Shown: one piece after another, positions 1-23,750 of the stretch
How positions within the stretch are numbered: position 1 is the stretch's first letter
How the letters are laid out: each line of letters opens with the position of its first letter
Origin: a virus
Taxonomy: Duplodnaviria > Heunggongvirae > Uroviricota > Caudoviricetes
Direction: 5' to 3' (one strand)
IMG/VR virus record: IMGVR_UViG_2778261673_000009
Length of the DNA stretch: 23,750 bases
The notes under the pieces: model-generated
What the model was told of the DNA's origin: nothing
The model's database searches: none
What the model saw: only the letters and a program-made list of their open reading frames with translations
Translations under genes and position numbers: made by a program

Positions 1-411
1 ATGCCTGCCCCCGTCGTCCTGATCCTTGCGGCCGGGCGTGGAGAGCGCTTTCTCGCCTCCGGGGGAAATACCCATAAGTGTATCGGCTGGCGTCAGTCCC
101 CGGAGGTTGCGCCTTATCGCTGGCCATTTGAAGAAAACGGGAGAACTTTCGACCTTGCGATTGAACCGCAGATTACGACTAATGATCTGCGTCTGATGTT
201 GAGGCTGGCTCTTGCCGGCGGAGGAATAACAATTGCCACTCAGGAAACTTTCAGGCCATATATTGAAAGCGGTAAGCTTGTATCGCTGCTTGATGACTTT
301 CTTCCACAATTTCCGGGCTTCTATCTGTATTTCCCACAGCGTCGCAATATTGCACCAAAGCTCCGCGCCCTGATTGACTACGTCAAAGAATGGCGGCAGC
401 AATTGGCTTAA
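1..411 (+). CDS. LysR-family transcriptional regulator, C-terminal effector-binding part; 5' end lies outside the window
   Basis: ORF runs from the window edge to a stop at 409-411. The translation has the look of a LysR substrate-binding domain C-terminus (LRLALAGGGITIATQETF...GKLVSLLDDFLP). G+C resembles the chromosome, not the AT-rich cargo. Taken as chromosomal flank. Confidence 0.6.
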   Translation: MPAPVVLILAAGRGERFLASGGNTHKCIGWRQSPEVAPYRWPFEENGRTFDLAIEPQITTNDLRLMLRLALAGGGITIATQETFRPYIESGKLVSLLDDFLPQFPGFYLYFPQRRNIAPKLRALIDYVKEWRQQLA

Positions 412-545
412 ATGTCTGCACCTGCACTGCCTGATGTCAGAACAGTATTTTGATGAATTGCCAAGGTTACAATGGCACAAATACGGCACAGGAGGAAACG
501 TGGTGTATTTAAATATGGGGTAACTCTTTGATTTTAATGGTGCGA

Positions 546-563
546 TAATAGGAATGAATATTA
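546..563. repeat. Putative attachment-site core, junction copy next to crr (ATGGTGCGATAATAGGA)
   Basis: 17/18-bp direct repeat with 11873-11890 (ATGGTGCCGATAATAGGA). The two copies sit exactly where a P4-like prophage should end: just outside crr and just upstream of int. Confidence 0.45.
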
Positions 564-660
564 AAATCTAAAGCATTGATTTATAACAGATAATTATATT
601 CAAAAAATATAACTATACACATATCTATACACACTGCGCGCATCGCTTGTTTTTTACACA

Positions 661-980
661 ATTAAAAGTAAGAAAAAAGTTTTTTTTCGAAAGAACTGTT
701 CACACTGTTCACCTTTCTGTTTTCTCCTTTTATTTCAGCATTATAGGTGGTGAATAATGGGTGAAGGGTGAACATTCGATTCTTCACCTCCGGCATTCTG
801 CCGGTGTGACTCATACCGGTGATTAATCCCCCGTACTGAAATCACACAGGGAGAAAAAAGTTTTTTTTTGATTTGATTGTTCACACTGTTCACCTTTCAT
901 TTTTCTCTTTTAATTTCAGTGTGATAACGGATGAATACACGGTGAAGGGTGAACAGTTGATTGTTCACCTTCGGGGAATT
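661..980. repeat. crr-like cis replication region: two direct repeats of about 120 bp carrying TGTTCACC/GGTGAACA octamers
   Basis: Two near-identical blocks (about 678-795 and 858-975), each with GTTCACACTGTTCACCTTTC...GGTGAAGGGTGAACA...TTCACCT. The octamer matches the P4 alpha-binding type I iteron. The position downstream of alpha is as in P4. Confidence 0.7.
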
Positions 981-987
981 CAGGGAT

Positions 988-1012
988 GAAAAAAGACCGG
1001 CAGATGCCGGTC
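988..1012 (-). terminator. Rho-independent terminator downstream of alpha
   Basis: Perfect hairpin GACCGGC-AGAT-GCCGGTC (995-1012) followed on the minus strand by a run of six T (plus-strand A run 989-994), 17 nt after the alpha stop. Confidence 0.6.
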
Positions 1013-1028
1013 AGATGAGTCATGAGGG

Positions 1029-3362
1029 TCAGGTTGTTGCAGGGTCGTCACATTTTGGCAGCCAGTCGCCGTAGCTTTCCTCTTTCAGCGTCAGGTTGGT
1101 CTGTATCCCCTGTTTGGTATGGCGCTTCTCGTAATTCAGTCCGTATTCCTTCAGCATCACCGGCAGCCCCAGCCCGAACATTTTCAGACTGAGTACATTC
1201 CGGTAGCCGTTTGCCTCCATGTAGGCCAGATAGGCGTGATAGAGGTATTTACGGTAATTGCGCGGGATGATACTGGCGTTCCCCATATACATGCCGCTGG
1301 TCTGCGGCAGGGTTTCCAGATAGCCGATAAAATCAAACGTCGGGTCGGCATCCCGTTTGATGTTCAGCGCCTCGTCTGAGTTCTGCTGGGACTGAAGCAG
1401 TGACCGGGCGAGCATCGGGTCGCTGAACTTCTGCATCAGGTGACGCACGATGACCGCCAGCTCGCGGGTGATTTTGTCCTTGAGCTGCGGGTCGCGCTCC
1501 TGCGGGGCTATCTGTTCCGGGAAGTGAATAATCACCCGCCGGCGTGACACGCCGCCGCTGCGGTCGGTGAAGCGCATCGGGTTATTGTTCACGGCCAGAA
1601 TCACCGCCGGGATATGCGTGGAGTACGCATCCCGGTATTTCGGGTCAACGGACACCGCATCGCCGCCGGTGATGGCCTTGAGTCCGGCTCCGTCGCCGCT
1701 CCATTTTTCCTGGTCCGGCAGGCGTATCAGTGAGAAGCCAGTTAACGCGGCACGTTCACGCGGGGATTCCAGCGTCTCAATGGTGGCCGACGTGGCGTTA
1801 TCCTCCCCGGCCAGCAGGGTGGCTATTTCGGCCATGATACTTTTGCCGCTGCCGCCGGGACCGGTCACCTCCAGAAAGAGCTGCCAGTCGTAGCGGTTTG
1901 CCAGCACCATAAACAGTGCGGCCAGAATTACGTCGCGTTTTTCCGCACGACCACCGGCAGCACGGTCAAGCCAGCGCCAGAACGCGGGGGCGTGGGTTTC
2001 CAGCGTTTCCCCTTCCACCGGCGGGGTGAAATCCACATCGCACAGGGTGCGCATCCAGTGTGACGGACTGTGCGGGTGGAACGTGCCGTTCTGCGTGTCG
2101 AGCACGCCGTTACGAAAGCCAATCAGGCGGCGGGAGGGGGCTTCCTGCTGCGGAATAATCAGCTTCAGGGTGTCCACCACGGAGGCCACCTTCCCGGAGG
2201 AGAACGGCGCACGCAGCCGCTGAAACAGCCCGGCCACATCCCGGGCAAAGTCCTGTGGTGGCAGCACCTTCCAGACACCATTTTCATAACGGGACAGAAG
2301 CTGGCCGTTGGCATCGACCGCGAGCGCCTCGCCGTAATGCTCATAGATACGCATGGCCTTTTCGCTGGTACTCATGGCGGAAAACTCTGCTTCGCTCATG
2401 GTGTCGAACGGGCTTTCAGCCGGTGGCCGGATGGCATCGTAAATGGCCTTACGGGTGGCCTCCCCGCCGTACTGCGTGAAGGCATCATTCCAGTCACCGA
2501 AGACCGGCGGCAGGGCAACAACGCCCTCACACGCATCTGCGGCTGCGGCGGCTTTTTTCTGGCCGTCACCGCTGAGGTCACGGTCTGCGGCAAGGACAAT
2601 CTGACAGGCCGGATGCTTCTGCCGGGCAAGGCTGGCCAGAGAAAGGAGGTTCACGGAAGAAAGCGCCACCATCACCGTTTCACCGGTCAGGTGATGTACG
2701 GTAAGTGCGGTTGCGTATCCCTCCGCTATCCACAGACGTTTTCCGGCCTGATTCTGTCCTTCAAGGGTGTGACAGGTGCCCCTGACCTGTCCGCCTTTCA
2801 GGGTGCGCTTACGGCCGTCAGCACTGATTAACTGAAGGTTAACCAGTTCGCCGCTGTCGTCATACAGTGGCACCACAAGGTCACCGGCGCGCCAGCTCAC
2901 GCCACCGGCTCTGTGTGTGCCGGTCAGCATCCGGCATTCCCGGCCGGGAAAGCCCTTGCGGGTCAGGTAGGCGTTACCGGTTCCGGGACGGGTTTTTGCC
3001 ATCAGGGTTTGTGCCAGTGCGGCGGCGTTCTTCCGGGCGGCTTCTGTTTCAGCAACGGCGGCGGCCGTCACTGCCGGGTCAGCCGGGGGCAGACTGCCGG
3101 TCACGGCAGCCACCTTTGTGGCCGCGTCGGACGGGGAAACACCAAACACCTTTTCAACCAGTTTCAGGCCGTCACCGGCACCACACTGATTGCAGTACCA
3201 GGTGCCGCGCCCCTCCCTGTCATCAAAACGGAAGCGGTCACTCCCGCCACAGACCGGACAGGGCTGATGACGGTTCTTCAGCACCTGAATCCCCAGCGCC
3301 GGGAGAATACGCGGCCAGTGGCCGAGCGCATGGCTGACGGTGGCGGTTACGTTCATTTTCAT
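1029..3362 (-). CDS. alpha: P4 alpha-type replication protein (primase-helicase)
   Basis: 777-aa ORF, the same length as P4 alpha. N-terminal Cys-rich zinc-binding primase segment (CPVCGG...YCNQCG), flanked by both TGTTCACC iteron clusters. Plus-strand ORFs inside it are treated as antisense artefacts. Confidence 0.9.
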   Translation of the reverse strand: MKMNVTATVSHALGHWPRILPALGIQVLKNRHQPCPVCGGSDRFRFDDREGRGTWYCNQCGAGDGLKLVEKVFGVSPSDAATKVAAVTGSLPPADPAVTAAAVAETEAARKNAAALAQTLMAKTRPGTGNAYLTRKGFPGRECRMLTGTHRAGGVSWRAGDLVVPLYDDSGELVNLQLISADGRKRTLKGGQVRGTCHTLEGQNQAGKRLWIAEGYATALTVHHLTGETVMVALSSVNLLSLASLARQKHPACQIVLAADRDLSGDGQKKAAAAADACEGVVALPPVFGDWNDAFTQYGGEATRKAIYDAIRPPAESPFDTMSEAEFSAMSTSEKAMRIYEHYGEALAVDANGQLLSRYENGVWKVLPPQDFARDVAGLFQRLRAPFSSGKVASVVDTLKLIIPQQEAPSRRLIGFRNGVLDTQNGTFHPHSPSHWMRTLCDVDFTPPVEGETLETHAPAFWRWLDRAAGGRAEKRDVILAALFMVLANRYDWQLFLEVTGPGGSGKSIMAEIATLLAGEDNATSATIETLESPRERAALTGFSLIRLPDQEKWSGDGAGLKAITGGDAVSVDPKYRDAYSTHIPAVILAVNNNPMRFTDRSGGVSRRRVIIHFPEQIAPQERDPQLKDKITRELAVIVRHLMQKFSDPMLARSLLQSQQNSDEALNIKRDADPTFDFIGYLETLPQTSGMYMGNASIIPRNYRKYLYHAYLAYMEANGYRNVLSLKMFGLGLPVMLKEYGLNYEKRHTKQGIQTNLTLKEESYGDWLPKCDDPATT

Positions 3363-3376
3363 GGTGTTGTTCTCCT

Positions 3377-3697
3377 TCAGTGCAGTACCGGCGCTTTTAT
3401 GTGACGGGCACAGAGTTCATCCATCACAACCAGCCCGAGAAAGGACAGCGACGGCGCGGCCTTCAGGGGGCCGGATTCCATTAAATCTTCCAGCAGGGCA
3501 CAGGCTATCTGACGCCCTTTTTCCTCACCGTGCTGGCGCAGATAAAAGCCTTCCAGCTCAGCGGCGATGGCCGCCTCCAGTGACTCAAGGGTGAGATGCG
3601 GGTAGCGGTGCTGACGTTCGCACACGGTCAGCCAGGCACAGGCGACAGCGCGACGGTAAAGGGCAGCGCGTAAGACGGGCGGTAAGGGTGTTTTCAT
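3377..3697 (-). CDS. P4 orf106-like protein
   Basis: 106-aa ORF immediately upstream of alpha, matching the P4 orf106 position and length. Confidence 0.6.
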
Positions 3698-3832
3698 TTG
3701 CTTTCCTCCCTGTGACAGATGACTGCATTCCGTGCCGGTTGCATTAACTGATAAGGCATATCTGCGTCTCCTGAAGACGTGCGTATCCCTGCGCGAATAC
3801 GCACATTTAATTTTTCGGGTGTCGTTTTTTAA

Positions 3833-4288
3833 TTACAGATAATTGCGGTAACTGTTATCCGGGGTGGTTTCCGGGTCAGGCTCCGTGCGGGGAATTTCCC
3901 GCCATTCCCGCGCCACCGGTGCTGCCCGGCTGACCGGAACAGTGTCCTGCGGGTAAATATCCAGATATTTTTCCCGCCATTTCTGTAATTCCGGGTCTCC
4001 GGCCATTTCTTTCAGTACCGCATGCCGGTTTACGGGGCTGCGTTTAAACAGGTCAGGACGGTCACAGGTAAATTCCCGCAGAAAACGCCCCAGCGGGATG
4101 TCTGTGGTGCGTCCGTCAGCGAGGATACGCACAAGGATACTGAATTTACGGCGGTACGGGTTCCAGACAATGTCCGGGCAGCGGTACGGCATTTCCCACG
4201 GAATACCGTCTTCCAGAATGCCGACCACGGCCACATCGGGAAAACCGGCAGAACGGTAAATCTCACCGGGCTGGGGAAAATCAAACAT
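3833..4288 (-). CDS. P4 orf151-like protein
   Basis: 151-aa ORF in the P4 orf151 position, co-directional with alpha. Confidence 0.6.
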   Translation of the reverse strand: MFDFPQPGEIYRSAGFPDVAVVGILEDGIPWEMPYRCPDIVWNPYRRKFSILVRILADGRTTDIPLGRFLREFTCDRPDLFKRSPVNRHAVLKEMAGDPELQKWREKYLDIYPQDTVPVSRAAPVAREWREIPRTEPDPETTPDNSYRNYL

Positions 4289-4568
4289 GCGTCCTGTCTC
4301 CCCGGTCTTTCTGCTGGGCGAGAAAATCGCGGCACAGGCCTTTGGCTTTCAGCTCATTCAGCACAAAATCAATATCTTCATTCAGGTAGCTGAAAATATG
4401 CGGAATGTAGAGCTGATGCAGGCCGGAGAGTTCACGGTGAATCAAATCACCCCCAACAAACCGGGATACGGCGCTGGCGCGGTTGAGCTTATGGTAAGCC
4501 TCAATGCTGAGGTGTTCACGGGCGTCATGACGCGCTGAGACGGTCTGAGGGGCTTTTTTATTACGCAC
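4281..4568 (-). CDS. Epsilon-like small protein (95 aa, GTG start) in the P4 left operon
   Basis: The 190-aa ORF in the track has no credible start. An in-frame GTG at 4568 is preceded by GGAGG with a 6-nt spacer and gives a 95-aa product overlapping the orf151 start. The name is by synteny only. Confidence 0.4.
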
Positions 4569-4758
4569 GGGACACCTCCACCACCGGCAGACGGGCAGCA
4601 AGGGAGAGCACATAGTCACGGACAAGGGAACGGCGGGCGCTGCGTTCATCACCGGCGACGGTGCGAAGCATACAGATACGGGGATGACGGTCTGCGCGAC
4701 GGACAGCCGCAAACACAAAGACAAATTCAGGGTGTGAGGGGGTAAGGGTTGTAGCCAT
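4561..4758 (-). CDS. Small left-operon protein, 65 aa (kil-like position)
   Basis: ATG at 4758 preceded by AGGAGG (about 8-nt spacer). It is the 3' part of a longer track ORF with no credible upstream start. It ends 4 nt before the epsilon-like GTG. Confidence 0.4.
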
Positions 4759-5156
4759 GATGGCAGCCTCCTGTGAATAGCAAATAACGCTATCGCCGGA
4801 GTTCTCACGCTCGATGGCGATAGCCCAGACGGGGGTGAGAATACCGGCTTCACAGGATACCGGCCAGCCCGGAGGCTGCCCCGCCTGAGCTACCATTGAC
4901 TCTGCGGCATAATGAGCGGACGCGGGCAGGATGCACGGAATGCCATCTGCACGACTGACCACACACCACACCATAATCTGGCGCTCTGTGGCATTGATTG
5001 CGACACAAAAAAAGACGCGTGGCGCGTCATATGTCGCCTGTGAATTGCTCGGGTTCTCACGCCCGGCTGCCGATTTTGCGGCAGCGGAAAAACTATATCC
5101 GCAAATGCCGGAAAAAGGCAAGCCAGAAAAAGGGAGTTTTTGCAGAGCGGGCATCA

Positions 5157-5423
5157 TCATGCGTCGTACCCCCGTTTGCGTCCGGCAATGCGCCCGGCCA
5201 TCCATGCGGTGACTTCAGAGTGCAGCCAGGCCACATTTTTACCGCCAAGACTCACCTGCGGCGGAAATTCCCCCTTACGGATGAGTTCATAGATGGTCGA
5301 GCGTGACAGGCCGCACAGGTGCATCACTTCCGGAAGACGTAAAAAACGCTCCTGTGTGATGTCCGGCAGCGGCATCAGTGGCGTCACAGGGGCGGGAGAC
5401 GGGGAAGAAAAAACAGCTTGCAT
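5157..5423 (-). CDS. vis: AlpA/Vis-family DNA-binding regulator (88 aa)
   Basis: 88 aa with an AlpA-type helix-turn-helix ([28 protein letters not shown]). Matches the length and position of P4 orf88/vis, the first gene read leftward from the late-left promoter region. Confidence 0.8.
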
Positions 5424-5525
5424 CGGGCTACCTCGTTAATGTCCATACAGCACCGGATAAGTCCGTCCGGCTTCGGGTAGCGTTTTATTTTGTGAATATT
5501 TTCAGCAGACGCAACAGGGGGGATT

Positions 5526-5543
5526 TGTTCCGGCAGCCTTACA
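5526..5543 (-). promoter_or_regulatory. TGT-N12-ACA dyad (Delta/Ogr-type activator site), late-left promoter-like
   Basis: TGTTCCGGCAGCCTTACA, centred about 110 bp upstream of the vis start. This is the dyad typical of P2/P4 late promoters. Confidence 0.4.
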
Positions 5544-5567
5544 ATGCTTGTGTGTTTTTTGTTCATC

Positions 5568-5606
5568 TCCACTTAAAGTCATTTAAAGCCACTTAAAGCA
5601 ATTCGT
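5568..5606. repeat. Three tandem copies of CACTTAAAG-like motif
   Basis: CCACTTAAAGT CATTTAAAG CCACTTAAAG, read directly, between the late-left dyad and the iteron cluster. Confidence 0.4.
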
Positions 5607-5694
5607 AATTTTTATAGTGAAATACAAATCGTTTTTTCTTATTCATTCCCGGCGAATTAATAAAAACAAACAGTAATAAACAGCACAAAAAGCC

Positions 5695-5820
5695 CATCAA
5701 CGGGTGAACAGTGGTGAACAGACGGTGAACAGTCATTACTTCGATTGTTCACCCTTTAACTTACTGTATTACTTATCTTTTTTCTTATGGTGAACAGAGG
5801 TGAACAGAGGTGAACAGTAA
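5695..5820. repeat. ori-like iteron cluster: seven GGTGAACA/TGTTCACC octamers
   Basis: GGTGAACA at 5703, 5713, 5724, 5789, 5799 and 5809, with an inverted TGTTCACC at 5746. It lies about 4.8 kb from the crr-like repeats, comparable to the P4 ori1-crr spacing. Confidence 0.7.
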
Positions 5821-5895
5821 AATATAAAAAAACAAACAGTAAGCCGGTTTTTCCTGCGACCTTTTCCTGGCTTGCCGGTCTGAGGATGAGTCTCC

Positions 5896-5913
5896 TGTGT
5901 CAGGGCTGGCACA
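5896..5913 (+). promoter_or_regulatory. TGT-N12-ACA dyad, Psid-like late promoter activator site
   Basis: TGTGTCAGGGCTGGCACA, centred about 80 bp upstream of the sid ATG. Confidence 0.45.
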
Positions 5914-5985
5914 TCTGCAATGCGTCGTGTTGTTGTCCGGTGTACGTCACAATTTTCTCAACCTGAAGTGACGAGGAGCCGGAAA

Positions 5986-6720
5986 ATGTCTGACAACACC
6001 ATCCCTGAATATCTGCAACCCGCGCTGGCACAACTGGAAAAGGCCAGAGCCGCCCATCTTGAGAACGCCCGCCTGATGGATGAGACCGTCACGGCCATTG
6101 AACGGGCAGAGCAGGAAAAAAATGCGCTGGCGCAGGCCGACGGAAACGACGCTGACGACTGGCGCACGGCCTTTCGTGCAGCCGGTGGTGTCCTGAGCGA
6201 CGAGCTGAAACAGCGCCACATTGAGCGCGTGGCACGCCGGGAGCTGGTACAGGAATATGACAATCTGGCCGTGGTGCTGAATTTTGAACGTGAACGCCTG
6301 AAAGGGGCGTGTGACAGCACGGCCACCGCCTACCGGAAGGCACATCATCACCTTCTGAGTCTGTATGCAGAGCATGAGCTGGAACACGCCCTGAATGAAA
6401 CCTGTGAGGTGCTTGTCCGGGCAATGCATCTGAGTATCCTGGTACAGGAAAATCCGCTCGCCAACACCACCGGCCATCAGGGCTACGTCGCACCGGAAAA
6501 GGCTGTCATGCAGCAGGTGAAATCATCGCTGGAACAGAAAATTAAACAGATGCAAATCAGCCTCACCGGCGAGCCGGTTCTCCGGCTGACCGGACTGTCA
6601 GCGGCAACACTCCCGCACATGGATTATGAGGTGGCAGGCACACCGGCACAGCGCAAGGTGTGGCAGGACAAAATAGACCAGCAGGGTGCAGAGCTTAAGG
6701 CCAGAGGACTGCTGTCATGA
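5986..6720 (+). CDS. sid: Sid capsid size-determination (external scaffold) protein
   Basis: Taking the ATG at 5986 (GAGGAG 7 nt upstream) gives 244 aa starting MSDNTIPEYLQPALAQLEK, matching P4 Sid in length and N-terminus. Track ORFs antisense to it are rejected. Confidence 0.85.
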   Translation: MSDNTIPEYLQPALAQLEKARAAHLENARLMDETVTAIERAEQEKNALAQADGNDADDWRTAFRAAGGVLSDELKQRHIERVARRELVQEYDNLAVVLNFERERLKGACDSTATAYRKAHHHLLSLYAEHELEHALNETCEVLVRAMHLSILVQENPLANTTGHQGYVAPEKAVMQQVKSSLEQKIKQMQISLTGEPVLRLTGLSAATLPHMDYEVAGTPAQRKVWQDKIDQQGAELKARGLLS

Positions 6721-7217
6721 TTTACTGCCCGTCGTGTGGACATGTTGCTCACACCCGCCGCGCACATTTCATGGACGATGGCACCAAGATAATGATTGCA
6801 CAGTGCCGGAATATTTATTGCTCTGCGACATTTGAAGCGAGTGAAAGCTTTTTCTCTGACAGTAAAGATTCAGGAATGGAATACATTTCAGGCAAACAGA
6901 GATACCGCGATTCACTGACGTCAGCCTCCGGCAGTATGAAACGCCCGAAAAGAATGCTTGTTACCGGATATTGTTGTCGGAGATGTAAAGGCCTTGCACT
7001 GTCAAGAACATCGAGGCGTCTGTCTCAGGAAGTCACCGAGCGTTTTTATGTGTGCACGGATCCGGGCTGTGGTCTGGTGTTTAAAACGCTTCAGACCATC
7101 AACCGTTTCATTGTCCGCCCGGTCACGCCGGACGAACTGGCAGAAAGCCTGCATGAAAAACAGGAACTGCCGCCAGTACGGTTAAAAACACAATCATATT
7201 CGCTGCGTCTGGAATGA
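6717..7217 (+). CDS. delta: Delta late-gene transcriptional activator (duplicated Ogr-like zinc finger)
   Basis: 166 aa, as P4 Delta, with two Cys-rich Ogr-like halves (CPSCGH...C....C and CCRRC...C.DPGC). ATGA overlap with the sid stop. Confidence 0.85.
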   Translation: MIYCPSCGHVAHTRRAHFMDDGTKIMIAQCRNIYCSATFEASESFFSDSKDSGMEYISGKQRYRDSLTSASGSMKRPKRMLVTGYCCRRCKGLALSRTSRRLSQEVTERFYVCTDPGCGLVFKTLQTINRFIVRPVTPDELAESLHEKQELPPVRLKTQSYSLRLE

Positions 7218-7290
7218 GGGCTGCCGGTTAACCCCGGCCGTCGCCGCACACCGTATTTTTATTCTTCAGCATGATGAGAAAGAGATAACG

Positions 7291-7863
7291 ATGGAAAGCA
7301 CAGCCTTACAGCAGGCCTTTGACACCTGTCAGAATAACAAAGCAGCATGGCTGCAACGCAAAAATGAGCTGGCAGCGGCCGAACAGGAATACCTGCGGCT
7401 TCTGTCAGGAGAAGGCAGAAACGTCAGTCGCCTGGACGAATTACGCAATATTATTGAAGTCAGAAAATGGCAGGTGAATCAGGCCGCCGGTCGTTATATT
7501 CGTTCGCATGAAGCCGTTCAGCACATCAGCATCCGCGACCGGCTGAATGATTTTATGCAGCAGCACGGCACAGCACTGGCGGCGGCACTGGCACCGGGGC
7601 TGATGGGCTACAGTGAGCTGACGGCCATTGCCCGAAACTGTGCCATACAGCGTGCCACAGATGCCCTGCGTGAAGCCCTTCTGTCCTGGCTTGCGAAGGG
7701 GGAAAAAATTAATTATTCCGCACAGGATAGCGACATTTTAACGGCCATCGGATTCAGGCCTGACGCGGCTTCGGTGGATGACAGCCGTGAAAAATTCACT
7801 CCTGCGCAGAACATGATTTTTTCGCGTAAAAGTGCGCAACTGGCATCACATCAGTCTGTGTAA
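7291..7863 (+). CDS. psu: Psu polarity-suppression / capsid-decoration protein
   Basis: 190 aa, as P4 Psu, and the last gene of the sid-delta-psu operon. Confidence 0.85.
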   Translation: MESTALQQAFDTCQNNKAAWLQRKNELAAAEQEYLRLLSGEGRNVSRLDELRNIIEVRKWQVNQAAGRYIRSHEAVQHISIRDRLNDFMQQHGTALAAALAPGLMGYSELTAIARNCAIQRATDALREALLSWLAKGEKINYSAQDSDILTAIGFRPDAASVDDSREKFTPAQNMIFSRKSAQLASHQSV

Positions 7864-7898
7864 AACTCCCCGAAAATCCGCCCGTTTTTACTGAAAAA

Positions 7899-7940
7899 AG
7901 CCATGCATCGATAAGGTGCATGGCTTTGCATGCGTTTTCC
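7899..7940 (+). terminator. Terminator-like hairpin after psu
   Basis: Perfect 9-bp stem AGCCATGCA / TGCATGGCT (7899-7907 and 7917-7925) with a 9-nt loop, followed by TTGCATGCGTTTTCC. The T tract is imperfect. Confidence 0.45.
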
Positions 7941-8027
7941 TGCCTCATTTTCTGCAAACCGCGCCATTCCCGGCGCGGTCTGAGCGCGTCAGTACAACTG
8001 CATTAAAACCGCCCCGCAAAGCGGGCG

Positions 8028-8046
8028 GGCGTGGCGGGGGGAGCAT
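8028..8046. other. cos-like cohesive-end site
   Basis: GGCGTGGCGGGGGGAGCAT matches the P2/P4 19-nt cohesive end (GGCGAGGCGGGGAAAGCAC, recalled from memory) at 15/19 positions. It lies about 165 bp past psu, as in P4, next to a GC-rich inverted repeat (CCGCCCCGC/GCGGGCGG). Confidence 0.55.
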
Positions 8047-8129
8047 TGCGCGCTAAGGCTGATATTATAATTTTCTTTAATTCTATTTGGTATTTTGGCT
8101 TTATTCGTCAGAAGGAACTTTTAGAAATA

Positions 8130-8157
8130 GACCACTACAATGGATTGTAGCGGTCTG
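8130..8157 (-). terminator. Inverted-repeat hairpin downstream of the cargo operon
   Basis: AGACCACTACAAT-GG-ATTGTAGCGGTCT (12/13-bp stem), 9 nt after the partner gene stop. The following minus-strand tract ATTTCTAAAAG is only weakly U-rich. Confidence 0.3.
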
Positions 8158-8165
8158 CATGATAT

Positions 8166-8906
8166 CTAGCGTTGCATTTCAGTTACTATGAAATTTTCTT
8201 CTGTAATAGAATTCATTATCTCAAAGTACAATTCTTCAGGTTGAATAAACGCCAACTCTTTGCAAAGGTTGACAATGGTATCACTATAAGTGATACCCAT
8301 CCGAGGATTGAAAAGCTCAAATCTCTTGATGTTTCTTTTGTTTTTTGAGTAAAAGTTTAAAGTGAAATATATTAGCACCTGTCTAAGATCGTAAACACTA
8401 AACTTCCTATCTCCTGATTTTATTTCCACAAGAACATTTGAATAATAAATATCGCCATATGAATTATTTATTACTCCGCATCCATCGAATTGTGGAGACA
8501 CTTCAATTTGGTTTTCCATTCCATATCGAGACAAAATGTTTCTTGCTATTTCCCTTATGGCATTGTACTCAACCATGCTTAAGGGTAGCTTGAAGTTAGA
8601 ACCGTAAGCGAACCGCTGTAGATATTCTTTTGTTTTTTCAAAAACAACCTGAAAATCAGCATTATGGAAGATATCATGTGCTGAAAGAATATTTCTGTCT
8701 AACGAATCATTCTGTATTGCCCTATATAAATTAAATGCGCACTCATTGACAAAGACGTTATTTGACCTATTAGCGCAGTCATCTAGAGGAGGATAAACGT
8801 CCTCGATGAGACTGCCGTTAATGATGCGTATGAAATTATTAGCATTTGGAAGCAATTGATTCCAAAATGAAGTGAATTTTCGAGAAAACGTTAATTCAGA
8901 TATCAT
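8166..8906 (-). CDS. Hypothetical 246-aa protein, partner of the reverse-transcriptase gene; possible PD-(D/E)xK-type nuclease
   Basis: AT-rich ORF whose ATG overlaps the RT stop (ATGA). It contains GDIYYSNVLVEIKSG, that is D-x9-E-x-K. The nuclease reading is motif-level inference only. Confidence 0.6.
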   Translation of the reverse strand: MISELTFSRKFTSFWNQLLPNANNFIRIINGSLIEDVYPPLDDCANRSNNVFVNECAFNLYRAIQNDSLDRNILSAHDIFHNADFQVVFEKTKEYLQRFAYGSNFKLPLSMVEYNAIREIARNILSRYGMENQIEVSPQFDGCGVINNSYGDIYYSNVLVEIKSGDRKFSVYDLRQVLIYFTLNFYSKNKRNIKRFELFNPRMGITYSDTIVNLCKELAFIQPEELYFEIMNSITEENFIVTEMQR

Positions 8907-10531
8907 AGCGCATCCTCAAGATTTCTTGCGGTATGCCTTTTACTTGCCCAATCCCTGTAAATCACCTCTACAAAGTTGAATGTTTTCTTATTATGCTCTC
9001 TCCAGTGCCGTCCTTCATCACCTAAGATGTAACTGGAAACGATCAATAGTCTTCTCTGCAACGGATGCATTGCAGAGAAATTTTTTTTGATATCAGAAAG
9101 CCATGCGTAAGAATTAATTTTTGCCATTGACTGTGTAACTATGTTCTTGACTAAGATGCTTTCTGGATTGTTATTGTATATTTCACTAAGGATTAGGGTG
9201 GATTTTTCTGAATTTTCTTTTGAGAGCATTCGGGCTACATAGGCTAAGTTGAGCTCAGTACTCAAAATATATGAATCTTGTTTAATTAGTGCAGTTATTT
9301 TATCAAGAATAATATCTTTGGTTTCTGTGCTTAATTTTTGCCAGTTGGAGTTAGCTACTTGAATTATAGTTGTAAATATTGGATATAACTCATGCAAGTT
9401 ATTAAACATTACTTTGAAAGCACTACTTATTATTTCATCTGATGTTGCTGAGAATGCCTTTATCAAATGCTTGCTAAAAGATTGGTTAATTTTTGATTTT
9501 TGTAACTCACTACTCAGCATAGCTAACAAGTCAAAATCTTTTAAAGATTCCTTTATCTCTTCATATTCCTCTATCGCATTTGCTGAGTAAGGATCGAATC
9601 TTATAGGAAGACTCATAAATTTAGCCTTCATAGGAGATTCTTCATCTTCATCATTACCATGCAACTTAGCTTTAGTTACTGAAAGGAACTCTTCTTTAGT
9701 AACAATATTGGTTTTTTGTTTCTGTAAAGTTAGCCCTTCATTTTCCATCAGTTTTTTACTAAGCAAAGTTAAAATCTTATGAGCATCCTCTCTAGAGTTA
9801 CAAAAAATAACAAAGTCGTCGACATAACGCTTATAGTTGATTCTATTCATAGACAATAATTTATCAATAGAATCTAGAGCTAGTTCTGCTAATATTCTAG
9901 AGGCAGGACATCCAACTGGTACTCCATATGATTTTGTTTCACTAAATGTCTGTAGTAATTTCTTGATTTTCCCAGAGTAATCTTTATTGGGGTCTACTCT
10001 ATCTAACGCATTTTCTAAACGGTGGTGATAAATACGCGGATAGAAATCTGCTATATCGCATGTAAGTACATACTTTATTTCATCGTTAGAACATTCAGAG
10101 ATACTGTCTTCTTGATATTTTCTCCAAGAGATCTCTTTATCAAAAAGAGAACCATCAGCAAGGTTTGGTTTAAAGCGATATGAATAAACCTGCGTTTTAG
10201 TAGATCTATTCCTTTCAATATCATCAGCGATTTTTAAAACTAACCCAAGAAAAAAAGCATTCCAGAATGGATCAATTTGGGTCGCCCACCTGTAACCATA
10301 ATAACCAATACTTGAAAAGCTATTAATTATGTTTGGTGGAATCTCGATCCTTTTATTTTCAAAGTCATTAAATGTTTGCATTAATGCAGTTTTTACTTTC
10401 TCCTTATCATCTTCAAATAACCGACTTTCAAATGGGTAAGGGAAAATATCTGTATCGCCGTGCTTTATAATATTTTCCAATGCAAGCTCAAAGCAATTTT
10501 CTAGTTTACTACTATCAAACTCGTTACTCAT
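8903..10531 (-). CDS. Reverse-transcriptase-domain protein with a long alpha-helical C-terminal extension (Abi/DRT-like architecture)
   Basis: 542 aa with RT motifs read directly: CDIADFYPRIYHHRL (motif A-like), YGVPVGCPASRILAELAL (motif B-like) and YKRYVDDFVIF (YxDD catalytic motif, encoded near 9811-9822). About 250 C-terminal residues lie beyond the RT core. Strongly AT-rich relative to its neighbours. Confidence 0.85.
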   Translation of the reverse strand: MSNEFDSSKLENCFELALENIIKHGDTDIFPYPFESRLFEDDKEKVKTALMQTFNDFENKRIEIPPNIINSFSSIGYYGYRWATQIDPFWNAFFLGLVLKIADDIERNRSTKTQVYSYRFKPNLADGSLFDKEISWRKYQEDSISECSNDEIKYVLTCDIADFYPRIYHHRLENALDRVDPNKDYSGKIKKLLQTFSETKSYGVPVGCPASRILAELALDSIDKLLSMNRINYKRYVDDFVIFCNSREDAHKILTLLSKKLMENEGLTLQKQKTNIVTKEEFLSVTKAKLHGNDEDEESPMKAKFMSLPIRFDPYSANAIEEYEEIKESLKDFDLLAMLSSELQKSKINQSFSKHLIKAFSATSDEIISSAFKVMFNNLHELYPIFTTIIQVANSNWQKLSTETKDIILDKITALIKQDSYILSTELNLAYVARMLSKENSEKSTLILSEIYNNNPESILVKNIVTQSMAKINSYAWLSDIKKNFSAMHPLQRRLLIVSSYILGDEGRHWREHNKKTFNFVEVIYRDWASKRHTARNLEDAL

Positions 10532-11708
10532 TCACATTCTCCTTAATAAAAATATAATCTGAATACCACTGCATCATATCACGGCGTTTATCAATATATT
10601 GAGCATGATTATACGTACCTCTAATATTATTCTTATCTATATGAGCAAGCTGTATTTCTATCCAAGCCGAATCATATCCTTTTTCGTGGAGGATAGTAGA
10701 TAAGGAATGTCGAAATCCATGACCAGTAAGTTTTCCACCATAACCAATACGCTTGATAACTTGGTTAATACTCGCCTCACTCATAGGCTTGTTCGGATCG
10801 TTCCGCCCCGGAAAAACATAACTATACTTCCCTGTCATCATCTTGAGTTCATTTAGCAAATCTAACGCTTGAGTCGACAAAGGCACAAGGTGTGATCTGC
10901 GCATTTTCATCCTTTCAGCAGGAATTTCCCAAATAGCGTTATCTAAATCAAATTCTGACCATAATGCCGCACGTAATTCGATGGTTCTAACACCTGTAAT
11001 CATGAGCAATTTCGTGGCAATCAGGACAAGCCGACTTCCGGTATATCCGTTTAAGGCGCGAAGAAAATCAGGTATCTCATTAGCCTTTAAGAACGGGAAA
11101 TGATTTGATTGGTGTACATTGAGGGCGCTTGAAAGATCCGCAGCAGGGTTAAACTCAGCCCTTCCAGTAGCAATGGCATAGCGGAAAACTTCTGAGCATC
11201 GCTGCCGAACTTTGCGCATTTTTTCTAATGCACCGCGCTTTTCGATTTTACGCAGCACATTAAGCAGTTCTAGCGGTTTAATCTCTCCCACTGGCCTTGT
11301 TCCCACATAAGGAAAAATGTCGTTCTTAAACGCTTCCATGATGTCTGATGCATATCCCGCCGACCATTTGGTAGACTTCTGTTGATGCCACTCTCTGGCT
11401 ATCTTTTCGAAGGCGTTCTCTGACTCTGTTTGCAGAGCCAGCTTTTGCTCTTTTCGAACCTCACTAGGGTTCTTTCCTTCTGCCACAAGTTTTCGAGCTT
11501 CATCACGACGGGAACGAGCATCAGCAAGAGTGATCGTTGGGTAAACACCAAGCGAGATCATTTTGGGTTTACCGGCATAGCGATAACGAAATCGCCAGCT
11601 TTTACTTCCATTTGGCTCTACAAGTAAAGACAACCCTTGCCCATCCCCAAGTGTATAGGCTTTAGCTTCAGGTTTAGCACGGCGAATCTGCATATCATTT
11701 AGGGGCAT
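10524..11708 (-). CDS. int: P4-family tyrosine integrase
   Basis: 394 aa with a typical P4-type integrase N-terminus (AKPEAKAYTLGDGQGLSLLVEPNGSKSWRFRYRY) and a C-terminal catalytic region (HGFRHSLSTIL...). It is adjacent to the putative att core. The true start may be the second Met, 15 nt downstream. Confidence 0.9.
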   Translation of the reverse strand: MPLNDMQIRRAKPEAKAYTLGDGQGLSLLVEPNGSKSWRFRYRYAGKPKMISLGVYPTITLADARSRRDEARKLVAEGKNPSEVRKEQKLALQTESENAFEKIAREWHQQKSTKWSAGYASDIMEAFKNDIFPYVGTRPVGEIKPLELLNVLRKIEKRGALEKMRKVRQRCSEVFRYAIATGRAEFNPAADLSSALNVHQSNHFPFLKANEIPDFLRALNGYTGSRLVLIATKLLMITGVRTIELRAALWSEFDLDNAIWEIPAERMKMRRSHLVPLSTQALDLLNELKMMTGKYSYVFPGRNDPNKPMSEASINQVIKRIGYGGKLTGHGFRHSLSTILHEKGYDSAWIEIQLAHIDKNNIRGTYNHAQYIDKRRDMMQWYSDYIFIKENVNE

Positions 11709-11872
11709 GTGTATAGAATTCCAAAATCGAACAGGAACATATACATAATCCTATACACATTTAGTACTGGATTCTACTGGAAAGTTATGGACTAATACGA
11801 ACAGTAAAAACAAAAAATCTTTTATAAAACAGTGCGGTTATGGATAAATACGGATGTTTGAAGAAGTGGAGA

Positions 11873-11890
11873 TGGTGCCGATAATAGGAG
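11873..11890. repeat. Putative attachment-site core, junction copy next to int (ATGGTGCCGATAATAGGA)
   Basis: Direct repeat of 546-563, about 165 bp upstream of the int start. The nearby sequence carries TATACACA-type motifs (11712-11760), also seen inside the other end (620-641), as expected for integrase arm sites. Confidence 0.45.
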
Positions 11891-12033
11891 TAAAACACTC
11901 GATTAATCTCGTGTTAATGCCATCACCTACGACTATTACTAATTGATTGAATCTTATAGAAAAATAATCATTTTCTATGCGTCACAATCAATTTTCACAT
12001 TACAAACGCTCCGACACTTTAGCCGGAGATTTT

Positions 12034-13311
12034 ATGAGATACAAGCCTAACCAATACTTAATCTGTGATTCTTACGGTAACTACTATTTAAGGATCACGC
12101 TGCCTGTGTATATGCAGCCCTTTTTTGAAGGAAAAAGGACGTTTGTCAGAAGTCTACACACAAGTAATCTTCGTGTTGCACGTAGAAAGCGTGATCAGAT
12201 TGCAGATGAATACCATTGCTTACGGGAGAGTGTTGCCCCTGTAAACAGCACAATAGAAAACACGCTGGAACTGTTACGCAGTAAGGCTAAATACGCCAAA
12301 ACAGCTACCAGAGTGCAAGATACAGCGTCTTCGTGTCCGTCATTGCTTAAAATTCTTGAAATCTACCTGACAATTAACAGCACGAAGAAGAAGCCAGCCA
12401 CTTTAGCTAAGGCAAGAAAAGCGGTAGAGATGTTTCTCTCCTACCGTAAAAAGCCTGATATTGCATTGCAAGATGTAAGCCGCACCACTGTTACAGGCTG
12501 GATTGAACACATGCAAAAAACTCTTTCACAACAATCAATTGCAAATTATATCAGCCCAATGGCCCAGCTATGGGAGTTAGCTTCATCACGTTACCACGAT
12601 GCGCCAGAAAGGGCGCTCTCCCCCTGGCGAGGGCATAGGCTTGATGTGGCACAAAGTAGAGAGAGCTACGAGGCATTTTCTAACAAAGAGCTATTGCAGG
12701 TGTTGCAAGTATTTTCCGGTAATTCAGCAGAAAACAAAGAAATGACGGCTTTGTGTCTTATCGGTTTATATACAGGTATGCGGATCAATGAGATAGCAAG
12801 TCTCACAATAGACGATGTGAAAGAGATCGAAGGTGTGCTGTGTTTTGAAATCACACAGGGAAAGACGAAAGCAGCGGCACGTGTTGTGCCTGTACATAGC
12901 CTTATCACTCCGTTGGTGTTGTCGCTGCGTGAAAAGCCTCACAATGGCTTTTTGTTCTATCACGCCAGCATTACAGAGCGTGCTGATGGTAAACGTTCCA
13001 CGTGGCATACGCAGAGATTTACAAGAGCTAAACGAAAGGCTTTAGGGGAAAAGGGAACAGAAAGGAAGGTGTTTCATTCTCTGAGACACGGAGTAGCACA
13101 GCTTCTTGATCGAAATCAAATTCCAGAAGACAGGATCGCCCTTCTCCTGGGCCATACACGCGGCAATACAGAAACATTCCGCACATATAGCAAAAATGCA
13201 GCTTCTCCAGTAGAGCTTAAAAAATATATTGAGCTTTTACGCTACCCTGAAATAGAGAAAGGCTTATCAATCAATAAAAAATCAAATTTAAGGCGTAAAA
13301 CAACGCCATAG
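12034..13311 (+). CDS. Tyrosine recombinase / phage-type integrase of a second element
   Basis: Catalytic motifs visible: TGMRINEI, HSLRHGVAQLL and LLGHTRGNTETFRTYS. The track's longest ORF begins at 11977, but the ATG at 12034 has a GGAG Shine-Dalgarno 6 nt upstream and is preferred. Confidence 0.8.
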   Translation: MRYKPNQYLICDSYGNYYLRITLPVYMQPFFEGKRTFVRSLHTSNLRVARRKRDQIADEYHCLRESVAPVNSTIENTLELLRSKAKYAKTATRVQDTASSCPSLLKILEIYLTINSTKKKPATLAKARKAVEMFLSYRKKPDIALQDVSRTTVTGWIEHMQKTLSQQSIANYISPMAQLWELASSRYHDAPERALSPWRGHRLDVAQSRESYEAFSNKELLQVLQVFSGNSAENKEMTALCLIGLYTGMRINEIASLTIDDVKEIEGVLCFEITQGKTKAAARVVPVHSLITPLVLSLREKPHNGFLFYHASITERADGKRSTWHTQRFTRAKRKALGEKGTERKVFHSLRHGVAQLLDRNQIPEDRIALLLGHTRGNTETFRTYSKNAASPVELKKYIELLRYPEIEKGLSINKKSNLRRKTTP

Positions 13312-13392
13312 ACGTAATAAGGAGGCTTCAACATAGATTGGTAGCCTCTTTTATAATTACATCGTTACAGAGCGTTTCATAGGCGTTTAAGG

Positions 13393-14070
13393 CTATTGTT
13401 TAAATACTGGTGTTACAACGTCTTGCCCTGGGCTTTTTTGATTTTTCTGTTCTGTTGTATTTACCTGCATTTTAACCTGTCCCCCTACAGATTTATTTGG
13501 TGCTGTTTTTACAGCAATAGCATTAGTGGTGGCCTTAGAGACAAGACGAATTTGCTCAAAATCAAGAGTAAACAATATGCTTTCGCTTGCTTCTTCTTCG
13601 TAAGACATGCCAACTAACACAACGTTGTCATAATTTTTTAACTCAGTGACAAGTAGGAAAGGTTGGCGACTGTCCATCAACTGATTTAGGTATTCAAGCA
13701 TAAGCATACGTCGATTGCCGTTAATTCCAGCATTCTTAATCATATCAGGATTGAGCTTCAATACGGTTTCAGAGATACGCCCTTGTAATGTGAACTTGTT
13801 ATTCCGTATTTGAACATGATCACTAACTTCTGATCCTGATTCGACAGCATAGCTTGTAACGTCTGCATTTCTGCTAACTCTCGTCGATTCCACGCTATCA
13901 AATGATAATGCCTGGTAGTCATTGTAAGCAGCATTTGCACCACTGCCGAGATTAGAGGTAATGATCGCAAAGCCGTTACCCCCTTTAGTTGTTCTACCGT
14001 TGCTATCGTTGCTTGTGCTGTTGATTTTCGCCTCAGTCGGGCGACCAATGGTTAACGGACCCATTGCCAT
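13393..14070 (-). CDS. Hypothetical 225-aa protein, last gene of the structural-type operon
   Basis: ORF with AAGGA about 9 nt upstream of the ATG, co-directional with the upstream genes. No recognisable motif. Confidence 0.55.
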   Translation of the reverse strand: MAMGPLTIGRPTEAKINSTSNDSNGRTTKGGNGFAIITSNLGSGANAAYNDYQALSFDSVESTRVSRNADVTSYAVESGSEVSDHVQIRNNKFTLQGRISETVLKLNPDMIKNAGINGNRRMLMLEYLNQLMDSRQPFLLVTELKNYDNVVLVGMSYEEEASESILFTLDFEQIRLVSKATTNAIAVKTAPNKSVGGQVKMQVNTTEQKNQKSPGQDVVTPVFKQ

Positions 14071-14117
14071 AATTTGTAATCCTTATTTAAGGGGGCTAAA
14101 CAGCCCCACAGTGATGA

Positions 14118-15959
14118 TTAATAGGTTGACCCGCCTGACATAACACCCAGCGTTAATAGCTTGCTAAACTCAGCGGAGGATGCCTTTGATTTGAAGTCGA
14201 TAAATTCGCTCAATCGTCCGGTGTCTGATTCGATAGTTAGCGGCACTTCTGCATTTACTTGTAATTCTGGATTGAAGTTAATAACAGGTGCAAAGGTGTA
14301 AGAAGGAGCCTTGAAAGCTTGTTGTGCTGCACTCTGTTTCAGATTTGCAATGTTTTGTCCTTCGAGACTGTATTGATTTACAGCCTGCGCCCCACCTACC
14401 GTTTCTTCTGGCATAAACCAGCTTTTAATAGTGTTAACCAGGGAATTGCTGTTATCTGGCTTAGTTGTTCCGGTGCCAGCGCCTTTATATTGATCAGGAG
14501 TGAGATTAGAAAGATTCTGCTTCATTCCTTCGTTAGATAGTGGCGGTGCATCACCTAAATTCTTCTGAATAGCTGCCGTCTTCTCGTCGTTTTTCATCAG
14601 CCAGTTGATTGTTTTCATTACGGCGTTAACCAATCCGCCGATAGCCTCGCCTAATTTGGTAAACATTGGCAGCATTGCAACCATGCTCTTTTTAAACTCT
14701 TCAATCACTTTCGGATCAAGAGATTTCATAAAGCCATCAACAAAGGCGATCCCTTGTGAGTCAGAAAGCCCACTAAGTGCATTATTCAGTTCACGGAATT
14801 TAATAACGCTTTCCTGTTGTGCCTGTGTTACCCAGCGCCCTGATTCTCGTTGTTCTCGTGCTGATTGTTCCACTTCTTTAGCGGAGCGTGTCCAGTATTT
14901 AGAGGTGAGCATCAAATCATCAGCCAGATCTTCCAGACGACTACCGATTTGTGCATCTGAATAGCCTTTAGCTACCATTCCCTGAACTGCTTTACTAACC
15001 AGACCAGCCGGATTATCAGCAAAGTCTTTTAGATCCTTTTTAGTTAGGAATCCTTCATTCATTAAAGTATTGATGCCGCTATCGCCGCCCTTCCATTCGC
15101 CTTTCCCTGTTTTCTTATCGACTACATATTCAGCCTCATCATAGCTTTTGGTTGCACGCTCACGCACATCTTTCATCTGATCGAGATACTTACGTTTACC
15201 TTGATCCCCCATCATTGAATCAACGCCGTTTTTATACGCCCATTGCTCAATATTGTTCATCTGGTTAACGTCTACACCGCCCAGCTTCGCACGGCTATAC
15301 AATTCTCCCAGCGTTTCAGCACTGGCAAAGCTGTTAGTAACAAATTCAGAGGCTTTGCTCATAGCCATATACGTAGCGCCAGCGCCTAAGCCACCCAGCA
15401 TAACAGCCGCAGCACCGCCGCCAATACTCCCGCTACCCTTAACAGGTGCATAGGCTTTAGCGTGAGCGTTACGATTGCCATTAATCTTACGTTGTTGCTG
15501 TTGTAGGCGTTTCATTTGGCTATTCATACGTGCCAGACTAATAGCGCCTCTTTCATATTGGAGGGCAATTTCTCTAGCCTGTGCAATAGCTTTATATTGT
15601 TCCGCTACAGAAAGACGGTGCATTGCACTAATGCTTGATCCAACGTCTAAAAGCTTTAAGTCTGCCTTCTCTTTGCGTGCTGCCAGGGCTTTTTGTTCTC
15701 TTGCAACTACACGTTGAGCGGCTAATTGTGCTTTAGCATTAGCTTTATCAGCCTGTGCTTGCTTTTTAGCAATATCGTCTACGTCTTTTTTTGCTTTAGC
15801 GGTTGATTGTTTATGTGTCTTAACACGCAATTCTATATCTTTCACAGCCGCCATTTGTTTACGAAGTTTTTCTACTTCTGCTTTTGCTTTCTCTAATGAT
15901 GGTCGATCAACCTGGAAGGTGACAACGTTTGATAAGCGGCTGACGGTAAGGTCTAACAT
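14118..15959 (-). CDS. 613-aa protein with N-terminal coiled-coil region and Gly-rich hydrophobic segment (tape-measure-, ejection- or scaffold-like)
   Basis: The N-terminal 150 aa are rich in K/A/E/Q heptad-like sequence, followed by GSGSIGGGAAAVMLGGLGAGATYMAM and then a long polar region. The functional class is inferred from composition only. Confidence 0.65.
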   Translation of the reverse strand: MLDLTVSRLSNVVTFQVDRPSLEKAKAEVEKLRKQMAAVKDIELRVKTHKQSTAKAKKDVDDIAKKQAQADKANAKAQLAAQRVVAREQKALAARKEKADLKLLDVGSSISAMHRLSVAEQYKAIAQAREIALQYERGAISLARMNSQMKRLQQQQRKINGNRNAHAKAYAPVKGSGSIGGGAAAVMLGGLGAGATYMAMSKASEFVTNSFASAETLGELYSRAKLGGVDVNQMNNIEQWAYKNGVDSMMGDQGKRKYLDQMKDVRERATKSYDEAEYVVDKKTGKGEWKGGDSGINTLMNEGFLTKKDLKDFADNPAGLVSKAVQGMVAKGYSDAQIGSRLEDLADDLMLTSKYWTRSAKEVEQSAREQRESGRWVTQAQQESVIKFRELNNALSGLSDSQGIAFVDGFMKSLDPKVIEEFKKSMVAMLPMFTKLGEAIGGLVNAVMKTINWLMKNDEKTAAIQKNLGDAPPLSNEGMKQNLSNLTPDQYKGAGTGTTKPDNSNSLVNTIKSWFMPEETVGGAQAVNQYSLEGQNIANLKQSAAQQAFKAPSYTFAPVINFNPELQVNAEVPLTIESDTGRLSEFIDFKSKASSAEFSKLLTLGVMSGGSTY

Positions 15960-15993
15960 ACTGATTGTTTCCCTGTATTATGATTGTTGTTTG

Positions 15994-16191
15994 TTATTGT
16001 TTTTTAGAACAATAATATTGGATTGCTTCGAAAGTGCTGCACCCGGTCTGAAACACACGCTGCCGCACATTATTTGCATCAATTGAAAGCATTCTGCATA
16101 AGGCACTGACATTGATTATTGAGTCATCGCTAATAGCTGCCAGTTCTTTTACAGATTTAAGAATTAATGCCTGTGAATTTTCTGTGTTCAT
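15994..16191 (-). CDS. Small hypothetical protein (65 aa)
   Basis: ORF with a weak ribosome-binding site between the capsid-like gene and the 613-aa gene. Confidence 0.3.
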   Translation of the reverse strand: MNTENSQALILKSVKELAAISDDSIINVSALCRMLSIDANNVRQRVFQTGCSTFEAIQYYCSKKQ

Positions 16192-16355
16192 TGGTTTTCT
16201 CTCACATATATATTTTTATTTGGATTTGTAGACAGTAGAAAAACAAAAAGGGCAAAGAGATTCGTTACTGTATTTGCGCCTACAGGTTAGTTAATCTCCT
16301 TACCCTTATTGCCCCCCGATTATTTCCAGACGTAGGGGAACGTCTTTAACACTTT

Positions 16356-17384
16356 TTACGCTACTGTGATCTGCACAGAGAAGCCAACACCGTGGTTAAC
16401 CACAAGCGAGCTATTCTCGGTCACTACGTGCACTGCGTCGCCGCGATTCGATTCGAAAGCATAGCTGTAATACTCTTTAGCGCCTTGAGACAGCAGATCG
16501 AAGGAACTGGAAGGCGCGCCATAGATAGCTTGGTAAACACCTCCACCCTTAGCGAATTTAGGCACGGCTACAGCGTCAGCGGTCATATGTGCCAGCAGCA
16601 GCGGATCAGTCACTTTGATCAGATCAATGTTAGTTCCTGGAATGGTGAAAGTAGTTACGCCAGGCAGCAGAGAACGCACATTAAACACCACGTTTGCATC
16701 GTCTACAGGGCTTGCATATTGGAACGCATTGACCATGCCAACGCTGTAACGAATAGCGTTGAATGCCGCAGGTTTACAGAACACAACAACACGCTCAATG
16801 GTTGCAGCCTGGCTTTGTGCCTTAGCAATCATATCCGTATGCATCTGATCAAATTGCTTGAATACGGTCATTGTGTTGGTGCTGGATGCGTCAACGGTTG
16901 CAGTCATTGGAGACACACCGAACAGAGTGCTGTAATCGATCAGAACATCGTCAGTTTTCGGCGTATGTGTCTTGCCAGAGAACAGAGAAGCCGCGAGGAT
17001 GCTTTCTTTAGTGCGCTGGAATGCAACATTGTGTTTAGCGATATATTCCGCATACAGATCCGGCAGTGTTTCTTCAATAGAGCTTCCGGCTTTGCGTTTG
17101 CCTTGCACGTCCTGCGGTTTGATCAGGTCTTCACGCAGGAAGTAAGGGATTTCAATCAGCCATTCTTCCCCGTTCTCACGCTTAGTAACGTTATGCTCAG
17201 AGCTAAAACGGCTTGTAGGATGGTTGAACAGAGATTCATTGCTCTCGATAAGCTGGGAAACAGCCACTTTGTGACTTTCTACAGGCACAGGATCAGTAAA
17301 ATCCAGAGTAGACAGTAGGTAATTGCGTGAGTCGTTTAATTCGAACAGTGGAGCAAGATCAACCACTTCATTTCCGATAATCAT
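16356..17384 (-). CDS. Putative major capsid protein, lambda gpE-like
   Basis: 342 aa, essentially the length of lambda E-family capsid proteins. C-terminus ...GFSVQITVA resembles the E-family C-terminal motif as recalled. Preceded by a 124-aa gene, like the lambda D-E pair. GAAGGA lies 10 nt upstream of the ATG. Confidence 0.5.
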   Translation of the reverse strand: MIIGNEVVDLAPLFELNDSRNYLLSTLDFTDPVPVESHKVAVSQLIESNESLFNHPTSRFSSEHNVTKRENGEEWLIEIPYFLREDLIKPQDVQGKRKAGSSIEETLPDLYAEYIAKHNVAFQRTKESILAASLFSGKTHTPKTDDVLIDYSTLFGVSPMTATVDASSTNTMTVFKQFDQMHTDMIAKAQSQAATIERVVVFCKPAAFNAIRYSVGMVNAFQYASPVDDANVVFNVRSLLPGVTTFTIPGTNIDLIKVTDPLLLAHMTADAVAVPKFAKGGGVYQAIYGAPSSSFDLLSQGAKEYYSYAFESNRGDAVHVVTENSSLVVNHGVGFSVQITVA

Positions 17385-17400
17385 TATTATTTATTCCTTC

Positions 17401-17775
17401 TTAAGATGTGAAAACAGAGTGGAAGCCTTCAAGCTGGAAGCCTTTAGCAGCGAGAGCTGCAATAGCAGCTTCTTTTACAGCGCCTTCGGCATTCAGGGCA
17501 TCAGCTTTGATGCAAACGAGTCCGGCATTAGCACGAAGCACGTTAACTGTTTTATTTGAATCAGCAGTTACGAAGTCAGACACAACGACAAGAACATCAG
17601 CGCCGCTAACATATTTAGCGCCGGATGAATCAATGAGGTCGCCGCACGTTACATCTTGTGCAAGTGCTGCAAATTTTTTGCTTTCTACAGCCGCGTAAGG
17701 GTCGGTTGCATAGCTCACTACGTCAGTGATGCTTTTACGATGTGGGAAAACATCGCTTAATTTTAAAATAGCCAT
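17401..17775 (-). CDS. Putative head-decoration-like protein (124 aa)
   Basis: Small Ala/Val/Gly-rich protein immediately upstream of the capsid-like gene. Strong AAGGA ribosome-binding site. Start overlaps the stop of the upstream gene (TAATG). Function assigned by position and size only. Confidence 0.4.
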   Translation of the reverse strand: MAILKLSDVFPHRKSITDVVSYATDPYAAVESKKFAALAQDVTCGDLIDSSGAKYVSGADVLVVVSDFVTADSNKTVNVLRANAGLVCIKADALNAEGAVKEAAIAALAAKGFQLEGFHSVFTS

Positions 17776-17984
17776 TATTTTTCCTTAGATTGTTTGATTT
17801 GTTGAGCTTTAGCATTAATCAAATCTTGGTGAGATGGTTTATTGCTGTCAGCCTTATAAAGACGTTCACACTGTTTCTTTAATTCTGTAGGAGTGATGCC
17901 AAGCGCGTAGGCTGTAGCATTCAACACATCCTCAGTTAGTGTTAACTTTTCATTGCCATATTTCAGGATAATTTCTTGTTTCAT
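17775..17984 (-). CDS. Small hypothetical protein (69 aa), first gene of the structural-type operon
   Basis: ORF translationally coupled (TAATG) to the 124-aa gene. Weak ribosome-binding site. Confidence 0.45.
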   Translation of the reverse strand: MKQEIILKYGNEKLTLTEDVLNATAYALGITPTELKKQCERLYKADSNKPSHQDLINAKAQQIKQSKEK

Positions 17985-18013
17985 AAAATAACGATTCCGT
18001 TATGTTCCGAGTA

Positions 18014-18062
18014 ATAAAAAGCCCCAGGCTATAAGAGGTTCAATCAACAATAGCAAGGGGCT
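18014..18062 (-). terminator. Terminator-like hairpin preceding the structural-type operon
   Basis: GCCCC(AG)GCTAT...ATAGC(AA)GGGGC stem-loop followed on the minus strand by a T run (plus-strand AAAAA at 18016-18020). It sits between the early-type genes and the capsid-like genes. Confidence 0.3.
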
Positions 18063-18990
18063 TATTTATTTTGTATCGGGCAAAATACATATTGTGATAA
18101 GTCAACTTTGAGGAGGTTTAACGTTATCTCTAAGAATACTTTTATAAATACGCTTAGAGATATGTTAAGGGTGAATAACAGGACCGCAGGAGAAATTGGC
18201 TCTTAGGAGGGGCCAACCCTTTGGAATCTACGATCCTGCTATTCGATGCGGGGGCTAAACCGCTGCCTGTTTTTGCTGTGGATGCAACAAAGTAAGGCTT
18301 TAAGGAATCACTATTCCAATTCTAATCTACTCACAGATCAAATTTTAATAGGATTAACTACACCAACAGTAATCTACCGTTTCAGAAAATCGTTTTTACA
18401 ACCAAAGCTTATAGATCCGCATTCTATAAAACCCGTTTTGCTATCAATATTTCCAAAGTTTATTGCACCATTCTTAGCTAAACTCTCTCTACTTGCGGCT
18501 AACGCTATGCAGATGATAGTTTTTTGACAACAACTTAATAGATTATTCTGTTACTAACTTCCGTCATTAAATAAGAGTTTAATGATGTTAGTAAATAGTT
18601 ATAAAATATAACTATCAGTGTAAGGCTCTTTAATGTTTTCGGACAAAATAAGGAGCTTTAGGATAAGCATAGATGAAAAATAAGAGCGGGAAGGGCAAGG
18701 AGATAACACCTACCCGCTTTTATCAAAATTAAGCACAATGCCTAACAACATTCATCAACACAACGTAGAAACAATCAACAATCAAAGAGGGAGTTATGAT
18801 TATTCTAAAACTTCTTGAGAGATGGAAGGTAATATTTGTTAGAGGTTAATGCCACTCAACCTTTGAGGCTATCACCTTCCATATGCAGGGATTTATGACA
18901 ATAGAAGGATTAACGCCAACTAAAATCTTTTTATCTACCCCTAAAATTATTATATAACAAAATCATTATAAATGCAAATGATTTTCATTA

Positions 18991-19299
18991 TCATTTAGAG
19001 AAAATAGCACTTTTTGCTAAATCATCTACTAATTGCTGAATCTCTTCACTTGCAACCTTTAACGTGGTGGCGATGTCTGTGATGATTTGATTACACTGTT
19101 TTGCATCGTGCTCAGATAGCTTTAAATAGCTCACCAGAGAGATAAAATCGTCAAGGCTTACATTCACCTTCATTAAGCTAATAACGCATTGAGAGAGCGT
19201 GTAATCGCATAAATCTGAATAGGCTTGATTTATTCTTGTTTGTAGTGAGATAGTCAGATCTAAAAGTTGTTCCATTGCATTGCTAATATCTTCTTCCAT
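18991..19299 (-). CDS. Small hypothetical protein (102 aa)
   Basis: ORF whose ATG overlaps the stop of the upstream 67-aa gene (TAATG). Confidence 0.5.
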   Translation of the reverse strand: MEEDISNAMEQLLDLTISLQTRINQAYSDLCDYTLSQCVISLMKVNVSLDDFISLVSYLKLSEHDAKQCNQIITDIATTLKVASEEIQQLVDDLAKSAIFSK

Positions 19300-19502
19300 T
19301 ATGCGTATTCTCCTTGTAATGCATCATTAATCATATTCAATACGATGTTAAAAGGTGTCTTGAGCGTCAGCACTTCATCACGGTAACGATCTAATGCTTC
19401 GTAGTCTTCTGTTTCTTTTGCCAGCCGGATTAACTCAGCATAGTTTTTTGCATCAGACAGGATCATCTGAAATAATTGTGTTTCTTGAATATAGCCAATC
19501 AT
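19299..19502 (-). CDS. Small hypothetical protein (67 aa)
   Basis: ORF with AAGGA 8 nt upstream of the ATG. Confidence 0.45.
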   Translation of the reverse strand: MIGYIQETQLFQMILSDAKNYAELIRLAKETEDYEALDRYRDEVLTLKTPFNIVLNMINDALQGEYA

Positions 19503-19560
19503 TATTTTTCCTTTTTTTGAATATTTTCATTGGGCGCTTATACATACGCCCATCATTTTA

Positions 19561-19944
19561 TTAGTTAGAACGTTTGTTAGAAGCTAATGTATCTTCTAAA
19601 TGAGCCATCAGATCGACTTCCGATGCACCACCTACACAATTATTGAAAGCGTTAAATCCCAAAAAATGATGATAGGAGCTAAACCCTAAAAGCTGCCAAC
19701 GTTTCAGAGTGCCATCAGAAATGATAGTTTGTTTTCTTGTTCTTGGGCGAAAGTAAACGCCTGGCATTGACTGGATTATTTCTAATTCTTCATCACTTAA
19801 TTCAGGGGATTCTGTTTCAAGAATAAAGATTATCTCTTCCCCTGGAATTTCGTTATTGGTATGTGTCGGTGGACGTTGTCTTGTTGAATTGAAATTACTG
19901 TTTTTTTCAATACGTTTTAAGTTGTTCTTCTTCTTTCTTCCCAT
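19561..19944 (-). CDS. Hypothetical protein (127 aa)
   Basis: ORF with GAGGG 5 nt upstream of the ATG. Basic N-terminus (MGRKKKNNLKR). Confidence 0.5.
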   Translation of the reverse strand: MGRKKKNNLKRIEKNSNFNSTRQRPPTHTNNEIPGEEIIFILETESPELSDEELEIIQSMPGVYFRPRTRKQTIISDGTLKRWQLLGFSSYHHFLGFNAFNNCVGGASEVDLMAHLEDTLASNKRSN

Positions 19945-20040
19945 TTTCCCTCTTTTTATGTGGATTATAAAAACTGAATGCCATAGTTACGATGAATATC
20001 GCCATAAATGCATTTGCCATATGTATTGCCCGATCTGTTG

Positions 20041-20310
20041 TTATTGATTGTTTGTGATAAACAATTCAAAATCTTTGTTTAATTTCAAAAGACGAAATGT
20101 AGTGCTGTTAATCCCTTCATAATCCAGCACACCGAACGATGTAAAATGATTTAACCAATGATTTACGTGTTGTGCGCTGTAGCCGCCTAAACTACAAAAG
20201 CTAACCACTGTCGGCGGTGAGAACTCTATTTCCAAAATAGCTTTTAAAATGTTGTATCCGCTTTCAGTTATTTCAATAGTTTTGTTTCCTGTAGTGATGT
20301 TATAAGTCAT
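20041..20310 (-). CDS. Hypothetical protein (89 aa)
   Basis: ORF with AAGGAG 6 nt upstream of the ATG. Confidence 0.5.
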   Translation of the reverse strand: MTYNITTGNKTIEITESGYNILKAILEIEFSPPTVVSFCSLGGYSAQHVNHWLNHFTSFGVLDYEGINSTTFRLLKLNKDFELFITNNQ

Positions 20311-20319
20311 TTATTCTCC

Positions 20320-20889
20320 TTAGAATGGTATTGAATCGTATATTTCACTTTTTTCTCTTAGAGATATTATCAGATCGTGAAAAGCCTGTTTCTCAAGATA
20401 GATATTCTTTGAATCTAATGCACGTTTTACAAAATCTTCTGTTTCTTCGTGCGGTGGTTTCTTCTTATCAAGGGAAAGAAGCCAAGTAAAAATTTCGGGC
20501 CGCTCAGGGAACTCTGATTCCTGTGTTTCTTCTTCAACGATGATTTCGGAAACATTCAATATTTCATTAGATTCGTCTTCTTTCTCAGAAGGATCAGGTA
20601 GTGATGATTCTCCTTTTGGAATATCAAGCACTCGATAAAGGTTAGAGCTTCCTGGTCGTGCATCTTTTATAATTAATCCCATTTCGAGCAATTTCTTAAC
20701 CCTTTCTTCTGCTGCTCTTGGTGTTATGCCAAAAACATCGCCTATCTTAGCGTAAGAGGGAAATGCACGATCAAACCCTCTCAAATAGCAGTAAAGGTTT
20801 TTAGCACTATCTGTAAATTTATGCCCGTTTACTTGGCTTATTTTTAGAATCCACATAGGAACTTTTACAAATTGTTCTTCATTAATCAT
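20320..20889 (-). CDS. Putative replication initiator / replisome-organiser with N-terminal winged-helix domain
   Basis: Likely start is the ATG at 20889 (AAGGAG 7 nt upstream; the track ORF begins at a GTG at 20913). N-terminal pattern FVKVPMWILK...SAKNLYCYLRGF...FPSYAKIGDVFGITPRAAEERVKKLLEMGLI is typical of phage and island replication-initiator DNA-binding domains. Acidic C-terminal half. Confidence 0.55.
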   Translation of the reverse strand: MINEEQFVKVPMWILKISQVNGHKFTDSAKNLYCYLRGFDRAFPSYAKIGDVFGITPRAAEERVKKLLEMGLIIKDARPGSSNLYRVLDIPKGESSLPDPSEKEDESNEILNVSEIIVEEETQESEFPERPEIFTWLLSLDKKKPPHEETEDFVKRALDSKNIYLEKQAFHDLIISLREKSEIYDSIPF

Positions 20890-20942
20890 TAAAAATCTCC
20901 TTGATGTAATCACGCTCTACGGCGCTACTATGGTGATAAAAA

Positions 20943-21113
20943 TCACTTGCTTTTGTTTGAGAGTGTTTCAGCCTCTCTTTTCAACATATCAAGAATGTAA
21001 TCTGTAACAGTGATACGTTTACTTCTGGCTTCTTTAAACAACACCTGAAATACTTCATCAGGAATATGAAAGCAAGTGCGTGGTTGTCTTTTCTTTTCTG
21101 TAGTTTCGCTCAT
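20943..21113 (-). CDS. Small 56-aa protein, possible ribbon-helix-helix regulator
   Basis: Not in the ORF track (under 60 aa). ATG at 21113 with GGAG 6-7 nt upstream. Translation MSETTEKKRQPRTCFHIPDEVFQVLFKEARSKRITVTDYILDMLKRE has a strand-helix-helix look. Confidence 0.4.
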   Translation of the reverse strand: MSETTEKKRQPRTCFHIPDEVFQVLFKEARSKRITVTDYILDMLKREAETLSNKSK

Positions 21114-21134
21114 AGTTTTCTCCTTCTCCTGTTA

Positions 21135-21317
21135 TTATTCTTTCTCTGCTTCTGCCTTACGCAGTTCATCAATAATTTTTAGTGCATCGTCAAAACATTT
21201 TTCACGCTCTGGATAACCACAGCGTCGCGCTGTGTTCCTGTTCATCCTTACTTTAAAACGATTAATCTCACCACGTTTCCAGGCTTCAACTACATCTTGA
21301 GAAGTGAAATACTTCAC
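21135..21317 (-). CDS. Small 60-aa protein, first gene of the leftward early-type operon (GTG start)
   Basis: Start codon is GTG at 21317, with AGGAGG 7 nt upstream. Basic small protein. Confidence 0.5.
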   Translation of the reverse strand: MKYFTSQDVVEAWKRGEINRFKVRMNRNTARRCGYPEREKCFDDALKIIDELRKAEAEKE

Positions 21318-21486
21318 TAATTAACCTCCTATTCTATTTGGTTAAAAGAAAAAACACCTTGCAAGCCTTGTTGGGCTTCAAAGTGCGGTGCATTGGTTTA
21401 ATTACTTAGAGGATAAGAATGTTTTCTGTCCCTAATATTACTTTACCACGACTAAAAGCTTTTGTCAACCCCTGGCCATAAAAATA

Positions 21487-21511
21487 TTGATCATTTTCAG
21501 TGTGTTATAAT
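21487..21511 (+). promoter_or_regulatory. Candidate extended -10 promoter (TGTTATAAT) reading rightward into the ORF-poor region
   Basis: TGT-TATAAT at 21503-21511 with TTGATC 13 nt upstream. The upstream hexamer is too close for a standard -35, so the call rests on the extended -10 alone. Confidence 0.3.
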
Positions 21512-21618
21512 TTTTCTTAGCAATTCGTGCTCTTACGAGTGTTCCTATTCTTCCTTATTCTCTAAAACGCTCTAAAACGCGTTCTAACGAGGTATTTGAT
21601 AAAAACAATACATTCCCT

Positions 21619-21656
21619 TATGTAGAGGTTGTTTAGCTCGCCAGAGGCTTATTTAA
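21619..21656. repeat. Repeated element, copy 1 (GTTTAGCTCGCC-N3-GGCTT-ATTTAAG-GGG)
   Basis: GTTTAGCTCGCCAGAGGCTTATTTAAGGGG recurs at 21797-21832. The tail AAGGGGCTTATTT..TTGTAT also recurs at 18052-18076. Confidence 0.5.
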
Positions 21657-21796
21657 GGGGCTTATTTTGTATTTGTTAGGTATATGAAAAGGAGATGATA
21701 GATAAAATCTAATTTCAGACATCTTATAAAATACCTGTAAAGCTCTCAGAAGCTCTGTAACGAGCTAATCTATTACCGCTAAGTGTTTCCCTGCCT

Positions 21797-21832
21797 TATA
21801 TACGTTTAGCTCGCCTACGGCTTGATTTAAGC
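21797..21832. repeat. Repeated element, copy 2
   Basis: GTTTAGCTCGCCTACGGCTTGATTTAAGCGG, a direct repeat of 21619-21656 with few mismatches. Confidence 0.5.
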
Positions 21833-22301
21833 GGTAGAATCTTATTTAACCTTCAACTACTAAAACCATTCTTTCTTTTTTGTTTGTTGTTGGTTGTTGT
21901 CTGTGTCTATGTGCTAACATCGCTAACGCGTAGCACACAAGGTTATTGCACAAGTAAATTTCAATCGTTAGATGGTAGTTAGTTAATTATCGTTCTGCGC
22001 ACAGCGCAAGACTATTTAGCCTTACGCAAGCCGTAGGCTATTTGCACATAGTAGATTACATATTCGTTGTGAGCGGCATTAGCGAACATAGATCTACTAA
22101 CTAACATCAACAAACAAAAACTATGTGTTATGACAAGCAGTCTAACGACTAACACTCTAACTTGTGCAAGGTTCTGGCGAATGCCAATAGATTAAGGGAT
22201 AGTCAAGGACTCCCCTAACGGGTACCCCTATAATTATTCTTTAAAGATAAAAGAATTTATAAAAGATAATTTAATTGTAGTTTGATAGTTGATCTAATAG
22301 G

Positions 22302-22435
22302 TAACAAAATTCTGTAGGGGTGGCTAACAGTTTTCTGTGGGGGTGTATAACATAATTCTGTTAGGGTTGGGGTAACAGTTTTCTGTTAGGGTGCATATTT
22401 CTTTAAAAGTTAAGGATAACAGAATTCTGTGGGGG
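22302..22435. repeat. Iteron array: five 19-bp direct repeats TAACA-N3-TTCTGT-N-GGG(G), each with an internal ACAG-N4-CTGT dyad
   Basis: Units start at 22302, 22325, 22348, 22373 and 22417, giving spacings of 23, 23, 25 and 44 bp. The unit at 22417 contains the perfect palindrome ACAGAATTCTGT. Putative origin of the second element. Confidence 0.6.
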
Positions 22436-23262
22436 TAGTTCACAGTGACCTACCGTTACATCCATTTATCACATAACATCTGTGCAATGATCTTCTAAAA
22501 GTGTTTCTTGCTACCAAAATTAAACATCTAAAACAGGCTTAAATTCAAGATTAATTGATGATTAATCCTTATGTAATTCCATACTAAAAATTCAATGAAA
22601 AGTAGCTTAAAAGTGCAATTCTTACTTTCTTCACTTTTACATCACTTTCGCAAAGCCTTGTGTAATGCGGCTTACAGAGCACTATCAGAAATTGTTGATT
22701 AAAAATCAATCTATTATTTGTCGAACAAGTTTCTTTCACGTGTTGAAAATTTATGTTTAAATTTGCTTTCAATCTTTAATGTGCAATCACTATCAACATA
22801 AAAATAAAAACCTTCTATTATATTTCATAGCATACAAAAGTCAATAGAAGCCCTCTCGTGCTCCTACGTAAAAAATCCACCACTTTTCCCCTGATACATC
22901 AACTCAAGGCGTTCTATGTGTTCCTTAGTGCATATTACGATTATTATGTTAAATGGATTTTGGCCTATATTTTGACCTGCACCCGCATAAACACTGGTTT
23001 CATCGCTTACAGCCCTTGTGAGACGTGGTGCTGTTTCTAGCATCTGATCCGACATAAAACCGATCATTCTCGTGTTTAGTGAAAGTTTAGTGAGAGACAT
23101 TACAGAAAGGCTTTCTGTGTAATGATTTAATAGGTAAAAACGATGTTGATTACGCAAGAAAATTCCTTGCTGATATTTGGGGATTCTGGATTTTCCAGAT
23201 CGGGGGGCGCTAAAAATCGCGTTAAGCACCTCTCGCAATCTAGCCATAAGGGAAGGGATATA

Positions 23263-23305
23263 GGTATTTAGATGTATTTATAGCTATTTATGGCTATTTA
23301 TTTTT
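23263..23305. repeat. Four tandem copies of a roughly 10-bp AT-rich unit (nnTATTTAnn)
   Basis: GTATTTAGA TGTATTTATA GCTATTTATG GCTATTTATT, at helical-repeat spacing. A nearby pair CCCTTAAATCCCC / GCCTTAAATACCCC lies at about 23393-23430. Confidence 0.4.
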
Positions 23306-23596
23306 TATTTACCTTTATTAAAAAATAACCTTATAAATCAATAAGATACAGAGCTATCTGTTTATATTTTAATCAATTAAATCAAGTTTAATACCCTTAA
23401 ATCCCCTGAAAATAGCCTTAAATACCCCAATAATTAATTTTAAGGTTTTCCGTGTTCTCTTCTGCATTATGAAAATGCAAAATAAGGCACAAAACAAGCT
23501 CACAGACGCATTAAACACACATCACCTATGCATCCCTATACCAAGCAATGAAAACAGCGTTAGAATGCGTCCTGTTGCGTTCTGGAGATTTTCAGA

Positions 23597-23750
23597 AATC
23601 CTCTCTAAGCCATTTCAACTCACTAAGGAGTTTTCTTTCTTCGTTCTCTCGTTGCTTTCGCTCTAGCCAGGCTTTTCCTTCTGGCGTAGACAGGAACTTA
23701 CGAGCGTGAATCTTGCGGTTATTCCGTTTGATAGCTGCAATGTTTTTCAT
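23597..23750 (-). CDS. Small ORF starting at or beyond the window edge (possibly partial)
   Basis: The minus-strand ATG sits at the last three bases of the window and reads MKNIAAIKRNNRKIHARKFLSTPEGKAWLERKQ... to a stop near 23597. Any upstream signal is outside the window. Confidence 0.25.

Follow-up and report, generated by a model that had tools for sequence, protein, structure and literature searches.

The stretch of DNA analysed here (the window, 23,750 nucleotides) very probably contains, at positions 537-11891, a P4-type satellite prophage whose attachment site is the 3' end of thrW, the E. coli gene for tRNA-Thr(CGU), and which is the distal unit of a two-island array in which the intact thrW is placed by synteny. 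An earlier note, made from the same sequence, had described an apparently intact P4-like satellite prophage bounded by a direct repeat, and both the empty-site junction and the full-length P4 ORFs described below are in agreement with this. The features of the satellite and its surroundings are listed in Table 1.

Table 1. Features of the satellite, its att sites and its flanks (positions in the window)
Feature	Position	Strand	Evidence and remarks
Chromosomal flank: end of yagP LysR-family remnant (ORF 1-411) plus 125 bp	1..536	+	contiguous with thrW at 100% in empty-site genomes, with the 125 bp immediately downstream of it
Distal att core (attR in tRNA orientation)	537..553	-	17-bp copy: thrW 3' end plus one following base, without one G/C; minus strand TCCTATTATCG-CACCAT
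att arm, crr side	554..673	.	no P4 similarity; tandem putative arm-type sites CTATACACA at 613-621 and 625-633
crr (cis replication region)	674..974	+	two 120-bp repeats with type-1 iterons; aligned to P4 4291-4590
alpha primase-helicase, 777 aa	1029..3362	-	99.1% identical to P4 alpha
orf106	3377..3697	-	100% identical to P4 ORF106
orf151	3833..4288	-	100% identical to P4 ORF151
epsilon (helper derepression protein), 95 aa	4281..4568	-	100% identical to P4 epsilon over 95 aa
cI immunity RNA (C4 antisense RNA)	4813..4900	-	Rfam RF01695 at 74.9 bits (gathering score 45)
Leader with C4/cI RNA targets (c4-a1b1) and isrK-type RNA	5008..5098	-	Rfam RF03163 and RF01394, both above gathering scores
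vis (AlpA-type excisionase and regulator), 88 aa	5157..5423	-	98.9% identical to P4 Vis
ori iteron region	5569..5816	.	aligned to P4 9176-9413; one 10-bp iteron-containing insertion compared with P4 (5788-5797, TGGTGAACAG)
sid (capsid size determination), 244 aa	5986..6720	+	99.2% identical to P4 Sid; part of a longer ORF of 266 aa
delta (Ogr/Delta late-gene transactivator), 166 aa	6717..7217	+	98.2% identical to P4 Delta
psu (polarity suppression and capsid decoration), 190 aa	7291..7863	+	97.9% identical to P4 Psu
cos site	7995..8054	+	cohesive-end sequence GGCGTGGCGGGGGGAGCAT at 8028-8046; similarity to P4 stops here
DRT8-associated PD-(D/E)XK protein, 246 aa, hotspot cargo	8166..8906	-	PADLOC RTasPDDEXK, E = 5.5e-69; identical to WP_000622599
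DRT8 reverse transcriptase, 542 aa, hotspot cargo	8903..10531	-	PADLOC Drt8, E = 4.9e-166, full profile; Pfam RVT_1; identical to WP_000064054
Integrase of the satellite, 394 aa, P4 family, thrW-specific clade	10524..11708	-	39% identical to P4 Int
att arm, int side	11709..11871	.	CTATACACA at 11708-11716 (minus strand, overlaps int start codon) and 11751-11759
Proximal att core, common to satellite and neighbouring island	11872..11891	-	20-bp copy: thrW 3' end (19 nt, ACTCCTATTATCGGCACCA) plus following T; no tRNA body beyond
Second integrative island of the thrW array	11892..23750	.	about 13 kb; runs off the window; lies between satellite and thrW
Unrelated integrase of the neighbouring island	11977-13311	+	gene starts 86 bp from the shared core

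The thrW attachment site and the tandem array

The direct repeat bounding the satellite is real, but not at 546-563 and 11873-11890, where it had been placed: the left copy is found at 537-553 (ATGGTGCGATAATAGGA, which equals ATGGTGC-GATAATAGGA) and has one C fewer than the right copy at 11872-11889 (ATGGTGCCGATAATAGGA). The two copies thus differ by an indel, and a mismatch-only 18-mer search returned one copy, while an indel-tolerant fuzzy search combined with reading of the sequence returned both. The exact 10-mer common to the two copies (GATAATAGGA) occurs twice, against 0.06 occurrences expected, and the core to core distance of 11,335 bp agrees with the size of about 11.3 kb given previously. 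The reverse complement of the core is the 3' end of thrW (its last 16-19 nt, as read in the related locus L001 and in K-12), so that the likeness to a tRNA 3' end first suspected from CGGCACCA was well founded, and the repeat represents the end of thrW duplicated through site-specific recombination.

A synthetic junction, consisting of window positions 237-536 followed by thrW and proA, was identical to real empty sites (yagP'-thrW-proA) at 100% over 599 bp, which independently confirms the boundaries; in 948 genomes a single place covered at least 80% of this query. This is the comparison with an empty site which the earlier note had called for, and it identifies the site as an intact thrW. 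The tRNA scan of the junctions proposed alongside it gave no tRNA gene anywhere in the window with either ARAGORN or Rfam, and the statement that neither junction has a tRNA body therefore holds within the window. The missing tRNA is no anomaly, since the satellite is part of a tandem array of islands and, on both syntenic genomes compared (L001 and L006), the window stops 607 bp before thrW is reached. These two genomes contain a third core and an intact thrW, and are 96-98% identical to the window at its end. A genome identical to the window as a whole was absent from the collection. By synteny, the intact thrW of the source genome would be located approximately 0.6 kb past the right end of the window, and the order of the array would be yagP', P4-like element, 13-kb island, thrW and proA.

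Four states of the thrW site were seen in other E. coli, these being empty, with the satellite alone, with the neighbouring island alone, and with the tandem array. In strains C21-2 and 2013C-4974 (loci L002 and L003) the P4-like element directly abuts an intact thrW, and the position of the proximal core is taken by the 3' end of that gene, with the same two cores bounding the P4-like element in strains lacking the second island. For the junction of the neighbouring island alone with the yagP flank, coverage of the query reached 80% or more in 278 genomes, and CUVET24-CCU22 has an identical tandem array with thrW at the far end. The flank itself is annotated as a LysR substrate-binding remnant adjoining paoD in L001, L002 and L003, and as yagP in K-12. 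In the window and the syntenic genomes a copy of the thrW 3' end stands at either side of each unit, and each unit is found alone elsewhere; there is no tRNA body at 11872-11891 because the second island separates this remnant from the intact thrW. Insertion of the satellite first or of the second island first yields an identical product, the middle junction included.

The P4 backbone and the defence hotspot

From crr to cos the satellite is 98.2% identical to P4 at the nucleotide level over 7,354 bp (P4 4291-11624) with only three small insertions, and the P4 core ORFs are all full length and encode proteins which are 97.9-100% identical to those of P4 in blastp comparisons. The core set of int, psu, delta, sid, alpA/vis, epsilon and alpha is complete and in P4 order, and the annotations of L001, L002 and L003 agree with this. 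Comparison with the P4 proteins upheld the ORF lengths which the earlier note had equated with those of P4 (alpha 777, orf106, orf151, Vis 88, Sid 244, Delta 166 and Psu 190), and crr, ori iterons and cos are also present as reported there, with crr and ori aligned to P4 and cos in the form of a variant. The c4-a1b1 element in the leader scored 49.5 bits with Rfam, above its gathering score. Based on the near-identity to P4, lysogeny would be held by the cI RNA, and a P2/186-type helper would bring about Vis- and Int-dependent excision; alpha would then carry out replication from ori and crr, with cross-activation of the helper by epsilon and Delta, and Sid and Psu would build small capsids, with packaging at cos.

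The satellite has the gene order, cI RNA, crr, ori and the int-attP-crr layout with arm repeats in common with P4 (NC_001609 / X51522), whereas the DRT8 pair and a P4-family integrase with 39% identity to P4 Int take the place of the gop-beta-cII-int segment of P4. The att arms of the two are unrelated, the satellite has one extra ori iteron, and the cohesive end differs at 4/19 positions. This cohesive end matches P4/P2 at 15/19 and the 186-type at 17/19 positions, with P4, an Eganvirus and the cosR of fiAA91-ss as partners in the alignment, and the cos variant is identical in L001, L002 and L003 and has an approximately 90% match to the cos sites of the P2 family. P4 integrates at leuX, in agreement with the position of intB next to leuX in K-12, while the attachment site of the present satellite is thrW. 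Retronphage phiR73 is a P4-like element with a reverse transcriptase, integrated in selC; it has a retron (Ec73) and selC where the present satellite has DRT8 and thrW.

Between cos and int lies the known defence hotspot of P4, occupied in this satellite by a predicted DRT8 defence pair. The combination of WP_000064054 and WP_000622599 has at least 124 listings as a P4-encoded locus in Table S1A (PMC8628076; PMC9122126). The P4-like satellites with psu/cos-int hotspots described by de Sousa & Rocha (PMC8628076) and Rousset et al. (PMC9122126) have the same core genes and the same hotspot position, and there are no differences of substance, other than that the PADLOC name DRT8 is newer than the Pfam label 'RVT_1 + hypothetical'. 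The satellite is a clean example of the modular exchange of int-att and hotspot on a nearly unchanged P4 backbone.

Integrase, att arms and mobility

The 394-aa integrase contains Arm-DNA-bind_3, Phage_int_M and Phage_integrase domains, all above the Pfam cut-offs. All 23 of its close relatives (at least 84% identity, from approximately 20 genera) have a thrW core at the same spacing, about 163 bp upstream, with an intact tRNA-Thr(CGU) beside 16 of these 23, and relatives with 59-63% identity adjoin tRNA-SeC, Gly, Arg or Phe. The distance from core to int start in the satellite is 164 bp, the same as the spacing between tRNA end and int in the relatives. The CTATACACA motif is present in four copies in the window (0.11 expected), all inside the two att arms and in a layout which parallels the arm repeats of P4 attP, and these copies may be arm-type sites bound by the N-terminal domain of the integrase. 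No significant alignment was found between the integrases of the satellite and of the neighbouring island, and since the two are unrelated, each element has its own recombination system, with both using the same tRNA end.

With regard to the site, the earlier note had left open a remnant site, a core common to the neighbouring element, or a non-tRNA site. The first two are both correct, while the third, with the likeness of the core to a tRNA end being coincidental, has next to no probability: although the window is without a tRNA gene, the core coincides with the final 16-19 nt of thrW, the same element abuts the intact gene in other strains, the integrase relatives across genera always adjoin a thrW tRNA end, and a non-tRNA integration site is refuted by the empty-site comparison, where the empty site is intact thrW. 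Hardly more credible is a repeat which belongs solely to the att system of the neighbouring island, with the P4-like element having other, unrecognised boundaries. The right core is indeed also the distal end of that island, which is found alone with the same junction, and the integrase gene of the island is only 86 bp away; however, the left core at 537-553 lies exactly where the empty-site sequence resumes, the P4-like element has the same two cores at its ends in strains without the second island, both the arm repeats and the int spacing go with these cores, and the integrases of the satellite and the neighbour are unrelated. Integration of the P4-type satellite at the thrW 3' end is the reading followed here.

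A further alternative is that the satellite is correctly delimited but immobile: it would be a remnant, domesticated for the sake of its DRT8 cargo, and its imperfect distal core, a cohesive end unlike that of P4 or a poor fit of Vis to Int would block excision or packaging. The distal core does have a 1-nt deletion, the cohesive end differs from that of P2/P4 at 4/19 positions, and Vis is of the P4 type while the int-att module has been exchanged; moreover, half of the distal core of the sister copy in strain 2013C-4974 has gone via a 22-bp deletion, so such decay happens. We nevertheless consider immobility unlikely, as none of the P4 core ORFs is shortened, all having 98-100% identity, the RNA and cis elements are intact, both cores still have identical stretches of 7 and 10 bp in common, and the cos variant is conserved among the copies and has an approximately 90% match to P2-family cos sites. 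The 1-nt deletion itself recurs in L001, L002, Sakai Sp2 and loci L015 and L021, and because Sp2, L015 and L021 are diverged elements of other lineages, it seems to be characteristic of attP in this family and not a sign of damage. The attP core of the family would then carry TTCCTATTATCG-CACCAT, and strand exchange within the last ~7 nt (GCACCAT) would leave the tRNA gene intact, with the deletion ending up in the distal core. The thrW-type P4-like attP seems to have a built-in 1-nt deletion, which would keep strand exchange within the final ~7 nt of the tRNA.

Known elements at thrW and the neighbouring island

A parallel in locus and architecture is prophage Sp2 of E. coli O157:H7 Sakai, annotated as 'P4-like phage', where the order is thrW-Sp1-Sp2-yagP with a partial thrW copy between the units. 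The Sp2 integrase is 90% identical to that of the satellite, and the 1-nt deletion is present in its distal core as well (TTCCTATTATCG-CACCAT). In Sakai the place of the 13-kb island is taken by Sp1, a lambda-like remnant, the cargo of the hotspot is another one and the partial tRNA copy is longer. Sp1 and Sp2 have been described as a compound prophage at thrW (PMC8190617). As Sakai shows the same architecture and the cargo pair is already in the P4 hotspot table, the P4-like element is ordinary and already known, and nothing novel is left for the satellite itself. Its importance beyond correct annotation is small, as one more copy of a catalogued DRT8-carrying P4-like satellite; of more general use is that a missing tRNA beside an att core ending in ...CACCA usually signifies a tandem array or a truncated view, and not a new type of site.

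Similarly, the cryptic prophage CP4-6 of K-12 has thrW as attachment gene, the yagP/paoD flank and a partial thrW copy at its distal end. It differs in being a 34-kb decayed mosaic with a much longer duplicated tRNA segment, and in the location of its unrelated IntF (23% over the catalytic part) at the distal end; IntF was rejected as a relative of either integrase of the array, with only 23-24% identity over the catalytic part.

The right flank of the satellite is another integrase gene (ORF at 11977-13311), as had been recognised before, and the island to which it belongs encodes a distant, though full-length, homologue (25% identity) of the major head protein of rV5-like phages (Phapecoctavirus), a 53%-identical homologue of an rV5-like phage tail protein and a tape-measure-like protein, and contains a 355-bp patch which is 99% identical to one rV5-like phage. 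On these similarities the island might be an undescribed satellite or decoy which exploits or blocks virulent rV5-like phages, a proposal we regard as speculative and rather doubtful; no satellites of rV5-like phages were found in the literature searched. If it were true, the thrW array would contain two elements, each hijacking a helper family unrelated to that of the other. The rV5-like phages (Phapecoctavirus) are virulent phages of ~150 kb.

Occupancy states of the thrW site

No tRNA gene was found in the window with ARAGORN or with Rfam at gathering thresholds. The 18-mer of the direct repeat described in the earlier note had a single match, at 11872-11889, in a search allowing mismatches only, and the left copy, ATGGTGCGATAATAGGA, was read directly in the sequence at 537-553 and is one C short. 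With both copies found at these positions, the repeat is real, but its left copy lies 9-10 bases and its right copy 1 base away from where they had been placed. An exact 10-mer common to both copies occurs twice in the window, versus 0.06 expected. Extended by two bases and read in reverse complement, the right copy is ACTCCTATTATCGGCACCA followed by T, which is the 3' end of the E. coli tRNA-Thr(CGU) gene thrW as read in one related genome and in K-12, and the left copy keeps 16 nt of this 3' end, minus one G/C.

A query for the empty site, consisting of window 237-536 joined to thrW and the proA-side flank of a related strain, matched many complete E. coli genomes with 100% identity over all 599 bp, and thus the left boundary at 536/537 is exact. 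This query was at least 80% covered at one place in 948 genomes, and the annotation at empty sites consists of a LysR remnant, tRNA-Thr and proA, so that the empty-site comparison proposed in the earlier note shows an intact thrW between the LysR remnant and proA. In C21-2 and 2013C-4974, the satellite, with identical cargo and integrase proteins, directly adjoins an intact thrW, and the match to the window ends there at base 11891, within the tRNA. The second island on its own was searched for with another synthetic junction (yagP flank, core, then neighbouring integrase), which was at least 80% covered in 278 genomes, the top matches having 100% coverage in one piece. The tandem order of the window (paoD, yagP', P4-like element, 13-kb island, tRNA-Thr, proA) is present in CUVET24-CCU22 and nine other genomes among the matches listed. 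As empty, satellite-alone, second-island-alone and tandem arrangements were all found, all four states of one attachment site exist. In both CUVET24-CCU22 and SF-088, thrW follows 607 bp after the stretch that matches the final 400 bases of the window, and the window therefore stops short of the tRNA.

To account for the missing tRNA, insertion at a non-tRNA site, at a remnant site or at the att of a neighbouring element had been suggested. A non-tRNA insertion site is ruled out by the thrW-derived core and the intact thrW at the empty site, and the satellite abuts intact thrW in other strains. The other two suggestions were both right, since the right core is a partial thrW copy and the second island starts at this shared core; combined, they are the ordinary explanation of the absent tRNA. 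In SF-088 (locus L006, 6631-13829), only an N-terminal fragment of the P4-like integrase is left beside the shared core, with a vat autotransporter island in place of the rest of the satellite, so the thrW array has undergone further turnover.

The thrW gene is among the most frequently targeted E. coli tRNA genes (PMC7545054). A large share of Enterobacterales genomes carry P4-like satellites, with tandem elements noted (PMC8628076; PMC9122126). In the annotation of the O157 Sakai reference genome, thrW, Sp1 (lambda-like), Sp2 (P4-like phage) and yagP follow one another in this order, and Sp1-Sp2 has been called a compound prophage at thrW (PMC8190617).

P4 backbone, cargo and integrase of the satellite

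Coordinates aside, the description of the element as an apparently intact P4-like satellite between two copies of a short repeat is right. Window 674-8027 is 98.2% identical to P4 4291-11624, with three insertions relative to P4 (Table). None of alpha, orf106, orf151, epsilon, vis, sid, delta and psu is truncated, and their identity to the P4 counterparts is 97.9-100%. Rfam matches include the cI/C4 immunity RNA, its a1b1 targets and an isrK-type RNA. The predicted satellite circle is 11,335 bp, a length that a capsid of P4 size should presumably accommodate. A cos site was identified, with the right-hand P4 sequence extending to the nick, and the likeness to P4 stops just past cos. The cohesive end GGCGTGGCGGGGGGAGCAT shares 15/19 positions with the P4/P2 type and 17/19 with the 186-type end of an Eganvirus, and judged by its sequence is neither of the P2/P4 type (4 differences) nor of the 186 type (2 differences); this variant is kept in three sister copies.

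Features of the satellite, its cores and the neighbouring island
Feature	Position	Description
Insertion 1	crr	one T relative to P4
Insertion 2	1018-1026	9 bp, alpha stop codon to terminator
Insertion 3	5788-5797	10-bp unit adding one type-1 ori iteron relative to P4
vis	5157-5423	98.9% identical to P4 Vis
Cohesive end GGCGTGGCGGGGGGAGCAT	8028-8046	
Integrase and att arms	10524-11889	exchanged relative to P4
CTATACACA tandem pair	60-80 bp from left core	
CTATACACA single copy	113 bp from right core	
CTATACACA inverted copy	over int start codon	
Second island	11892-23750 onward; 29880-43057 in L001 (CUVET24-CCU22)	~13 kb
Patch in Dit-like gene	about 13490-13563	74 bp
Patch at HTH/replication-like ORF	about 20576-20930	355 bp
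Core with 1-nt deletion, satellite	537-553	
Core with 1-nt deletion, locus L090	27515-27531	
Core with 1-nt deletion, locus L015	1333-1349	
Core with 1-nt deletion, locus L021	1320-1336	

Where P4 carries gop-beta-cII-int, the satellite instead has three genes, encoding a 246-aa protein matching PADLOC RTasPDDEXK (E = 5.5e-69), a 542-aa reverse transcriptase matching PADLOC Drt8 (E = 4.9e-166) and an integrase. The reverse transcriptase and its partner are identical to WP_000064054 and WP_000622599, a pair with at least 124 entries in a published table of P4-encoded loci, and the int-psu segment, cos included, is a known P4 defence hotspot (PMC8628076; PMC9122126). The 394-aa integrase has Arm-DNA-bind_3, Phage_int_M and Phage_integrase domains and shares 39% identity with P4 Int; Vis is near-identical to that of P4, while integrase and att arms have been exchanged. 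All four copies of the 9-mer CTATACACA in the window (0.11 expected) are located in the two att arms, in a layout which parallels the annotated arm repeats of P4 attP.

When one genome per species was searched, 245 relatives of the integrase were identified. In all 23 relatives with at least 84% identity, from about 20 genera, the thrW 3' end is located ~163 bp upstream of int (164 bp in the window), whereas relatives at 59-63% identity adjoin tRNA-SeC, Gly, Arg or Phe, which places the integrase in a thrW-specific clade of the P4 family. Intact tRNA-Thr(CGU) is found in 16/23 of the close relatives and only partial copies in the other 7/23, so arrays are common.

The neighbouring island

The second island encodes a 444-aa integrase with DUF6538, SAM-like and catalytic domains, and sequence comparison gave no significant similarity between this and the satellite integrase. 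Two unrelated recombinases therefore use the same tRNA end, and both integrase genes diverge from the shared core. The island also encodes Dit-like, tape-measure-like and capsid-E-like proteins. Among phage proteins, the capsid-like protein best matches the major head proteins of ~150-kb rV5-like (Phapecoctavirus) phages (25% identity, full length), and a tail protein of rV5-like phages shares 53% identity with the Dit-like protein. No terminase or portal is apparent in the island, and we found no paper on an element like it; possibly it is a so far undescribed satellite or decoy of virulent phages. One patch, 99.2% identical to the virulent Phapecoctavirus Mt1B1_P17, spans the N-terminal portions of a 197-aa HTH/replication-like ORF and a 328-aa phage protein together with the sequence upstream of them, and another, inside the Dit-like gene, is 91.9% identical to a Phapecoctavirus genome. 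These two near-identical patches indicate that the island and Phapecoctavirus phages have recently recombined.

A one-nucleotide deletion in the distal core

The distal core carrying the 1-nt deletion is preceded by T and reads TTCCTATTATCG-CACCAT. The deletion recurs in the sister copies of the satellite, in the distal core of Sakai Sp2, which has a 90% identical integrase and different cargo, and in the int-proximal cores of L015 and L021, loci from two other genera carrying relatives of the integrase. This recurrence in diverged P4-like elements of different lineages and genera suggests that the deletion is part of the attP of this family and not a mutation. TTCCTATTATCG-CACCAT would then be the attP form of the core, with strand exchange probably occurring 3' of the deletion, within about GCACCAT, which would leave the tRNA gene intact. 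In the sister satellite of 2013C-4974, a 22-bp deletion (at about 3462 of locus L003, corresponding to window 522-543) has taken away the distal core on its chromosomal side, and this copy is therefore probably locked in place.

Follow-up and report, generated by a model that had tools for sequence, protein, structure and literature searches.

A DRT type 8 reverse transcriptase-nuclease pair carried at the cos-int hotspot by a P4-like satellite in Escherichia coli

Two overlapping genes, one encoding a reverse transcriptase (RT), lie between the psu/cos arm and the integrase gene of a P4-like element, and the question they raise is whether they form an anti-phage system and, if so, whether that system has already been described. 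A preliminary description, drawn up from the sequence alone, had proposed a defence-associated RT of the Abi/DRT/UG type with an effector partner, and had held that the family could be decided only by a search. The locus was analyzed here in its window, that is, the whole 23,750-nucleotide stretch of DNA, in which the following features define the element and its cargo.

7291-7863: psu, in the cos-side arm of the satellite, with sid and delta
7990-8053, no strand assigned: cos region; the right end of P4 (P4 position 11624) falls at window position 8027, from the P4 match and the sequence
8054-10600, no strand assigned: variable hotspot cassette of about 2.55 kb, GC 0.333, with edges set by loss of similarity
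8166-8906, minus strand: gene for the RT-associated PD-(D/E)XK nuclease, 246 aa, from the ORF list
8903-10531, minus strand: drt8 RT gene (assigned to UG7, predicted class 1 UG/Abi), 542 aa, from the ORF list
10524-11708, minus strand: P4-type tyrosine integrase gene (int), 394 aa, with Arm-DNA-bind_3, Phage_int_M and Phage_integrase domains, upstream of the RT gene and in the same orientation
11872-11891, no strand assigned: int-proximal att, matching the last 19 nt of tRNA-Thr (thrW), as judged against the tRNA-Thr at locus L001

Positions 1007-8027 of the window matched positions 4613-11624 of phage P4 at 98.5% identity, a stretch of approximately 7 kb that reaches the right cohesive end and takes in the genes from alpha to sid, delta and psu. 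A scan of the whole window at Rfam gathering thresholds found C4, isrK and c4-a1b1, the immunity RNAs of P4, at 4813-5098. A degenerate second copy of att is present at approximately 537-556, and from the distance between the two copies the satellite measures about 11.35 kb, which is the size of P4. The carrier is a P4-like satellite that occupies the thrW site in E. coli, and the RT-nuclease pair, located between psu/cos and the adjoining int, is its cos-int hotspot cargo, as the preliminary description had placed it. A second integrase-bearing element is present in tandem within the window. The tandem arrangement is also seen in strain EC12 and others, where an intact tRNA-Thr lies beyond the second element.

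The limits of the cassette were set where similarity to related elements is lost. On the cos side, the likeness to P4 and to other satellites breaks off just past cos, at about 8054; the P4 match itself stops at 8027, and a comparison by eye used the P4 cos-proximal sequence given in Rousset Table S2A. On the int side, the edge lies at about 10593-10603, inside int and right behind the conserved RGTYNHAQY codons, where the similarity of integrases that accompany other cargo fades (query positions 294-304 of window 10300-11300). Because the break falls inside int, the AT-rich cassette supplies its own last ~23 int codons. The GC content is 0.332 for the RT gene and 0.340 for the partner gene, compared with 0.561 for the adjacent P4-identical arm, in agreement with the earlier remark that both genes are AT-rich against their backbone.

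Two short elements flank the gene pair.

8131-8156, minus strand: inverted repeat GACCGCTACAA...TTGTAGTGGTC, directly 3' of the nuclease stop codon, read from the sequence
10539-10544, minus strand: putative Shine-Dalgarno sequence of the RT gene (AAGGAG), located 7 nt before the RT ATG, within the final codons of int, from the sequence

The int stop codon (TAA, 10524-10526) falls in RT codons 2-3, so int overlaps the start of the RT gene and leaves no intergenic space upstream of it. A promoter scan of positions 10531-11708 found no sigma-70-like promoter on the minus strand, and the promoter count was not above that of shuffled controls. Since there is no such promoter between int and the RT gene, read-through from int is the simplest source of transcription, and the pair is probably transcribed together with the satellite integrase. 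At the other end, the inverted repeat, which has a weak T tail, is a possible transcription terminator; a consensus terminator scan did not pick out the hairpin.

The features that bear on the activity of the two proteins and on their coupling are as follows.

8367-8453, minus strand: nuclease active-site motifs D152...E161-x-K163...Q176-x-x-x-Y180, from the translation DIYYSNVLVEIKSGDRKFSVYDLRQVLIY
8903-8906, minus strand: ATGA stop/start overlap, where the junction reads ...GCGCTATGATATCT... and the RT TGA and nuclease ATG share 4 nt
9584-9595, minus strand: DPYS motif D313-S316, from the translation; invariant columns, pLDDT <50 for residues 314-318, in the loop that joins the RT domain to the helical domain
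9815-9826, minus strand: YVDD catalytic box Y236-D239, from the translation; V237, D238 and D239 invariant in 49 homologues

ORF calling, translation and a Pfam RVT_1 match to RT residues 144-282 (E 1.2e-18) confirmed the 542-aa RT with its YVDD box, the 246-aa partner and the ATGA overlap that had been reported. Pfam gave no match in the C-terminal half of the RT and none in the partner. Among 49 RT homologues (44-100% identity), the invariant residues include D159 and D162 of motif A, V237, D238 and D239 of the YVDD box, and K273. Three further motifs are invariant in the same set (an N-terminal GDTDIFP, YRWATQIDPxWN, and DPYS at 313-316), as is Y118. The AlphaFold model of the RT (pLDDT 88.5, pTM 0.88) has fingers and palm at residues ~1-290, a flexible linker at ~293-318 and a C-terminal alpha-helical repeat domain of thirteen helices at 319-541. 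Disorder in the model is limited to residues 293-298 and 314-318, and the second of these stretches holds the invariant Y315. The C-terminal region, put earlier at about 250 residues with no obvious motif, thus comes to ~220-250 residues that are predicted to be all-helical. A YxDD RT core followed by a C-terminal alpha-helical repeat domain is the class 1 UG/Abi architecture, and the RT is predicted from the model to have the class 1 fold of DRT4, AbiA, Abi-P2 and AbiK, with no thumb.

The partner carries the motif pattern GD..ExK..QxxxY, and all 46 partner homologues keep D152, E161, K163, Q176 and Y180 unchanged. A sequence search of the PDB with the nuclease gave no significant match. A fold search predicts a nuclease of the RecB/Cas4/MGME1 type for the partner: its best structural matches are exonucleases that act at single-stranded DNA (ssDNA) ends (MGME1, Dna2, AdnAB, Exo5, RecE and Cas4), not restriction-type endonucleases. 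The catalytic residues of the RT and of the nuclease are all intact in this copy.

The family could indeed be named by a search, and the PADLOC profiles were decisive. The RT matched Drt8 (PDLC03783) with an E-value of 4.9e-166 and 551.9 bits, residues 11-532 aligning to positions 4-492 of a 493-position profile, while the runner-up among the PADLOC RT models scored 127.9 bits; the Drt8 score was four to six times that of any other. The partner matched RTasPDDEXK (PDLC03797) with an E-value of 5.5e-69 and 230 bits (residues 1-239, aligned to positions 1-224 of the 226 in the profile). The NCBIfam models for group II intron RTs, Drt2-5 and retron RTs all scored far under their cut-offs. On these profile matches the gene pair is DRT type 8, consisting of a UG7 RT and a PD-(D/E)XK nuclease (cluster 17). 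UG7 with its PD-(D/E)XK partner was defined as DRT type 8 by Mestre et al. 2022 (NAR, PMC9226505), who noted UG7 in P4 hotspots and showed that a UG7 system robustly protects E. coli against T5, a defence that is lost in active-site mutants of either the RT or the PD-(D/E)XK nuclease. The profile matches, the class 1 fold and that study together uphold the proposal of an Abi/DRT/UG-type defence RT with an effector partner. Phage resistance that depends on both active sites, shown for the family, is predicted for this copy.

The record extends to the allele itself. System #2 of the P4 hotspot in Rousset et al. 2022 (PMC9122126, Table S1B), annotated as UG7 and counted at 294 loci, consists of exactly these two protein sequences (WP_000064054 and WP_000622599); neither protein is in the tested-systems table of that paper. 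Of 5426 complete E. coli genomes, 107 carry the DNA of the gene pair, in every case on the chromosome, and both genes are 100% identical to those of strain 2013C-4974. The locus is therefore already known at two levels, that of the family and that of the exact allele in the exact hotspot. The preliminary description had itself accepted that it would be refuted if the pair matched, with confidence, a well-characterized family in which the partner is already explained; such a match was found, and the suggestion of novelty does not survive it.

The two genes also travel as a module. The identical 4-nt overlap was found in five distant loci (L003-L007). Pseudoalteromonas, Oceanimonas, Thalassospira and two metagenomic contigs all have the RT gene followed by one for a partner of ~240 aa with this overlap, and the genes that neighbor these distant pairs are unrelated from locus to locus. 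Chance is ruled out by the HMM E-values of 4.9e-166 and 5.5e-69 together with the retention of the gene pair in distant bacteria, and the ATGA junction itself is a mark of translational coupling between the RT and nuclease genes. Alignment of the upstream flanks (200 nt; upstream regions of 120-160 nt) and the downstream flanks (200 nt) of four very divergent loci showed no conservation, and the Rfam gathering scan of the window gave no RNA family near the RT-nuclease genes. The unconserved flanks of these four loci and the lack of an upstream intergenic region make a structured non-coding RNA of the kind that flanks the RT in DRT2, DRT3 and DRT9 less likely.

Three other identities were considered for the RT, and each is very improbable in view of these results. 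A retron, in which the RT would copy an adjacent msr/msd RNA into msDNA that controls an effector, would fit an RT with an effector-like gene downstream and the occurrence of retrons in P4 hotspots, and NCBIfam did give a weak match to the retron St85 RT. That match, however, scored 56.5 bits against a cut-off of 235, and the PADLOC retron RT models fell far below Drt8. The retron RT matches moreover align over ~234-241 residues and leave out the 220-residue helical-repeat domain, and the int overlap, the unconserved flanks and the negative Rfam scan reveal no msr/msd-type RNA and leave no space for one upstream. The retron was rejected on the profile score and on this last point, in line with the preliminary description, and we consider it extremely unlikely. 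An RT from a group II intron or a similar mobile retroelement, unconnected with defence, is just as remote: the group II intron profile reached 78 bits against a cut-off of 300, for which it was rejected, the likeness was confined to the RT core (~250-270 aligned residues), Rfam found no intron RNA, and the RT-nuclease module is kept across unrelated genomic contexts. Membership of a neighboring class 1 family (Abi-P2, AbiK, AbiA or DRT4) is scarcely more plausible. The overall fold is shared, and the PADLOC models for AbiP2 and Drt4 scored 82 and 88 bits, but Drt8 reached 552 bits over its full length, NCBIfam Drt4 gave 76.3 bits against a cut-off of 450, and a linked PD-(D/E)XK partner is the hallmark of UG7 (PMC9226505). 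With family profiles so far under threshold, these four assignments were also rejected.

How DRT8 works is described in a 2026 mini-review (PMC13213688) as a 'dedicated mechanism not yet established', and no biochemical, structural or mechanistic study of DRT8 or UG7 was found in the literature searched or in the PDB. Beyond the need for both active sites, we infer every step by analogy. With that understood, we hold with high confidence that the locus is DRT8 cargo, identified by its profiles, in which an RT that makes ssDNA would work with a nuclease effector. The studied class 1 enzymes (AbiK, AbiA, Abi-P2, DRT4, DRT6 and DRT7) are protein-primed and template-independent. Because the predicted fold is class 1, the RT most likely makes ssDNA without a template and from its own primer, and a non-coding RNA would not be needed for this synthesis. 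Priming would occur on a hydroxyl residue of the RT itself. In the studied class 1 enzymes a flexible loop, placed differently from family to family, carries this residue; in AbiA it is Tyr298, in the flexible linker between the RT and helical domains (PMC11077055). By analogy with AbiA, the best candidate here is Y315, which is invariant and lies in the disordered DPYS loop, and we give it about an even chance of being the priming residue. S316 and Y118, also invariant, are the alternatives.

Through translational coupling the nuclease would be made in a fixed ratio to the RT, and it is expected to act, as a RecB/Cas4/MGME1-type enzyme, on DNA with single-stranded ends. Unleashed on infection, it would destroy phage DNA, host DNA or both, leading to abortive infection or replication arrest. 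The switch may be the state of the RT-linked ssDNA, which could for example be stabilized by a phage protein that binds DNA ends or ssDNA. ORF55 of T5, which shields the 3' ends of ssDNA, has been shown to activate both DRT4 and DRT6 (PMC12783706), and a further study, as cited in that paper, attributes activation of DRT9 to ORF55 as well. ORF55 is the obvious candidate for the trigger of DRT8.

Which part the nuclease plays is the point on which two readings divide. A 2023 preprint by Rousset et al. describes some DRT8 systems in which a PNP-domain ATP nucleosidase 'replaces the usual nuclease effector', and because exchange of a nuclease for a PNP is characteristic of abortive-infection effectors, the nuclease is most likely the effector, a role that we favor by a modest degree. 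Alternatively, the nuclease could be a processing enzyme that cuts the RT-linked ssDNA off the priming residue or trims its ends, thereby enabling turnover of the RT or making a defined DNA species, and the DNA would be the antiviral agent, a role proposed for DNA in DRT4 and DRT9. The partner's best folds, those of ssDNA-end exonucleases, agree with such a role, and the tight translational coupling suggests a complex of RT and nuclease in which it could be carried out. DRT4 and DRT6 moreover defend through accumulation of ssDNA without a dedicated effector (PMC12783706), and host nucleases might stand in for the partner in the approximately half of UG7 RTs that have no linked nuclease (PMC9226505). 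That an ATP nucleosidase takes the place of the nuclease in some DRT8 loci is hard to square with processing, which we regard as unlikely while giving it some weight. Two observations belong here in their own right. The UG7 RTs that lack a linked nuclease count somewhat against an obligatory dedicated effector, and the nearest folds of the partner fit trimming or release of the RT's own product equally well.

A more specific picture brings these elements together and stays neutral as to the part played by the nuclease. The RT would be a protein-primed, untemplated ssDNA polymerase, primed at Y315 and physically paired with a RecB/MGME1-like nuclease that is either licensed by the polymerase-linked DNA or processes it, with the whole module carried on the distal part of the int transcript. 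So specified, the picture is tentative and more probably wrong in some part than right in all. If true, it would be a polymerase-nuclease coupling of a kind undescribed in any DRT.

The locus does not add to the catalogue of defence systems, for the family has been named and validated experimentally, and the gene pair is the second commonest cargo of P4-like satellites in E. coli. Its residual value is as an entry point to the mechanism of DRT8 and not as a discovery. The details that are new here are the predicted folds of the RT and of its partner, the candidate Y315, the finding of no conserved flanking RNA, and the putative RT ribosome-binding site inside the end of int. The predictions that can be tested are priming at Y315, a partner that acts as a RecB/Cas4-type ssDNA nuclease, independence from a non-coding RNA, and co-transcription with int.

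Compared with the systems already known, DRT8 is the DRT type that pairs a class 1 polymerase, presumably untemplated, with a dedicated RecB-like nuclease. DRT4 (UG15) and DRT6 (UG12) are single-gene class 1 RTs without a dedicated partner, unlike this locus, and in sequence they resemble the DRT8 RT in the RT core only (E 1e-10 to 1e-15). DRT4 is primed at Tyr125 in the palm, whereas no tyrosine is invariant at the corresponding position of the DRT8 RT; since the profile alignment of the two begins only at DRT4 residue 141 and no invariant tyrosine lies just upstream of DRT8 motif A, the DRT4 primer position is not transferable. AbiA has a fused HEPN domain, and none of AbiA, AbiK and Abi-P2 has a separate RecB-like nuclease such as DRT8 has here. 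The partner in turn shares just 7-13% identity with the RecB-family and Cas4-like nucleases (MGME1, Dna2, AdnAB, ACE1, Exo5 and RecE). It differs from them in an extra N-terminal half, which is helical, and in an NPRMG motif that is invariant; it has no four-cysteine Fe-S cluster signature, with C143 as its one near-invariant cysteine. Set against DRT8 and system #2 of the P4 hotspot, in contrast, the locus shows no detectable difference: both proteins match their HMMs over the full length, and the two-gene layout, the hotspot and the protein sequences are the same.

The boundary of the hotspot cassette (window 10524-10603) falls within int, the P4-type tyrosine integrase gene of the satellite, so that the final ~23 codons of this gene come with each cargo. 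In the window, the cassette-borne tail of int holds the ribosome-binding site of the drt8 reverse transcriptase (RT), and the int stop codon overlaps RT codons 2-3. This arrangement, read from the sequence, suggests that int, the RT and its nuclease partner are co-expressed. Among the sigma-70-like promoter matches in this region, the best one (TTCACA-16-TATAAT, 11/12, window 10531-10558, + strand) lies at the start of the RT gene on the opposite strand and is directed antisense into int. Because the overall number of promoter matches was not above that of shuffled controls, this match may have arisen by chance in AT-rich DNA.

Two motifs of the nuclease partner (window 8166-8906), the N-terminal MISE (residues 1-4) and NPRMG (residues 200-204), are invariant among 46 homologues, with identity otherwise at only 33-89%. 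Both lie outside the classical PD-(D/E)XK motifs, and Glu4 of the partner may be the acidic residue that comes first in a RecB-type site.

At the far end of the satellite, the stretch that separates the alpha primase gene from the degenerate att copy (about 537-556) is AT-rich (window 501-1000, GC 0.35) and contains recurring copies of the motifs GGTGAAGGGTGAACA and TGTTCACACTGTTCACC. These are probably repeats of the P4 crr/ori type; the P4 match covers only window 1007 onward.

On the other side, window 11977-23750 is occupied by a second integrative element, which forms a tandem at thrW with the satellite. Its genes include the following.

11977-13311, + strand, tyrosine integrase
13393-14070, - strand, Dit-like tail protein
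14118-15959, - strand, 613-aa protein without a family
16356-17384, - strand, homologue of major capsid protein E

Numerous small unknown ORFs are also present. The GC content of the element is 0.31-0.47, and PADLOC gave no matches within it (window 11977-23750). The element may be a satellite that encodes a capsid, or the remnant of a prophage. E. coli EC12 has this tandem arrangement too, with the intact tRNA-Thr beyond the second element.

Among the distant DRT8 loci compared with the pair in the window, one on the ENA metagenome contig k141_168680 (L006, 967-4397) is a variant with a protein-kinase domain at the N-terminus of the RT. This RT (896 aa, Pkinase plus RVT_1) is 56% identical to that of the window, and the nuclease partner encoded downstream, with the usual 4-nt overlap, is 43% identical. 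A co-oriented P4-type integrase gene precedes the kinase-RT gene.

Follow-up and report, generated by a model that had tools for sequence, protein, structure and literature searches.

Does the small protein encoded directly behind a reverse transcriptase (RT) gene in a record of the Caudoviricetes (IMGVR_UViG_2778261673_000009) belong to the nucleases, and what would such a nuclease do beside an RT? The window, that is, the whole stretch of 23,750 nucleotides that was analysed, supplies the position numbers used throughout. An earlier note, made from the sequence alone, had proposed that this RT partner has a restriction-endonuclease-like catalytic core and that the two proteins form a defence module.

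The nuclease gene and its surroundings

An ORF check of the window placed the 246-aa reading frame at 8166..8906 on the minus strand; the earlier note had named no strand. The plus strand across 8166-8906 had many stops and no open frame. The following features belong to the gene and to its downstream side:

8166..8906, minus strand: PD-(D/E)xK nuclease gene, second component of DRT8 (PADLOC "RTasPDDEXK"; cluster 17 of Mestre et al.)
8472..8489, minus strand: F140-D-G142-C143-G144-V segment, upstream of the catalytic hairpin (conservation)
8412..8456, minus strand: catalytic core motif G151-D152-x8-E161-x-K163-S-G (alignment of 133 sequences and secondary structure of the model)
8451-8453, 8424-8426 and 8418-8420, minus strand: codons of D152, E161 and K163, respectively
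8367..8381, minus strand: QxxxY motif, Q176-V-L-I-Y180 (conservation; helix 171-185 of the model)
8129..8156, minus strand: 12-bp hairpin, 10 nt past the nuclease stop codon, followed by AUUUCU (RNA fold)
8009..8028, minus strand: second, GC-rich terminator-like hairpin, CCGCCC...GGGCGG followed by TTTT, at the boundary of the low-GC cargo

The hairpin at 8129..8156 had a folding energy of -17.3 kcal/mol (z -6.0), a stability that was reached by none of 200 shuffles, and is the probable terminator of the operon. At the second hairpin (8009..8028) the GC content stepped from 32% to 61%.

The catalytic motif and its conservation

The catalytic segment, GDIYYSNVLVEIKSG, comprises residues 151-165 (window 8412-8456) and lies just beyond the midpoint of the protein. 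It had been described as a D-x9-E-x-K motif in the C-terminal half of the protein, preceded by FDGCGV. Its three residues and its placement were as described (FDGCGV at residues 140-145 and the motif at residues 151-165 of 246), but the spacing was wrong, as eight residues separate D152 from E161 and the motif therefore reads D-x8-E-x-K. By itself the motif is no evidence for a nuclease, because shuffles of the same protein produced the loose pattern D-x5-30-[DE]-x-K in 58% of cases and the strict D-x8-E-x-K in 3.4%. The extended pattern GD-x8-ExK-x8-20-QxxxY was found in none of 5000 shuffles.

When 1.84 billion cluster representatives were searched with a profile, 1025 clusters were recovered at E<=1e-3, and 133 of the best cluster representatives were aligned (22-85% identity, mean column identity 35%). 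Seven residues (D152, K163, Q176, Y180, W15, G142 and N200) were invariant in this alignment. E161 was kept in 132 of the 133 sequences, G151 in 120, and position 175 was occupied by R or K in 129. Among 48 homologues with 33-89% identity, D152, E161 and K163 were all invariant. Loss of the motif residues among homologues would have spoken against a catalytic role; they were instead retained down to 22% identity. The columns of the FDGCGV segment were also largely conserved in the 133 homologues (F140 in 128, G142 in 133, C143 in 124 and G144 in 131). Position 141, by comparison, was P, A, K or S in homologues. D141 is not conserved and is therefore not the catalytic aspartate, and we rejected it as the aspartate of the "PD" signature.

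Further conserved elements were found outside the catalytic motif. The first four residues of the nuclease, M-I-S-E (window 8895-8906), were invariant in the 48 homologues, and M and I were present in at least 90% of the 133. W15 and the segment N200-P-R-x-G204 were invariant or nearly so and are particular to the DRT8 nuclease.

Predicted fold and nuclease class

The AF2 model of the nuclease had a pLDDT of 91.6 and a pTM of 0.89, and contained a predicted alpha-beta-beta-beta-alpha-beta PD-(D/E)xK core. In the model D152 stands at the start of strand 153-155 and E161-x-K163 on, or just after, strand 158-162, the two strands forming a beta-hairpin. The helix that directly follows the ExK strand (residues 171-185) carries Q176 and Y180. 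Judged by secondary structure and motif order, the aspartate falls on the second core strand and the (D/E)xK element on the third.

Three structure searches were consistent in that each returned nuclease matches. Against the PDB, Foldseek matched Dna2 with a probability of 0.97-0.99 and Cas4 with 0.77, the best E value being a weak 1.4e-3. Against BFVD it gave 18 matches at E<=1e-3, among which were UvrD-type proteins (helicases or helicase-nucleases), an exonuclease of the Cas4 family and PD-(D/E)XK nucleases. The predicted fold, taken from the AF2 model and the Foldseek matches, is thus that of the PD-(D/E)xK nucleases and not an unrelated one.

Searches at the sequence level gave little. 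Pfam and NCBIfam scans of the nuclease returned nothing significant, and a Pfam scan of its 133 relatives returned no nuclease family, with Cas_Cas4 and PDDEXK_1 both unmatched. Profile searches of the PDB sequences with the 48- and 133-sequence alignments yielded nothing beyond spurious matches to helical proteins (interferon gamma and designed proteins, E >= 0.2). An hhalign comparison of the family profile with two single sequences, lambda exonuclease and the nuclease domain of E. coli RecB, showed no signal (probability 0.2%). The sole Cas4-type profile signal was a match to the PADLOC Cas4a2 model (E 0.021). Since matches to curated families and PDB sequences are absent, the assignment as a nuclease rests on predicted structure, at 7-15% identity to the structural matches. 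To RecB/AddA/AdnAB, MGME1, Dna2, RecE and lambda exonuclease the identity was 7-13%, with no profile-level sequence match.

The QxxxY motif is a mark of the RecB/Cas4-type nuclease clade. The four-cysteine set that would hold an Fe-S cluster, as in Cas4, AddB, Dna2 and Exo5, was not found in the family: among the 133 homologues only the C143 column was more than 90% cysteine, the other cysteine-rich columns reached 38-70%, and two of these (149 and 181) are not cysteine in the nuclease of the window. Cas4 proper was rejected for this missing cluster. The model supports a RecB/Cas4/MGME1-type PD-(D/E)xK nuclease without an Fe-S cluster. The restriction-endonuclease-like core of the earlier note holds insofar as the protein is predicted to be a PD-(D/E)xK nuclease, but its nearest relatives are DNA-end nucleases of the RecB/Cas4/MGME1 type, with QxxxY, and not type II restriction enzymes.

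The DRT8 nuclease differs from these relatives in its setting. It is small, stands alone and is paired with an RT instead of being fused to a helicase. It lacks the four-cysteine Fe-S cluster of Cas4, and it differs from Cas4 and the Argonaute-associated Cas4-family protein ACE1 in its partner, which is an RT and not Cas1-Cas2 or an Argonaute.

Residues 145-217 of the nuclease (window 8256-8474) also matched PDC-S61, a PADLOC model of a candidate system (E 8.8e-6), so another candidate defence system may use a nuclease module related to this one.

The reverse transcriptase and its pairing with the nuclease

The protein had been called an RT partner, and the gene preceding it does encode an RT: a 542-aa RVT_1 protein with a YVDD motif, which lies at 8903..10531 on the minus strand and overlaps the nuclease start by 4 nt. 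The features of this gene and of the junction are:

8903..10531, minus strand: 542-aa UG7 / Drt8 reverse transcriptase, Class 1 UG/Abi (PADLOC Drt8; Pfam RVT_1)
9815..9826, minus strand: RT catalytic motif, Y236-V-D-D239 (sequence)
8913..8917, minus strand: GAGGA, resembling a Shine-Dalgarno sequence, 6 nt ahead of the nuclease ATG (junction sequences)
8903..8906, minus strand: ATGA overlap of the RT stop TGA and the nuclease start ATG (sequence; recurs in other loci)

The Pfam RVT_1 match had an E value of 1.2e-18, and V237, D238 and D239 were invariant in 16 RTs. PADLOC matched the RT to Drt8 (E 4.9e-166) over positions 4-492 of the 493 in the profile, reaching residue 532 of 542, an indirect sign of the C-terminal alpha-helical repeat (alphaRep) domain that Class 1 UG/Abi RTs have; the next-best model was UG21 (E 1.2e-37). 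The nuclease matched RTasPDDEXK (PDLC03797; E 5.5e-69) over positions 1-224 of 226. No DRT8 protein was found in the PDB sequence set, where the closest solved relatives of the RT included UG15/DRT4 (E 1e-10) and AbiK.

The ATGA overlap suggests that translation of the nuclease is coupled to that of the RT. The GAGGA element before the nuclease start lies within the RT codons for a conserved C-terminal LE(E/D)AL. We found 15 loci in a species-level genome collection, and all of them were compared. They came from Citrobacter, Brenneria, Oceanimonas, Aeromonas, Marinobacter, Vreelandella, Lysobacteraceae, Moraxellaceae, Thalassospira and MAGs labelled Planctomycetales, Alphaproteobacteria and Oscillospiraceae. 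Across the 15 loci the RT was 34-97% identical to that of the window and ended at the nuclease ATG or at most about 30 nt from it, and every nuclease start read ATGA. The (A/G)TGA overlap was present in 15 of 15 genome loci, in four further loci (one of them identical to a genome locus) and in three short contigs. The four further loci, which hold distant homologues (Pseudoalteromonas, Thalassospira and two metagenomic contigs), had an RVT_1 gene of about 545 aa with a 4-nt overlap with the nuclease start. The three short contigs represent still more distant members and carried a C-terminal RT fragment together with the overlap. As the same pairing was found in all loci examined, the RT and the nuclease form a conserved and probably translationally coupled unit.

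On the contig of the most distant homologue (1568-4081), a gene for a GmrSD-type restriction enzyme (DUF262/DUF1524-like) directly follows the RT-nuclease pair, which fits a defence-island setting.

Assignment to DRT type 8

The pair is a member of DRT type 8, an already described system that consists of a UG7 RT and a PD-(D/E)xK protein. The two-gene architecture, the near full-length matches to both PADLOC models, the YVDD motif and the D/ExK residues are all shared, and no difference from DRT type 8 was detectable. The proposal of a defence module is upheld by the PADLOC call of the pair as Drt8 and RTasPDDEXK.

The passages on UG7 in Mestre et al. (2022, NAR 50:6084, PMC9226505) describe two variants of these RTs. 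Variant 1, with 150 members, is tied there to "cluster 17", which has remote PD-(D/E)XK homology, and the other variant is presented with no associated nuclease. The nuclease may therefore be accessory in part of the family. According to the same passages, UG7 reconstituted in E. coli K-12 gave robust protection against T5 and was named DRT type 8, and mutations in the catalytic domain of the RT or in the PD-(D/E)XK active site abolished immunity. The substitution of the active-site residues that the earlier note had proposed thus has a published counterpart in a homologous UG7 system, where, as Mestre et al. report it, the PD-(D/E)XK mutants lose defence. UG7 is also placed in PMC9226505 in the variable regions of P2-phage and P4-like satellite genomes, and the present pair, as far as that description goes, agrees with it in occupying the variable region of a P4-like satellite.

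DRT4 (UG15) and AbiK, both single-gene systems, resemble DRT8 in using a Class 1 UG/Abi RT against phages. They act without a dedicated nuclease, whereas DRT8 requires one.

The satellite and the genomic setting

The RT-nuclease pair is carried by a P4-like satellite of E. coli, with psu on one side and int on the other. The satellite and the neighbouring element comprise the following features:

1029-3362, minus strand: 777-aa primase-helicase ORF of the P4-like satellite, which occupies the left part of the window (1029-7863)
4813-4900: C4 antisense RNA (Rfam)
5008-5085: isrK (Rfam)
5046-5098: c4-a1b1 (Rfam)
6717-7217: delta-like zinc-finger ORF
7291..7863, plus strand: psu, polarity suppression protein, at one flank of the cargo (Pfam Psu, E 4.8e-88)
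10524..11708, minus strand: P4-type tyrosine integrase, bounding the cargo opposite psu (Pfam Arm-DNA-bind_3, Phage_int_M and Phage_integrase; annotated in RefSeq at an identical locus)
11977-13311, plus strand: second integrase (DUF6538 and Phage_integrase)
13393-14070: Dit-like tail protein, prophage-like remnant
14118-15959: 613-aa ORF, prophage-like remnant
16356-17384: major capsid protein E, prophage-like remnant

The GC content of the pair was 28-41%, against 55-62% in the satellite backbone. This contrast, together with the position between psu and int, indicates that the pair is exchangeable cargo of the psu-int site. Low GC (30-35%) also continued into int, over roughly the last 200 nt of the gene (window 10524-10750). 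The cargo either has its boundary within this gene or carries the gene's 3' end along.

The end of int and the start of the RT gene share 8 nt, and there is consequently no upstream room for a non-coding RNA of the DRT2/DRT9 kind. Rfam gave no RNA family near the RT-nuclease pair, and its only matches in the window were the C4, isrK and c4-a1b1 of the satellite. A promoter scan found 14 candidates where 14.2 were expected by chance, and gave no convincing promoter of the RT's own.

The 2.4-kb pair was carried by 105 of 5426 complete E. coli genomes (about 2%), chromosomally in all of them; in 104 complete genomes of the species its identity was at least 99%. In E. coli 2013C-4974, whose locus is 100% identical, the order was primase-helicase, DUF5375, Icd-like, HTH regulator, hypothetical, delta-like and psu, then nuclease and RT, then integrase, tRNA-Thr and proA. 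No tRNA gene was found in the window; in 2013C-4974 the same int has tRNA-Thr within 165 nt, followed by proA. In E. coli EN-1077 (NZ_CP159209.1, 902976-906602) the RT-nuclease locus was otherwise 99.9% identical but was split in two, and the annotation has an IS3-family transposase within it; this copy is apparently disrupted.

The remainder of the window (11709-23750) resembles another mobile element, placed in tandem with the satellite. Its integrase and the remnant ORFs had no matches to PADLOC models.

Proposed mechanism and alternatives

The protein is best explained as the nuclease subunit of DRT8, with a RecB/Cas4/MGME1-type core, expressed together with the RT as satellite cargo and acting as the effector. 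We consider this explanation as a whole likely. In the model D152 and E161-x-K163 on the beta-hairpin would hold the catalytic metal. The genes int, RT and nuclease would form one minus-strand operon, in which the nuclease would be made together with the RT.

The mode of action can be sketched from relatives of the RT. UG7 falls in Class 1 of the UG/Abi RTs. The ssDNA that DRT4 synthesises is protein-primed and template-independent (PMC12783706), and its 3' end is shielded from host exonuclease by the phage protein ORF55, and protein-primed untemplated ssDNA synthesis has been hypothesised for AbiK. By analogy the Class 1 RT of DRT8 may also make protein-primed, untemplated ssDNA. DNA synthesis by the RT would then sense the infection or license the response, and the nuclease would execute it: on infection it would cut DNA with single-stranded ends (that of the phage, or of both phage and host), and phage replication would stop. 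We favour this effector model because the characterised Class 1 RTs make ssDNA and because ssDNA ends or flaps are what the enzymes structurally nearest to the nuclease work on. For the specific step of RT-made ssDNA followed by execution through the nuclease, we see roughly even chances.

The same fold and the same pairing could also belong to a processing enzyme, in the way that Cas4 trims prespacers or ACE1 works for its Argonaute partner. The nuclease would trim or release the protein-primed ssDNA of the RT, or turn the ends of phage DNA into RT substrates, and defence would come from the DNA so processed or from the RT complex. We regard such a role as possible but doubtful. In its narrower form, which we advance equally tentatively, processing would take place in a fixed complex with the RT, and the processed DNA product, not bulk degradation by the nuclease, would be the source of the defence. 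Under this reading M-I-S-E and N-P-R-x-G would mark a surface for docking the RT or for handling the product. Against this stand the wording of Mestre et al. (PMC9226505), who call the PD-(D/E)XK protein the effector on genetic grounds, and the stand-alone Class 1 RTs DRT4 and AbiK, which need no dedicated nuclease. The RT product that would be processed in DRT8 is itself reasoned from relatives.

Returning to the effector model, two further objections touch the activity of the nuclease itself. Its fold might have been kept while the active site became inert, leaving a protein that binds DNA as a sensor or serves the RT as a scaffold, comparable to the nuclease-like but dead domain in RecC. 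This is very improbable, because the catalytic residues are invariant and a mutant phenotype has been published: D, ExK and QxxxY persist over 133 diverged sequences (with E161 in 132), which is unusual for inactivated domains, and active-site mutations are described as abolishing defence in the homologous system (PMC9226505). A chance motif in a protein without any nuclease fold, for which the frequency of the loose and strict patterns among shuffles (58% and 3.4%) and the missing Pfam and NCBIfam matches could be cited, is excluded by the high-confidence model with its nuclease matches in three structure searches, the invariance of the motif residues, the extended motif (0 of 5000 shuffles) and the RTasPDDEXK profile of PADLOC (E 5.5e-69).

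Significance

A reader working from the sequence only had correctly picked out a defence nuclease. DRT type 8 was defined and genetically validated in 2022, and the finding as such was already known. The present analysis adds detail to it. The DRT8 nuclease is placed in a RecB/MGME1/Cas4-like clade, in which the enzymes of solved structure work on DNA ends; it has the QxxxY motif and lacks the Fe-S cluster. Judging from the gene junctions, it is probably coupled in translation to its RT in every locus examined, in distant bacteria. A near-identical copy is carried on a P4-like satellite in about 2% of complete E. coli genomes. D152, E161, K163, Q176 and Y180 are concrete residues for biochemistry, with ssDNA ends and flaps as candidate substrates.

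Follow-up and report, generated by a model that had tools for sequence, protein, structure and literature searches.

The satellite element and its cargo

The window, i.e., the whole analysed stretch of 23,750 nt, contains a P4-like satellite of E. coli, which is about 11.35 kb in size and delimited by two att copies lying 11.35 kb apart. Its ends and the far side of its cargo slot are marked by the following features:

539-555, no strand assigned: left att copy, GGTGCGATAATAGGAAT, which repeats the 3' end of tRNA-Thr imperfectly
7291-7863, plus strand: psu (Pfam Psu, E=4.8e-88), conserved gene which flanks the hotspot on its far side
8028-8046, no strand assigned: cos-like sequence, GGCGTGGCGGGGGGAGCAT, aligning with the P4 end
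11874-11891, no strand assigned: right att copy (3' end of tRNA-Thr), situated upstream of int, with the presumed Pint region between it and 11709

The P4 core genes alpha, sid-like, delta (Ogr_Delta), psu and int were identified with Pfam, whereby alpha, the primase-helicase, is a 777-aa protein with the domains Zn_Ribbon_Prim, Toprim, D5_N and Pox_D5, and the gene order agrees with that of P4. These core genes, the cos site and a size near 11.6 kb characterize a P4-like satellite, and a P4-type RNA immunity region (CI/C4 RNA) is present as well, the Rfam matches to C4 (74.9 bits), isrK (69.7) and c4-a1b1 (49.5) all lying above their gathering scores. Aligned with the window, the linear P4 genome reaches position 8027 with its right end (11624), and homology to its backbone sets in again between 8051 and 8081, where the cargo slot has its edge on the cos side. 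As expected for a P4 defence hotspot, the cargo between psu/cos and int varies among related elements, those with related int and psu carrying many different cargos, among them AAA-ATPase+HNH, SIR2 and ABC-three-component. Within the window this slot is occupied by two genes:

8903-10531, minus strand: DRT8 (UG7) reverse transcriptase (RT), 542 aa (PADLOC Drt8, E=4.9e-166, residues 11-532; Pfam RVT_1, E=1.2e-18)
8166-8906, minus strand: DRT8 partner of the PD-(D/E)XK type, 246 aa (PADLOC RTasPDDEXK, E=5.5e-69)

The RT gene has a G+C content of 33% and encodes YVDD at 9826-9815 (residue 236); its next-best PADLOC profile, RT_UG21, scored 1.2e-37. The Drt8 profile spans residues 11-532, hence the C-terminal region of the RT, where Class 1 UG/Abi RTs possess an alpha-repeat domain, is at least homologous to Drt8. 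The partner possesses E-I-K at 8426-8418 (residues 161-163). Judged by these matches, the cargo is DRT8, a known anti-phage system, as a UG7-clade RT with an intact catalytic YxDD is found adjacent to a PD-(D/E)XK-like partner (cluster 17, Mestre 2022). UG7 was reported to occur in P4 hotspots, was named DRT8 and, in the case of a UG7 system, was reported to protect against T5, a function requiring the active sites of both the RT and the nuclease (Mestre 2022, PMC9226505). In Table S1 of the P4-hotspot survey, exactly the pair identified here (WP_000064054 and WP_000622599, "RVT_1 + hypothetical") is given as system 2 with a count of 294 (Rousset 2022, PMC9122126).

The junction between integrase and reverse transcriptase

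At its other edge, the slot borders on the integrase gene, and the junctions within the resulting row of genes are defined by the following features:

10524-11708, minus strand: int, P4-type tyrosine integrase, 394 aa (Pfam Arm-DNA-bind_3, Phage_int_M, Phage_integrase)
10524-10531, minus strand: int-RT overlap, ATGAGTAA, 8 nt common to the RT start and the int stop
10524-10544, minus strand: cassette leader (AAGGAG, 7-nt spacer, RT codons 1-3), which in the int frame reads as the six final codons K-E-N-V-N-E and the stop
8903-8906, minus strand: ATGA overlap of the RT stop (TGA, 8905-8903) and the partner start (ATG, 8906-8904)

Direct reading of the minus strand in the int frame gives ...ATT AAG GAG AAT GTG AAT GAG TAA, with the stop codon TAA at 10526-10524. 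The RT opens with ATG AGT AAC, its ATG lying at 10531-10529 and following the ribosome-binding site AAGGAG (10544-10539) at a distance of 7 nt. The earlier note had described an overlap at either end of the RT gene, and both are borne out by this reading and by the NCBI PGAP annotation of an identical copy (L001; RT 10104-11732, int 11725-12909), whose gene limits agree; as it had further stated, int, RT and partner are co-directional without intergenic DNA.

Sequencing errors or a re-assignment of the RT start had been named as findings that would overturn this description. That a wrong RT start, a frameshift or a sequencing error merely simulates the overlap can, for practical purposes, be dismissed, and no support for this explanation was found. 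A sequencing error is excluded because 104-105 complete E. coli genomes carry the int-RT stretch at an identity of at least 99%, with an identical junction, and the PGAP calls are identical too. Homologues of the RT (n=14, 49-89% identity) align from residue 1 onwards with the consensus MxNxxxxxxLE, and RT residue 11 aligns to position 4 of the PADLOC Drt8 profile. Sequence reading revealed no in-frame start for the RT further upstream, and after the start codon an in-frame Met recurs only at residue 51, which lies within the conserved N-terminal region. Going by these alignments, the RT start is secure.

The overlap itself is statistically unremarkable. In bacterial operons, short overlaps of -1, -4 and -8 belong to the usual spacings, and the 4-nt ATGA overlap of RT and partner was seen in all DRT8 loci examined. 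The integrase is conserved up to QWYSD (10571-10557), which is followed by a cargo-specific tail, and comparison of hotspots revealed that these tails vary with each cargo. In the window, the int stop TAA is formed by RT codons 2-3 (AGT AAC). Recurrence of the junction among relatives, put forward in the earlier note as a check, was found in part: the same overlap of -8 is present in E. coli, Citrobacter and Klebsiella, but the int stop is positioned at +2 relative to the RT ATG in Chimaeribacter and at -20 in a metagenome. Because the int frame enters the cassette leader and ends at a TAA made by the RT gene, and because the stop shifts in this manner among relatives, the overlap ATGAGTAA is to be regarded as a by-product of abutment and not as a designed coupling device.

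This bears on the claim that the genes are translationally coupled, i.e., that ribosomes which have terminated int at its TAA start anew at the RT ATG, 5 nt before it, and thereby tie RT output to Int translation. The 8-nt overlap does place stop and start within re-initiation distance, and it is retained in E. coli, Citrobacter and Klebsiella, but the strong AAGGAG upstream of the RT, whose spacing is close to the optimum, permits independent initiation, the int stop is not kept in a fixed position, a Klebsiella copy has int broken into two ORFs with DRT8 intact, and DRT8 loci without int share the same ribosome-binding site. Occlusion of that site by mRNA structure is not supported, as the local fold, in which weak A-U/G-U helices take up part of SD and AUG, is not significant (z = -0.87). 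Re-initiation is hence judged improbable, and on the sequence alone translational coupling, as it had been stated, appears both unnecessary and unsupported.

Close packing in P4-like hotspots

The tight joining of cargo and integrase had been called unusual in the earlier note, a view which is not supported, as close packing is the norm in P4-like hotspots. A survey of 80 loci, obtained by scanning viral contigs with Psu (genome contigs gave 6 loci), yielded 30 distinct co-directional arrangements with a median int-cargo gap of 11.5 nt, whereby gaps above about 90 nt may conceal short ORFs. Overlap or direct abutment (gap of 0 nt or less) was found in 8 of the 30, a gap of at most 15 nt in 17 and one of at most 50 nt in 24. 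Convergent cargo is close-packed too (median 54 nt), and hotspot examples annotated by PGAP possess gaps of 11, 2 and 3 nt. An apparent fusion of integrase and cargo protein in locus L032, with 621 extra residues, was rejected, as a real TAA stop of int is situated 9 nt before the cargo ATG. Tight abutment is thus the rule in P4-like hotspots, and the survey can be condensed into a simple statement, namely that the edge of the slot lies within the last codons of int. RTs of 81-82% identity follow integrases that are only 36-40% identical to the window int, again directly at the int end. Exchange of cargo looks like homologous recombination within int combined with events near cos.

Limits of the DRT8 cassette

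In Morganella, Brenneria, Providencia and Chimaeribacter, the DRT8 loci are homologous to the window from AAGGAGA onwards, i.e., from the ribosome-binding site of the RT, and this homology ends at 8116-8173. Just as had been claimed, the int-RT junction, being devoid of intergenic DNA, offers no space for a cargo promoter, and the late onset of DRT8 homology reinforces this. Outside P4 hotspots, 124-711 nt of non-coding DNA precede the RT gene; in Morganella, which lacks int, this region holds a good sigma-70-like site, TTGATA-17-TATAGT (score 13.7) 150 nt upstream of it. In decayed loci of Providencia and Brenneria, a 3' remnant of int of 200-330 nt has been left before an intact DRT8, from which it was considered that the int 3' end could hold a weak promoter. 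The opposite end of the cassette is marked by a further feature:

8129-8156, minus strand: hairpin of 12 bp followed by AUUUCU, just 3' of the partner stop (z = -3.18; a fold as good was reached by 1 of 200 shuffles)

This hairpin is probably the intrinsic terminator of the unit, as suggested by its predicted fold, and the homology to the Morganella DRT8 locus passes through it to 8116.

Transcription of the cargo

The three genes are spaced as in a single operon, being co-directional with overlaps of 8 and 4 nt, and no terminator-like site was found on the minus strand from 11708 to 8166, i.e., from the int start to the partner stop. Promoters were sought with a weight matrix and dinucleotide-shuffle controls, an insensitive approach which missed Pint itself: on the sense strand from 11976 to 10400 the best sigma-70-like site scored 9.0 vs a null maximum of 11.1 +/- 1.5, and a strict sigma-70 scan of the sense strand of int and its upstream region likewise gave nothing above chance. 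From the spacing and the absence of detectable signals, co-transcription of int, RT and partner is the best inference, and the earlier proposal that the cargo is expressed from within or upstream of int is plausible.

A start within int was considered separately. According to this explanation, the cargo has a promoter of its own in the final 300 nt or so of int, independent of Pint, so that int and DRT8 would be fused and yet be separate transcription units. One candidate was located:

10608-10636, minus strand: weak candidate promoter ATAAGA-17-TATAAT inside int (score 8.1; predicted start near 10601)

The -10 hexamer, a perfect one situated 77 nt before the RT ATG, is found again at this position both in int of an unrelated family (L099) and in the decayed remnant of Providencia, and the degraded loci described above have kept int 3' remnants ahead of an intact DRT8. 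Further, co-directional systems were cloned by Rousset 2022 with about 30-100 nt of the int 3' end as "native promoter", and some of these were active; however, the insert in that work replaces GFP downstream of pTet, hence read-through from the vector is possible. The score of 8.1 remains below the chance maximum of 11.1 +/- 1.5, the two hexamers coincide with the conserved int codons D-K-N and Y-N, and Morganella, where int is wholly lost, has another promoter-like site which is much better. TATAAT is moreover equally frequent in hotspots with convergent (8/17) and co-directional (14/27) cargo, for which reason the Y-N TATAAT was rejected as a selected cargo promoter. Taken together, an internal promoter is considered rather unlikely. 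A plus-strand site antisense to int (TTCACA-16-TATAAT, 10531-10558) was attributed to chance, as its score of 12.9 differs from the chance maximum by no more than about 1.2 sd, and in Citrobacter the -10 reads TATAAC.

On balance, we therefore hold it to be the more probable reading, with some reservation, that the window displays the int-proximal edge of a P4 defence hotspot, where a promoter-less DRT8 abuts int and probably forms a single unit with it. The slot between int and cos/psu takes up a promoter-less cassette consisting of ribosome-binding site, RT, partner and probable terminator hairpin; as the cassette closely abuts int, the int frame overruns into its leader and halts at the first in-frame stop. 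Transcription of the three genes as one unit is assumed to begin at Pint, which is situated upstream of int and repressed by Int/Vis, possibly with additional read-through from thrW where the tRNA gene is adjacent, and to end at the hairpin (8156-8129). Translation of the RT would rely on the strong AAGGAG of the cassette, and the RT-partner ATGA represents the DRT8 family's own conserved junction. Such a compact layout fits the packaging limit of a satellite of about 11.35 kb. Repression of the P4 Pint by Int and Vis is described in PMC7286903, citing Piazzolla 2006. Counting against this best explanation, an Int-repressed Pint would result in very low cargo expression, a level which may be insufficient for defence.

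A more far-reaching model, which is tentative and by our own estimate somewhat doubtful, would treat the hotspots in general as promoter-less slots: co-directional cargo, whatever its kind, would be trimmed to its ribosome-binding site and driven by Pint under the Int/Vis circuit, and Int would offer its C-terminal tail, being non-essential, as a tolerant landing pad supplying or borrowing a stop codon. If true, a Pint-driven slot would yield a burst of defence upon entry into a naive cell, remain at a low steady level during lysogeny and be silenced upon induction.

Comparison with known systems

Element, slot and cargo have all been published before, and for discovery the junction carries little weight, gene overlaps of such size being routine. 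Its practical use lies in the cloning and modelling of P4-hotspot defence systems: where cargo is co-directional, the few dozen bases upstream of it are integrase coding sequence and the "native promoter" is probably elsewhere, hence constructs with only a short upstream stretch may under-express or rely on vector read-through.

The P4 satellite defence hotspot (Rousset 2022, PMC9122126; 2026 follow-up, PMC13586616) is the same element type with the same cos-side slot and cargo. Cargo in either orientation is described there, and our survey agrees. The accessible texts of both contain neither the int-proximal junction nor the co-directional spacing of about 0-50 nt, nor a cargo-supplied int tail or stop codon, nor the mode of cargo transcription. 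With DRT8/UG7 (PMC9226505) the window proteins match over their full length, including the YVDD and E-x-K motifs, and no protein difference was found; DRT8 elsewhere, however, possesses its own upstream DNA, whereas the window copy is trimmed to the ribosome-binding site. In P4 itself, the first hotspot gene beside int (cII) is likewise co-directional and is followed by an annotated terminator, but the int-cII gap amounts to 66 nt and the cargo is gop-beta-cII instead of DRT8.

Integron cassettes are promoter-less, occupy a fixed slot by a tyrosine recombinase gene and are transcribed from a platform promoter, Pc. The likeness to the window is one of analogy only, the shared logic being that of promoter-less cassettes with a ribosome-binding site of their own. 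Integrons combine an IntI-type integrase with a divergent Pc/attI, whereas the window integrase is P4-type (Arm-DNA-bind_3) and not IntI, its cargo is downstream and co-directional instead of divergent and the slot holds one cassette. A comparable arrangement was reported for small serine recombinases of Bacillota (PMC13552941), which differ in recombinase class, hosts and element type, but in which the recombinase gene is directly followed by a co-directional defence gene and both are transcribed as a bicistronic mRNA.

Cargo of the P4-like satellite

Judged from its sequence, the window contains a P4-like satellite of E. coli, at ~11.35 kb as given by the spacing of its att copies (the P4 genome comprises 11,624 bp). 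In strains with a simple arrangement the satellite is located at tRNA-Thr (thrW), adjoining proA, and 165 nt separate int, the P4-type integrase gene, from the co-directional tRNA upstream; the window differs in that a second integrase-bearing element lies between satellite and thrW.

Features of the satellite
539-555 and 11874-11891, imperfect att copies
1029-3362, minus strand, alpha primase-helicase
4813-5098, minus strand, C4, isrK and c4 a1b1 target (Rfam), together the P4-type RNA immunity region
5920-6720, plus strand, sid-like ORF
6717-7217, plus strand, delta
7291-7863, plus strand, psu
8028-8046, cos-like site
10524-11708, minus strand, P4-type integrase

Features of the second element (11892-23750, in tandem at thrW)
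11977-13311, plus strand, integrase
13393-14070, minus strand, baseplate/tail-fibre-like gene
14118-15959, minus strand, tape-measure-like gene
16356-17384, minus strand, major-head-like gene
20320-20913, minus strand, replication-initiator-like gene

With these small phage-like genes on the minus strand, the second element resembles a further satellite-type element, small and capsid-encoding; in strain EC12 it comprises ~12.8 kb and is flanked by the P4-like att copy and tRNA-Thr. The EC12 locus (L106, 12797-13417) has the same flank as the window, and its P4-like element is deleted for the immunity region, sid and part of delta, a deletion that spares int-DRT8-psu, which remains intact.

The cargo consists of two genes between int and cos, the first encoding a reverse transcriptase (RT) with a YVDD motif that matches PADLOC Drt8 (E=4.9e-166), the second a partner with an E-I-K motif that matches RTasPDDEXK (E=5.5e-69). 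DRT8 is UG7, which was reported to protect against T5 with both the RT and the PD-(D/E)XK active sites being required, and whose occurrence in P4 hotspots was noted in the same work (Mestre et al. 2022, PMC9226505). The psu-int hotspot was defined by Rousset et al. 2022 (PMC9122126), whose Table S1 lists WP_000064054 and WP_000622599, exactly the window's two proteins, as system 2 (count 294). Element, slot and cargo are hence already described. With a G+C content of 33-34% (8166-10531), as compared to 43% for int, 53% for psu and 61% for alpha, the cassette has the composition of foreign DNA relative to the satellite backbone.

The gene junctions

Read directly from the window, minus strand 10544-10521 is AAGGAGAATGTGAATGAGTAACGA, where the int frame runs AAG GAG AAT GTG AAT GAG TAA with its stop at 10526-10524 and the RT frame opens with ATG AGT AAC at 10531-10529, so that both ORFs have 8 nt in common; the RT ATG is preceded by AAGGAG, 7 nt upstream. 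At its 3' end (...GCG CTA TGA) the RT overlaps the partner start (ATG ATA) by ATGA at 8906-8903. PGAP annotation of an identical copy gives the same gene limits, the int-RT stretch recurs at at least 99% identity in 104-105 complete E. coli genomes, which speaks against a sequencing error, and the RT start is fixed by homologue alignments beginning at residue 1 and by the Drt8 profile. Both overlaps described in the earlier note are hence confirmed, as is the lack of room for a cargo promoter between int and RT, since int, RT and partner are joined with zero intergenic DNA.

Origin of the overlap

DRT8 loci were gathered from other organisms and the regions upstream of the RT aligned. Sequence shared by the window with the Morganella, Brenneria, Providencia and Chimaeribacter loci begins at AAGGAGA, and upstream of it the alignment revealed no similarity between the window and these four. 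As Met-Ser-Asn is moreover the N-terminus of the RT itself, the int stop TAA is provided by RT codons 2-3, and it is the ribosome-binding site and spacer of the cassette that encode the final six int residues (K-E-N-V-N-E). The 8-nt overlap recurs in E. coli, Citrobacter and Klebsiella, but not everywhere: in Chimaeribacter the int frame closes at a TAG within AAGGAGATAG, 2 nt ahead of the ATG, and in a metagenomic satellite lacking this TAG int extends 20 nt into the RT. The latter two integrases are just 36-40% identical to that of the window, as opposed to 81-82% for their RTs, and therefore the same cassette was placed, with the same cut point, behind unrelated integrases. At the far edge, homology with Morganella extends through the hairpin following the partner gene to 8116, and P4 backbone homology picks up again at 8051-8081. 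Ribosome-binding site, RT, partner and terminator thus make up the whole of the compact cargo, which lacks a 5' region of its own. DRT8 pairs outside P4 hotspots possess such a region, which in Morganella includes a good promoter-like TTGATA-17-TATAGT 150 nt upstream of the RT.

Non-coding DNA upstream of DRT8 pairs outside P4 hotspots
Salmonella, after an int: 166 nt
Providencia vermicola, inside a lambdoid prophage: 124 nt
Enterovibrio: 445 nt
Morganella, after smpB (ssrA and its terminator included): ~711 nt

What is new here is modest: the slot edge falls within the final int codons, the cargo supplies the int stop, and DRT8 in the P4-like slot is cut back to its ribosome-binding site.

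Intact DRT8 is immediately preceded by a decayed remnant of the int 3' end, broken by in-frame stops, in Providencia rettgeri (L097, 4662-4995) and Brenneria goodwinii (L095, 4778-4977). Neither island is P4-like any more, and both copies are therefore derived from a locus where DRT8 adjoined int.

Expression of the cargo

Minus-strand terminator-like sites were not found from the int start to the partner stop, and downstream of the partner gene lies a 12-bp hairpin with a U-rich tail whose fold is significant (z = -3.18). Sense-strand sigma-70-like sites between 11976 and 10400 did not exceed chance (best 9.0 versus a null maximum of 11.1 +/- 1.5). The three genes would hence form a single transcription unit starting upstream of int. 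According to PMC7286903 (citing Piazzolla 2006), both Int and Vis repress P4 Pint, the int promoter; the cargo would then be expressed at a low, autoregulated level, and thrW read-through is conceivable in strains with the adjacent tRNA. Co-directional hotspot cargo may be driven by the Int/Vis-regulated int promoter.

As main rival, a weak promoter within the int 3' end was considered, with ATAAGA-17-TATAAT at 10636-10608, 77 nt before the RT ATG, as candidate. The same motif also occurs at this site in a different int family and in the decayed Providencia remnant, and 200-330 nt of dead int are kept ahead of live DRT8 in Providencia and Brenneria; however, both hexamers are simply conserved codons (D-K-N and Y-N), their score lies below chance, and TATAAT is no commoner with co-directional (14/27) than with convergent cargo (8/17). 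Rousset et al. (PMC9122126) describe co-directional systems cloned with just ~30-100 nt of the int 3' end as 'native promoter', some of which were active, and PARIS-1 activity seen only under Ptet, results that weigh neither for nor against an internal promoter.

On the plus strand, TTCACA-16-TATAAT (10531-10558, 11/12 matches) resembles a promoter that crosses the boundary of cassette and int and is directed antisense into int. Its score is 12.9 versus a chance maximum of 11.1 +/- 1.5, and it is probably due to chance, as the -10 of the Citrobacter copy is TATAAC.

The overlap had further been taken to make the unit translationally coupled. Several findings argue against coupling as a requirement: RNA folding at the junction is weak (z = -0.87), the position of the int stop shifts between relatives, and a Klebsiella island has int in two ORFs, yet DRT8 intact. 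RT translation is most likely initiated independently at its own AAGGAG. The island concerned (L107/L108, Klebsiella quasipneumoniae) consists at thrW of att, int (~1836-3008, called as ORFs of 113 and 232 aa), DRT8 (RT at 3001-4629) and a remnant of the cos region, having lost psu together with the remaining satellite; it keeps the 8-nt overlap as ATGAATAA and looks like a domesticated remnant retaining defence genes alone.

Junctions in the hotspot and cargo exchange

The tight fusion of cargo to integrase, deemed unusual in the earlier note, turned out to be common when 73 psu-to-int loci were collapsed to distinct arrangements.

Gap between int and the first hotspot gene
Co-directional with int, 30 arrangements: <=0 nt in 8, <=15 nt in 17, <=50 nt in 24; median 11.5 nt
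Convergent with int, 26 arrangements: <=0 nt in 2, <=15 nt in 3, <=50 nt in 11; median 54 nt

In several co-directional junctions the ribosome-binding site straddles the int stop (e.g., ATGTAAGGAGAAAATATG); gaps in PGAP-annotated examples are 11, 2 and 3 nt, and in P4 itself cII starts 66 nt past int. The overlap is real, and the earlier note reads it in part correctly, yet such junctions are ordinary and this system is already catalogued.

The integrase family is conserved as far as ...MMQWYS(D/N)xI(F/L), beyond which divergent tails of ~5-25 residues go with the cargo. Among thrW-family integrases, that of an element carrying AAA-ATPase+HNH cargo is 100% identical to that of the window from ~11800 to 10784, past which identity drops to 73-87% and then to 60% in the final 60 nt, while the Citrobacter DRT8 element shows the opposite (mostly 82-92%, 97% in 10723-10604). 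From these opposite patterns it follows that, among close relatives, DRT8 and ~250 nt of the int 3' end were co-transferred by homologous recombination inside int, which fits the 'second homologous recombination event' proposed by Rousset et al. (PMC9122126). Along window 10604-10784, compared with both elements (L002 and L009), int is a mosaic whose final 120-200 nt share 97% identity with the Citrobacter DRT8 satellite, a pattern that indicates a recombination breakpoint inside int.

Comparison with known systems

The slot may be likened to that of an integron, as a cassette that lacks a promoter but brings a ribosome-binding site would be served by a platform promoter next to a tyrosine recombinase. 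In contrast to integrons, the integrase is P4-type and the cargo lies downstream and co-directional, and because of this the element is not an integron. A recombinase-defence bicistron is known for small serine recombinases in Bacillota (PMC13552941). The window's element belongs both to the P4-like hotspot family and to DRT8, and all sequence-testable defining features of the two were found in it.

Follow-up and report, generated by a model that had tools for sequence, protein, structure and literature searches.

From position 11,892 onward, the window (the whole 23,750-nt stretch of DNA analysed here) carries a tyrosine-recombinase element integrated at tRNA-Thr (thrW), in tandem with a P4-like satellite. 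We consider it likely, though without experimental support, that this element is an integrative phage satellite of an undescribed family, probably parasitising Stephanstirmvirinae (Justusliebigvirus and Phapecoctavirus). An earlier, sequence-only reading had left its class unresolved between a capsid-encoding satellite and a degraded prophage, and the comparative evidence below supports the first of these options.

An integrative element with intact attachment sites

The features of the element, in window coordinates, are:
11876–11891 (no strand): att core TGCCGATAATAGGAGT, at the junction of the P4-like satellite and the second element; equals the tRNA-Thr (thrW) 3′ end
11977–13311 (+): tyrosine integrase with DUF6538, SAM-like and catalytic domains (PF00589 E 1.4e-17; DUF6538 E 3.6e-09; phrog_1 integrase)
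13393–14070 (−): tail-tube initiator, a Dit-like baseplate protein of 225 aa (PF21821 Dit_like E 1.7e-27)
14118–15959 (−): tape measure protein homologue, 613 aa (phrog_16051 E 5.5e-32)
15994–16191 (−): 65-aa product without a known function, its gene lying between those for capsid and tape measure
16356–17384 (−): major capsid protein, 342 aa, of lambda E / HK97-fold type (PF03864, Phage_cap_E, E 3.4e-18)
17401–17775 (−): probable capsid decoration (cement) protein, 124 aa, directly upstream of the capsid gene
17775–17984 (−): 69-aa protein of unknown function, first gene of the structural operon
17985–18990 (−): AT-rich non-coding spacer of ~1 kb, in which a terminator-like hairpin closely precedes the structural operon
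18991–20310 (−): four small genes, none with a known function (102, 67, 127 and 89 aa; tblastn synteny table)
20320–20913 (−): replication initiator-like winged-helix protein, 197 aa (phrog_270/678 replication initiation, E 1e-8 to 1e-5; HTH_36)
20943–21317 (−): two small regulators, one of 56 aa (weakly Arc/RHH-like; weak phrog_582 Arc-like match) and one of 60 aa
22302–22446 (+): putative replication origin with five iterons TAACAGnnTTCTGTnGGGGT at ~23-bp spacing
23172–23239 (+): copy of the terminal-repeat boundary site of the presumed helper, GATATTT-N38-TCGCGTTAA/GCACC...
23592–23750 (−): small conserved 52-aa ORF at the tRNA-proximal end (96–100% identical in L001 and L013)

The 16-bp att core occurs as a single exact copy in the window, against 0.02 expected by chance, and in a related complete genome (L001) the same 16-mer marks both the tRNA-Thr 3′ end and the far junction. 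The P4-like neighbour spans ~557–11875, and a degenerate third att copy, GGTGCGATAATAGGAAT, lies at ~539–556, beyond its far side, which indicates that the tandem arrangement proposed from the sequence alone is real. P4-like and capsid-type elements stand in tandem again in Citrobacter, at tRNA-Leu. The integrase gene, which had been placed about 90 bp past the core, begins 86 bp past it. It occupies the tRNA-distal end and reads into the element, a position and orientation that are constant in all family members. Its identification as IntF of CP4-6 was rejected, the two being only 24% identical.

With both att repeats intact, the second element is an intact mobile island of ~12.5 kb, nearly all of it within the window. 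The sequence-only reading was right that the window ends inside the element, but its conclusion that the class could not be resolved does not hold: by the distance taken from L001, tRNA-Thr lies only ~610 bp past the window end, so the gene content is essentially complete. Minus-strand ORFs encode 60, 56, 197 (the winged-helix Rep-like protein), 89, 127, 67, 102, 69, 124, 342, 65, 613 and 225 aa, and include both the replication-initiator-like gene and the compact leftward set of 69-, 124-, 342-, 65-, 613- and 225-aa genes described earlier. The largest ORFs besides those for the integrase, tape measure and capsid are of 225 and 197 aa. Searches of Pfam and PHROGs matched no ORF to a terminase, portal, protease, sheath, tube, baseplate wedge, fibre or lysis protein, bearing out the earlier remark that a large terminase and portal are lacking. 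Extension through related genomes, the check proposed at that time, revealed no complete phage; the complete element in L001 adds no terminase, portal or further tail genes.

A structural operon related to Stephanstirmvirinae

Three structural proteins could be identified, and for all three the best phage and PDB matches fall within Stephanstirmvirinae; no phage group among 50,697 phage records matched better. Compared along its whole length, the capsid protein shares 25% identity with the major head proteins of Phapecoctavirus, and it matches phi92 gp124 in the PDB (E 4e-9). Capsid-type genes had been noted from the sequence alone, and the E-like assignment, which had been made contingent on profile searches, survived them, but the 613- and 225-aa genes had been left unassigned and can now be recognised as those of the tape measure protein and the Dit-like tail-tube initiator. 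The tape measure protein (613 aa in the element vs 659–662 aa in phages) can be aligned to that of phAPEC8 from residue 1 and matches phi92 gp134 in the PDB (E 8.9e-22). The tube initiator is 54% identical to phAPEC8 gp103, whose gene directly follows that for the phage tape measure protein, with PDB matches to phi92 gp135 (E 2e-54) and to the ‘Tube initiator protein’ 9cuy_K. The counterparts of the three are phi92 gp124, gp134 and gp135, or phAPEC8 gp114, gp104 and gp103, and their relative gene order is kept. Other element variants come closer to the phages, with tube initiators 58–61% identical to Justusliebigvirus and a Klebsiella tape measure protein 40–42% identical to Phapecoctavirus. 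Neither the tail-assembly genes nor the tie to this phage group had been seen in the sequence-only reading. These related phages, phi92 and phAPEC8 among them, are virulent myoviruses of 145–150 kb, with no temperate relatives in the phage database.

The 124-aa gene invariably adjoins the capsid gene upstream, like the ‘head decoration’ gene of phAPEC8 (gp115), to whose product its own shows no sequence similarity. The AF2 model, of modest quality (pLDDT 63), gave as best Foldseek matches decoration chains of ~123 aa from the capsids of Sf14, Sf11 and Bas63, together with a ‘Head decoration protein’, all weakly (E 0.07–0.5). On gene position and these weak structural matches, we regard the protein as a probable capsid decoration protein. 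The two remaining genes of the operon are conserved by position: every member has an ORF of 62–67 aa in place of the 65-aa gene, without detectable sequence similarity, and all have one of 66–81 aa in place of the 69-aa gene, which in one distant relative matches PF26210 (Phage_phiTE_211). Upstream, the spacer at 17985–18990 contains no conserved ORF and no Rfam match, and other members have a gap of 0.35–0.7 kb with a hairpin at the equivalent place. Presumably this region controls late expression, although its function is not established.

A predicted replication module, with a Rep domain shared with a phage

The earlier identification of a replication-initiator-like gene is upheld by the PHROG matches of the 197-aa winged-helix protein, whose true start is probably Met9, at position 20889. 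The same five-copy iteron array occurs in L001, L013 and L011, the loci that share its Rep N-terminal domain type, and is absent from L003 and L009, which both have another Rep, so that the Rep N-terminal domain type covaries with the iteron set. Together, the Rep-like protein and the five iterons are predicted in silico to form the element's own replication module. Of the neighbouring genes, the two small regulators are 36–68% identical in Klebsiella, Enterobacter and E. coli variants, and the 127-aa gene of the 18991–20310 cluster is kept across the whole family. The 102-, 67-, 127- and 89-aa genes have no matches in Pfam, PHROG or PADLOC, and the AF2 model of the 127-aa protein (pLDDT 54) was too poor for use.

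A 355-bp segment of the element is 99% identical to the Phapecoctavirus Mt1B1_P17, and 104/105 N-terminal residues of Rep are identical to its protein QNJ49226. This protein, seen in one Phapecoctavirus, joins the Rep DNA-binding domain to a GIY-YIG/T5orf172-like, homing-nuclease-like domain, the architecture of Odn, the anti-satellite nuclease with which ICP1 acts against PLE. From these alignments we infer a recent exchange of DNA between the element and a helper-type phage.

A copy of the phage terminal-repeat boundary

Near its tRNA-proximal end, the element contains a non-coding 40-mer that is identical at 39/40 positions to phi92 positions 318–357, which span the annotated end of the left direct terminal repeat (DTR; 343); the equivalent of this end in the element falls between 23224 and 23225. 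The boundary block is kept in Klebsiella and Citrobacter Stephanstirmvirinae phages. Among the elements, diverged E. coli variants have it at 40/40 although the nucleotide identity of their capsid genes is only ~72%; it is their best conserved segment. Enterobacter elements have diverged copies. In L001, a sister variant, the Phapecoctavirus form of the site takes its place (81% over 83 bp); in those phages this form lies 273–357 bp from the genome ends. The two element site types correspond to the two E. coli genera of the subfamily. The 127-aa ORF at 22864–23247 that overlaps the site lacks homologues and is unlikely to be a real gene. By its position and conservation, and in the absence of biochemistry, 23172–23239 is a putative terminase recognition or cleavage (pac-like) site.

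The site was not found in the examined Klebsiella, Citrobacter and Serratia elements, an absence that counts against the satellite reading, as does the lack from the window's copy of a small resolvase carried by most relatives. The missing site could also mean that the helper is a different, unsequenced phage and that the likeness to Stephanstirmvirinae reflects shared ancestry of a myovirus module plus one or two recombinations, as might the low capsid identity to the subfamily (25%) and one distant variant that has no tape measure protein at all. We nevertheless judge this improbable. It does not readily account for a site that matches phi92 at 39–40/40 positions and outlasts the divergence around it in E. 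coli variants, for two site types that match two phage genera or for the near-identical 355 bp in Phapecoctavirus, and the phage records hold no better-matching group.

A conserved family under purifying selection

The capsid gene pair is present in 394/5426 complete E. coli genomes (~7%), and the same gene order and a size of 12.3–14.3 kb recur across Enterobacterales, in Escherichia, Klebsiella, Enterobacter, Citrobacter and Serratia. Beyond these genera, the capsid protein has homologues in Yersinia-like, Buttiauxella, Kluyvera and Scandinavium genomes. Related copies have direct repeats of 16–52 bp (six related loci with flanking repeats), occupy four integration targets (tRNA-Thr, tRNA-Gly(CCC), tRNA-Leu(CAA) and a LysR-family gene) and number up to 3 in some genomes. 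Capsid proteins are 39–99% identical among family members. The structural genes have no frameshifts and are under strong purifying selection, with dN/dS of 0.05–0.20 for the capsid (0.11–0.18), 124-aa, tape measure (0.2), tube initiator and integrase genes, in shallow comparisons as in deep ones.

These data bear on whether the element is merely what is left of a temperate phage, complete at one time, after the loss of terminase, portal and most tail genes. Phage-type genes beside an integrase, at a tRNA hotspot that in other strains holds cryptic prophages (CP4-6 in K-12, Sp1 and Sp2 in O157 Sakai), would fit such decay, as would the resolvase-less copy in the window and the disruption of some copies by IS elements. 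Independent decay, however, would not yield the same reduced gene set, order and size in several genera at 39–74% protein identity, nor does it fit the low dN/dS and unbroken frames. The related phages, moreover, are virulent, and the capsid family is set apart from those of phages, at at least 39% identity inside and at most 31% to any phage capsid protein outside. We favour a satellite over a degraded prophage because of the architecture and size conserved across genera, the purifying selection, the Rep and iteron origin and the copy of the helper site; the decay scenario seems to us very unlikely.

A free circular or linear form of 12–14 kb was not found among IMG/VR or metagenome contigs, all such contigs ending in chromosomal flanks; one candidate, a 12,344-bp Logan contig, was rejected as an assembly break inside the att repeat. 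This, and the lack of experimental evidence of induction, packaging or transfer, also count against a satellite.

Relation to known satellites

The element meets three of the general criteria for a satellite: it is a separate integrative unit carrying its own recombinase and att sites, its gene set for building and filling virions is incomplete, and it has its own replication module, the last in silico only. A further criterion, a cis site for packaging by the helper terminase, rests on inference from the boundary match at 39/40 positions and its conservation across variants. The element does not fall into a described class. Like cf-PICIs (e.g., the EcCIEDL933 type), it is a chromosomal island of Enterobacteriaceae of ~12–15 kb that encodes an integrase, replicates through a module of its own and has its own HK97-fold major capsid protein (the criterion met by PF03864), and it cannot make a virion alone. 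cf-PICIs, however, encode their own portal, protease, head–tail adaptor and connector, and terminase, have no tail genes and take only tails from the helper, whereas the element has a tape measure and tube initiator, lacks portal, terminase, AlpA and primase, and is tied to virulent rather than temperate helpers. Assignment to cf-PICIs was rejected on the lack of portal, protease, adaptor, connector and terminase genes and the presence of tail genes, which SatelliteFinder counts as a ‘forbidden’ component for this class. The criteria for a classical PICI (integrase, AlpA/Stl-type regulator, primase/rep, TerS or capsid-size redirection) are not met either, and neither AlpA, primase, TerS, Cpm nor Ppi was matched in the element by Pfam or PHROGs.

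P4-like satellites share with the element a similar size, tRNA integration and, on the reading favoured here, dependence on a myovirus helper and a copy of a helper packaging site, P4 carrying the P2 cos site, but P4 redirects the helper's capsid protein whereas the element encodes its own. The P4 hallmark genes (Psu, Delta, Sid, alpha primase-helicase, epsilon and AlpA) all lie in the neighbour at ~557–11875 and none in 11892–23750, and this class was rejected for lack of them. With PLE of Vibrio cholerae, the element shares an apparent helper that is a large virulent myovirus (ICP1 for PLE), a modular, swappable Rep–ori module and a helper-type phage with a chimera of satellite Rep DNA-binding domain and T5orf172/GIY-YIG-type nuclease. 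There is no sequence homology, however; PLE has a large serine recombinase and RepA_N and remodels the ICP1 coat protein with the scaffold TcaP, without capsid or tail genes of its own. Assignment to PLE was rejected on the tyrosine integrase, HTH_36-type Rep and Enterobacterales hosts of the element.

The phage module itself offers a further parallel, with homologous capsid, tape measure, tube initiator and probably decoration proteins in the same relative order (gp115-gp114...gp104-gp103 in phAPEC8) and the terminal-repeat boundary sequence. In Stephanstirmvirinae these genes are spread over ~9 kb of a 148-kb virulent genome and separated by others for neck, sheath, tube and chaperone, whereas in the element only the four remain, mutually adjacent, in a 12.5-kb integrative replicon, at identities of 24–54%.

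A proposed life cycle

The att sites, gene content, homologies, conservation and selection, Rep–iteron covariation and site copy were established in silico; the life cycle that we propose from them is hypothetical, and no step has been shown to occur. The element would insert at the tRNA-Thr 3′ end through its own tyrosine integrase, excise upon helper infection and replicate from the five-iteron origin under the winged-helix Rep. Its compact late operon would then supply the major capsid, probable decoration, tape measure and tube initiator proteins, and the helper the portal, terminase, prohead protease/scaffold, neck, sheath, tube, baseplate, fibres and lysis functions. The helper terminase would recognise and cut satellite DNA at the boundary copy (23172–23239), and this DNA would be packed into capsids of the satellite's own protein, presumably small ones, suited to 12.5 kb rather than 150 kb. 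Co-assembly with the helper portal is an assumption, as the element capsid is only 25% identical and comes with no portal or recognisable scaffold. The tape measure protein and tube initiator of the satellite would together nucleate the tails; the purpose of the tail genes is the weakest step, and we know of no satellite that encodes a tape measure protein and no precedent for needing one.

The same proteins could instead act as poison or decoy subunits that spoil Stephanstirmvirinae assembly, with the DTR-site copy titrating or misdirecting terminase, in which case the element would be a domesticated anti-phage island that confers immunity without packaging or transfer. What it has kept are divergent copies (24–54% identity) of exactly the head- and tail-nucleating proteins, interference with helpers is a normal side effect of satellites, and no packaged form has been detected in public contigs. 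Defence alone, however, needs no integrase with intact att sites at four targets, no Rep/iteron replicon and no conserved size of 12–14 kb; no PADLOC defence model was matched, and the occurrence of several copies in one genome, together with the wide range of hosts, indicates active mobility. We hold such a purely defensive role to be unlikely, although the two roles can coexist, since known satellites exploit their helpers and also interfere with them.

In its fullest form, the satellite reading makes the element the founding member of a new Enterobacterales satellite family, without precedent on three counts: it would combine its own capsid, decoration and tail-assembly proteins with helper portal and terminase, be the first satellite known for the large virulent phi92/phAPEC8-type coliphages that serve in phage therapy, and be packaged via its DTR-boundary copy. 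It would also be party to an arms race like that of PLE and ICP1, some helpers having built an Odn-like nuclease from the satellite's Rep DNA-binding domain. For this complete picture we would claim only slightly better than even chances. If true, it would bring the well-defined satellite families of Proteobacteria to five, this one occurring in ~7% of complete E. coli genomes as well as in Klebsiella, Enterobacter and Citrobacter, and would provide a tractable E. coli counterpart of Vibrio PLE/ICP1, with a virulent-phage satellite and a candidate phage counter-weapon. Current detectors are built to exclude such elements, since any tail gene counts for them as proof of a phage. Members of Phapecoctavirus and Justusliebigvirus are common candidates for phage therapy, and a resident satellite could cut phage yield or spread host DNA. 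The element also raises the structural question of how the portal and baseplate of one virus can accept a capsid protein and tape measure foreign to it, and 23172–23239 points to the probable terminase site of the DTR-type Stephanstirmvirinae.

An integrase-bearing element in tandem with a P4-like satellite at thrW

The window corresponds to the island site at thrW (tRNA-Thr) in Escherichia coli. Searched alone, the element region (11700–23750) matches 874 of the 5426 complete E. coli genomes. The locus is laid out as follows.

1–535: 3′ part of yagP (LysR-family gene)
~539–556: degenerate att copy, GGTGCGATAATAGGAAT, with one deletion and one substitution; the outermost copy, beyond the P4-like element (533–556)
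~557–11875: P4-like satellite, with alpha primase-helicase, DUF5375, epsilon/Derepression, AlpA, Delta, Psu and an integrase (10524–11708)
8166–8906, minus strand: PDDEXK nuclease partner of Drt8 (PADLOC, E = 5.5e-69)
8903–10531, minus strand: Drt8 reverse transcriptase (PADLOC, E = 5e-166)
11876–11891: att core TGCCGATAATAGGAGT, an exact 16-mer identical to the tRNA-Thr 3′ end
11977–13311, plus strand: integrase of the second element (PF00589, DUF6538, SAM-like domain)

The sequence-only reading had proposed that the second element was inserted in tandem with the P4-like satellite, and the att sites bear this out: the exact 16-mer lies between the two elements, its only occurrence in the window (0.02 expected), and in the related complete genome CAU16175 it is found on both borders of the second element, one copy being inside the tRNA, indicating that the two elements are tandem occupants of thrW. 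With its far end placed by the related genome, the element spans 11892 to ~610 bp past the window end, ~12.5 kb in total. Precise excision of the P4-like element may have been lost, given the degenerate outermost att copy. The psu–int hotspot of the P4-like neighbor carries a DRT8 defense pair (8166–10531, minus strand), across which GC content is 0.33–0.36 vs ~0.6 in the P4 core.

Two candidates already known at thrW were ruled out as relatives: IntF of CP4-6, at the same position in K-12, has only 24% identity to the element integrase, confined to the catalytic region, and Sp1/Sp2 of O157 Sakai are a different lambda-like remnant and a P4-like element. The divergent integrase–integrase junction with the P4-like satellite (10524–13311) was seen again in Citrobacter freundii (loci L011/L012, 13967–21032), there at tRNA-Leu(CAA), not tRNA-Thr, so tandem stacking at common att sites is a repeated arrangement of the two satellite types. 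In another relative (L013), the element sits inside a LysR-family gene beside the scpA operon, flanked by a 52-bp direct repeat (3054–3105 and 15390–15441) that has only GATAATA in common with the thrW core. The L013 integrase is 94–95% identical to that of the window, and the different target could reflect either relaxed target choice or retargeting of the integrase by a few residue changes.

Gene content of the element

On the minus strand, from the tRNA side, the element has a conserved 52-aa ORF, ~2.3 kb of mostly non-coding sequence, 60-aa and 56-aa regulators, Rep, four small genes of unknown function, an AT-rich gap of 1 kb and a tight operon of 69-, 124-, 342-, 65-, 613- and 225-aa genes. 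One of the four small genes encodes a 127-aa protein whose AlphaFold2 model (pLDDT 54, pTM 0.29) was too poor for a fold search. Four proteins of the element could be assigned on this strand.

Minus strand: winged-helix Rep-like protein (phrog_270/678, HTH_36)
Minus strand: 342-aa protein, major capsid protein (PF03864, E = 3.4e-18)
Minus strand: 613-aa protein, tape measure protein (phrog_16051, E = 5.5e-32)
Minus strand: 225-aa protein, Dit-like protein (PF21821, E = 1.7e-27)

In Pfam and PHROGs, no element ORF matched a terminase, portal, protease, sheath, tube or lysis family. The earlier claim of a capsid-type gene without a terminase or portal is thereby upheld, as is the description of the gene set, in which the 613-aa and 225-aa genes had been left unassigned and can now be named as tail genes. 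The position of the 124-aa protein corresponds to that of the decoration gene in the phage order; its AlphaFold2 model is of moderate quality (pLDDT 63), with weak fold matches to the ~123-aa decoration chains of myovirus capsids and to a ‘head decoration protein’, and direct BLAST gave no similarity to the phAPEC8 decoration protein gp115. We consider it a probable decoration protein, a prediction resting only on synteny and these weak matches. The 65-aa protein likewise had no similarity to phAPEC8 gp105 by direct BLAST. Rfam returned nothing for 11700–23750 at E values up to 0.1, PADLOC matched no defense model inside the element, and a promoter and terminator scan found nothing over shuffled expectation. 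Aligned between genera, the sequence preceding the structural operon yielded no usable promoter motif, only a recurring hairpin and AT-rich boxes.

The element family is conserved across Enterobacterales

A capsid-type gene set without terminase or portal might be what is left of a degraded prophage. However, independent decay would not yield a gene order and a size shared across genera, with low dN/dS, and all three were observed. The capsid protein family is restricted to Enterobacterales chromosomes, with members 39–99% identical. In the genomic contexts that we fetched, Klebsiella pneumoniae, Serratia, Enterobacter, Citrobacter and a second E. coli lineage share one order: a small recombinase, a non-coding region, two small regulators, Rep, three or four small genes and a gap, followed by a 66–74 aa gene, a 119–126 aa gene, the capsid (342–345 aa), a 62–67 aa gene, the tape measure (603–629 aa), an optional tube initiator and the integrase on the opposite strand. 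The elements are 12.3–14.3 kb as set by flanking direct repeats of 24–52 bp (16 bp in the window). Their targets are a LysR-family gene and three tRNA genes: tRNA-Gly(CCC), tRNA-Leu(CAA) and tRNA-Thr. The capsid, 124-aa, tape measure, tube initiator and integrase genes show dN/dS of 0.05–0.20, both among 98%-identical copies and among 60–74%-identical ones. The consistency of content, order, size and selection favors an intact mobile element over decay.

Of the 5426 complete E. coli genomes, 394 have the capsid/124-aa gene pair, always on the chromosome and in up to three copies per genome. Element-positive strains include SF-088 (CP012635), Z0117EC0054 (CP098206) and CAU16175 (CP047378). Capsid homologs were also present in species representatives of Buttiauxella, Kluyvera and Scandinavium, and a profile search added a Yersinia-like copy disrupted by an IS and a shorter variant that has no tape measure protein. 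A distant member (L104, GCA_034737255.1, 3400–13300) has a 109-aa gene, the capsid and a 67-aa gene beside a DUF6538 integrase and lacks both the tape measure and the tube initiator, so the core of the family is the capsid pair, to which the tail genes are an accessory part. A 9.4-kb contig of a ‘Bacillota bacterium’ MAG (JAEWTL010000083.1) has a capsid gene of 98% identity, probably a result of mis-binning. No free circular or linear forms were found in IMG/VR or in metagenomes; one Logan contig of exactly element length (12,344 bp) is explained by a k-mer break within the 52-bp att repeat.

Structural proteins resemble those of Stephanstirmvirinae

When 50,697 phage records were searched with the three structural proteins that could be identified, the best match of each and nearly all matches overall fell in Stephanstirmvirinae (Phapecoctavirus and Justusliebigvirus), virulent myoviruses of ~150 kb. 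Identity is 25% over the full length of the capsid, 24–31% for the tape measure, whose alignment with the phage protein starts at residue 1, and 53–54% for the tube initiator. Among PDB chains of phi92, the matches were to gp124 (capsid), gp134 (tape measure, E = 8.9e-22) and gp135 (E = 2e-54), and the Dit-like fold carries the label ‘tube initiator’ in two other solved tails. In phAPEC8 the order runs decoration gp115, capsid gp114, neck, sheath, tube, chaperones, tape measure gp104 and gp103, whereas the element retains only the first two and last two genes. The element capsid also matches Pseudomonas PB1-like phages. Other variants of the family lie closer to Stephanstirmvirinae, with a tube initiator 58–61% identical to Justusliebigvirus in the second E. 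coli lineage and a tape measure 40–42% identical to Phapecoctavirus in a Klebsiella element. Judged by these protein identities, both variants are tied more tightly to the subfamily than is the element in the window. Several ‘Campylobacter phage’ GenBank records (MG0656xx) behaved as Stephanstirmvirinae coliphage genomes in every search, which makes their host labels doubtful.

A copy of the terminal-repeat boundary of phi92-type phages

In a sensitive nucleotide search, the regulatory half of the element had a short non-coding match to 50-odd Stephanstirmvirinae genomes. In phi92 the match lies at 318–363; the left direct terminal repeat (DTR) is annotated there as 1–343, so the match straddles the inner boundary of the repeat. 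Specifically, window 23199–23238 equals phi92 318–357 at 39/40 positions, reading ATCGGGGGGCGCT[A/G]AAAATCGCGTTA up to the repeat end and AGCACCTCTCGCAA beyond it. The block has two parts, GATATTT and, after 37–38 nt, TCGCGTTAA, a pattern common to phi92, Klebsiella phage phi1_175008 (291–368 bp from the record start) and Citrobacter phage Tr1 and expected 0.02 times per shuffled window. The 40-mer has no mismatches in E. coli variants whose capsid genes are only ~72% identical in nucleotides, making it the most conserved sequence in the family, and Enterobacter elements have a diverged copy in the same place. The closest sequenced relative of the window, CAU16175, lacks the phi92-type block and instead has an 83-bp block 81% identical to its Phapecoctavirus equivalent, which lies 273–357 bp from the ends of those phage genomes, twice per record. 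The right-end module is thus swapped between variants, matching both coliphage genera of the subfamily. No copy of the left boundary of the phi92 DTR was found in the element. We interpret the block as a satellite copy of the site at which the terminase of these DTR phages recognizes or cuts DNA, a function inferred from position and conservation.

A 127-aa ORF overlapping the block has no homologs and is probably not a gene. The tRNA-proximal module is mosaic (window 22707–23170 vs 25892–27208 in CAU16175 and 4313–5214 in L013). The window and the relative L017 have the phi92-type site without a resolvase, L013 has that site with a resolvase, and CAU16175 and the relatives L018 and L019 have the Phapecoctavirus-type site with a resolvase. 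Klebsiella and Enterobacter members have a short (~190 aa) tyrosine recombinase in place of the resolvase.

The replication module and a phage Rep–nuclease fusion

Upstream of the structural genes lies a putative replication module, marked by the following array.

22302–22446: five iterons TAACAGnnTTCTGTnGGGGT, ~23-bp spacing

The same array is found in CAU16175, L013 and the Citrobacter element, all with the same type of Rep N-terminal domain; the elements of Klebsiella and Enterobacter, whose Rep is another one, do not have it. Over 355 bp, the Rep gene is 99% identical to Phapecoctavirus Mt1B1_P17, which shows very recent genetic contact between the element and a helper-type phage. The phage protein (QNJ49226, 328 aa, 3328–4314 of the phage locus L002) begins with the element Rep winged helix (104/105 residues identical over its first 105), followed by a second winged helix and a C-terminal domain with sub-threshold MUG113/T5orf172 matches; homologs of this domain are phage proteins that carry homing or GIY-YIG endonuclease annotations. 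The fusion occurs in only ~6 phage records, with related fusions in phages BI-EHEC and muut. Its architecture is that of ICP1 Odn, in which a PLE RepA-like DNA-binding domain is joined to a T5orf172 nuclease that cleaves the PLE origin (PMC8263062). By this analogy, QNJ49226 is a candidate origin-directed anti-satellite nuclease, and the fusion suggests antagonism between element and phage; the Odn parallel remains an inference.

A helper-dependent satellite as the proposed reading

The element is most economically explained as a helper-dependent satellite, a reading for which there are no experimental data. The element would integrate by its own integrase and replicate from its own origin; the helper terminase would cut and package its DNA at the copied site; its own capsid and decoration proteins would form a shell sized for 12.5 kb rather than 148 kb; and the helper would supply all remaining functions. 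The conserved size of 12–14 kb is consistent with a packaging constraint. Weak points of the satellite reading are that there is no portal or recognizable scaffold, that the capsid is only 25% identical to that of the helper, that public contigs hold no free form, and that a tape measure and tube initiator of its own have no evident purpose: the two may nucleate satellite tails, change the properties of the tail or of ejection, or act against the tails of the helper. A further weakness is that, within the family, the tube initiator is optional and the tape measure protein is missing from one distant variant. Rivals to this reading are a pure defense or decoy island, which remains compatible with part of the data, a degraded prophage and a different helper.

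The element fails the defining tests of cf-PICI, classical PICI, P4-like satellites and PLE. It resembles cf-PICI in having its own capsid, but lacks the portal, adaptor and terminase that cf-PICI have and possesses tail genes, which they do not. Its likeness to PLE lies in an apparent virulent myovirus helper, a modular Rep–ori and a candidate phage counter-nuclease, and by analogy it would work most like a mix of cf-PICI and PLE. We found no description of the family in literature on satellites combined with Phapecoctavirus, rV5, phi92, Stephanstirmvirinae, thrW or six RefSeq protein accessions; coverage was incomplete, so prior description is not excluded. With moderate confidence, we regard the element as a new family of phage satellites.

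Follow-up and report, generated by a model that had tools for sequence, protein, structure and literature searches.

A tape measure protein encoded by a small integrative phage satellite of Escherichia coli and its possible part in chimeric tails

The DNA analyzed here (the window, 23,750 nucleotides) contains the genes for a tape measure protein (TMP) and a tail tube initiator, carried within an att-flanked island of ~13 kb that is located at a tRNA-Thr gene and also encodes an integrase, a capsid protein and a replication initiator with iterons. The left boundary of the island is an att core (11877..11891, plus strand), a copy of the 3′ end of tRNA-Thr. This sequence, GCCGATAATAGGAGT, flanks the island in 9 loci, its two copies lying 12.0-13.4 kb apart, and overlaps thrW in locus L001; the tRNA-Thr end itself falls just outside the window and is present in L001. 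Inside the boundary lies a tyrosine integrase gene (444 aa, 11977..13311, plus strand; Pfam Phage_integrase and DUF6538), whose product is 98-99% identical across thrW islands. The integration locus is that of the cryptic prophage CP4-6.

The replication module comprises an initiator gene (197 aa, 20320..20913, minus strand), assigned by PHROG replication-initiation families and HTH_36, and 4-5 copies of the iteron TAACAGnnTTCTGTnGGGGT (22299..22441, no strand assigned; repeat families D1 and D2) forming a putative replication origin. The first 338 nt of the initiator gene (20576-20913) show 100% nucleotide identity to the lytic Phapecoctavirus Mt1B1_P17, and residues 1-113 of the protein are 98.2% identical to QNJ49226.1 of that phage, which carries HTH_36 together with a MUG113 nuclease-like domain. 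A circular relative (13.65 kb) exists and is absent from PLSDB and from complete E. coli plasmids. The same architecture is found in Klebsiella and Pantoea, with TMP identity of 33-39%, and the TMP gene is present in 490 of 5426 complete E. coli genomes (~9%). A peptide-pattern scan of genome contigs recovered one E. coli locus only, the patterns being too specific.

The structural genes form a block on the minus strand, starting with a 69-aa ORF (17775..17984) whose position is kept across island types and which has no Pfam or PHROG match. It is followed by a 124-aa ORF (17401..17775) at the position occupied by phage cement/decoration genes (phi92 gp123, phAPEC8 gp115). No homology to the phage cement protein was detected by BLASTP or hhalign; a decoration gene has been labelled in these satellites via HHsearch (Barth et al. 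2023, PMC10448857). The major capsid protein gene (342 aa, 16356..17384) was identified by Pfam Phage_cap_E (E 3.4e-18), and its product is 25% identical over its full length to the major capsid proteins of phAPEC8, phi92 and Mt1B1_P17. Immediately before the TMP gene (14118..15959) comes a 65-aa ORF (15994..16191) that every island type has at this place. BLASTP and hhalign revealed no similarity between its product and phage gp133/gp105. An AlphaFold2 model of this small protein shows four helices (pLDDT 74), and a fold search with the model returned no significant PDB match, weak matches to HTH domains and no chaperone-like fold.

Downstream of the TMP gene, a 225-aa ORF (13393..14070) encodes a Dit-like tail tube initiator, the presumed partner of the TMP (Pfam Dit_like PF21821, E 1.7e-27). 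The protein matches phi92 gp135, a hexameric tube initiator (E 2.1e-54), as well as the tube-initiator chains in 9cuy and Pam3 gp17, and is 53.6% identical to gp103 of phAPEC8 and Mt1B1_P17. The order TMP then tube initiator is common to the window, phAPEC8 (gp104-gp103) and phi92 (gp134-gp135). The first-pass annotation had assumed a lone capsid gene without other tail genes, a premise that fails since the 225-aa neighbour is a tail gene. Pfam and PHROG scans, together with similarity and fold searches for the 65-aa ORF, identified no recognisable tail assembly chaperone among the island ORFs, and the same two scans of the island ORFs, minus a few very small ones, found no terminase, protease, portal, head-tail adaptors, alpA or Pri-Rep. 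No pac site was identified in the island. Helper-type late promoter motifs were sought upstream of the structural genes and no distinctive motif emerged; there is none to find, since the phage genes use sigma-70-like promoters.

The TMP gene is an open frame of 613 codons running from an ATG at 15959 to 14118, as first described, and the reported composition was likewise borne out, residues 1-170 being rich in A/K/Q/R with 32% charged residues. Six regions can be distinguished along the protein, all encoded on the minus strand. A phage-like, exchangeable N-terminal module (aa 1-27, 15879..15959), recognized by its identity to phage TMPs, overlaps a predicted long alpha-helical rod (aa 19-169, 15453..15905). 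The rod is followed by a Gly/Ala-rich, moderately hydrophobic segment (aa 173-201, 15357..15443; Kyte-Doolittle 1.0-1.3) that aligns with a hydrophobic segment of the phage TMPs and includes GSGSIGGGAAAVMLGGLGAGATYMAM (residues 175-200). Next come a central conserved domain (aa 206-360, 14880..15344; NGVDS...KDVRER...WKGGDSGIN...DDLM), a second moderately hydrophobic segment (aa 425-448, 14616..14687) and a C-terminal module (aa 561-613, 14121..14279), delimited by identity to phage TMPs and expected, from the phi92 structure (PMC13450770), to sit in the baseplate hub. The Kyte-Doolittle 19-residue maximum of residues 175-200 and 425-448 is 1.2-1.3 (1.34 for the latter), which places both segments below a classical transmembrane helix. 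A single-sequence AlphaFold2 model of the protein was largely helical and placed its long helices at residues 19-111 and 118-169 (pLDDT 60-72); it was poor overall (mean pLDDT 43), too poor to use in a fold search.

Profile and sequence comparisons identified the 613-aa protein as a phage TMP. It matched PHROG 16051, 'tail length tape measure protein' (E 5.5e-32), and phi92 gp134 (PDB 21vq chain V; E 9e-22), and aligned from residue 1 with phAPEC8 gp104 at 24% identity over 535 aa. Homology to these Stephanstirmvirinae proteins extends over the full length and takes in the N-terminal motif, the central domain and the C-terminal tail. In the cryo-EM structure of phi92, gp134 was assigned as the trimeric TMP and gp135 as the hexameric tube initiator, with C-terminal residues 631-656 of gp134 resolved within the baseplate (PMC13450770); the island protein is thus homologous to a TMP whose position in the tail is established. 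Pfam, NCBIfam and PADLOC gave no match, so the protein is identifiable only via PHROGs and direct comparison with phage and PDB sequences. Its identity as a tail TMP is, on these sequence comparisons, solid. Of the three classes proposed earlier for the gene, tape measure is therefore the correct one; we found no evidence supporting an ejection/pilot protein or a scaffold, nor any match to a housekeeping family of the kind that would have overturned the earlier proposal.

The satellite family and its putative TMP have been known since 2023, and the previous description of the role as unclear was to that extent too strong. Barth et al. (2023, NAR Genom Bioinform lqad076, PMC10448857) reported 224 putative satellites with 'putative tape measure proteins', annotating the TMP in a single sentence, with neither analysis nor proposed role. 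CP047378.1, which served as reference locus in our comparisons and is listed in their Table S6, is 95.5% identical to the window over 10.95 kb, and CP082773.1 appears in the same table with the same att. The window island shares with these satellites the att sequence (beginning GGTGCCGATAATAGGAGT...), the integrase, RepA-like initiator, capsid, decoration, 'putative tape measure' and 'baseplate' genes, and the link to Mt1B1_P17 through the N-terminal domain of the initiator. Like them it is att-flanked and tRNA-adjacent with a tyrosine integrase at one end, has an initiator N-terminal DNA-binding domain in common with a phage Odn-like nuclease, and combines capsid, TMP and baseplate genes with the absence of terminase, protease, alpA, adaptors and Pri-Rep. 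In addition, the window copy has a tandem insertion of a P4-like satellite at the distal att, and the resolvase region of CP047378.1 is missing from it.

Comparison of island alleles provided evidence that the TMP is maintained by selection. Each of the 11 alleles compared is intact and measures 608-615 aa at a divergence of up to 38%; dN/dS lies at 0.14-0.30 for dS values reaching 1.6, which indicates purifying selection and shows that the ORF is not a chance frame. Every region has dN/dS <0.6, and the central domain is the most constrained (0.05-0.15); it is ~35% identical to each of three phage TMPs, the whole protein being 23-30% identical. Phage TMPs are longer (651-662 aa) and contain Gly/Pro-rich and Arg/Glu-rich segments that are absent from all island alleles. 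In some copies an IS is inserted in the TMP gene, which is therefore dispensable for carriage of the island.

The ends of the protein are its most phage-like parts, and they swap jointly, as modules, between island alleles. In the window allele, residues 1-27 are 52% identical to phAPEC8 and phiWec188; in a sister allele type the N-terminus is 85% identical to phi92, and the first 24 codons show 86-88% nucleotide identity to that phage, with 67-71% at third codon positions. Similarly, the C-terminal module is 45% identical to phiWec188, and 57% in the sister allele type, the C-terminus of phiWec188 itself being only 29% identical to those of phAPEC8 and phi92. Allele types of the TMP and tube initiator pair with phage lineages. 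The short phi92 patches, with their synonymous-site identity, point to recombination between island and phage TMPs; the ends of the window's own allele showed no recent patch of this kind.

We propose, with a probability of roughly 60%, that this TMP of a small integrative satellite would replace the TMP of a helper phage and so give satellite particles chimeric, shorter tails. The satellite would exploit lytic phAPEC8-type myoviruses (Phapecoctavirus, Justusliebigvirus), the helper of the window copy being Mt1B1_P17-like. The satellite TMP, probably as a trimer, would anchor its C-terminal module in the helper's baseplate hub, beneath a tube-initiator ring that the satellite itself supplies. 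Helper tube and sheath would then polymerise along the TMP, whose helper-like N-terminus would engage the helper chaperone or tail-terminating proteins. Satellite particles would thus combine a chimeric tail with a head built with the satellite's own capsid protein. The satellite ruler falls 46-49 aa short of the helper TMP (659-662 aa), which predicts tails ~7-8 nm (~two rings) shorter, a figure that is approximate because the missing segments include the Gly/Pro-rich stretch, which may not be helical. That helper tube, hub and chaperone would accept the satellite TMP is an assumption, since the protein (613 aa vs 662 aa) is only ~24% identical to that of the presumed helper, Mt1B1_P17/phAPEC8. 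Possession of its own TMP and initiator would also leave the satellite free to sabotage the helper's versions. The earlier suggestion of a helper-redirecting module formed with the 225-aa gene agrees with this best current explanation, as the tube initiator partners the TMP in the baseplate (PMC13450770) and such a pair is used by the Vibrio cholerae satellite PLE11 (PMC11838301).

By analogy with PLE11, replacement of the helper TMP in satellite particles is the most likely use of the protein. PLE11 virions hold the PLE TMP and BhuB instead of those of the helper, ICP1, and have tails 11 nm shorter (bioRxiv 2025.01.29.635557, PMC11838301). Both elements are satellites of a lytic myovirus with a shorter TMP of their own, ~20-25% identical to that of the helper, and in both the TMP adjoins a Dit_like protein of the ICP1 BhuB family that is 41-54% identical to the helper's; ICP1 BhuB (ORF78) and the 225-aa protein both match PF21821. 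The two systems also differ in several respects. PLE carries a tail assembly chaperone, and none is recognisable in the E. coli island; that of ICP1 belongs to the Phage_TAC_15 family. The island TMP has no detectable homology to the ICP1 TMP (TMP_3; BLASTP E 0.07), and the island has its own capsid gene, whereas PLE reuses the ICP1 coat with the scaffold TcaP. No inhibitor resembling Rta was identified in the E. coli island. Finally, chimeric tails were demonstrated by experiment for PLE11, whereas for the E. coli island they are a prediction from sequence.

Other systems resemble the island in part. Compared with phi92 gp134 and phAPEC8 gp104, the island TMP is 38-49 aa shorter, lacking the two segments named above, and its gene belongs to a chromosomal island of 13 kb that has no tube, sheath, chaperone or baseplate wedge genes. 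EPIP satellites of Mycolicibacterium, compared here by description, likewise carry genes for a TMP and a capsid protein, and their particles have a tail length unlike that of the helper (bioRxiv 2025.12.02.691453, PMC12822802). In contrast to the E. coli island, they depend on helpers of siphovirus type, integrate by means of a serine integrase and encode a terminase small subunit as well as head-tail connectors, and their tails are longer and variable, against the shorter tails predicted here (PMC12822802). The cf-PICIs are also satellites with their own major capsid gene, but they encode a terminase small subunit, prohead protease, portal, head-tail adaptors, alpA and Pri-Rep, none of which was found in the island, and they lack the tail genes that the island has. 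Barth et al. likewise concluded that these cf-PICI genes are missing from their satellites (PMC10448857).

A more tentative extension, which we consider possible but doubtful, is that the TMP ends and the tube initiator constitute an exchangeable helper-specificity cassette, retuned by recombination with any Stephanstirmvirinae phage encountered, and that the private pair would in addition protect the satellite from a putative Rta-like inhibitor of the helper TMP made by the island itself. Such an inhibitor, equally speculative, would lie among the many unannotated small ORFs of the island. If so, the PLE-ICP1 conflict over tails would have a counterpart in E. coli that is readily accessible to genetics. 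Satellites were long held to borrow tails wholesale, until PLE11 showed in 2025 that a satellite's own tape measure and baseplate core can be swapped in; the E. coli family would represent the same design built from an unrelated TMP lineage, with a private capsid gene in addition. The family occurs in ~9% of complete E. coli genomes and extends to several other Enterobacterales; phAPEC8-like phages, the likely helpers, are components of phage therapy cocktails. Were the chimeric-tail mechanism true, the islands could both blunt these phages and ride them between strains, and would provide a tractable model for the evolution of a ruler protein and its docking ends under conflict.

The strongest alternative, which we judge unlikely though well short of negligible, is that the diverged TMP and tube initiator, perhaps with the capsid protein, serve defence only: made on infection, they would co-assemble with helper parts into dead-end baseplate/tube complexes that block phage tails, and would never enter a transmissible particle. 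Those ends of the TMP that would touch the helper's components are indeed its most phage-like parts, chaperone, terminase and portal genes were not found in the island, and satellite and prophage defences are known to attack tail assembly (Tai systems; PLE11 Rta). Related phages moreover carry Odn-like nucleases directed against the island replication module, showing that it does them harm. However, a decoy needs binding ends only, yet the central domain is the region under strongest constraint, the hydrophobic segments are kept, and the length stays within 608-615 aa despite divergence of up to 38%, which suits a ruler more than a decoy that only binds. Integrase, att sites, initiator, iterons, a narrow size range and a circular relative are features of an element that moves, and in the single tested analogue, PLE11, the satellite TMP does enter virions. 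Poisoning of helper assembly and formation of chimeric tails are compatible with each other.

It is very improbable that the island is the inert remnant of a degraded prophage, with capsid, TMP and tube-initiator genes as functionless leftovers. Its position at the CP4-6 locus, the lack of most morphogenesis genes and the IS elements interrupting some copies would suit a relic. We rejected this reading on selection, synteny and homology: purifying selection acts in every TMP region at dS up to 1.6, one gene set in one order recurs in three integration/replication lifestyles and in different genera, at identities as low as 33%, and the 338-nt identity reflects very recent exchange with a lytic phage. 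The related phages, strictly lytic and 145-150 kb in size, are also implausible ancestors of a 13-kb relic.

Least probable of all, and hardly credible, is a protein unrelated to tails, whether an envelope or membrane scaffold (TolA- or flotillin-like), an ejection/pilot protein or a scaffolding protein: source annotations and a Lys/Ala/Glu/Gln-rich helical composition with hydrophobic Gly-rich segments would favour it, but those segments fall short of transmembrane-helix hydrophobicity, the three family databases are blank, the sole specific homologues are phage TMPs, one of them positioned in a solved tail, and related clusters number only 73 among 1.84 billion proteins, a distribution unlike that of a housekeeping family. 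The membrane-protein reading was accordingly rejected on homology, synteny and selection. In RefSeq and other sources the TMP is named 'flotillin family protein', 'cell envelope integrity protein TolA' or 'DUF4670'. These labels look like compositional misannotations, and the current entries, 'hypothetical' included, are probably wrong.

The ORF at 14118-15959 on the minus strand comprises 613 codons with an ATG start. Its composition was as described in the first-pass annotation, with a K/A/E/Q-type N-terminal part and a Gly-rich stretch: Ala, Lys, Gln and Arg are enriched in residues 1-170, residues 175-200 form the Gly/Ala-rich stretch GSGSIGGGAAAVMLGGLGAGATYMAM, and residues 425-448 form a second moderately hydrophobic segment. 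Kyte-Doolittle values for both segments (1.0-1.3, 19-residue window) are below classical transmembrane values. A single-sequence AlphaFold2 model was poor overall (mean pLDDT 43), with long helices at 19-111 and 118-169 (pLDDT 60-72).

Searches of Pfam, NCBIfam and PADLOC gave no match to the 613-aa protein. In PHROGs, residues 154-611 matched phrog_16051, 'tail length tape measure protein' (E 5.5e-32). When 50,697 phage genomes were searched by translation, all relatives were <60% identical and nearly all lay in ∼145-150-kb phAPEC8-group myoviruses (Phapecoctavirus, Justusliebigvirus), several of them carrying a tape measure annotation. The protein also matched phi92 gp134 (PDB 21vq; E 9e-22), assigned by cryo-EM as the trimeric tape measure protein (TMP), whose C-terminus (residues 631-656) is resolved within the baseplate (PMC13450770). 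Pairwise alignment with phAPEC8 gp104 started at residue 1 (island MLDLTVSRLSNVVTFQVDRPSLEKAK, phage LLEINASKISNVVTFKVDKNSLKEAK, the latter a table-11 translation of a gene with a non-ATG start codon) and showed 24% identity. Since it extended from the first residue across 535 residues, the 613-aa protein is, as judged by alignment, homologous to TMPs over its full length, with strong divergence. Its identity as a TMP is well supported, and the earlier list of candidate roles was thus right in part, phrog_16051 and phi92 gp134 both favoring the tape measure. The family is small: at 50% identity, a set of 1.84 billion proteins yielded 73 clusters of it.

The downstream gene (13393-14070) encodes a 225-aa Dit_like protein (PF21821, E 1.7e-27) matching phi92 gp135 (E 2e-54) and chains named tube initiator in other myoviruses. 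In phi92, gp135 is the hexameric ring where the tail tube starts (PMC13450770). The first-pass annotation had seen a capsid gene without other tail genes; the presence of this second tail gene shows instead that the 613-aa protein is not the sole companion of the capsid gene. Its suggestion that the two genes form a helper-directed module gained support, the partner being a Dit_like tube initiator and the pair having a parallel in a Vibrio cholerae satellite (see PLE11 below). Upstream of the TMP gene are a 65-aa ORF, a 342-aa major capsid gene (capsid-E family), a 124-aa ORF and a 69-aa ORF. This order follows part of the phage morphogenesis module (decoration and major capsid protein, small ORF, TMP, tube initiator). 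The capsid protein is 25% identical to phage major capsid proteins, and the 65-aa and 124-aa ORFs have no detectable homology to phage genes at equivalent positions.

As seen at the capsid positions of L007, L015, L004 and L034, each island has one of at least two capsid cassettes, of 124 + 342 aa or 127/128 + 343/344 aa, ∼20% identical over full length and freely combined with near-identical integrases and TMPs. A distant Pantoea-type locus (L039; 6739-7242 and 11809-12243) has in addition a PhiTE-type head-tail adaptor and a Pam3_gp18-like gene between the TMP and Dit-like genes, indicating that the helper-derived structural gene set varies within the family. Two long stretches of the window, 17985-18990 and 21318-22860, lack convincing ORFs and matched no Rfam family. 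The first lies upstream of the structural genes. It has a conserved 93-aa ORF on the opposite strand (18246-18527), without family matches, and, immediately ahead of the 69-aa ORF, a minus-strand hairpin with a T-run after it (∼18004-18062). The second contains the iterons.

The TMP gene evolves under constraint. Across nine allele pairs (dS up to 1.6), dN/dS was 0.14-0.30; by region, the central domain (aa 206-360) had 0.05-0.15 and every value was <0.6. TMP length among island alleles stays within 608-615 aa at sequence differences of up to 38%; phage TMPs are 651-662 aa. A Gly/Pro-rich and an Arg/Glu-rich segment of the phage proteins are both missing from all island alleles. Against an overall identity to phage TMPs of only 23-30%, residues 1-27 reach 52-85%, and residues 561-613 are 45-57% identical to phage phiWec188. 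Both ends are exchanged together among islands, independently of the central part. Synonymous divergence varies several-fold among regions of one allele pair, the pattern that a recombination mosaic leaves.

Two allele types of the TMP and tube initiator occur. The window-type tube initiator is closest to that of phAPEC8 (53.6%); for the other type, phi92 is nearest in both the tube initiator (61%) and the TMP N-terminus. In this type, the first 24 TMP codons share 86-88% nucleotide identity with phi92, and third-position identity there is 67-71% versus 18-50% elsewhere, pointing to recombination with phage at this 5′ patch. The window's own allele has no such patch. Separately, in the phiWec188 TMP (11155-13110 in L033), the C-terminal ∼50 residues, 45-57% identical to island TMPs, are 29% identical to other Stephanstirmvirinae TMPs, which suggests that a putative hub-docking module was exchanged between satellite and phage.

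Among alternative explanations, a pure assembly poison, only blocking helper assembly, fits the phage-like TMP ends and the absence of packaging genes. It could coexist with a tape-measure role, but it leaves the central-domain constraint, the hydrophobic segments and the total length unexplained. A decaying prophage remnant is excluded by purifying selection on the TMP gene, synteny kept across genera and lifestyles, and recent exchange with lytic phage. A cell-envelope protein, as database labels (flotillin, TolA, DUF4670) would have it, finds no support, no family model backing any label.

The closest tested system to this tape-measure module is PLE11, a V. cholerae satellite of phage ICP1. 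Its TMP, chaperone and baseplate hub protein (BhuB) are 20%, 20% and 41% identical to those of ICP1, and PLE virions hold PLE TMP and BhuB in place of the ICP1 proteins. The PLE TMP is 95 aa shorter and tails measure 94.5 nm versus 105.9 nm; the replacement allows PLE11 to deploy Rta, an 80-aa inhibitor against ICP1 TMP (bioRxiv 2025.01.29.635557). In ICP1, the TMP is followed immediately by BhuB (ORF78), which, like the 225-aa protein, is a Dit_like family member. By position and family, the island pair is therefore the counterpart of two helper proteins that PLE replaces, from which we infer that the island TMP docks in the helper hub.

By analogy, the C-terminal module would dock there beneath the ring of the island's own tube initiator, the TMP would template polymerization of helper tube and sheath, and its helper-like N-terminus would contact helper proteins at the tail end nearest the head. 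At 1.5-1.6 Å per residue and a phi92 ring rise of 38.63 Å (24 rings), the 46-49-residue deficit predicts island tails ∼7-8 nm, or roughly two rings, shorter. For the island, incorporation of the TMP, shorter tails and a linked inhibitor of any kind are predictions drawn from PLE. The systems differ further: PLE has a chaperone and the island none recognizable; ICP1 TMP belongs to a different sequence family, TMP_3 (BLASTP E 0.07); and the island, unlike PLE, has a capsid gene of its own, which comes in at least two highly dissimilar cassettes (20% identity).

The left att core GCCGATAATAGGAGT (11877-11891) copies the 3′ end of tRNA-Thr (thrW); the second copy overlaps thrW just past the window's right end, as in the 95.5%-identical E. 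coli CAU16175 locus. Between att cores the island measures 12.0-13.4 kb (nine loci), and here it encodes a tyrosine integrase (11977-13311) and a replication-initiator-like HTH protein (20320-20913), with iterons at 22299-22441. K-12 CP4-6 occupies the same locus, with the same att core and different contents. A second integrated lineage has a different integrase and adjoins type III secretion genes, with the same architecture; Klebsiella and Pantoea islands keep the gene order at TMP identities of only 33-39%. A 13.65-kb relative lacks an integrase and has helicase-like and superinfection-immunity genes; it is circular, since its ends overlap by 30 nt and independent assemblies yielded circularly permuted contigs. 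Such ∼13.65-kb circles (ERR5014346, L004; GCA_949767545.1, L005; SRR13791242, L006), with which Pantoea contigs of 14.05-14.18 kb group, carry phrog_2467 as the helicase-like gene and Imm_superinfect beside the tube initiator. They were found neither in PLSDB nor among plasmids of complete E. coli genomes.

Both the element and its putative TMP have been reported before, and PLE11 offers a precedent for the mechanism. Barth et al. (NAR Genom Bioinform 2023, lqad076) described 224 putative satellites from E. coli and its relatives, and the att given in their Table S6 for CP047378.1 and CP082773.1 is the one derived independently here. The link of these satellites to the lytic myovirus Mt1B1_P17 was confirmed for the window through its initiator: over its first 338 nt the gene is 100% identical to the phage, and residues 1-113 are 98.2% identical to QNJ49226.1, which carries HTH_36 repeats and a MUG113 nuclease-like domain. 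The TMP and tube initiator of Mt1B1_P17 share 99.6-99.7% identity with their phAPEC8 counterparts, and 24% and 53.6% with those of the island. Our analysis adds evidence of function from selection, conserved length and modular ends that match the helper, the explicit PLE TMP/BhuB parallel, a quantitative tail-length prediction, circular relatives and spread across Enterobacterales.

In two IMG/VR proviruses (L029/L030, 8724-10001), an IS3-family (IS2-like) insertion splits the island TMP gene, a natural knockout. Near the tRNA end, most relatives have a resolvase gene, a yagL-like 'recombinase family protein'; in the window, unrelated sequence takes its place (22750-23605, compared with 16864-18186 of the related thrW locus L001).

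A complete-looking P4-like satellite (554-11871) sits in tandem with the Phapecoctavirus-type satellite, having inserted at the latter's distal att. GGTGCGATAATAGGA (539-553) and GGTGCCGATAATAGGAGT (11874-11891) flank the P4-like element, and window 1-553 is normal chromosomal flank. One tRNA-Thr-derived att site is thus common to two unrelated satellites. The P4-like element encodes primase-helicase alpha (1029-3362), Delta (6717-7217), Psu (7291-7863) and a P4-type integrase (10524-11708). Its psu-int hotspot (8166-10531) carries a DRT8 defence system, comprising the Drt8 reverse transcriptase (8903-10531, E 4.9e-166) and its PD-(D/E)XK partner (8166-8906, E 5.5e-69). Rfam matches to C4 antisense RNA, isrK and the c4 a1b1 target identify 4813-5098 as the P4-type RNA immunity region.

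Follow-up and report, generated by a model that had tools for sequence, protein, structure and literature searches.

The decoration and major capsid genes described here probably form the head module of a ~12.5-kb integrative satellite at the thrW tRNA locus of E. coli, whose likely helpers are phages of the Stephanstirmvirinae (phAPEC8, phi92, Mt1B1_P17 and relatives). The evidence for this is comparative only, and no induction, replication, particles or transfer have been shown. Whether the element belongs to an undescribed enterobacterial satellite family that lives on virulent ~150-kb Stephanstirmvirinae, and is the first PLE-like system in E. coli, is a question that we judge to be evenly balanced. 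Under this wider reading, it would bring its own capsid, cement, tape measure and tube initiator proteins and take the portal, maturation, packaging and outer tail functions from the helper, a hijacking strategy intermediate between known satellite types. The same reading includes an arms race: both of the origin-binding domains known from these satellites would have been captured by phages and combined in a single Odn-like nuclease of dual specificity. No published description of the element was found, in a literature search that did not reach most subscription journals, so its novelty remains unproven. Features are listed in Table 1 by their position in the window, that is, the whole 23,750-nt stretch of DNA that was analysed (IMG/VR record IMGVR_UViG_2778261673_000009).

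Table 1. Features of the capsid-encoding element and its neighbour, in window coordinates.
Feature	Position	Strand	Basis or remark
P4-like satellite	554-11871		adjoins capsid-encoding element
att core TGGTGCCGATAATAGGAGT	11872..11891	.	blastn-short, thrW region against window
Tyrosine integrase	11977..13311	+	Pfam: DUF6538, SAM-like and catalytic domains; PHROG 1
Dit-like tail tube initiator	13393..14070	-	Pfam Dit_like, 1.7e-27
Tape measure protein, 613 aa	14118..15959	-	PHROG 16051, 5.5e-32
p65, 65 aa, no assigned function	15994..16191	-	alignment and synteny
Major capsid protein, Phage_cap_E family	16356..17384	-	HK97 fold by homology
Predicted gpD-type capsid decoration (cement) protein, 124 aa	17401..17775	-	structure search
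p69	17775..17984	-	translationally coupled to decoration gene
Untranslated leader, ~1 kb, upstream of structural operon	17985..18990	-	
Four small ORFs (102/67/127/89 aa), no assigned function	18991..20310	-	
Replication initiator	20320..20913	-	O-like winged-helix N-terminal domain, conserved C-terminal domain
Two small conserved ORFs (56 and 60 aa)	20943..21317	-	
Five iterons TAACAnnnTTCTGTnGGGGT	22302..22446	+	candidate replication origin
46-bp motif	23199..23244	+	about 93-97% identical to phi92 positions 318-363

The capsid-encoding element and a P4-like satellite are arranged in tandem at thrW, both on a single att core that copies the 3' end of the tRNA-Thr gene. This core is where the P4-like satellite and the capsid-encoding element meet and where the latter has its left end, and in strains that hold only the capsid-encoding element, homology to the window begins exactly at 11872. 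On its outer side, the P4-like element is bounded by a degenerate copy of the core (534-553).

By homology, the 342-aa product is a Phage_cap_E-type capsid protein. It matched Pfam PF03864 with 66.2 bits (cut-off 22.9) across model positions 14-329 of 329, and this family was present in all 48 full or partial capsid relatives having a Pfam record. Against solved virions, a profile of the capsid family matched phi92 gp124 (21uy_N, 2e-18), PhiTE (9cul_G, 2e-10) and Sf14 (9c2d_A, 6e-7), and the element protein aligns end to end with phAPEC8 gp114. The likeness to the lambda D and E proteins proposed in the initial annotation holds only at the level of family and fold; the nearest relatives are the capsid proteins of virulent phi92/phAPEC8-type myoviruses, with an identity to any phage capsid of at most ~25%. 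Assembly into a shell is inferred, and no particle has been seen.

The gene immediately upstream encodes what is, judging from a predicted model, a gpD-type cement protein. The 124-aa protein itself has no match in Pfam, PHROG or NCBIfam. AlphaFold prediction from close relatives only was unusable (pLDDT 45); after distant relatives from an exhaustive HMM search were added, a usable model was obtained, and a structure search with it returned a gpD-like fold. P0126 and P0128, which were reached with the family HMM (E about 1e-5), both match PHROG 2680 ‘head decoration’, to which phAPEC8 gp115 belongs, and the PHROG link of the 124-aa protein is transitive only, through these two. When the family was aligned to gp115 alone with hhalign, the match was weak (E 0.03), and BLASTP of the protein against gp115 gave nothing. 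The gene pair proposed in the initial annotation is real, and both of its identities are borne out, that of the capsid protein by profile search and that of the cement protein by structure search; a lack of similarity to any capsid or decoration family, which would have refuted them, was not what we found.

Cement proteins of the gpD type bind the assembled capsid lattice. In these elements the decoration, capsid and p69 genes are exchanged as one cassette, p69 always moving together with the other two, and we argue that the capsid protein builds real shells because its matching cement protein is co-inherited and exchanged with it in this way. Capsid alleles that are only 20% identical occur in E. 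coli elements whose backbones are near-identical, each allele having its own co-varying, dedicated cement protein. One of these, the L010-type allele, had no phage match by tblastn, no Pfam match and a weak match to PHROG 29, with a collinear identity of 20%. The link first noted between a 69-aa gene and the decoration gene was upheld as translational coupling of p69. Its function is unassigned; it could be an assembly factor, although this is a guess, and a homologue search returned just two near-identical proteins; only one of these carried a source name, that of E. coli.

The operon continues beyond the head genes in the order p69, decoration, capsid, p65, tape measure and tube initiator. 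Since it runs on into the last two, the alteration probably extends beyond the head to the tail. The tape measure protein is 24-30% identical to those of phAPEC8/phi92-type phages (659-662 aa), with both termini kept, and matches phi92 gp134 in the PDB (9e-22). Its homologues came from 134 phage records, with an identical organism breakdown, whether the E. coli or the Klebsiella element was used as the query. The tube initiator is 54% identical to phAPEC8 gp103 (BLASTP 4e-71) and matches phi92 gp135 (2e-54), the PhiTE ‘tube initiator’ and Pam3 gp17 in the PDB; its Buttiauxella counterpart is 71% identical to the phage protein. The p65 gene, whose product shows a helix-turn-helix-like pattern, is kept between the capsid and tape measure genes in all genera, and BLASTP of p65 against phAPEC8 gp105 gave nothing. 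Sigma-70-like sites lie at the 5' end of the operon's leader (18994-18949), and a stable terminator-like hairpin with a U run (about 18070-18013; z-score -3.2) is located 35 nt before the p69 start.

A core of decoration, capsid, p65, tape measure and integrase genes is syntenic in Escherichia, Klebsiella, Serratia, Buttiauxella, Kluyvera, Scandinavium and Citrobacter. A search of 5,426 complete genomes found capsid cassettes in hundreds of E. coli genomes; Klebsiella, Citrobacter, Enterobacter and Serratia hold relatives. Purifying selection was evident over the capsid (dN/dS 0.04-0.14), tape measure (0.13-0.26), tube initiator (0.05-0.12) and integrase (0.04-0.18) genes, an overall range of 0.04-0.26. 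Synteny in seven genera, dN/dS and abundance together suggest that the element represents a maintained, compact family and not debris.

From 11872 to the end of the window, the only ORFs longer than 250 aa encode the integrase, the tape measure protein and the capsid protein, apart from one that runs antisense within the capsid gene. ORF sizes and family searches revealed no portal, terminase, protease, scaffold, sheath or tube gene in the element, and the elements of the seven genera yielded no homologue of TerL or of the portal, protease, scaffold, sheath or tube proteins of phAPEC8. This agrees with the earlier proposal that the element supplies a shell and decoration protein without packaging machinery. 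The accompanying idea, capsid remodelling by a route distinct from the external scaffold of the neighbouring P4-like element, is supported as a reading by the gene content, but a satellite-specific capsid is still an inference with no particle behind it, and the tail-core genes had been missed.

Further ties to the phages lie outside the operon. The phi92 counterpart of the 46-bp motif straddles the end of that phage's 343-bp left terminal repeat, making the motif a candidate mimic for packaging or terminase recognition, as far as sequence likeness can suggest one. It is kept in E. coli elements despite different capsid cassettes and replicons. The motif was not found in the Klebsiella, Serratia, Buttiauxella, Kluyvera, Scandinavium and Citrobacter elements, searches of elements from outside E. 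coli did not reveal the left end of the repeat either, and in one E. coli variant (L009) the motif is replaced; it may therefore be dispensable or serve in regulation. Only one annotated genome, that of phi92, defines the terminal-repeat boundary itself. All phage links found were to virulent Stephanstirmvirinae, without infection data, and a tblastn search of all element ORFs against partial phage genome sequences revealed no further shared genes.

The replication module provides two other findings that, together with the 46-bp match, point to a satellite of these phages. The initiator probably starts at the ATG at 20889, giving 189 aa, in agreement with the annotation of relatives. Between the window and strain OkiPb01707, the N-terminal domain of the initiator and the iterons are swapped together (OkiPb01707 iterons TCGGAAnTCATTTCCTAGGT). 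A 355-bp stretch of the element is 99.2% identical to phage Mt1B1_P17, whose gp053 combines both types of initiator DNA-binding domain (99% and 88% identical) with a T5orf172/GIY-YIG-type endonuclease domain. The Odn protein of ICP1 has the same architecture and cuts the PLE origin (PMC8263062), and by analogy gp053 is apparently a nuclease aimed at the element. It could also be an ordinary homing endonuclease that shares its DNA-binding domain with the element by recombination; phage genomes were checked for iterons only in part.

Taken as a satellite, the element would excise upon helper infection, replicate from its iteron origin and then express the operon from p69 through decoration, capsid, p65 and tape measure to tube initiator. 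Its capsid and cement proteins would form a shell, probably small to suit 12.5 kb, around the helper portal. Use of the helper portal, scaffold and protease by a capsid protein only ~25% identical is unproven, and no scaffold or size determinant was identified in the element. The shell would be filled by the helper terminase, for which the 46-bp match to the boundary of the phage's terminal repeat may act as a guide, and the head would join a chimeric tail with a core of satellite tape measure and tube initiator and a remainder encoded by the phage. Helper resources would be diverted and phage yield probably lowered, and it may be because of this proposed cost that some phages carry a nuclease made from satellite origin-binding domains.

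That apparent counter-measure, gp053, implies that the element harms the phage, which would also be expected of a non-transferring defence island that uses capsid, cement, tape measure and tube initiator proteins as dominant-negative mimics to poison the formation of heads and tails in invading phAPEC8-type phages, the element itself being unpackaged. Structural homologues 24-54% identical are distant enough to supply incompatible subunits, and interference with tail assembly is a known defence theme (PMC11364771). We nevertheless consider a defence island unlikely. A poison subunit needs no matching cement protein exchanged as a cassette, and the integrase and att sites, the iteron replicon under diversifying exchange and the copy of the terminal-repeat boundary point to an element that is mobile, amplifying and packaged. 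PADLOC, moreover, found no known defence model in the element genes. Known satellites both defend and transfer, so this explanation is more a subset of the satellite model than a true alternative to it. In a variant of the satellite model that we regard as quite unlikely, the capsid protein forms no shell by itself but co-assembles with the helper capsid protein, or caps or alters the helper lattice, and so changes head size, in the manner of Sid or TcaP. Some dependence on the helper head pathway is unavoidable for an element that encodes no scaffold, protease or portal, and the end-to-end alignment with gp114 would suit such a role. However, mixed hexamers seem improbable at 25% identity, capsid alleles 20% identical on near-identical backbones are hard to fit to one helper lattice, and a dedicated cement protein co-varies with each allele.

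The L010-type allele, without a detectable phage relative, leaves room for a capsid-forming PICI in reduced form, or for a satellite whose temperate helper is missing from the phage collection; any likeness to Stephanstirmvirinae would then be incidental. Capsid-forming PICIs (cf-PICIs) do encode their own capsid proteins, some with tape measure genes (PMC12987554). The portal, protease and terminase that define cf-PICIs are absent from the element, and a single phage subfamily is indicated by its tail-core homology, by the terminal-repeat motif and by the exchange of DNA with Mt1B1_P17, making this a very unlikely explanation; identity with cf-PICIs as such was rejected on gene content and conservation. 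Hardly credible at all is a decayed prophage remnant that once held a full morphogenesis module and whose genes are relics. Integration at a tRNA hot spot beside another mobile element would fit it, as would the hypothetical status of most genes in RefSeq, but the same compact gene set and order recurs in seven genera, with every structural gene intact and purifying selection acting on all of them. In the phage collection, the closest structural homologues belong to virulent 130-150-kb phages (only 24-54% identity) and not to temperate ones, and no complete prophage with the cassette was present among the bacterial loci and proviral contigs fetched. Already strongly disfavoured, a remnant was rejected on gene content and conservation.

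To our knowledge, only one system has so far given in-depth knowledge of satellites that depend on strictly virulent phages, that of the Vibrio PLEs and ICP1. Like a PLE, the proposed satellite is a small integrative element linked to a virulent myovirus, with an initiator and iteron origin whose DNA-binding domain and iterons are swapped as a module (PMC8263062), and it apparently faces a phage-encoded chimeric T5orf172 nuclease with a satellite initiator DNA-binding domain, as in Odn. In PLEs, satellite versions at 20-41% identity stand in for three ICP1 proteins, namely the baseplate hub, the tape measure protein and the chaperone of the latter (PMC11838301, PMC12987554), and the resulting chimeric tail with a satellite core has been shown experimentally. 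The element shares a tape measure and a baseplate-core protein, the satellite versions being 20-54% identical to the helper's (PMC11838301); their incorporation into the tail is inferred in its case. Its baseplate-core protein is the tube initiator, not BhuB (the hub), and no chaperone for tail assembly was recognised. PLEs appropriate the coat protein of ICP1 and use an external scaffold, TcaP, to make the head smaller (PMC10945586), whereas the element brings its own capsid and cement proteins. It also differs in its tyrosine integrase at a tRNA gene and in its Enterobacterales hosts.

Other satellites divide the work differently. P4 makes small heads from the P2 capsid protein with the external scaffold Sid. 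P4-like satellites resemble the element in size (~11-12.5 kb), tRNA-linked integration and the need of a helper for virion parts. However, Sid, Psu, Delta and the alpha primase-helicase are encoded only in the neighbour (1029-11708), none being present at 11872-23750, and the element instead carries its own capsid, cement and tail core. For cf-PICIs, 2023 work by Alqurainy and colleagues is said to have found that they encode portal, protease, terminase subunits and connectors and take only tails. They share with the element a shell built from their own HK97-fold capsid protein, as opposed to helper remodelling, and some carry tape measure genes (PMC12987554), but the element has only the shell and cement proteins of the head set, without portal, protease, terminase or connectors. 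In lambda (gpD/gpE), phi92, PhiTE and Sf14, the pair stands within a full head module of terminase, portal, protease and scaffold, whereas in the element it stands alone.

Phages of the phAPEC8/phi92 type are used in therapy cocktails. If the satellite interpretation is correct, it could explain strain differences in susceptibility to such phages, and a common E. coli counterpart of the PLEs would provide a tractable second model of a virulent-phage satellite. It would also represent a new division of labour, with the shell from the satellite and the portal and motor from the helper, bearing on how capsid size is set and on portal-shell compatibility. Furthermore, gp053 would be a second, independent anti-satellite nuclease built by a phage from a satellite initiator.

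Rfam found no known RNA families in the capsid-encoding element, the only matches in the window being the P4 C4/isrK RNAs of the neighbouring P4-like element. RefSeq calls most of the element's genes hypothetical, and p69, p65 and the four ORFs at 18991-20310 had no match in Pfam, PHROGs, NCBIfam or PADLOC. Relatives in IMG/VR are proviral predictions from genomes rather than element-size virome contigs and are uninformative on encapsidation. The Serratia element also encodes a 497-aa protein without an assignment. Among the small ORFs, that of 127 aa is kept across genera, and those of 56 and 60 aa also occur in the Klebsiella, Buttiauxella, Kluyvera and Citrobacter elements.

The window comes from E. 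coli, at the thrW locus. The att core TGGTGCCGATAATAGGAGT, which corresponds to the 3′ end of tRNA-Thr, has one copy at 11872-11891 and a degenerate copy at 534-553, and the mobile element spans from 11872 to thrW, ∼600 bp past the window end, giving a length of about 12.5 kb. The same element is present alone at thrW in other strains. Beyond its small ORFs lies a tract of ∼2.3 kb that has no RefSeq-annotated gene in related strains and holds the iterons. The only ORFs above 250 aa in the element are those for integrase, capsid and tape measure, plus an antisense ORF within the capsid gene; there is no room for a portal or large terminase, in keeping with the initial annotation of an element without packaging machinery. 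The antisense ORF (308 aa; 16392-17318, plus strand) has no annotation in any RefSeq record examined and is in all likelihood spurious.

Features of the element, the neighbouring P4-like satellite and the related phage gene
Feature	Position	Strand	Remark
Integrase	11977-13311	+	Element gene
Operon: p69, cement, capsid, p65, 613-aa tape measure protein, Dit-like tube initiator	17984-13393	-	
p69, 69 aa	17984-17775	-	ORF
Cement gene, 124 aa	17775-17401	-	ORF
Capsid gene, 342 aa	17384-16356	-	ORF
p65	15994-16191	-	Helix-turn-helix-like pattern
Untranslated leader, 1 kb	17985-18990	-	Precedes structural operon
Four small ORFs			Upstream of structural operon; function unknown
O-like winged-helix initiator	20913-20320	-	Upstream of structural operon
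Two small ORFs			Beyond initiator gene
Five iterons	22302-22446		In ∼2.3-kb unannotated tract
Swapped segments	20612-21115 and 22286-22432		Versus compared locus L001, 14705-15209 and 16408-16552
gp053, 328 aa	20722-21708 of NC_052662.1		Phage Mt1B1_P17 (L007); three-part protein
DRT8 reverse transcriptase	8903-10531		P4-like satellite hot spot
DRT8 PD-(D/E)xK nuclease	8166-8906		P4-like satellite hot spot

The p69, cement and capsid genes form a tight minus-strand cluster, in which a TAATG overlap joins the p69 stop to the cement gene start, as initially annotated, and the ribosome-binding site GAAGGA precedes the capsid gene. The 342-aa protein matched Pfam Phage_cap_E over its full length (E 3.4e-18; 66 bits, cut-off 22.9 bits) and also PHROG 29 ‘major head protein’, while the profile of its family matched capsid proteins with solved structures, those of phi92 (gp124, E 2e-18), PhiTE and Sf14. 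The proposed lambda D/E-like pair of decoration and capsid genes is therefore real. Sigma-70-like sites mark the start of the operon's leader, and a stable hairpin resembling a terminator lies 35 nt before p69; the leader is 86% conserved relative to an element with the alternative cassette, lower than the flanking genes, and could be a read-through switch or a source of regulatory RNA. The position of p65 between the capsid and tape measure genes is kept in all genera examined. Its role is unknown, with those of regulator, packaging specificity factor or chaperone to be considered.

The best phage matches for the capsid (25% identity), tape measure (24-30%) and tube initiator (54%) all belong to Phapecoctavirus or Justusliebigvirus, genera of ∼150-kb virulent myoviruses that include phAPEC8 and phi92. 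The phAPEC8 gene order is protease, scaffold, decoration and capsid, with chaperone, gp105, tape measure and Dit-like genes later, and two sub-blocks of it are retained in the element. PDB partners were phi92 gp134 for the tape measure protein, and phi92 gp135, the PhiTE ‘tube initiator’ and Pam3 gp17 for the tube initiator. The tape measure protein falls 46-49 residues short of its phage counterpart; at 1.6 Å per residue (PMC11838301), we infer from this a satellite tail ∼7 nm shorter. The tube initiator gene is absent from several elements (Klebsiella, Serratia, Kluyvera, Scandinavium and Citrobacter), and the Buttiauxella copy (L017 13233-13907) is 71.5% identical to phAPEC8 gp103, versus 54% for the E. 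coli copy; the gene therefore has the appearance of a tail-module accessory gained on several occasions.

Cement, capsid, p65, tape measure and integrase genes form a core that is also found in Klebsiella, Serratia, Buttiauxella, Kluyvera, Scandinavium and Citrobacter, and the elements of these six genera have no homologue of the terminase, portal, protease, scaffold, sheath or tube of phAPEC8. Comparison with two alternative-cassette loci (L010 5952-7562, and L011) marks p69, cement and capsid (16361-17968) as an exchangeable unit. In CFSAN029787 and L3_CS7_E2980 the flanks are about 96% identical to the window and all three genes are replaced by very distant homologues, only 20-32% identical. 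The alternative capsid (20% identity to that of the window, E 6e-4) matches PHROG 29 only weakly, and no relative of it could be detected in the phage collection; the two cements align with an hhalign probability of 97%. Among 5,426 complete E. coli genomes, 46 carry the window-type cassette and 229 the alternative, and a third type, 74-80% identical, also occurs in E. coli genomes. At the replication-gene position, the Serratia element (L003 6144-7637) encodes a 497-aa protein, the family's one large unassigned protein, whose sole match was PHROG 2467 (unknown function), with nothing matched in the PDB. An element 98% identical to that of E. coli lies in JAEWTL010000083.1, where the label ‘MAG: Bacillota bacterium’ is probably a binning error.

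Two tracts of the element link it to phage DNA. Between 23199 and 23244, 46 bp of the element match phi92 318-363 at 93-97% identity; the annotated 343-bp left terminal repeat ends midway through that phi92 interval, a boundary based on this single annotated phage. The motif is kept in over 50 of the subfamily's phages and in E. coli elements with differing capsid cassettes and replicons; it was not found in non-E. coli elements and is absent from an E. coli variant (L009) in which window positions 22749-23597 are replaced by a segment with a resolvase-family gene. By inference, it is a candidate packaging signal. Within the initiator gene, 355 bp (20576-20930) match phage Mt1B1_P17 at 99.2% identity, which shows that element and phage have recently recombined.

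The window and OkiPb01707 differ only in the N-terminal winged-helix domain of the initiator and in the iterons (TAACAnnnTTCTGTnGGGGT ×5 in the window versus TCGGAAnTCATTTCCTAGGT ×4), so that DNA-binding domain and iterons were replaced together between elements otherwise 96% identical. This joint change supports a pairing of initiator with iteron origin and shows that such modules swap. A third initiator type, with 63% identity, is found in SCPM-O-B-8794 (L013). In phage protein gp053, residues 1-105 share 99% identity with the window-type initiator domain and residues 119-210 share 88% with the OkiPb01707 type; residues 230-326 form a T5orf172/GIY-YIG-type endonuclease domain (PHROG 681 at 2e-18; Pfam MUG113/T5orf172 slightly below threshold) for which tblastn gave matches to ‘homing endonuclease’ genes of T5-like type. 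Phages BI-EHEC and muut have related genes, and no iteron copies were found in the parts of phage genomes checked. ICP1 encodes Odn, a nuclease of the T5orf172 type with an N-terminus that imitates PLE RepA; Odn cleaves the PLE origin at the iterons there (PMC8263062). Combining satellite-type DNA-binding domains with a T5orf172-type nuclease, gp053 is of the same design and looks like a dual-specificity analogue.

On comparative evidence alone, the element is probably, with considerable doubt remaining, a satellite of Stephanstirmvirinae phages. Gene identities, lack of packaging genes, conservation and phage links are observed; the steps that follow are inferred. Infection would set off excision and iteron-driven replication, followed by expression of the structural operon, speculatively under read-through control given the hairpin upstream of p69. 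The element's capsid and cement proteins would build a satellite-specific shell on the helper portal, the helper terminase would package the element, and the head would join a tail with satellite-made tape measure and tube initiator. A dedicated cement protein co-varies with each capsid allele, which favours genuine shell formation over subunits acting as poisons.

That the element is an island devoted to defence, its proteins serving as dominant-negative mimics, is unlikely: this reading is hard to reconcile with the replicon, att sites and terminal-repeat motif, and it overlaps with normal satellite behaviour in any case. Less probable again is a satellite whose capsid protein co-assembles with that of the helper. 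The element makes its own capsid, as cf-PICIs do, but is without portal, protease and terminase, their defining genes; that it is a reduced cf-PICI, or depends on a temperate helper missing from the phage collection, is very improbable. Least credible is a prophage remnant. The element represents a conserved family and not debris; comparing its E. coli variants gave dN/dS values of 0.04-0.14 (capsid gene), 0.13-0.26 (tape measure), 0.05-0.12 (tube initiator) and 0.04-0.18 (integrase).

PLEs swap the ICP1 tape measure, its chaperone and the baseplate hub for their own versions at 20-41% identity, giving chimeric tails (PMC11838301, PMC12987554). The element's tape measure and tube initiator pair would be the same kind of substitution, and in its inferred helper, its replicon arms race and its proposed chimeric tail core the element would work most like a PLE, from which it differs by supplying a shell of its own. 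The element is not of the P4-like type. No published description was found, although literature coverage was incomplete and a prior account is not excluded; the sources give its proteins no names beyond ‘hypothetical’, ‘major capsid protein’, ‘phage baseplate protein’ or ‘flotillin family protein’.

A complete P4-like satellite (554-11871) stands in tandem with the element on the same thrW att core. It encodes alpha primase, orf151, derepression protein, AlpA, a Sid-position gene (PHROG label ‘Psu-like’), Delta, Psu and integrase, together with the C4 and isrK RNAs, and its hot spot holds a DRT8 defence pair.

What the first reader, a model, noticed from the sequence alone, without database searches (positions are those of the whole stretch)
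18014..18990. 1-kb non-coding gap with a terminator-like hairpin immediately upstream of the capsid-type operon
No credible protein gene lies between the last early-type gene (ends 18991) and the first structural-type gene (starts 17984). A stem-loop followed by a T run (18014-18062, minus strand) sits just before the structural genes. This suggests that their expression needs read-through or antitermination, perhaps triggered by a helper. The tail of the repeated element noted at 21619 recurs here (18052-18076).
Basis: partly seen in the sequence, partly recalled or inferred. Interest (0 to 1): 0.4.

Follow-up and report, generated by a model that had tools for sequence, protein, structure and literature searches.

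The report
Structured RNA leader gating satellite capsid genes
The 1-kb "empty" stretch is a conserved, highly folded non-coding RNA leader, with its own strong promoter and two terminator hairpins, placed in front of the capsid and tail genes of a phage-satellite-like island in E. coli, so those genes can probably be made only when transcription is let through.

Summary
Window 17985-18990 has no conserved ORF and is never annotated in hundreds of E. coli genomes. The hairpin plus U-run at 18063-18010 (minus strand) is a good intrinsic terminator 26 nt before the first capsid-module gene. The claimed recurrence of a repeat is only a 13-nt match, no better than chance.

The gap is a transcription unit on the minus strand. 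It has a near-consensus sigma-70 promoter (18977-18949) directly after the last early gene and a roughly 270-nt structured leader ending in terminator T1 (18724-18676). A long-range helix spans T1. A 133-nt three-helix RNA lies at 18301-18169; 22 of its 40 pairs show compensatory changes, it has 53 G-U against 1 A-C, and it has no Rfam match. A long hairpin and then terminator T3 follow.

The layout of promoter, structured leader and terminator just before the capsid genes recurs in 26 distinct relatives, from E. coli, four other named genera and unassigned viral contigs. There is no room for a sigma-70 promoter after T3.

Best reading: a cis-acting leader that gates the structural operon by termination and read-through. 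A helper trigger is plausible, because the structural proteins resemble rV5-like phapecoctaviruses, but it is untested and no antiterminator was identified.

The parts
18949..18977 (-). Leader (late) promoter: -35 TTGCAT (18977-18972), 17-nt spacer, -10 TATAAT (18954-18949). The likely start is about 18943, within TTAGGGGTAGA (18944-18934).
   Evidence: The promoter scan gives 10 of 12 matches. A promoter with 9-11 of 12 matches lies in the first 45 nt of the gap in 25 of 26 distinct relatives in the scan. In the remaining one (EC38 class) TTGACT-17-TATAAT was read from the alignment.
18822..18943 (-). Leader 5' domain. SL1 (about 18943-18886) is closed by GGGG/CCCU and contains the CU-rich GUUAAUCCUUCU. 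SL2 is the long hairpin GGAAGGU...ACCUUCC (about 18882-18822).
   Evidence: Both are in the MFE of the whole leader. SL1 closing pairs change to GGGGC/GCCCC in H22 and UAGG/CCUA in EC38. In EC38 the SL2 arms are replaced by a different, still complementary pair (GAAAGCG/CGCUUUC), 7 pairs changed on both sides.
18794..18817 (-). 5' arm of the long-range helix LR (CAAGAAGUUUUAGAAUAAUCAUAA).
   Evidence: It pairs with 18672-18649. The same long-range helix appears in the MFE of three divergent classes with different sequences. The homologous helix in other genera has 6 of 11 pairs compensatory (helix 3).
18735..18785 (-). U/G-rich tract with UUGAUUG heptad repeats (2-3 copies), enclosed by LR.
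   Evidence: Sequence read. Copy number varies (FORC_069 has 3). A UG-rich tract sits at the same place in other genera.
18676..18724 (-). Terminator T1: stem AGCGGG/CCCGCU (18718-18685) followed by CUCUUAUUUUU.
   Evidence: dG -17.5, z -4.5, 0 of 200 shuffles fold as well. The stem is replaced by GGCAACAA/UUGUUGCC in H22 and GGGGC../..GCCCC in EC38, each followed by a U-run.
18649..18672 (-). 3' arm of the long-range helix LR (CUAUGCUUAUCCUAAAGCUCCUUA), downstream of T1.
   Evidence: It can form only in transcripts that pass T1.
18321..18648 (-). Middle segment of the leader, function unassigned. It contains UCUAUUAAG (18542-18534) and CCUAUUAAA (18352-18344).
   Evidence: 96% mean pairwise identity among 22 variants. 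UCUAUUAA is also kept in other genera. There is no conserved ORF. H22 and EC38 carry large deletions or replacements here.
18169..18301 (-). Core structured RNA with three helices. P1 is GCCU..AGGC enclosing a hairpin with loop CAUCCA. P2 is GCGG..CCGC with loop UUAGCC. P3 is a 17-bp stem GAAUAG..UAUUC enclosing GAUUCC and a hairpin with loop (C)CUCCUAAGAG.
   Evidence: Covariance model R1 scores 59-153 bits in 30 loci. 96.1% of cells are paired, 22 of 40 pairs are compensatory, and slid controls give 34-48%. There are 53 G-U against 1 A-C pairs. The reverse strand scores only 12-14 bits. No Rfam match.
18120..18165 (-). Long AU-rich hairpin P4 (AUCUCUAAG...CUUAGAGAU), followed by the anti-Shine-Dalgarno-like CCUCCUC (18116-18110).
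   Evidence: dG -15.3, z -5.8. The arms are replaced compensatorily in the ZJ3920 class (AUAUCAUCA/UGCUGAUAU) and in EC38 (UAUAUAACAAUAAG/CUUAUUCUUAUAUG).
18010..18070 (-). Terminator T3, the hairpin of the finding: stem 18063-18019, U-run 18018-18010. It looks bidirectional.
   Evidence: dG -20.1, z -4.8. It is positionally conserved in all 26 distinct relatives, with canonical UUCG-loop terminators in other genera (helix 9).
17988..18003 (-). Short hairpin or palindrome AUAACGGAAUCGUUAU in the 5'UTR, 3 nt before the start codon.
   Evidence: weak on its own, z -1.35. The homologous hairpins between T3 and the ATG in other genera have compensatory changes in 4 of 12 pairs (helices 10-11).
17775..17984 (-). 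First gene of the structural operon (69 aa). It is followed by the 124-aa gene, the major capsid protein, the 65-aa gene, the tape-measure-like gene and the Dit-like gene (down to 13393).
   Evidence: ORFs. Phage_cap_E, tape-measure and Dit-like hits. Gene order is collinear with phAPEC8.

Best explanation
The gap is the long (about 930 nt), highly structured, untranslated leader of the island's capsid/tail operon.

Shown:
- A near-consensus sigma-70 promoter sits directly after the last early gene, pointing into the gap.
- There are two good intrinsic terminators: T1 about 265 nt downstream of the promoter, and T3 26 nt before the first structural gene.
- Several RNA helices on the transcribed (minus) strand are kept by compensatory changes, including helices that can form only after T1 or T3 has been passed.
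- The layout of promoter, structured leader and terminator just before the capsid genes is kept in every relative examined.

Inferred:
- In the resting lysogen-like state, RNA polymerase starting at this promoter mostly stops at T1 (and any escapers at T3). This produces a roughly 265-nt leader RNA and keeps the capsid, tape-measure and Dit-like genes silent.
- On induction, presumably infection by an rV5-like (phapecoctavirus) helper, polymerase is made terminator-resistant or the leader refolds. The full leader is then made, folds (LR helix, core RNA, P4), and the structural operon is expressed.
- The long perfect stems (P3 with 17 bp, P4, LR) may also serve as RNase III processing or stabilising sites and shield the untranslated leader from Rho.
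- The acting factor is unknown.
For: - Promoter.
- Terminators: (z -4.5 and -4.8). They keep their position while their sequence turns over across E. coli classes and other genera.
- No conserved ORF and no annotation in the gap.
- No sigma-70-like promoter between T3 and the ATG, a space of only 26 nt.
- Core RNA covariation: 96% of cells paired, 22 of 40 pairs compensatory, slid controls 34-48%.
- Strand: 53 G-U against 1 A-C; reverse-strand model scores of 12-14 bits against 59-153.
- The LR helix across T1 appears in three divergent classes and in other genera, where 6 of 11 pairs are compensatory.
- Helices between T3 and the ATG covary (helices 10-11).
- The leader of the non-E. coli islands as a whole: 92.9% paired, 30 of 77 pairs compensatory, 0 of 500 shuffles reach the observed values.
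- Whole window leader: MFE z = -6.6 on the minus strand against -4.7 on the plus strand.
- RNA1 and the middle segment are 96-98% identical among 22 variants.
- The early operon of the same island also starts with a promoter, a leader and a terminator, conserved in Citrobacter.
- Link to a helper: the Dit-like protein is 53% identical and the capsid protein 25% identical over its full length to phapecoctavirus proteins, the gene order is the same, and a 355-bp stretch is 99% identical to phage Mt1B1_P17.
Against: - There are no transcript data, so termination efficiency and the start site are predictions.
- No antiterminator was found. The 102-, 67- and 127-aa proteins upstream have no Pfam, PHROG or PADLOC match. 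The 102-aa protein is acidic, which is unlike a nucleic-acid binder. The AlphaFold model of the conserved, basic-N-terminal 127-aa protein is poor (pLDDT 56).
- In other genera the U-rich run after the T1-like hairpin is itself the 3' arm of the LR helix. T1 may therefore be a structural hairpin there rather than a terminator.
- The core RNA is absent from the short-gap subfamily and from other genera, so it is not essential to the shared design.
- Constitutive partial read-through would explain the same anatomy.
Confidence: 0.55

Rival explanations
1. The gap holds one or two independent non-coding RNA genes: the roughly 265-nt RNA ending at T1, and a second RNA containing the core and ending at T3. 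They would act in trans, for example as an immunity RNA like P4 CI, as an anti-helper RNA, or as a sponge for a purine-rich RNA or protein. T1 and T3 would simply be their own terminators. Capsid genes would be driven by leak or by an unrecognised helper-dependent promoter.
For: - Both units end in canonical terminators.
- The loops are invariant (CAUCCA, UUAGCC, CUCCUAAGAG) while the stems covary, as in trans-acting RNAs.
- There are many anti-Shine-Dalgarno-like CUCCU motifs.
- RNA1 is more conserved (98%) than the neighbouring coding DNA (95%).
- RNA-based immunity is established in the satellite P4; this rests on my own knowledge.
Against: - No conserved promoter lies in front of the core. 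The TTAAAA-18-TAGAAT match is lost in the EC571, H22 and EC38 classes.
- The LR helix needs transcripts that cross T1.
- No convincing target was found. Duplex z-scores are mostly between -1 and +1, and the best one (the 56-aa ribosome-binding site, z -2.7) uses a variable stem arm. There is no extended complement to the loops in the island.
- No match in helper phage pieces.
Confidence: 0.22
2. Passive insulation and dosage setting. The terminators and the folded spacer only insulate the early and late modules and attenuate a constitutive promoter to a fixed low level. Expression would rise simply through island replication (gene dosage) after induction, with no antitermination step.
For: - T3 and T1 look bidirectional, with A-tracts upstream and U-tracts downstream on both strands.
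- No antiterminator was identified.
- The iteron origin at 22299-22441 suggests copy-number amplification.
Against: - The conserved, covarying multi-helix architecture across genera is far more elaborate than an insulator needs.
- There are two terminators in series, and the same promoter-leader-terminator design sits on the early operon.
Confidence: 0.15
3. A DNA-level element such as a replication origin, a packaging site, a recombination site or an operator cluster. The inverted repeats would be protein-binding palindromes, not RNA stems.
For: - The region is AT-rich (31-41% GC) with many inverted repeats.
- The +1 region of the promoter (TTTTAGGGGTAG) resembles the iteron half CTGTAGGGGTGG. 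One operator may therefore lie here.
Against: - Paired positions hold 53 G-U but only 1 A-C, which is expected for RNA on one strand and not for DNA palindromes.
- The iterons lie elsewhere (22299-22441).
- The gap has no similarity to helper phage DNA that could serve as a packaging-site mimic.
Confidence: 0.05
4. Hidden small protein genes or a type I toxin-antitoxin pair. Candidates are the 17-aa MIILKLLERWKVIFVRG on the plus strand at 18797 and the 23-aa MLILKLLIL... on the minus strand after T1.
For: - Shine-Dalgarno-like AGGGAG lies 2 nt before the plus-strand ATG.
- The peptides have hydrophobic N-termini.
- The opposite strand is transcribed (direct reading).
Against: - The two 'ORFs' are the two arms of the LR helix, which explains their similarity.
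- The plus-strand ORF loses its ATG in EC38 and changes its C-terminus in H22.
- No ORF of at least 30 aa is conserved.
- The Shine-Dalgarno spacing is too short.
Confidence: 0.03

Closest known systems
Lambda late-gene control: PR' promoter, 6S leader RNA, tR' terminator, Q antiterminator
   Same: - A strong constitutive-type sigma-70 promoter lies directly after the last regulatory or early gene.
- A leader of about 200-270 nt ends in an intrinsic terminator.
- Head and tail genes lie immediately downstream and need read-through.
   Different: - No Q-family protein was detected upstream.
- There are two terminators in series.
- The leader is 650-950 nt and elaborately folded, with covarying helices and a 133-nt core RNA.
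- A Q-binding or pause element could not be established.
Satellite P4 immunity: PLE leader, CI RNA (Rfam C4 family), premature termination
   Same: - A phage satellite in which a constitutive promoter is followed by a leader where transcription stops.
- RNA structure in the leader is the regulator.
- The same design appears on the early operon of this island.
   Different: - No C4/CI family match in the gap. The C4 hit at 4813-4900 belongs to the neighbouring P4-like element.
- No seqA/seqC-like complementary repeats were found.
- This leader controls the structural genes, which P4 lacks.
Cis-acting processive antitermination RNAs (HK022 put, Bacillus EAR)
   Same: Structured RNA lies between a promoter and downstream terminators, at the head of a long operon. 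The core RNA sits about 100 nt before T3.
   Different: - No sequence or structure match to any Rfam family.
- The fold differs: three helices, including a 17-bp stem.
- No evidence of RNA polymerase binding.
- The core is missing from related islands that keep T3.
RNase III-processed leaders and retroregulation sites (lambda N leader, sib; T7 early mRNA)
   Same: Long near-perfect double-stranded RNA stems (P3 with 17 bp, P4 with about 15 bp, LR with about 20 bp) in an untranslated region next to phage-type genes.
   Different: Cleavage is not demonstrated. The stems here are embedded in a larger conserved fold with invariant loops.

Membership tests
Intrinsic (Rho-independent) terminator | G+C-rich stem-loop that is more stable than chance | tested here: met
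   T3 has dG -20.1 and z -4.8. T1 has dG -17.5 and z -4.5. For both, 0 of 200 shuffles fold as well.
Intrinsic (Rho-independent) terminator | U-tract directly 3' of the stem | tested here: met
   T3 is followed by UUUUUAUUA (18018-18010). T1 is followed by CUCUUAUUUUU. A hairpin plus U-run precedes the first capsid-module ATG in all 26 relatives.
Intrinsic (Rho-independent) terminator | Actual release of RNA polymerase | not testable with these tools
   This needs in vitro transcription or Term-seq.
Lambda-type Q antitermination module | Strong promoter with a terminator about 200 nt downstream, upstream of the late structural genes | tested here: met
Lambda-type Q antitermination module | Q-family antiterminator gene next to the promoter | tested here: not met
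   The 102-, 67-, 127- and 89-aa proteins have no credible Pfam or PHROG hit (only a sub-threshold BCCIP match for the 102-aa protein). The 102-, 67- and 127-aa proteins also have no PADLOC hit. The 102-aa protein is acidic.
Lambda-type Q antitermination module | Sigma-dependent promoter-proximal pause element (a -10-like sequence in the initial transcribed region) and a Q-binding element | tested here: inconclusive
   The conserved +1 region is TTAGGGGTAGAU in E. coli and UAUAGGGUAAGUAUUCG in other genera. It contains weak -10-like hexamers. The start site is unknown.
C4 / P4 CI antisense RNA family (Rfam RF01695, clan CL00128) | Match to the covariance model | tested here: not met
   No hit in the gap even at E <= 10. 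The window's only C4 hit is at 4813-4900.
C4 / P4 CI antisense RNA family (Rfam RF01695, clan CL00128) | Complementary target boxes in the same leader | tested here: inconclusive
   The duplex and motif searches gave no significant conserved pairing.
Any described RNA family (Rfam 15, 4227 models, including riboswitches, ribozymes and EAR) | Covariance-model match at or near the gathering score | tested here: not met
   The best hits in 17900-19100 score 15-21 bits against gathering scores of 36-81, with E of 2.6-9.6.
RfaH/ops (JUMPstart) leader | ops element GGCGGTAGnnTG in the leader | tested here: not met
   The closest strings are AGGGGTAGATAA (18942-) and AACGGTAGATTA. Both lack the defining bases and are not kept in H22, EC38 or other genera. 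The consensus comes from my own knowledge.
Type I toxin-antitoxin | Conserved small hydrophobic ORF overlapped by an antisense RNA | tested here: not met
   The small ORFs are not conserved and coincide with the arms of the LR helix.
Known satellite families (P4-like, PICI, cf-PICI, PLE), for the surrounding island | Hallmark genes: psu/delta/sid/alpha for P4; alpA plus pri-rep for PICI; portal, protease and small terminase for cf-PICI | tested here: not met
   The island has an integrase, an HTH protein plus iterons, a capsid protein, a decoration-sized ORF, a tape-measure-like protein and a Dit-like protein only. The hallmark lists come from my own knowledge.

The most novel reading that the evidence does not exclude
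The gap encodes a new class of large (0.65-0.95 kb), multi-domain riboregulator specific to a so far undescribed family of satellites of virulent rV5-like phages. On this reading the leader RNA, including the Rfam-absent 133-nt core with invariant CAUCCA, UUAGCC and CUCCUAAGAG loops, directly senses a helper-encoded protein or RNA and switches transcription through T1 and T3. It would thereby time production of the satellite's own capsid and tail proteins. It might also act in trans on the helper.
Probability: 0.25. Interest if true: 0.8.

Novelty: new variant of a known kind. Interest (0 to 1): 0.58.

Why it matters
Terminator-gated late operons are classic phage logic, as in lambda Q and P4 CI. 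Here the gate is a long, covarying structured RNA with no described relative, and it has no recognisable protein antiterminator.

It sits in an island that carries its own capsid, tape-measure and Dit-like genes. These most resemble virulent rV5-like phages, which are used in E. coli phage therapy work. Parts of the island match DNA in 763 of 5426 complete E. coli genomes, including outbreak strain O104:H4.

If the leader is the switch that detects the helper, it offers three things:
- a compact, testable model of how a satellite times structural-gene expression against a lytic phage;
- a new RNA family for structural and mechanistic study;
- a marker for finding such islands.

Tried and rejected
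- **Rfam.** The gathering-threshold search of the whole window and the E <= 10 search of the gap found nothing in the gap.
- **tRNA and tmRNA.** None found.
- **Protein coding.** ORF conservation was checked on both strands in 9 variants; nothing is conserved.
- **Type I toxin-antitoxin.** Rejected, because the two small ORFs are the arms of the LR helix.
- **Similarity of the gap to phages or plasmids.** None beyond E. coli islands.
- **Helper-specific late promoter.** phAPEC8 structural genes use ordinary sigma-70-like promoters. The only TATAAATA in the gap is on the wrong strand and is not conserved.
- **Internal promoter for the core RNA.** TTAAAA-18-TAGAAT scores 9 of 12 in the window but is not kept in the EC571, H22 or EC38 classes.
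- **Trans or cis pairing of the core or RNA1.** I tested the early leader, the ribosome-binding sites of 13 island genes and the 5'UTR. Nothing was significant or covarying. The GAUUCC/GGAAUC match to the 5'UTR hairpin does not covary.
- **ops/RfaH.** Not present.
- **Shared motif after both promoters.** TTAGGGRYAGA follows both island promoters in the window, but it is not shared between the early and late leaders in Citrobacter.
- **Antiterminator candidates.** The 102-aa protein is acidic, found only in E. coli hits and very variable. The 127-aa protein is conserved in all subfamilies and has a basic N-terminus, but its AlphaFold model is too poor for a fold search.
- **Pattern scans of viral contigs.** The 17-base core pattern gave mostly chance hits, as expected from the size of the collection. 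They were sorted afterwards with BLAST and the covariance model. A second pattern was badly designed and gave one hit.
- **Literature.** Five searches found no paper on this island or this leader.
Full report
**Setting.** The window is a mosaic.
- Bases 1-11708 are a P4-like satellite. It has an alpha primase, a C4/CI RNA and a DRT8 cargo.
- From 11977 to about 23000 lies a second island. It starts with a tyrosine integrase on the plus strand. All other genes run on the minus strand.
- The early genes are 21317-18991: proteins of 60, 56, 197 (HTH), 89, 127, 67 and 102 aa.
- The gap follows, and then the structural genes at 17984-13393. These encode a 69-aa protein, a 124-aa protein, a Phage_cap_E major capsid protein, a 65-aa protein, a tape-measure-like protein and a Dit-like protein.
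- Parts of this island match DNA in 763 of 5426 complete E. coli genomes.
- Its structural proteins are most similar to those of phapecoctaviruses, which are rV5-like virulent myoviruses. The Dit-like protein is 53% identical and the capsid protein 25% identical over its full length.
- The gene order matches phAPEC8: decoration, capsid, then tape measure and gp103.
- 355 bp of the HTH gene are 99.2% identical to phage Mt1B1_P17.
- The island lacks portal, protease and terminase genes, so it looks like a satellite of such phages. I found no paper describing it.

**The observation.** The gap at 17985-18990 is real.
- Its only ORF of at least 60 aa (18246-18527, plus strand) is disrupted in relatives, and no ORF of at least 30 aa is conserved.
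- RefSeq annotates nothing there in 40 sampled genomes.
- The whole kilobase is nevertheless kept at 85-90% identity in 271 genomes. A divergent version (EC38 class) is present at 80% coverage or more in 60 further genomes.
- The hairpin of the finding folds as predicted. The stem is 18063-18019, dG is -20.1 kcal/mol, z is -4.8, and the tail is UUUUUAUUA.
- The claimed recurrence of a repeat from 21619 is a single 13-nt exact run. Its partner does not fold. I regard it as chance.

**Anatomy, minus strand.**
1. Promoter: TTGCAT, 17 nt, TATAAT at 18977-18949, starting 13 nt after the stop codon of the 102-aa gene.
2. Leader RNA, probably starting in TTAGGGGUAGA. It has a 5' stem-loop domain with a CU-rich GUUAAUCCUUCU, a long hairpin SL2, a U/G-rich tract with UUGAUUG repeats, and terminator T1 at 18724-18676 (dG -17.5, z -4.5).
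3. Long-range helix LR, pairing 18817-18794 with 18672-18649, that is, across T1. It appears in the minimum-energy folds of three divergent classes with different arm sequences.
4. A 330-nt middle segment with no assigned function.
5. A 133-nt core RNA at 18301-18169.
6. A long hairpin P4 (z -5.8) followed by CCUCCUC.
7. Terminator T3.
8. A small hairpin 3 nt before the ATG at 17984.

The whole leader folds far better than shuffles on the minus strand (z -6.6) and less so on the plus strand (z -4.7).

**The core RNA.** In the alignment of variants I saw stems with compensatory changes. Single-sequence folds of six variants gave the same three-helix structure.
- A covariance model built from three divergent sequences found one full-length hit in each of 30 loci, at 59-153 bits.
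- On the resulting alignment 96.1% of cells pair and 22 of 40 pairs show changes on both sides. Sliding the partner by 1-3 columns drops pairing to 34-48%.
- Paired cells include 53 G-U and 1 A-C. Reverse-strand scores are 12-14 bits. The RNA is therefore read from the minus strand, the strand of the flanking genes.
- The invariant single-stranded parts are UGCAUCCACA, UUAGCC, two GAUUCC motifs, (C)CUCCUAAGAGC and the 3' UAUUCACCC.
- Nothing in Rfam 15 resembles it.
- One caveat applies: the alignment was fitted to the model, which favours the structure. However, the stems were first seen in an ordinary MAFFT alignment.

**Comparison with relatives.** Capsid-protein homologues retrieved islands from Buttiauxella, Kluyvera, Scandinavium, Citrobacter and Enterobacter genomes and from viral contigs. 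The gap comes in three forms:
- about 0.9-1 kb, with the core RNA (window type, H22 and EC38; E. coli only);
- about 340 nt (a second Escherichia subfamily with different early genes);
- about 610-750 nt (other genera).

In all 26 distinct gaps a hairpin plus U-run lies 12-80 nt before the first capsid-module ATG. A promoter with 9-11 of 12 matches lies within the first 45 nt in 25 of them. In the EC38 class I read TTGACT-17-TATAAT from the alignment.

The leaders of the other genera align with each other. They carry their own covarying structure: 92.9% of cells paired, 30 of 77 pairs compensatory, slid controls 39-47%, and 0 of 500 shuffles reaching the observed values. That structure includes:
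- a long-range helix around a UG-rich tract and a hairpin, the counterpart of LR plus T1 (helices 3 and 5);
- the terminator before the capsid genes (helix 9);
- two helices between that terminator and the start codon (helices 10-11).

Short motifs are shared between the E. coli leaders and those of other genera: the UAGGG start region, CU-rich tracts, UCUAUUAA and CCUCCU. The core RNA itself is not found outside the long E. coli form.

Among 22 window-type variants, the stretch from the transcription start to the middle segment is 96-98% identical. Everything from the core to the capsid genes is 77-84% identical. A mosaic breakpoint therefore lies near 18300.

**Mechanism.**
- Shown: the promoter; the two terminator-type hairpins; the absence of coding capacity; strand-specific RNA structure under selection, including structure that requires passage of T1 and of T3; the universality of the layout.
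- Inferred: polymerase from the leader promoter mostly terminates at T1 or T3, and the structural operon is expressed only on read-through.
- Only 26 nt lie between the T3 U-run and the ATG, and no sigma-70-type promoter is detectable there. The operon's transcripts must therefore start upstream of T3.
- The early operon of the same island has the same design. It has TTGACA-17-TAAAGT, a leader, and a hairpin plus U7 about 30 nt before the first gene, and this is conserved in Citrobacter. This suggests a common termination-based control.
- Regulated antitermination by a helper is plausible given the phapecoctavirus affinities, but nothing I ran tests it.
- The proteins encoded just upstream give no help. 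The 102-aa protein is acidic and very variable. The 127-aa protein is conserved in all subfamilies and has a lysine- and arginine-rich N-terminus, which makes it the best candidate for an RNA-binding factor. It has no family match, and its predicted structure is unreliable.

**Rivals.**
- Independent trans-acting RNAs. The invariant loops and the CUCCU motifs speak for this. The missing promoter, the missing targets and the LR helix speak against it.
- A passive attenuator or insulator.
- A DNA-level element. The G-U asymmetry argues against this.
- Hidden small ORFs. Rejected.

**Verdict.** The gap is a promoter-driven, terminator-punctuated, conserved structured leader RNA with a previously undescribed 133-nt core. 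It works like the lambda PR'-tR' or P4 leader systems, but it fails the membership tests for both.

Noticed in passing
window 1-11708: A P4-like satellite lies in tandem with the island studied. It has:
- an alpha primase-helicase (1029-3362, 777 aa);
- a C4/CI antisense RNA (4813-4900) with isrK and c4-a1b1 matches (5008-5098);
- ORFs of the sizes of sid, delta and psu (5920-7863);
- a P4-type integrase (10524-11708).

Its low-GC hotspot carries a DRT type 8 defence pair: the Drt8 reverse transcriptase (8903-10531) and a PD-(D/E)XK protein (8166-8906).
   Followed up: partly
window 11977-23000: The island around the gap looks like a satellite family with no description that I could find.
- It has an integrase, an HTH protein plus iterons, and its own decoration-sized protein, major capsid protein, tape-measure-like protein and Dit-like protein.
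- These are collinear with, and most similar to, virulent rV5-like phapecoctaviruses.
- It has no portal, protease or terminase.
- Parts of it match DNA in 763 of 5426 complete E. coli genomes.
- Capsid homologues occur in Citrobacter, Kluyvera, Buttiauxella, Scandinavium, Enterobacter, Klebsiella, Cronobacter and Serratia.
   Followed up: partly
window 20576-20930 (N-terminal part of the 197-aa HTH gene): This stretch is 99.2% identical over 355 bp to phage Mt1B1_P17 (MT496970.1 20681-21035). There it forms the N-terminus of a 329-aa protein. This points to recent DNA exchange between the island and a phapecoctavirus.
   Followed up: partly
window 21468-21318, minus strand: The leader of the early operon has the same build as the gap. 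It has TTGACA-17-TAAAGT, then TTAGGGACAGA at the start region, a CU-rich tract, and a hairpin (21386-21354) plus U7 about 30 nt before the first early gene. The promoter and the terminator are conserved in a Citrobacter island (L130 2406-2520).
   Followed up: partly
window 22299-22441 and 18934-18944: Five iterons (TAACAGwwTTCTGTkrGGGT) mark a likely replication origin. Their 3' half (CTGTAGGGGTGG) resembles the +1 region of the gap promoter (TTTTAGGGGTAG). In a Citrobacter island the iteron reads TGATAGGGGT and the +1 region reads CTATAGGGAC. This may be an operator for the iteron-binding protein, but the evidence is weak.
   Followed up: partly
window 21600-22260, minus strand: A further non-coding stretch of about 650 nt lies between the iterons and the early promoter. 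It starts with a promoter-like AGAATAAT followed by TATAGGGGTACC, and it has no ORF of 60 aa or more. It could be another leader or non-coding RNA.
   Followed up: no
window 18991-19299 (102-aa protein) and 19561-19944 (127-aa protein): The acidic 102-aa protein was found only in E. coli hits. It exists in well over 100 sequence variants of 72-100% identity, which looks like rapid diversification. The 127-aa protein is conserved across all subfamilies and genera. It has a lysine- and arginine-rich N-terminus predicted to be disordered, and a second basic motif YKPRRRKEY.
   Followed up: partly
L216, L217 and hit H56 (E. coli strains 20.1, JSMCR1 and O157:H7 EC10): IS600 and IS1 elements have inserted into the gap in several genomes. 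These are natural knock-outs of the leader that could be used to test its function.
   Followed up: no

Follow-up and report, generated by a model that had tools for sequence, protein, structure and literature searches.

A gene-free region of a small phage-satellite-like island is probably its replication and control module

What does a small mobile element do with some 2 kb of DNA that holds no convincing protein gene? This question is raised by positions 21320–23470 of the window analysed here (the whole 23,750-nt stretch of viral DNA), a repeat-rich region upstream of an early-type operon that an earlier sequence-only reading had taken for a replication origin and control region, perhaps with a non-coding RNA. 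Our analyses suggest that the region is probably the non-coding replication and control module of a small, previously undescribed phage-satellite-like island. The arrangement that we consider likely is one of back-to-back promoters, a predicted transcribed domain, an iteron origin and a right arm, with a decayed cassette lying outside the origin.

The island is ~12 kb long, integrates at a tRNA-Thr gene (thrW), where a separate P4-like satellite adjoins it, and is carried by 741 of 5,426 complete E. coli genomes (~1 in 7). It encodes an integrase, a capsid protein, tape-measure-like and Dit-like proteins and a 189-aa lambda-O-like Rep; Pfam searches with its small early proteins returned nothing. 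In the E. coli genomes its genes are annotated nearly all as hypothetical proteins and the gene-free stretch of 2–3 kb is left blank, and no description of the island family or of its RNA turned up in the literature searched. Scanning metagenomes with the 56-aa protein was far more productive than a scan of the genome collection with Rep as query (three loci only). At the equivalent site every relative, across several genera, has a non-coding stretch of 1.7–3.0 kb. Compared with the plasmid collection, 21320–23470 gave partial matches only, and with phages short matches only.

Several observations bear on whether the region is truly non-coding. Its largest open reading frame (127 aa; 22864–23247, minus strand) is decayed, and the frame is not kept in relatives: it is interrupted by frameshifts or stops in 11 of 25 distinct homologous sequences, among which variable sites are distributed 9/9/11 across codon positions 1, 2 and 3, that is, with no codon bias. 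The protein-coding test for the region, run on the 25 variants of this frame, thus found neither frame conservation nor a third-position bias. The 127-aa product had no match in Pfam and PHROG searches, and a tRNA/tmRNA scan found none. The region matches 742 E. coli records and, among the matches listed, few genes are annotated under the match, as ‘hypothetical protein’, IS3 transposase or recombinase. The earlier view that no convincing protein gene lies here therefore holds.

At the left end, two promoters lie back to back (21440–21511). The leftward early-operon promoter (21440–21468, minus strand; TTGACA-17-TAAAGT with TG, 10/12 matches in a promoter scan) has a −35 TTGACA that is kept in relatives. 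The rightward candidate (21503–21511, plus strand), recognized by sequence reading and directed into the non-coding region, is a perfect extended −10 (TGtTATAAT) that the consensus scan missed because it has no −35. At this position, already singled out in the sequence-only reading, relatives keep TATAAT, TATGAT or TACATT (the last a weaker form, in V2 relatives), followed by an invariant TTTTTCTTAGC. The early-operon leader, which separates the leftward promoter from the 60-aa gene (start 21317), contains a predicted intrinsic terminator on the minus strand (21344–21386; hairpin 21355–21386, U-run 21344–21354), which in the minus-strand RNA fold of 21318–21433 reads GCACUUUGAAGCC-loop-GGCUUGCAAGGUG, then UUUUUUCUUUU; the leader of relative L006 has the same terminator hairpin with a different loop. 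To pass the intrinsic terminator at the end of this leader, early expression should need read-through or antitermination. The divergent promoters, together with the conserved terminator in the leader, lie immediately ahead of the early operon and argue for a control region, as had been proposed.

All five repeat classes that had been listed for the region are present. The first, a tandem pair, is CTCTAAAACG at 21560–21580 (2.1 copies, 100% match; TRF), which together with CGCGTTCTAACGAGG makes up the AAAACGCTCT box (21560–21593, plus strand). This box serves as the module's 5′ landmark and is conserved among relatives from E. coli, Franconibacter and metagenomes as well as in three further loci (L119–L121). 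The second, a ~35-nt element, has two plus-strand copies 173 nt apart (21631–21667 and 21804–21849; two pattern matches against none expected), and the 173-nt unit between them is polymorphic for presence or absence among relatives. By sequence reading, the partial copy reported near 18050 is also real (18054–18078, AAGGGGCTTATTTATTTTGTAT).

Evidence for an origin comes from the iteron array, which consists, as described before, of five units. These type-A iterons (TAACAGnnTTCTGTnGGGGT; 20 nt, plus strand, 22302–22436) are spaced 23, 23, 25 and 44 nt apart, in keeping with an iteron origin (at least three direct repeats of ~17–25 bp in helical phase). The 189-aa Rep (20320–20889, minus strand) has a winged-helix N-terminal domain and matches replication-initiator and O-like families in PHROG (E 1e-8 to 1e-5); in Pfam nothing exceeded the threshold (sub-threshold HTH_36 and HTH_24 only, no RepA_N), and a comparison with solved structures found no relative and was uninformative. 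Across 74 loci the cluster of the Rep N-terminal domain goes with iteron type: cluster 1 with type A (30/31), 2 with C (12/18), 3 with D (10/14), 4 with B (8/8) and 5 with F (3/3), so that each of the five clusters has its own iteron type, as expected of a cognate initiator. The N-terminal domain and the iterons are replaced jointly between flanks that are 94–99% identical, and in Franconibacter, whose Rep is 87% identical in its N-terminal half, the iteron block is the sole non-coding part that blastn can align. Judged by this co-variation, the five iterons are almost certainly Rep binding sites. In the family as a whole, at least five pairings of Rep with iterons and eight types of iteron were seen; some relatives carry several arrays of other types, which a simple origin of one Rep and one array does not explain.

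The surroundings of the array are also suggestive of an origin. Just upstream is a stretch of 84% A+T (~22240–22301, measured at 22250–22299), a candidate unwinding element that includes GATCTAATA (GATC at 22291), a sequence kept upstream of the iterons in several versions; A+T content also reaches 70–80% in parts of 22500–22850. On the other side, the scan for DnaA and IHF sites showed no DnaA box at 0 or 1 mismatch and only one IHF consensus (22704). Remnants of further iteron types, each in a single copy, stand at 22434–22460 (plus strand): TTCACAGTGACCTACC (type C) and the half-site GTTACAT (type B), assigned by pattern matches and by comparison with full arrays in relatives L006 and L007. 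Beyond lies an AT-rich right arm (22445–22736), with the IHF-consensus site and the block ATTTGTCGAACaAGTTTC, which in relatives is 76–97% identical irrespective of iteron type and has blocks common to Franconibacter and metagenome versions. The co-variation of iterons with the DNA-binding domain of Rep, together with this AT-rich flank, thus favours the proposed origin.

That proposal had extended to the whole 2 kb, and it stands only left of ~22780. The right third (~22780–23470) appears to be a separate, variable and decayed cassette and not part of the origin. This exchangeable non-coding cassette (~22780–23480) has, besides the decayed 127-aa frame, a leftward promoter (22844–22817, minus strand; TTGACT-16-TATAAT), a 46-nt match to phi92-like phages (23199–23244) and two period-10 A/T-rich arrays (23259–23301, 4.3 copies; 23390–23427, 3.7 copies), the latter being the phased tandem repeats noted before. 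In relatives a 179-aa serine recombinase gene fills ~22750–23170, or an extra 183-aa gene follows the cassette; tblastn with the recombinase, the 183-aa protein and other genes of relatives found no remnant in the window.

The remaining repeat class, described as a 250-bp segment bounded by perfect inverted repeats, proved more complex. The repeats exist, but their 22-nt arms (21877–21898 and 22099–22120) are 86% complementary, and a complete match is confined to their outer 13 nt (TTTTTGTTTGTTG/CAACAAACAAAAA), which makes ‘perfect’ an overstatement. The core that they bound (21877–22120, plus strand), with the arms as its putative closing helix, is the window's version, V1, of a conserved hairpin-rich domain around GCGCACAGCGCAA, here in reduced form; in the family the domain measures ~0.3–0.7 kb, and E. 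coli O26:H11 11368, for example, carries version V2. On the plus strand V1 contains an S3-like hairpin (~21950–21995), the invariant hairpin GCGC-ACA-GCGC within GCGCACAGCGCAA (21997–22009), a further hairpin (22017–22040), TTGCACA (22042–22048) and the hairpin UUCGUU-GUGAGCGGCAUU-AGCGAA (22063–22086); it is without the two best-supported helices of the family (S1 and S2). Homology is indicated by nhmmer profiles of non-V1 relatives, which match the window at 21991–22078 (E 1.3e-6) and 21963–22009 (E 8.4e-6). The plus strand of the segment folds at −72 kcal/mol (z −3.7), although both strands fold about equally well. Sequence variation within V1 is slight, and the evidence for its fold is thus homology and energy; for the same reason covariation was measured in the relatives.

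There the fold has statistical support. In a MAFFT alignment that was not fitted to any structure, 29 pairs in divergent relatives were paired in 91.8% of cells, against 25–36% with slid partners, and the counts are conservative, as only helices that MAFFT itself aligned were included. Nine pairs showed changes on both sides, a number reached by 1 of 500 shuffles, and the covariation score (RNAalifold was also used) was 0.241 against 0.134, reached by none of 500 shuffles. G·U outnumbers A·C in the helices (38 against 6 cells), which identifies the folded strand as that which the rightward promoter would read in the direction of the iterons. Since single-stranded DNA tolerates G·T pairs as well, this bias does not prove RNA. 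The relatives' domain further shows a conserved U·G wobble (13/14), tandem G·A pairs and GNNA loops. Compensatory pairs beyond controls and strand specificity are what a structured RNA would show, and the covariance check across homologous elements that the sequence-only reading had called for therefore lends support to its suggestion of a non-coding RNA, here downstream of a candidate promoter and with profiles that match 21963–22078. MAFFT placed the outer helix S2 and the sub-domain at the 3′ end in registers that differ between versions; a seed structure for a covariance model could thus not be written consistently. At permissive thresholds, Rfam 15 had nothing at E ≤ 1 in 21320–23470, nor in the corresponding regions of L005, L006 and L016, and the domain is a conserved RNA-like fold that matches no known family there. 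Searching phage and plasmid collections for distant DNA matches to the L119 version gave none, a scan of viral contigs for GCGCACAGCGCAA...TGAGCGG recovered mostly near-identical E. coli versions and six chance matches, and the 3′ end of the domain showed no terminator.

How might these parts work together? The leftward promoter would drive the early operon (the 60-aa and 56-aa genes, Rep and the following genes) through the terminator-bearing leader, while the rightward promoter would send a transcript toward the origin across the hairpin-rich domain, whose fold is kept as its sequence drifts and of which the window would carry the reduced version within the 22-nt inverted repeat. The winged-helix N-terminal domain of Rep would bind the five iterons and open the origin, as co-variation suggests, with the AT-rich, GATC-bearing stretch beside them and the conserved AT-rich right arm beyond. 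The module recurs in L119–L121 downstream of an unrelated 153-aa winged-helix gene, and in every context the orientation of the fold and its distance to the iterons are fixed. Since box, structured domain, iterons and right arm move as one unit into a different gene context, we think that this structured transcript plays a cis-acting part in replication rather than that of a free regulatory RNA. It might serve as a pre-primer or form an R-loop, in the manner of ColE1 RNA II, or assist as a cofactor in origin opening or priming.

The same linkage would also suit a domain that works as single-stranded DNA, the plus strand of the opened origin folding into priming or primosome-assembly signals that load DnaG or PriA/DnaB; ssi sites of the G4 or phiX174 type adjoin the origins of R1, F and ColE1. 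Such signals would account for a strand-specific fold with fixed orientation and distance to the iterons, for a domain not bounded by a terminator and for an element in which Pfam and PHROG recognize no helicase loader or primase; moreover, the Rep C-terminus (..DFDIPF/..YDSIPF) resembles the SSB C-terminal tip, which binds PriA, DnaG and chi. We nevertheless consider this unlikely, as ssi signals span 60–150 nt whereas the domain has many helices over several hundred, its U·G wobble, tandem G·A pairs, GNNA loops and 38 G·U cells speak for RNA, and relatives keep a suitably oriented promoter upstream of it (in L119–L121 a gene reads into the domain).

If the domain does act as RNA, it could instead be a trans-acting regulator in satellite–helper conflict, like PLE SviR or the P4 CI and P1 C4 immunity RNAs, with its linkage to the origin incidental. 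RNAs of this kind are indeed known from satellites, in regions that have no ORF and are flanked by inverted repeats; the promoter diverges from the early operon, the usual place of a repressor gene, and no repressor frame is present there; and possible targets exist in the leader terminator and upstream of the ribosome site of the 56-aa gene, where 16 nt at 22227–22242 could pair. This too seems improbable to us: the 16-nt match is a two-copy repeat of a kind often due to chance, the size and ornate fold are unlike those of seed-type sRNAs, and the domain stays beside the iterons even where the neighbouring genes differ.

Two further explanations have very little to recommend them. An invertible switch, with the 244-bp segment flipped by the serine recombinase of some relatives, is suggested by the flanking inverted repeats and by the 179-aa resolvase/invertase-type gene in the same non-coding region of many relatives. 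It was rejected, as GCGCACAGCGCAA has one orientation in all 93 loci with the exact motif and is inverted in none; in addition, the window has no recombinase or remnant of one, the recombinase of some relatives lies ~1 kb away, and, unlike in hix/gix sites, one arm is G/T-rich and the other A/C-rich. The second explanation, a functionless stretch of decayed coding DNA (pseudogenes) whose repeats are due to chance, would fit the right third, which resembles decayed or exchangeable cargo, but is contradicted for 21320–22740 by the signs of selection in iteron–Rep co-variation and compensatory changes and by the retention of a gene-free stretch in all relatives across genera.

The island is of interest in several respects. 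Rep and its iterons form a candidate replicon with at least five natural specificity pairs, which may supply orthogonal origin–initiator pairs and offer a model of how origin specificity evolves, and a putative new family of structured RNA linked to an origin bears on how small, loader-less initiators start replication. The leader terminator and the sequence common to phi92-like phages are entry points to helper-phage sensing. More generally, gene-free regions of such islands merit annotation rather than a blank. Only tentatively do we raise the possibility of a new class of large (~0.3–0.7 kb), multi-helix RNA that is an obligatory cis part of iteron-type origins, uniting the ColE1 RNA II principle with Rep/iteron initiation in a portable cassette of a new, widespread enterobacterial satellite-like island family, whose iteron specificities diversify, possibly under helper-phage attack.

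Among known systems, the closest analogue is the non-coding region of the Vibrio cholerae satellite PLE, 2.7 kb long with four repeat types, which holds the ori and whose RepA DNA-binding domain co-varies with it (PMC7145576, PMC8263062). Both are small integrative satellites with an ORF-less region of > 2 kb and several repeat families, in which semi-palindromic iterons serve as ori in PLE and form a candidate origin here, and both have an initiator with an exchangeable, ori-co-varying N-terminal and a conserved C-terminal domain. On the other hand, the sequences are unrelated; PLE RepA is a RepA_N protein, whereas our Rep has lambda-O-like PHROG matches and no RepA_N domain; the island family has at least five Rep/iteron pairings, eight iteron types and elements with several arrays; and a conserved large fold is not reported for the PLE region (PMC7145576, PMC8263062). 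Another likeness is the PLE sRNA SviR, whose gene lies in an intergenic region that has no ORF and is bordered by inverted repeats (10.1101/2022.04.08.487710). SviR, however, is a terminator-bounded, base-pairing regulator of ~210 nt, whereas in our case the inverted repeats seem to form the very helix that closes the fold, with no terminator found.

The origin proper resembles ori-lambda and plasmid iteron origins, in which a winged-helix initiator acts on phased ~20-bp repeats next to AT-rich DNA. Shared features are the internal dyad symmetry of the repeats, the adjacent AT-rich stretch, the winged-helix initiator and (predicted here) transcription toward the origin; unlike those of lambda, our iterons lie outside the rep gene, ~1.4 kb upstream and beyond a divergent promoter, with no lambda-P-like loader and no DnaA boxes. 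ColE1 uses the pre-primer RNA II, lacks both Rep and iterons and relies on the antisense RNA I for control. The likeness lies in a highly folded transcript of several hundred nucleotides (predicted here) that starts hundreds of nucleotides upstream and enters the origin; there is no homology and no Rfam match. GOLLD and ROOL, finally, are large phage-associated structured RNAs, both in Rfam. They too are multi-helix non-coding domains of several hundred nucleotides, of unclear chemistry, on mobile phage-related elements; the domain described here differs in lacking an Rfam match (E ≤ 1; window and three relatives) and in being always tied to an iteron array.

The window is Escherichia coli chromosomal DNA adjoining tRNA-Thr (thrW) and proA, and it holds two elements in tandem. 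The first, from position 1 to ~11800, is a P4-like satellite with a 777-aa primase, sid/delta/psu-like genes, an a1/b1 target, C4 antisense (4813-4900) and isrK (5008-5085) RNAs and its own integrase (10524-11708), as well as a cargo slot (8166-10531) whose 542-aa reverse transcriptase and 246-aa gene presumably form a defence system. The second, a ~12-kb island, runs from ~11900 to past the window end, reaching tRNA-Thr ~600 nt beyond. Its integrase is encoded on the plus strand; on the minus strand lie genes for a Dit-like tail protein, a 613-aa tape-measure-like protein, a lambda-E-type major capsid protein (342 aa) and several small ORFs, followed by the 189-aa Rep (20320-20889), which matches PHROGs of phage replication-initiator and O-like type, then a 56-aa and a 60-aa gene. 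No portal, protease or terminase was recognisable in this second island, and nearly all of its genes are annotated 'hypothetical'. The gene-free stretch studied here is bordered by the 60-aa gene on one side and, at the window end, by a 52-aa gene. Similar DNA, nearly always chromosomal, is found in 741 of 5,426 complete E. coli genomes, and among the matches listed there is mostly no annotated gene under the match. The relatives are attached at thrW, at tRNA-Gly or near thiM, and all have 1.7–3.0 kb without an annotated gene at the equivalent position. We found no description of this island family or its folded domain in the literature, and the island looks like a member of an undescribed phage-satellite family.

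The sequence-only reading had described 21320-23470 as a repeat-dense region without a protein gene, likely to be the replication origin and control region and perhaps to encode a non-coding RNA. The observation is confirmed, and this interpretation is supported overall. The sole sizeable ORF (127 aa, 22864-23247, minus strand) is not conserved as a frame: its variable sites are spread 9/9/11 over the three codon positions, frameshifts or stops interrupt it in 11 of 25 distinct homologous sequences, and it has no family match. Nor does the window retain remnants of the genes that relatives carry at this position. All five repeat classes were recovered where they had been placed; the inverted repeat, however, is not 'perfect' as claimed, being 86% matched over 22 nt and perfect over the outer 13 nt only.

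Strong comparative support for an origin comes from the co-variation of Rep with the iterons, a five-unit array at 22302-22436. In pairwise comparisons of the window with two relatives (L003 and L004), the block of iterons (22286-22445) has been exchanged along with the coding DNA for the N-terminal domain of Rep (~20613-20889), while the sequence around them stays 94–99% identical. Franconibacter offers the reverse case: the iterons are the one part of the non-coding stretch that blastn still aligns, and its Rep is 87% identical over the N-terminal half. We catalogued eight iteron types (A–H), each of which has an internal dyad and repeats every ~22–24 bp. In a set of 74 loci, the Rep N-terminal domains fall into five clusters that correspond almost one-to-one to iteron types (cluster 1 with type A in 30/31 loci, 2 with C in 12/18, 3 with D in 10/14, 4 with B in 8/8 and 5 with F in 3/3), and Rep C-terminal halves are common to different N-terminal types. 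The iterons are thus almost certainly the Rep binding sites. Immediately to the left of the array lies an 84% A+T stretch with GATC, and to its right a conserved AT-rich arm; a scan of the origin region found no DnaA boxes. With co-variation and flanking AT-rich DNA both in its favour, the assignment as an origin is well supported and, in our judgement, very probably correct.

Some relatives carry arrays of several iteron types with a single Rep per element: E. coli O26:H11 11368 (L006, 10180-10720) has tandem arrays of C (x5–7), E (x4), D (x2), A (x1) and B (x2–3), and another (L007, 10210-10480) has D (x5) and C (x5). Such 'orphan' arrays could have been left behind by module exchange, could act as decoys, or could bind Reps of co-resident elements. 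The Rep variants of the window (20320-20350), of these two loci and of a third (L017) all end in ..YDSIPF, ..EDFDIPF or ..EEDDFDIPF. E. coli SSB ends in a C-terminal tip, ..DFDDDIPF, through which PriA, DnaG, chi and other partners are recruited. We take the Rep ends to resemble this tip, which may be how a small, loader-less initiator recruits host replication proteins.

Control elements lie at the left of the region. A leftward promoter (TTGACA-17-TAAAGT, 21468-21440, minus strand) stands back to back with the rightward extended -10 (21503-21511, plus strand), which is present at the coordinates proposed, and the positions of both are conserved. The leftward leader carries a terminator (minus strand, 21344-21386), made up of a 13-bp hairpin and then UUUUUUCUUUU, immediately before the first gene's ribosome site; this terminator recurs in the E. 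coli O26:H11 relative with a different loop. Divergent promoters and a conserved leader terminator upstream of the early operon support a control region, and we infer that read-through of this terminator controls early expression.

A second ~1-kb gap without a convincing gene (17985-18990) separates the early genes from the capsid and tail genes. Within it are an incomplete copy of the 35-nt element and a terminator-like hairpin (AAGCCCC...GGGGCTT, then a T-run; ~18018-18075), and the gap could serve the late operon as a long, regulated leader. Its head carries, by reading, a strong promoter-like site on the minus strand (TTGCAT-17-TATAAT) and, overlapping that site, a Fur-box-like ATGCAAATGATTTTCATTATCA (18940-18996).

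The motif GCGCACAGCGCAA (window 21997-22009) is present in every relative, located after the rightward promoter and before the iterons; the hairpin-rich sequence on either side of it exists in several versions. Divergent versions came from scanning metagenomes with the 56-aa protein as anchor. Fourteen divergent sequences were aligned with MAFFT, no structure being used in making the alignment. RNAalifold and reading of this alignment gave four helices with 29 pairs, in which 91.8% of cells are paired, as against 25–36% with the 3' partner slid. Nine pairs changed on both sides, a number reached by 1 of 500 shuffles, and the covariation score was 0.241 against a control of 0.134 (0 of 500 shuffles reach it). 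The covariance analysis that the sequence-only reading had suggested finds, in relatives, compensatory changes beyond the controls. By reading, entire stems are swapped for unrelated sequences with pairing retained (AATTACAC/GTGTAATT, ACCGT/ACGGT or ACTGG/CCAGT in helix S1; CTCTAC/GTAGAG or CTGACT/AGTCAG in S2), and hairpin extensions are cleanly present or absent among versions. Because there are 38 G·U cells against 6 A·C cells, and a U·G pair is retained at one position in 13 of 14 sequences, the folded strand is the plus strand, the one that would be read by transcription from the rightward promoter in the direction of the iterons. The domain has no Rfam match.

V1, the version present in the window, is without helices S1 and S2 but keeps an S3-like hairpin and the invariant GCGC-ACA-GCGC hairpin. 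It also keeps hairpins at 22017-22040 and 22063-22086 (UUCGUU-GUGAGCGGCAUU-AGCGAA), the latter, by reading, the counterpart of a helix (ACGCU...AGCGU) by which a larger sub-domain is closed in other versions. Profiles built solely from non-V1 relatives match the window at 21991-22078 (E 1.3e-6) and 21963-22009 (E 8.4e-6). The '250-bp segment bounded by inverted repeats' is the V1 core, its arms the closing helix of the predicted fold; an invertible switch was rejected for this segment, the motif having the same orientation in 93 loci and the opposite in none. We are highly confident that a conserved, strand-specific fold is real, directly in the relatives and by homology in the window, which lends support to the possible non-coding RNA.

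How the fold acts is suggested by three IMG/VR contigs (L119–L121), which also carry baseplate and tail-fibre genes. There an ordered unit of AAAACGCTCT box, structured domain, iterons and conserved right block lies downstream of, and on the same strand as, a different 153-aa winged-helix gene in another gene neighbourhood (L119 1039-2200). The structured domain therefore travels with the iterons and not with the early operon, and the unit is common to different kinds of mobile element. Searches of deposited phages and plasmids gave no match to the structured module in its L119 version; for the window's own region they gave only short matches to phages and partial ones to two plasmid-collection records. 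Travelling with the iterons favours a role in cis at the origin, where the folded domain might serve as a pre-primer, form an R-loop or aid opening or priming. That the fold acts as RNA seems to us the somewhat better bet. The plus-strand bias would also suit folding as single-stranded DNA into priming signals, which we consider unlikely. A trans-acting regulatory RNA could be made from the rightward promoter, but the link to the iterons points to cis, and we hold this reading equally doubtful.

The right third (~22780-23470) is a separate cassette, comprising in the window a strong leftward promoter-like site, the decayed 127-aa ORF, two period-10 A/T-rich arrays and a 46-nt phi92-like match (23199-23244, with weaker similarity from ~23163). 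Many relatives have, in place of part of it, a 179–183-aa resolvase/invertase-type serine recombinase at the right end of the gene-free region (L007 11130-11669; L008 10978-11517; also L014, L016 and L017). In others the cassette precedes a gene for a 183-aa protein whose N-terminus is signal-peptide-like (L001 22348-22899). Neither gene is in the window. The phi92-like stretch (43–46 nt) is ~95% identical (megablast pieces 93–100%) to the Justusliebigvirus phages PD114, PaulScherrer, 92CQ and KKE7M (phage loci L009 322-364, L010 4004-4045 and L011 4001-4046), where it lies in a large intergenic region that precedes the first early genes; Citrobacter phage Tr1 matches the same stretch at 85%. 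The stretch could be a signal for regulation or packaging that island and phages have in common, and could point to the helper phage. By reading, a near-copy of the Fur-box-like sequence occurs twice in the PaulScherrer intergenic region (L010 ~3755-3785 and ~3940-3975), just upstream of the 46-nt match. In the conserved right arm, several divergent relatives (L005 ~8960-9020 in window orientation; L083; L089) have on the minus strand, again by reading, an ATG ORF of 17–22 codons (MKVLIVDNDRCEPHGVRL, MKVYIVHNECCKPCVVRFPHKG, MKVVCHNKQPYKPRYSCI) that overlaps a conserved AAGCC...GGCTT hairpin; the window counterpart (22640-22700) is without the ATG. This feature may be a micro-peptide or an RNA hairpin.

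The closest analogue of the present element is the Vibrio cholerae satellite PLE. Unlike in PLE, Rep here is not a RepA_N protein and sequence relation is absent, so the element is not a PLE member. By analogy, however, it would work like one: the ori of PLE lies in a 2.7-kb ORF-less region carrying four types of repeat, the PLE RepA binds semi-palindromic iterons, and the RepA DNA-binding domain and ori have been exchanged together (PMC7145576; PMC8263062). The sRNA SviR is encoded by an ORF-less PLE region with flanking inverted repeats (10.1101/2022.04.08.487710).
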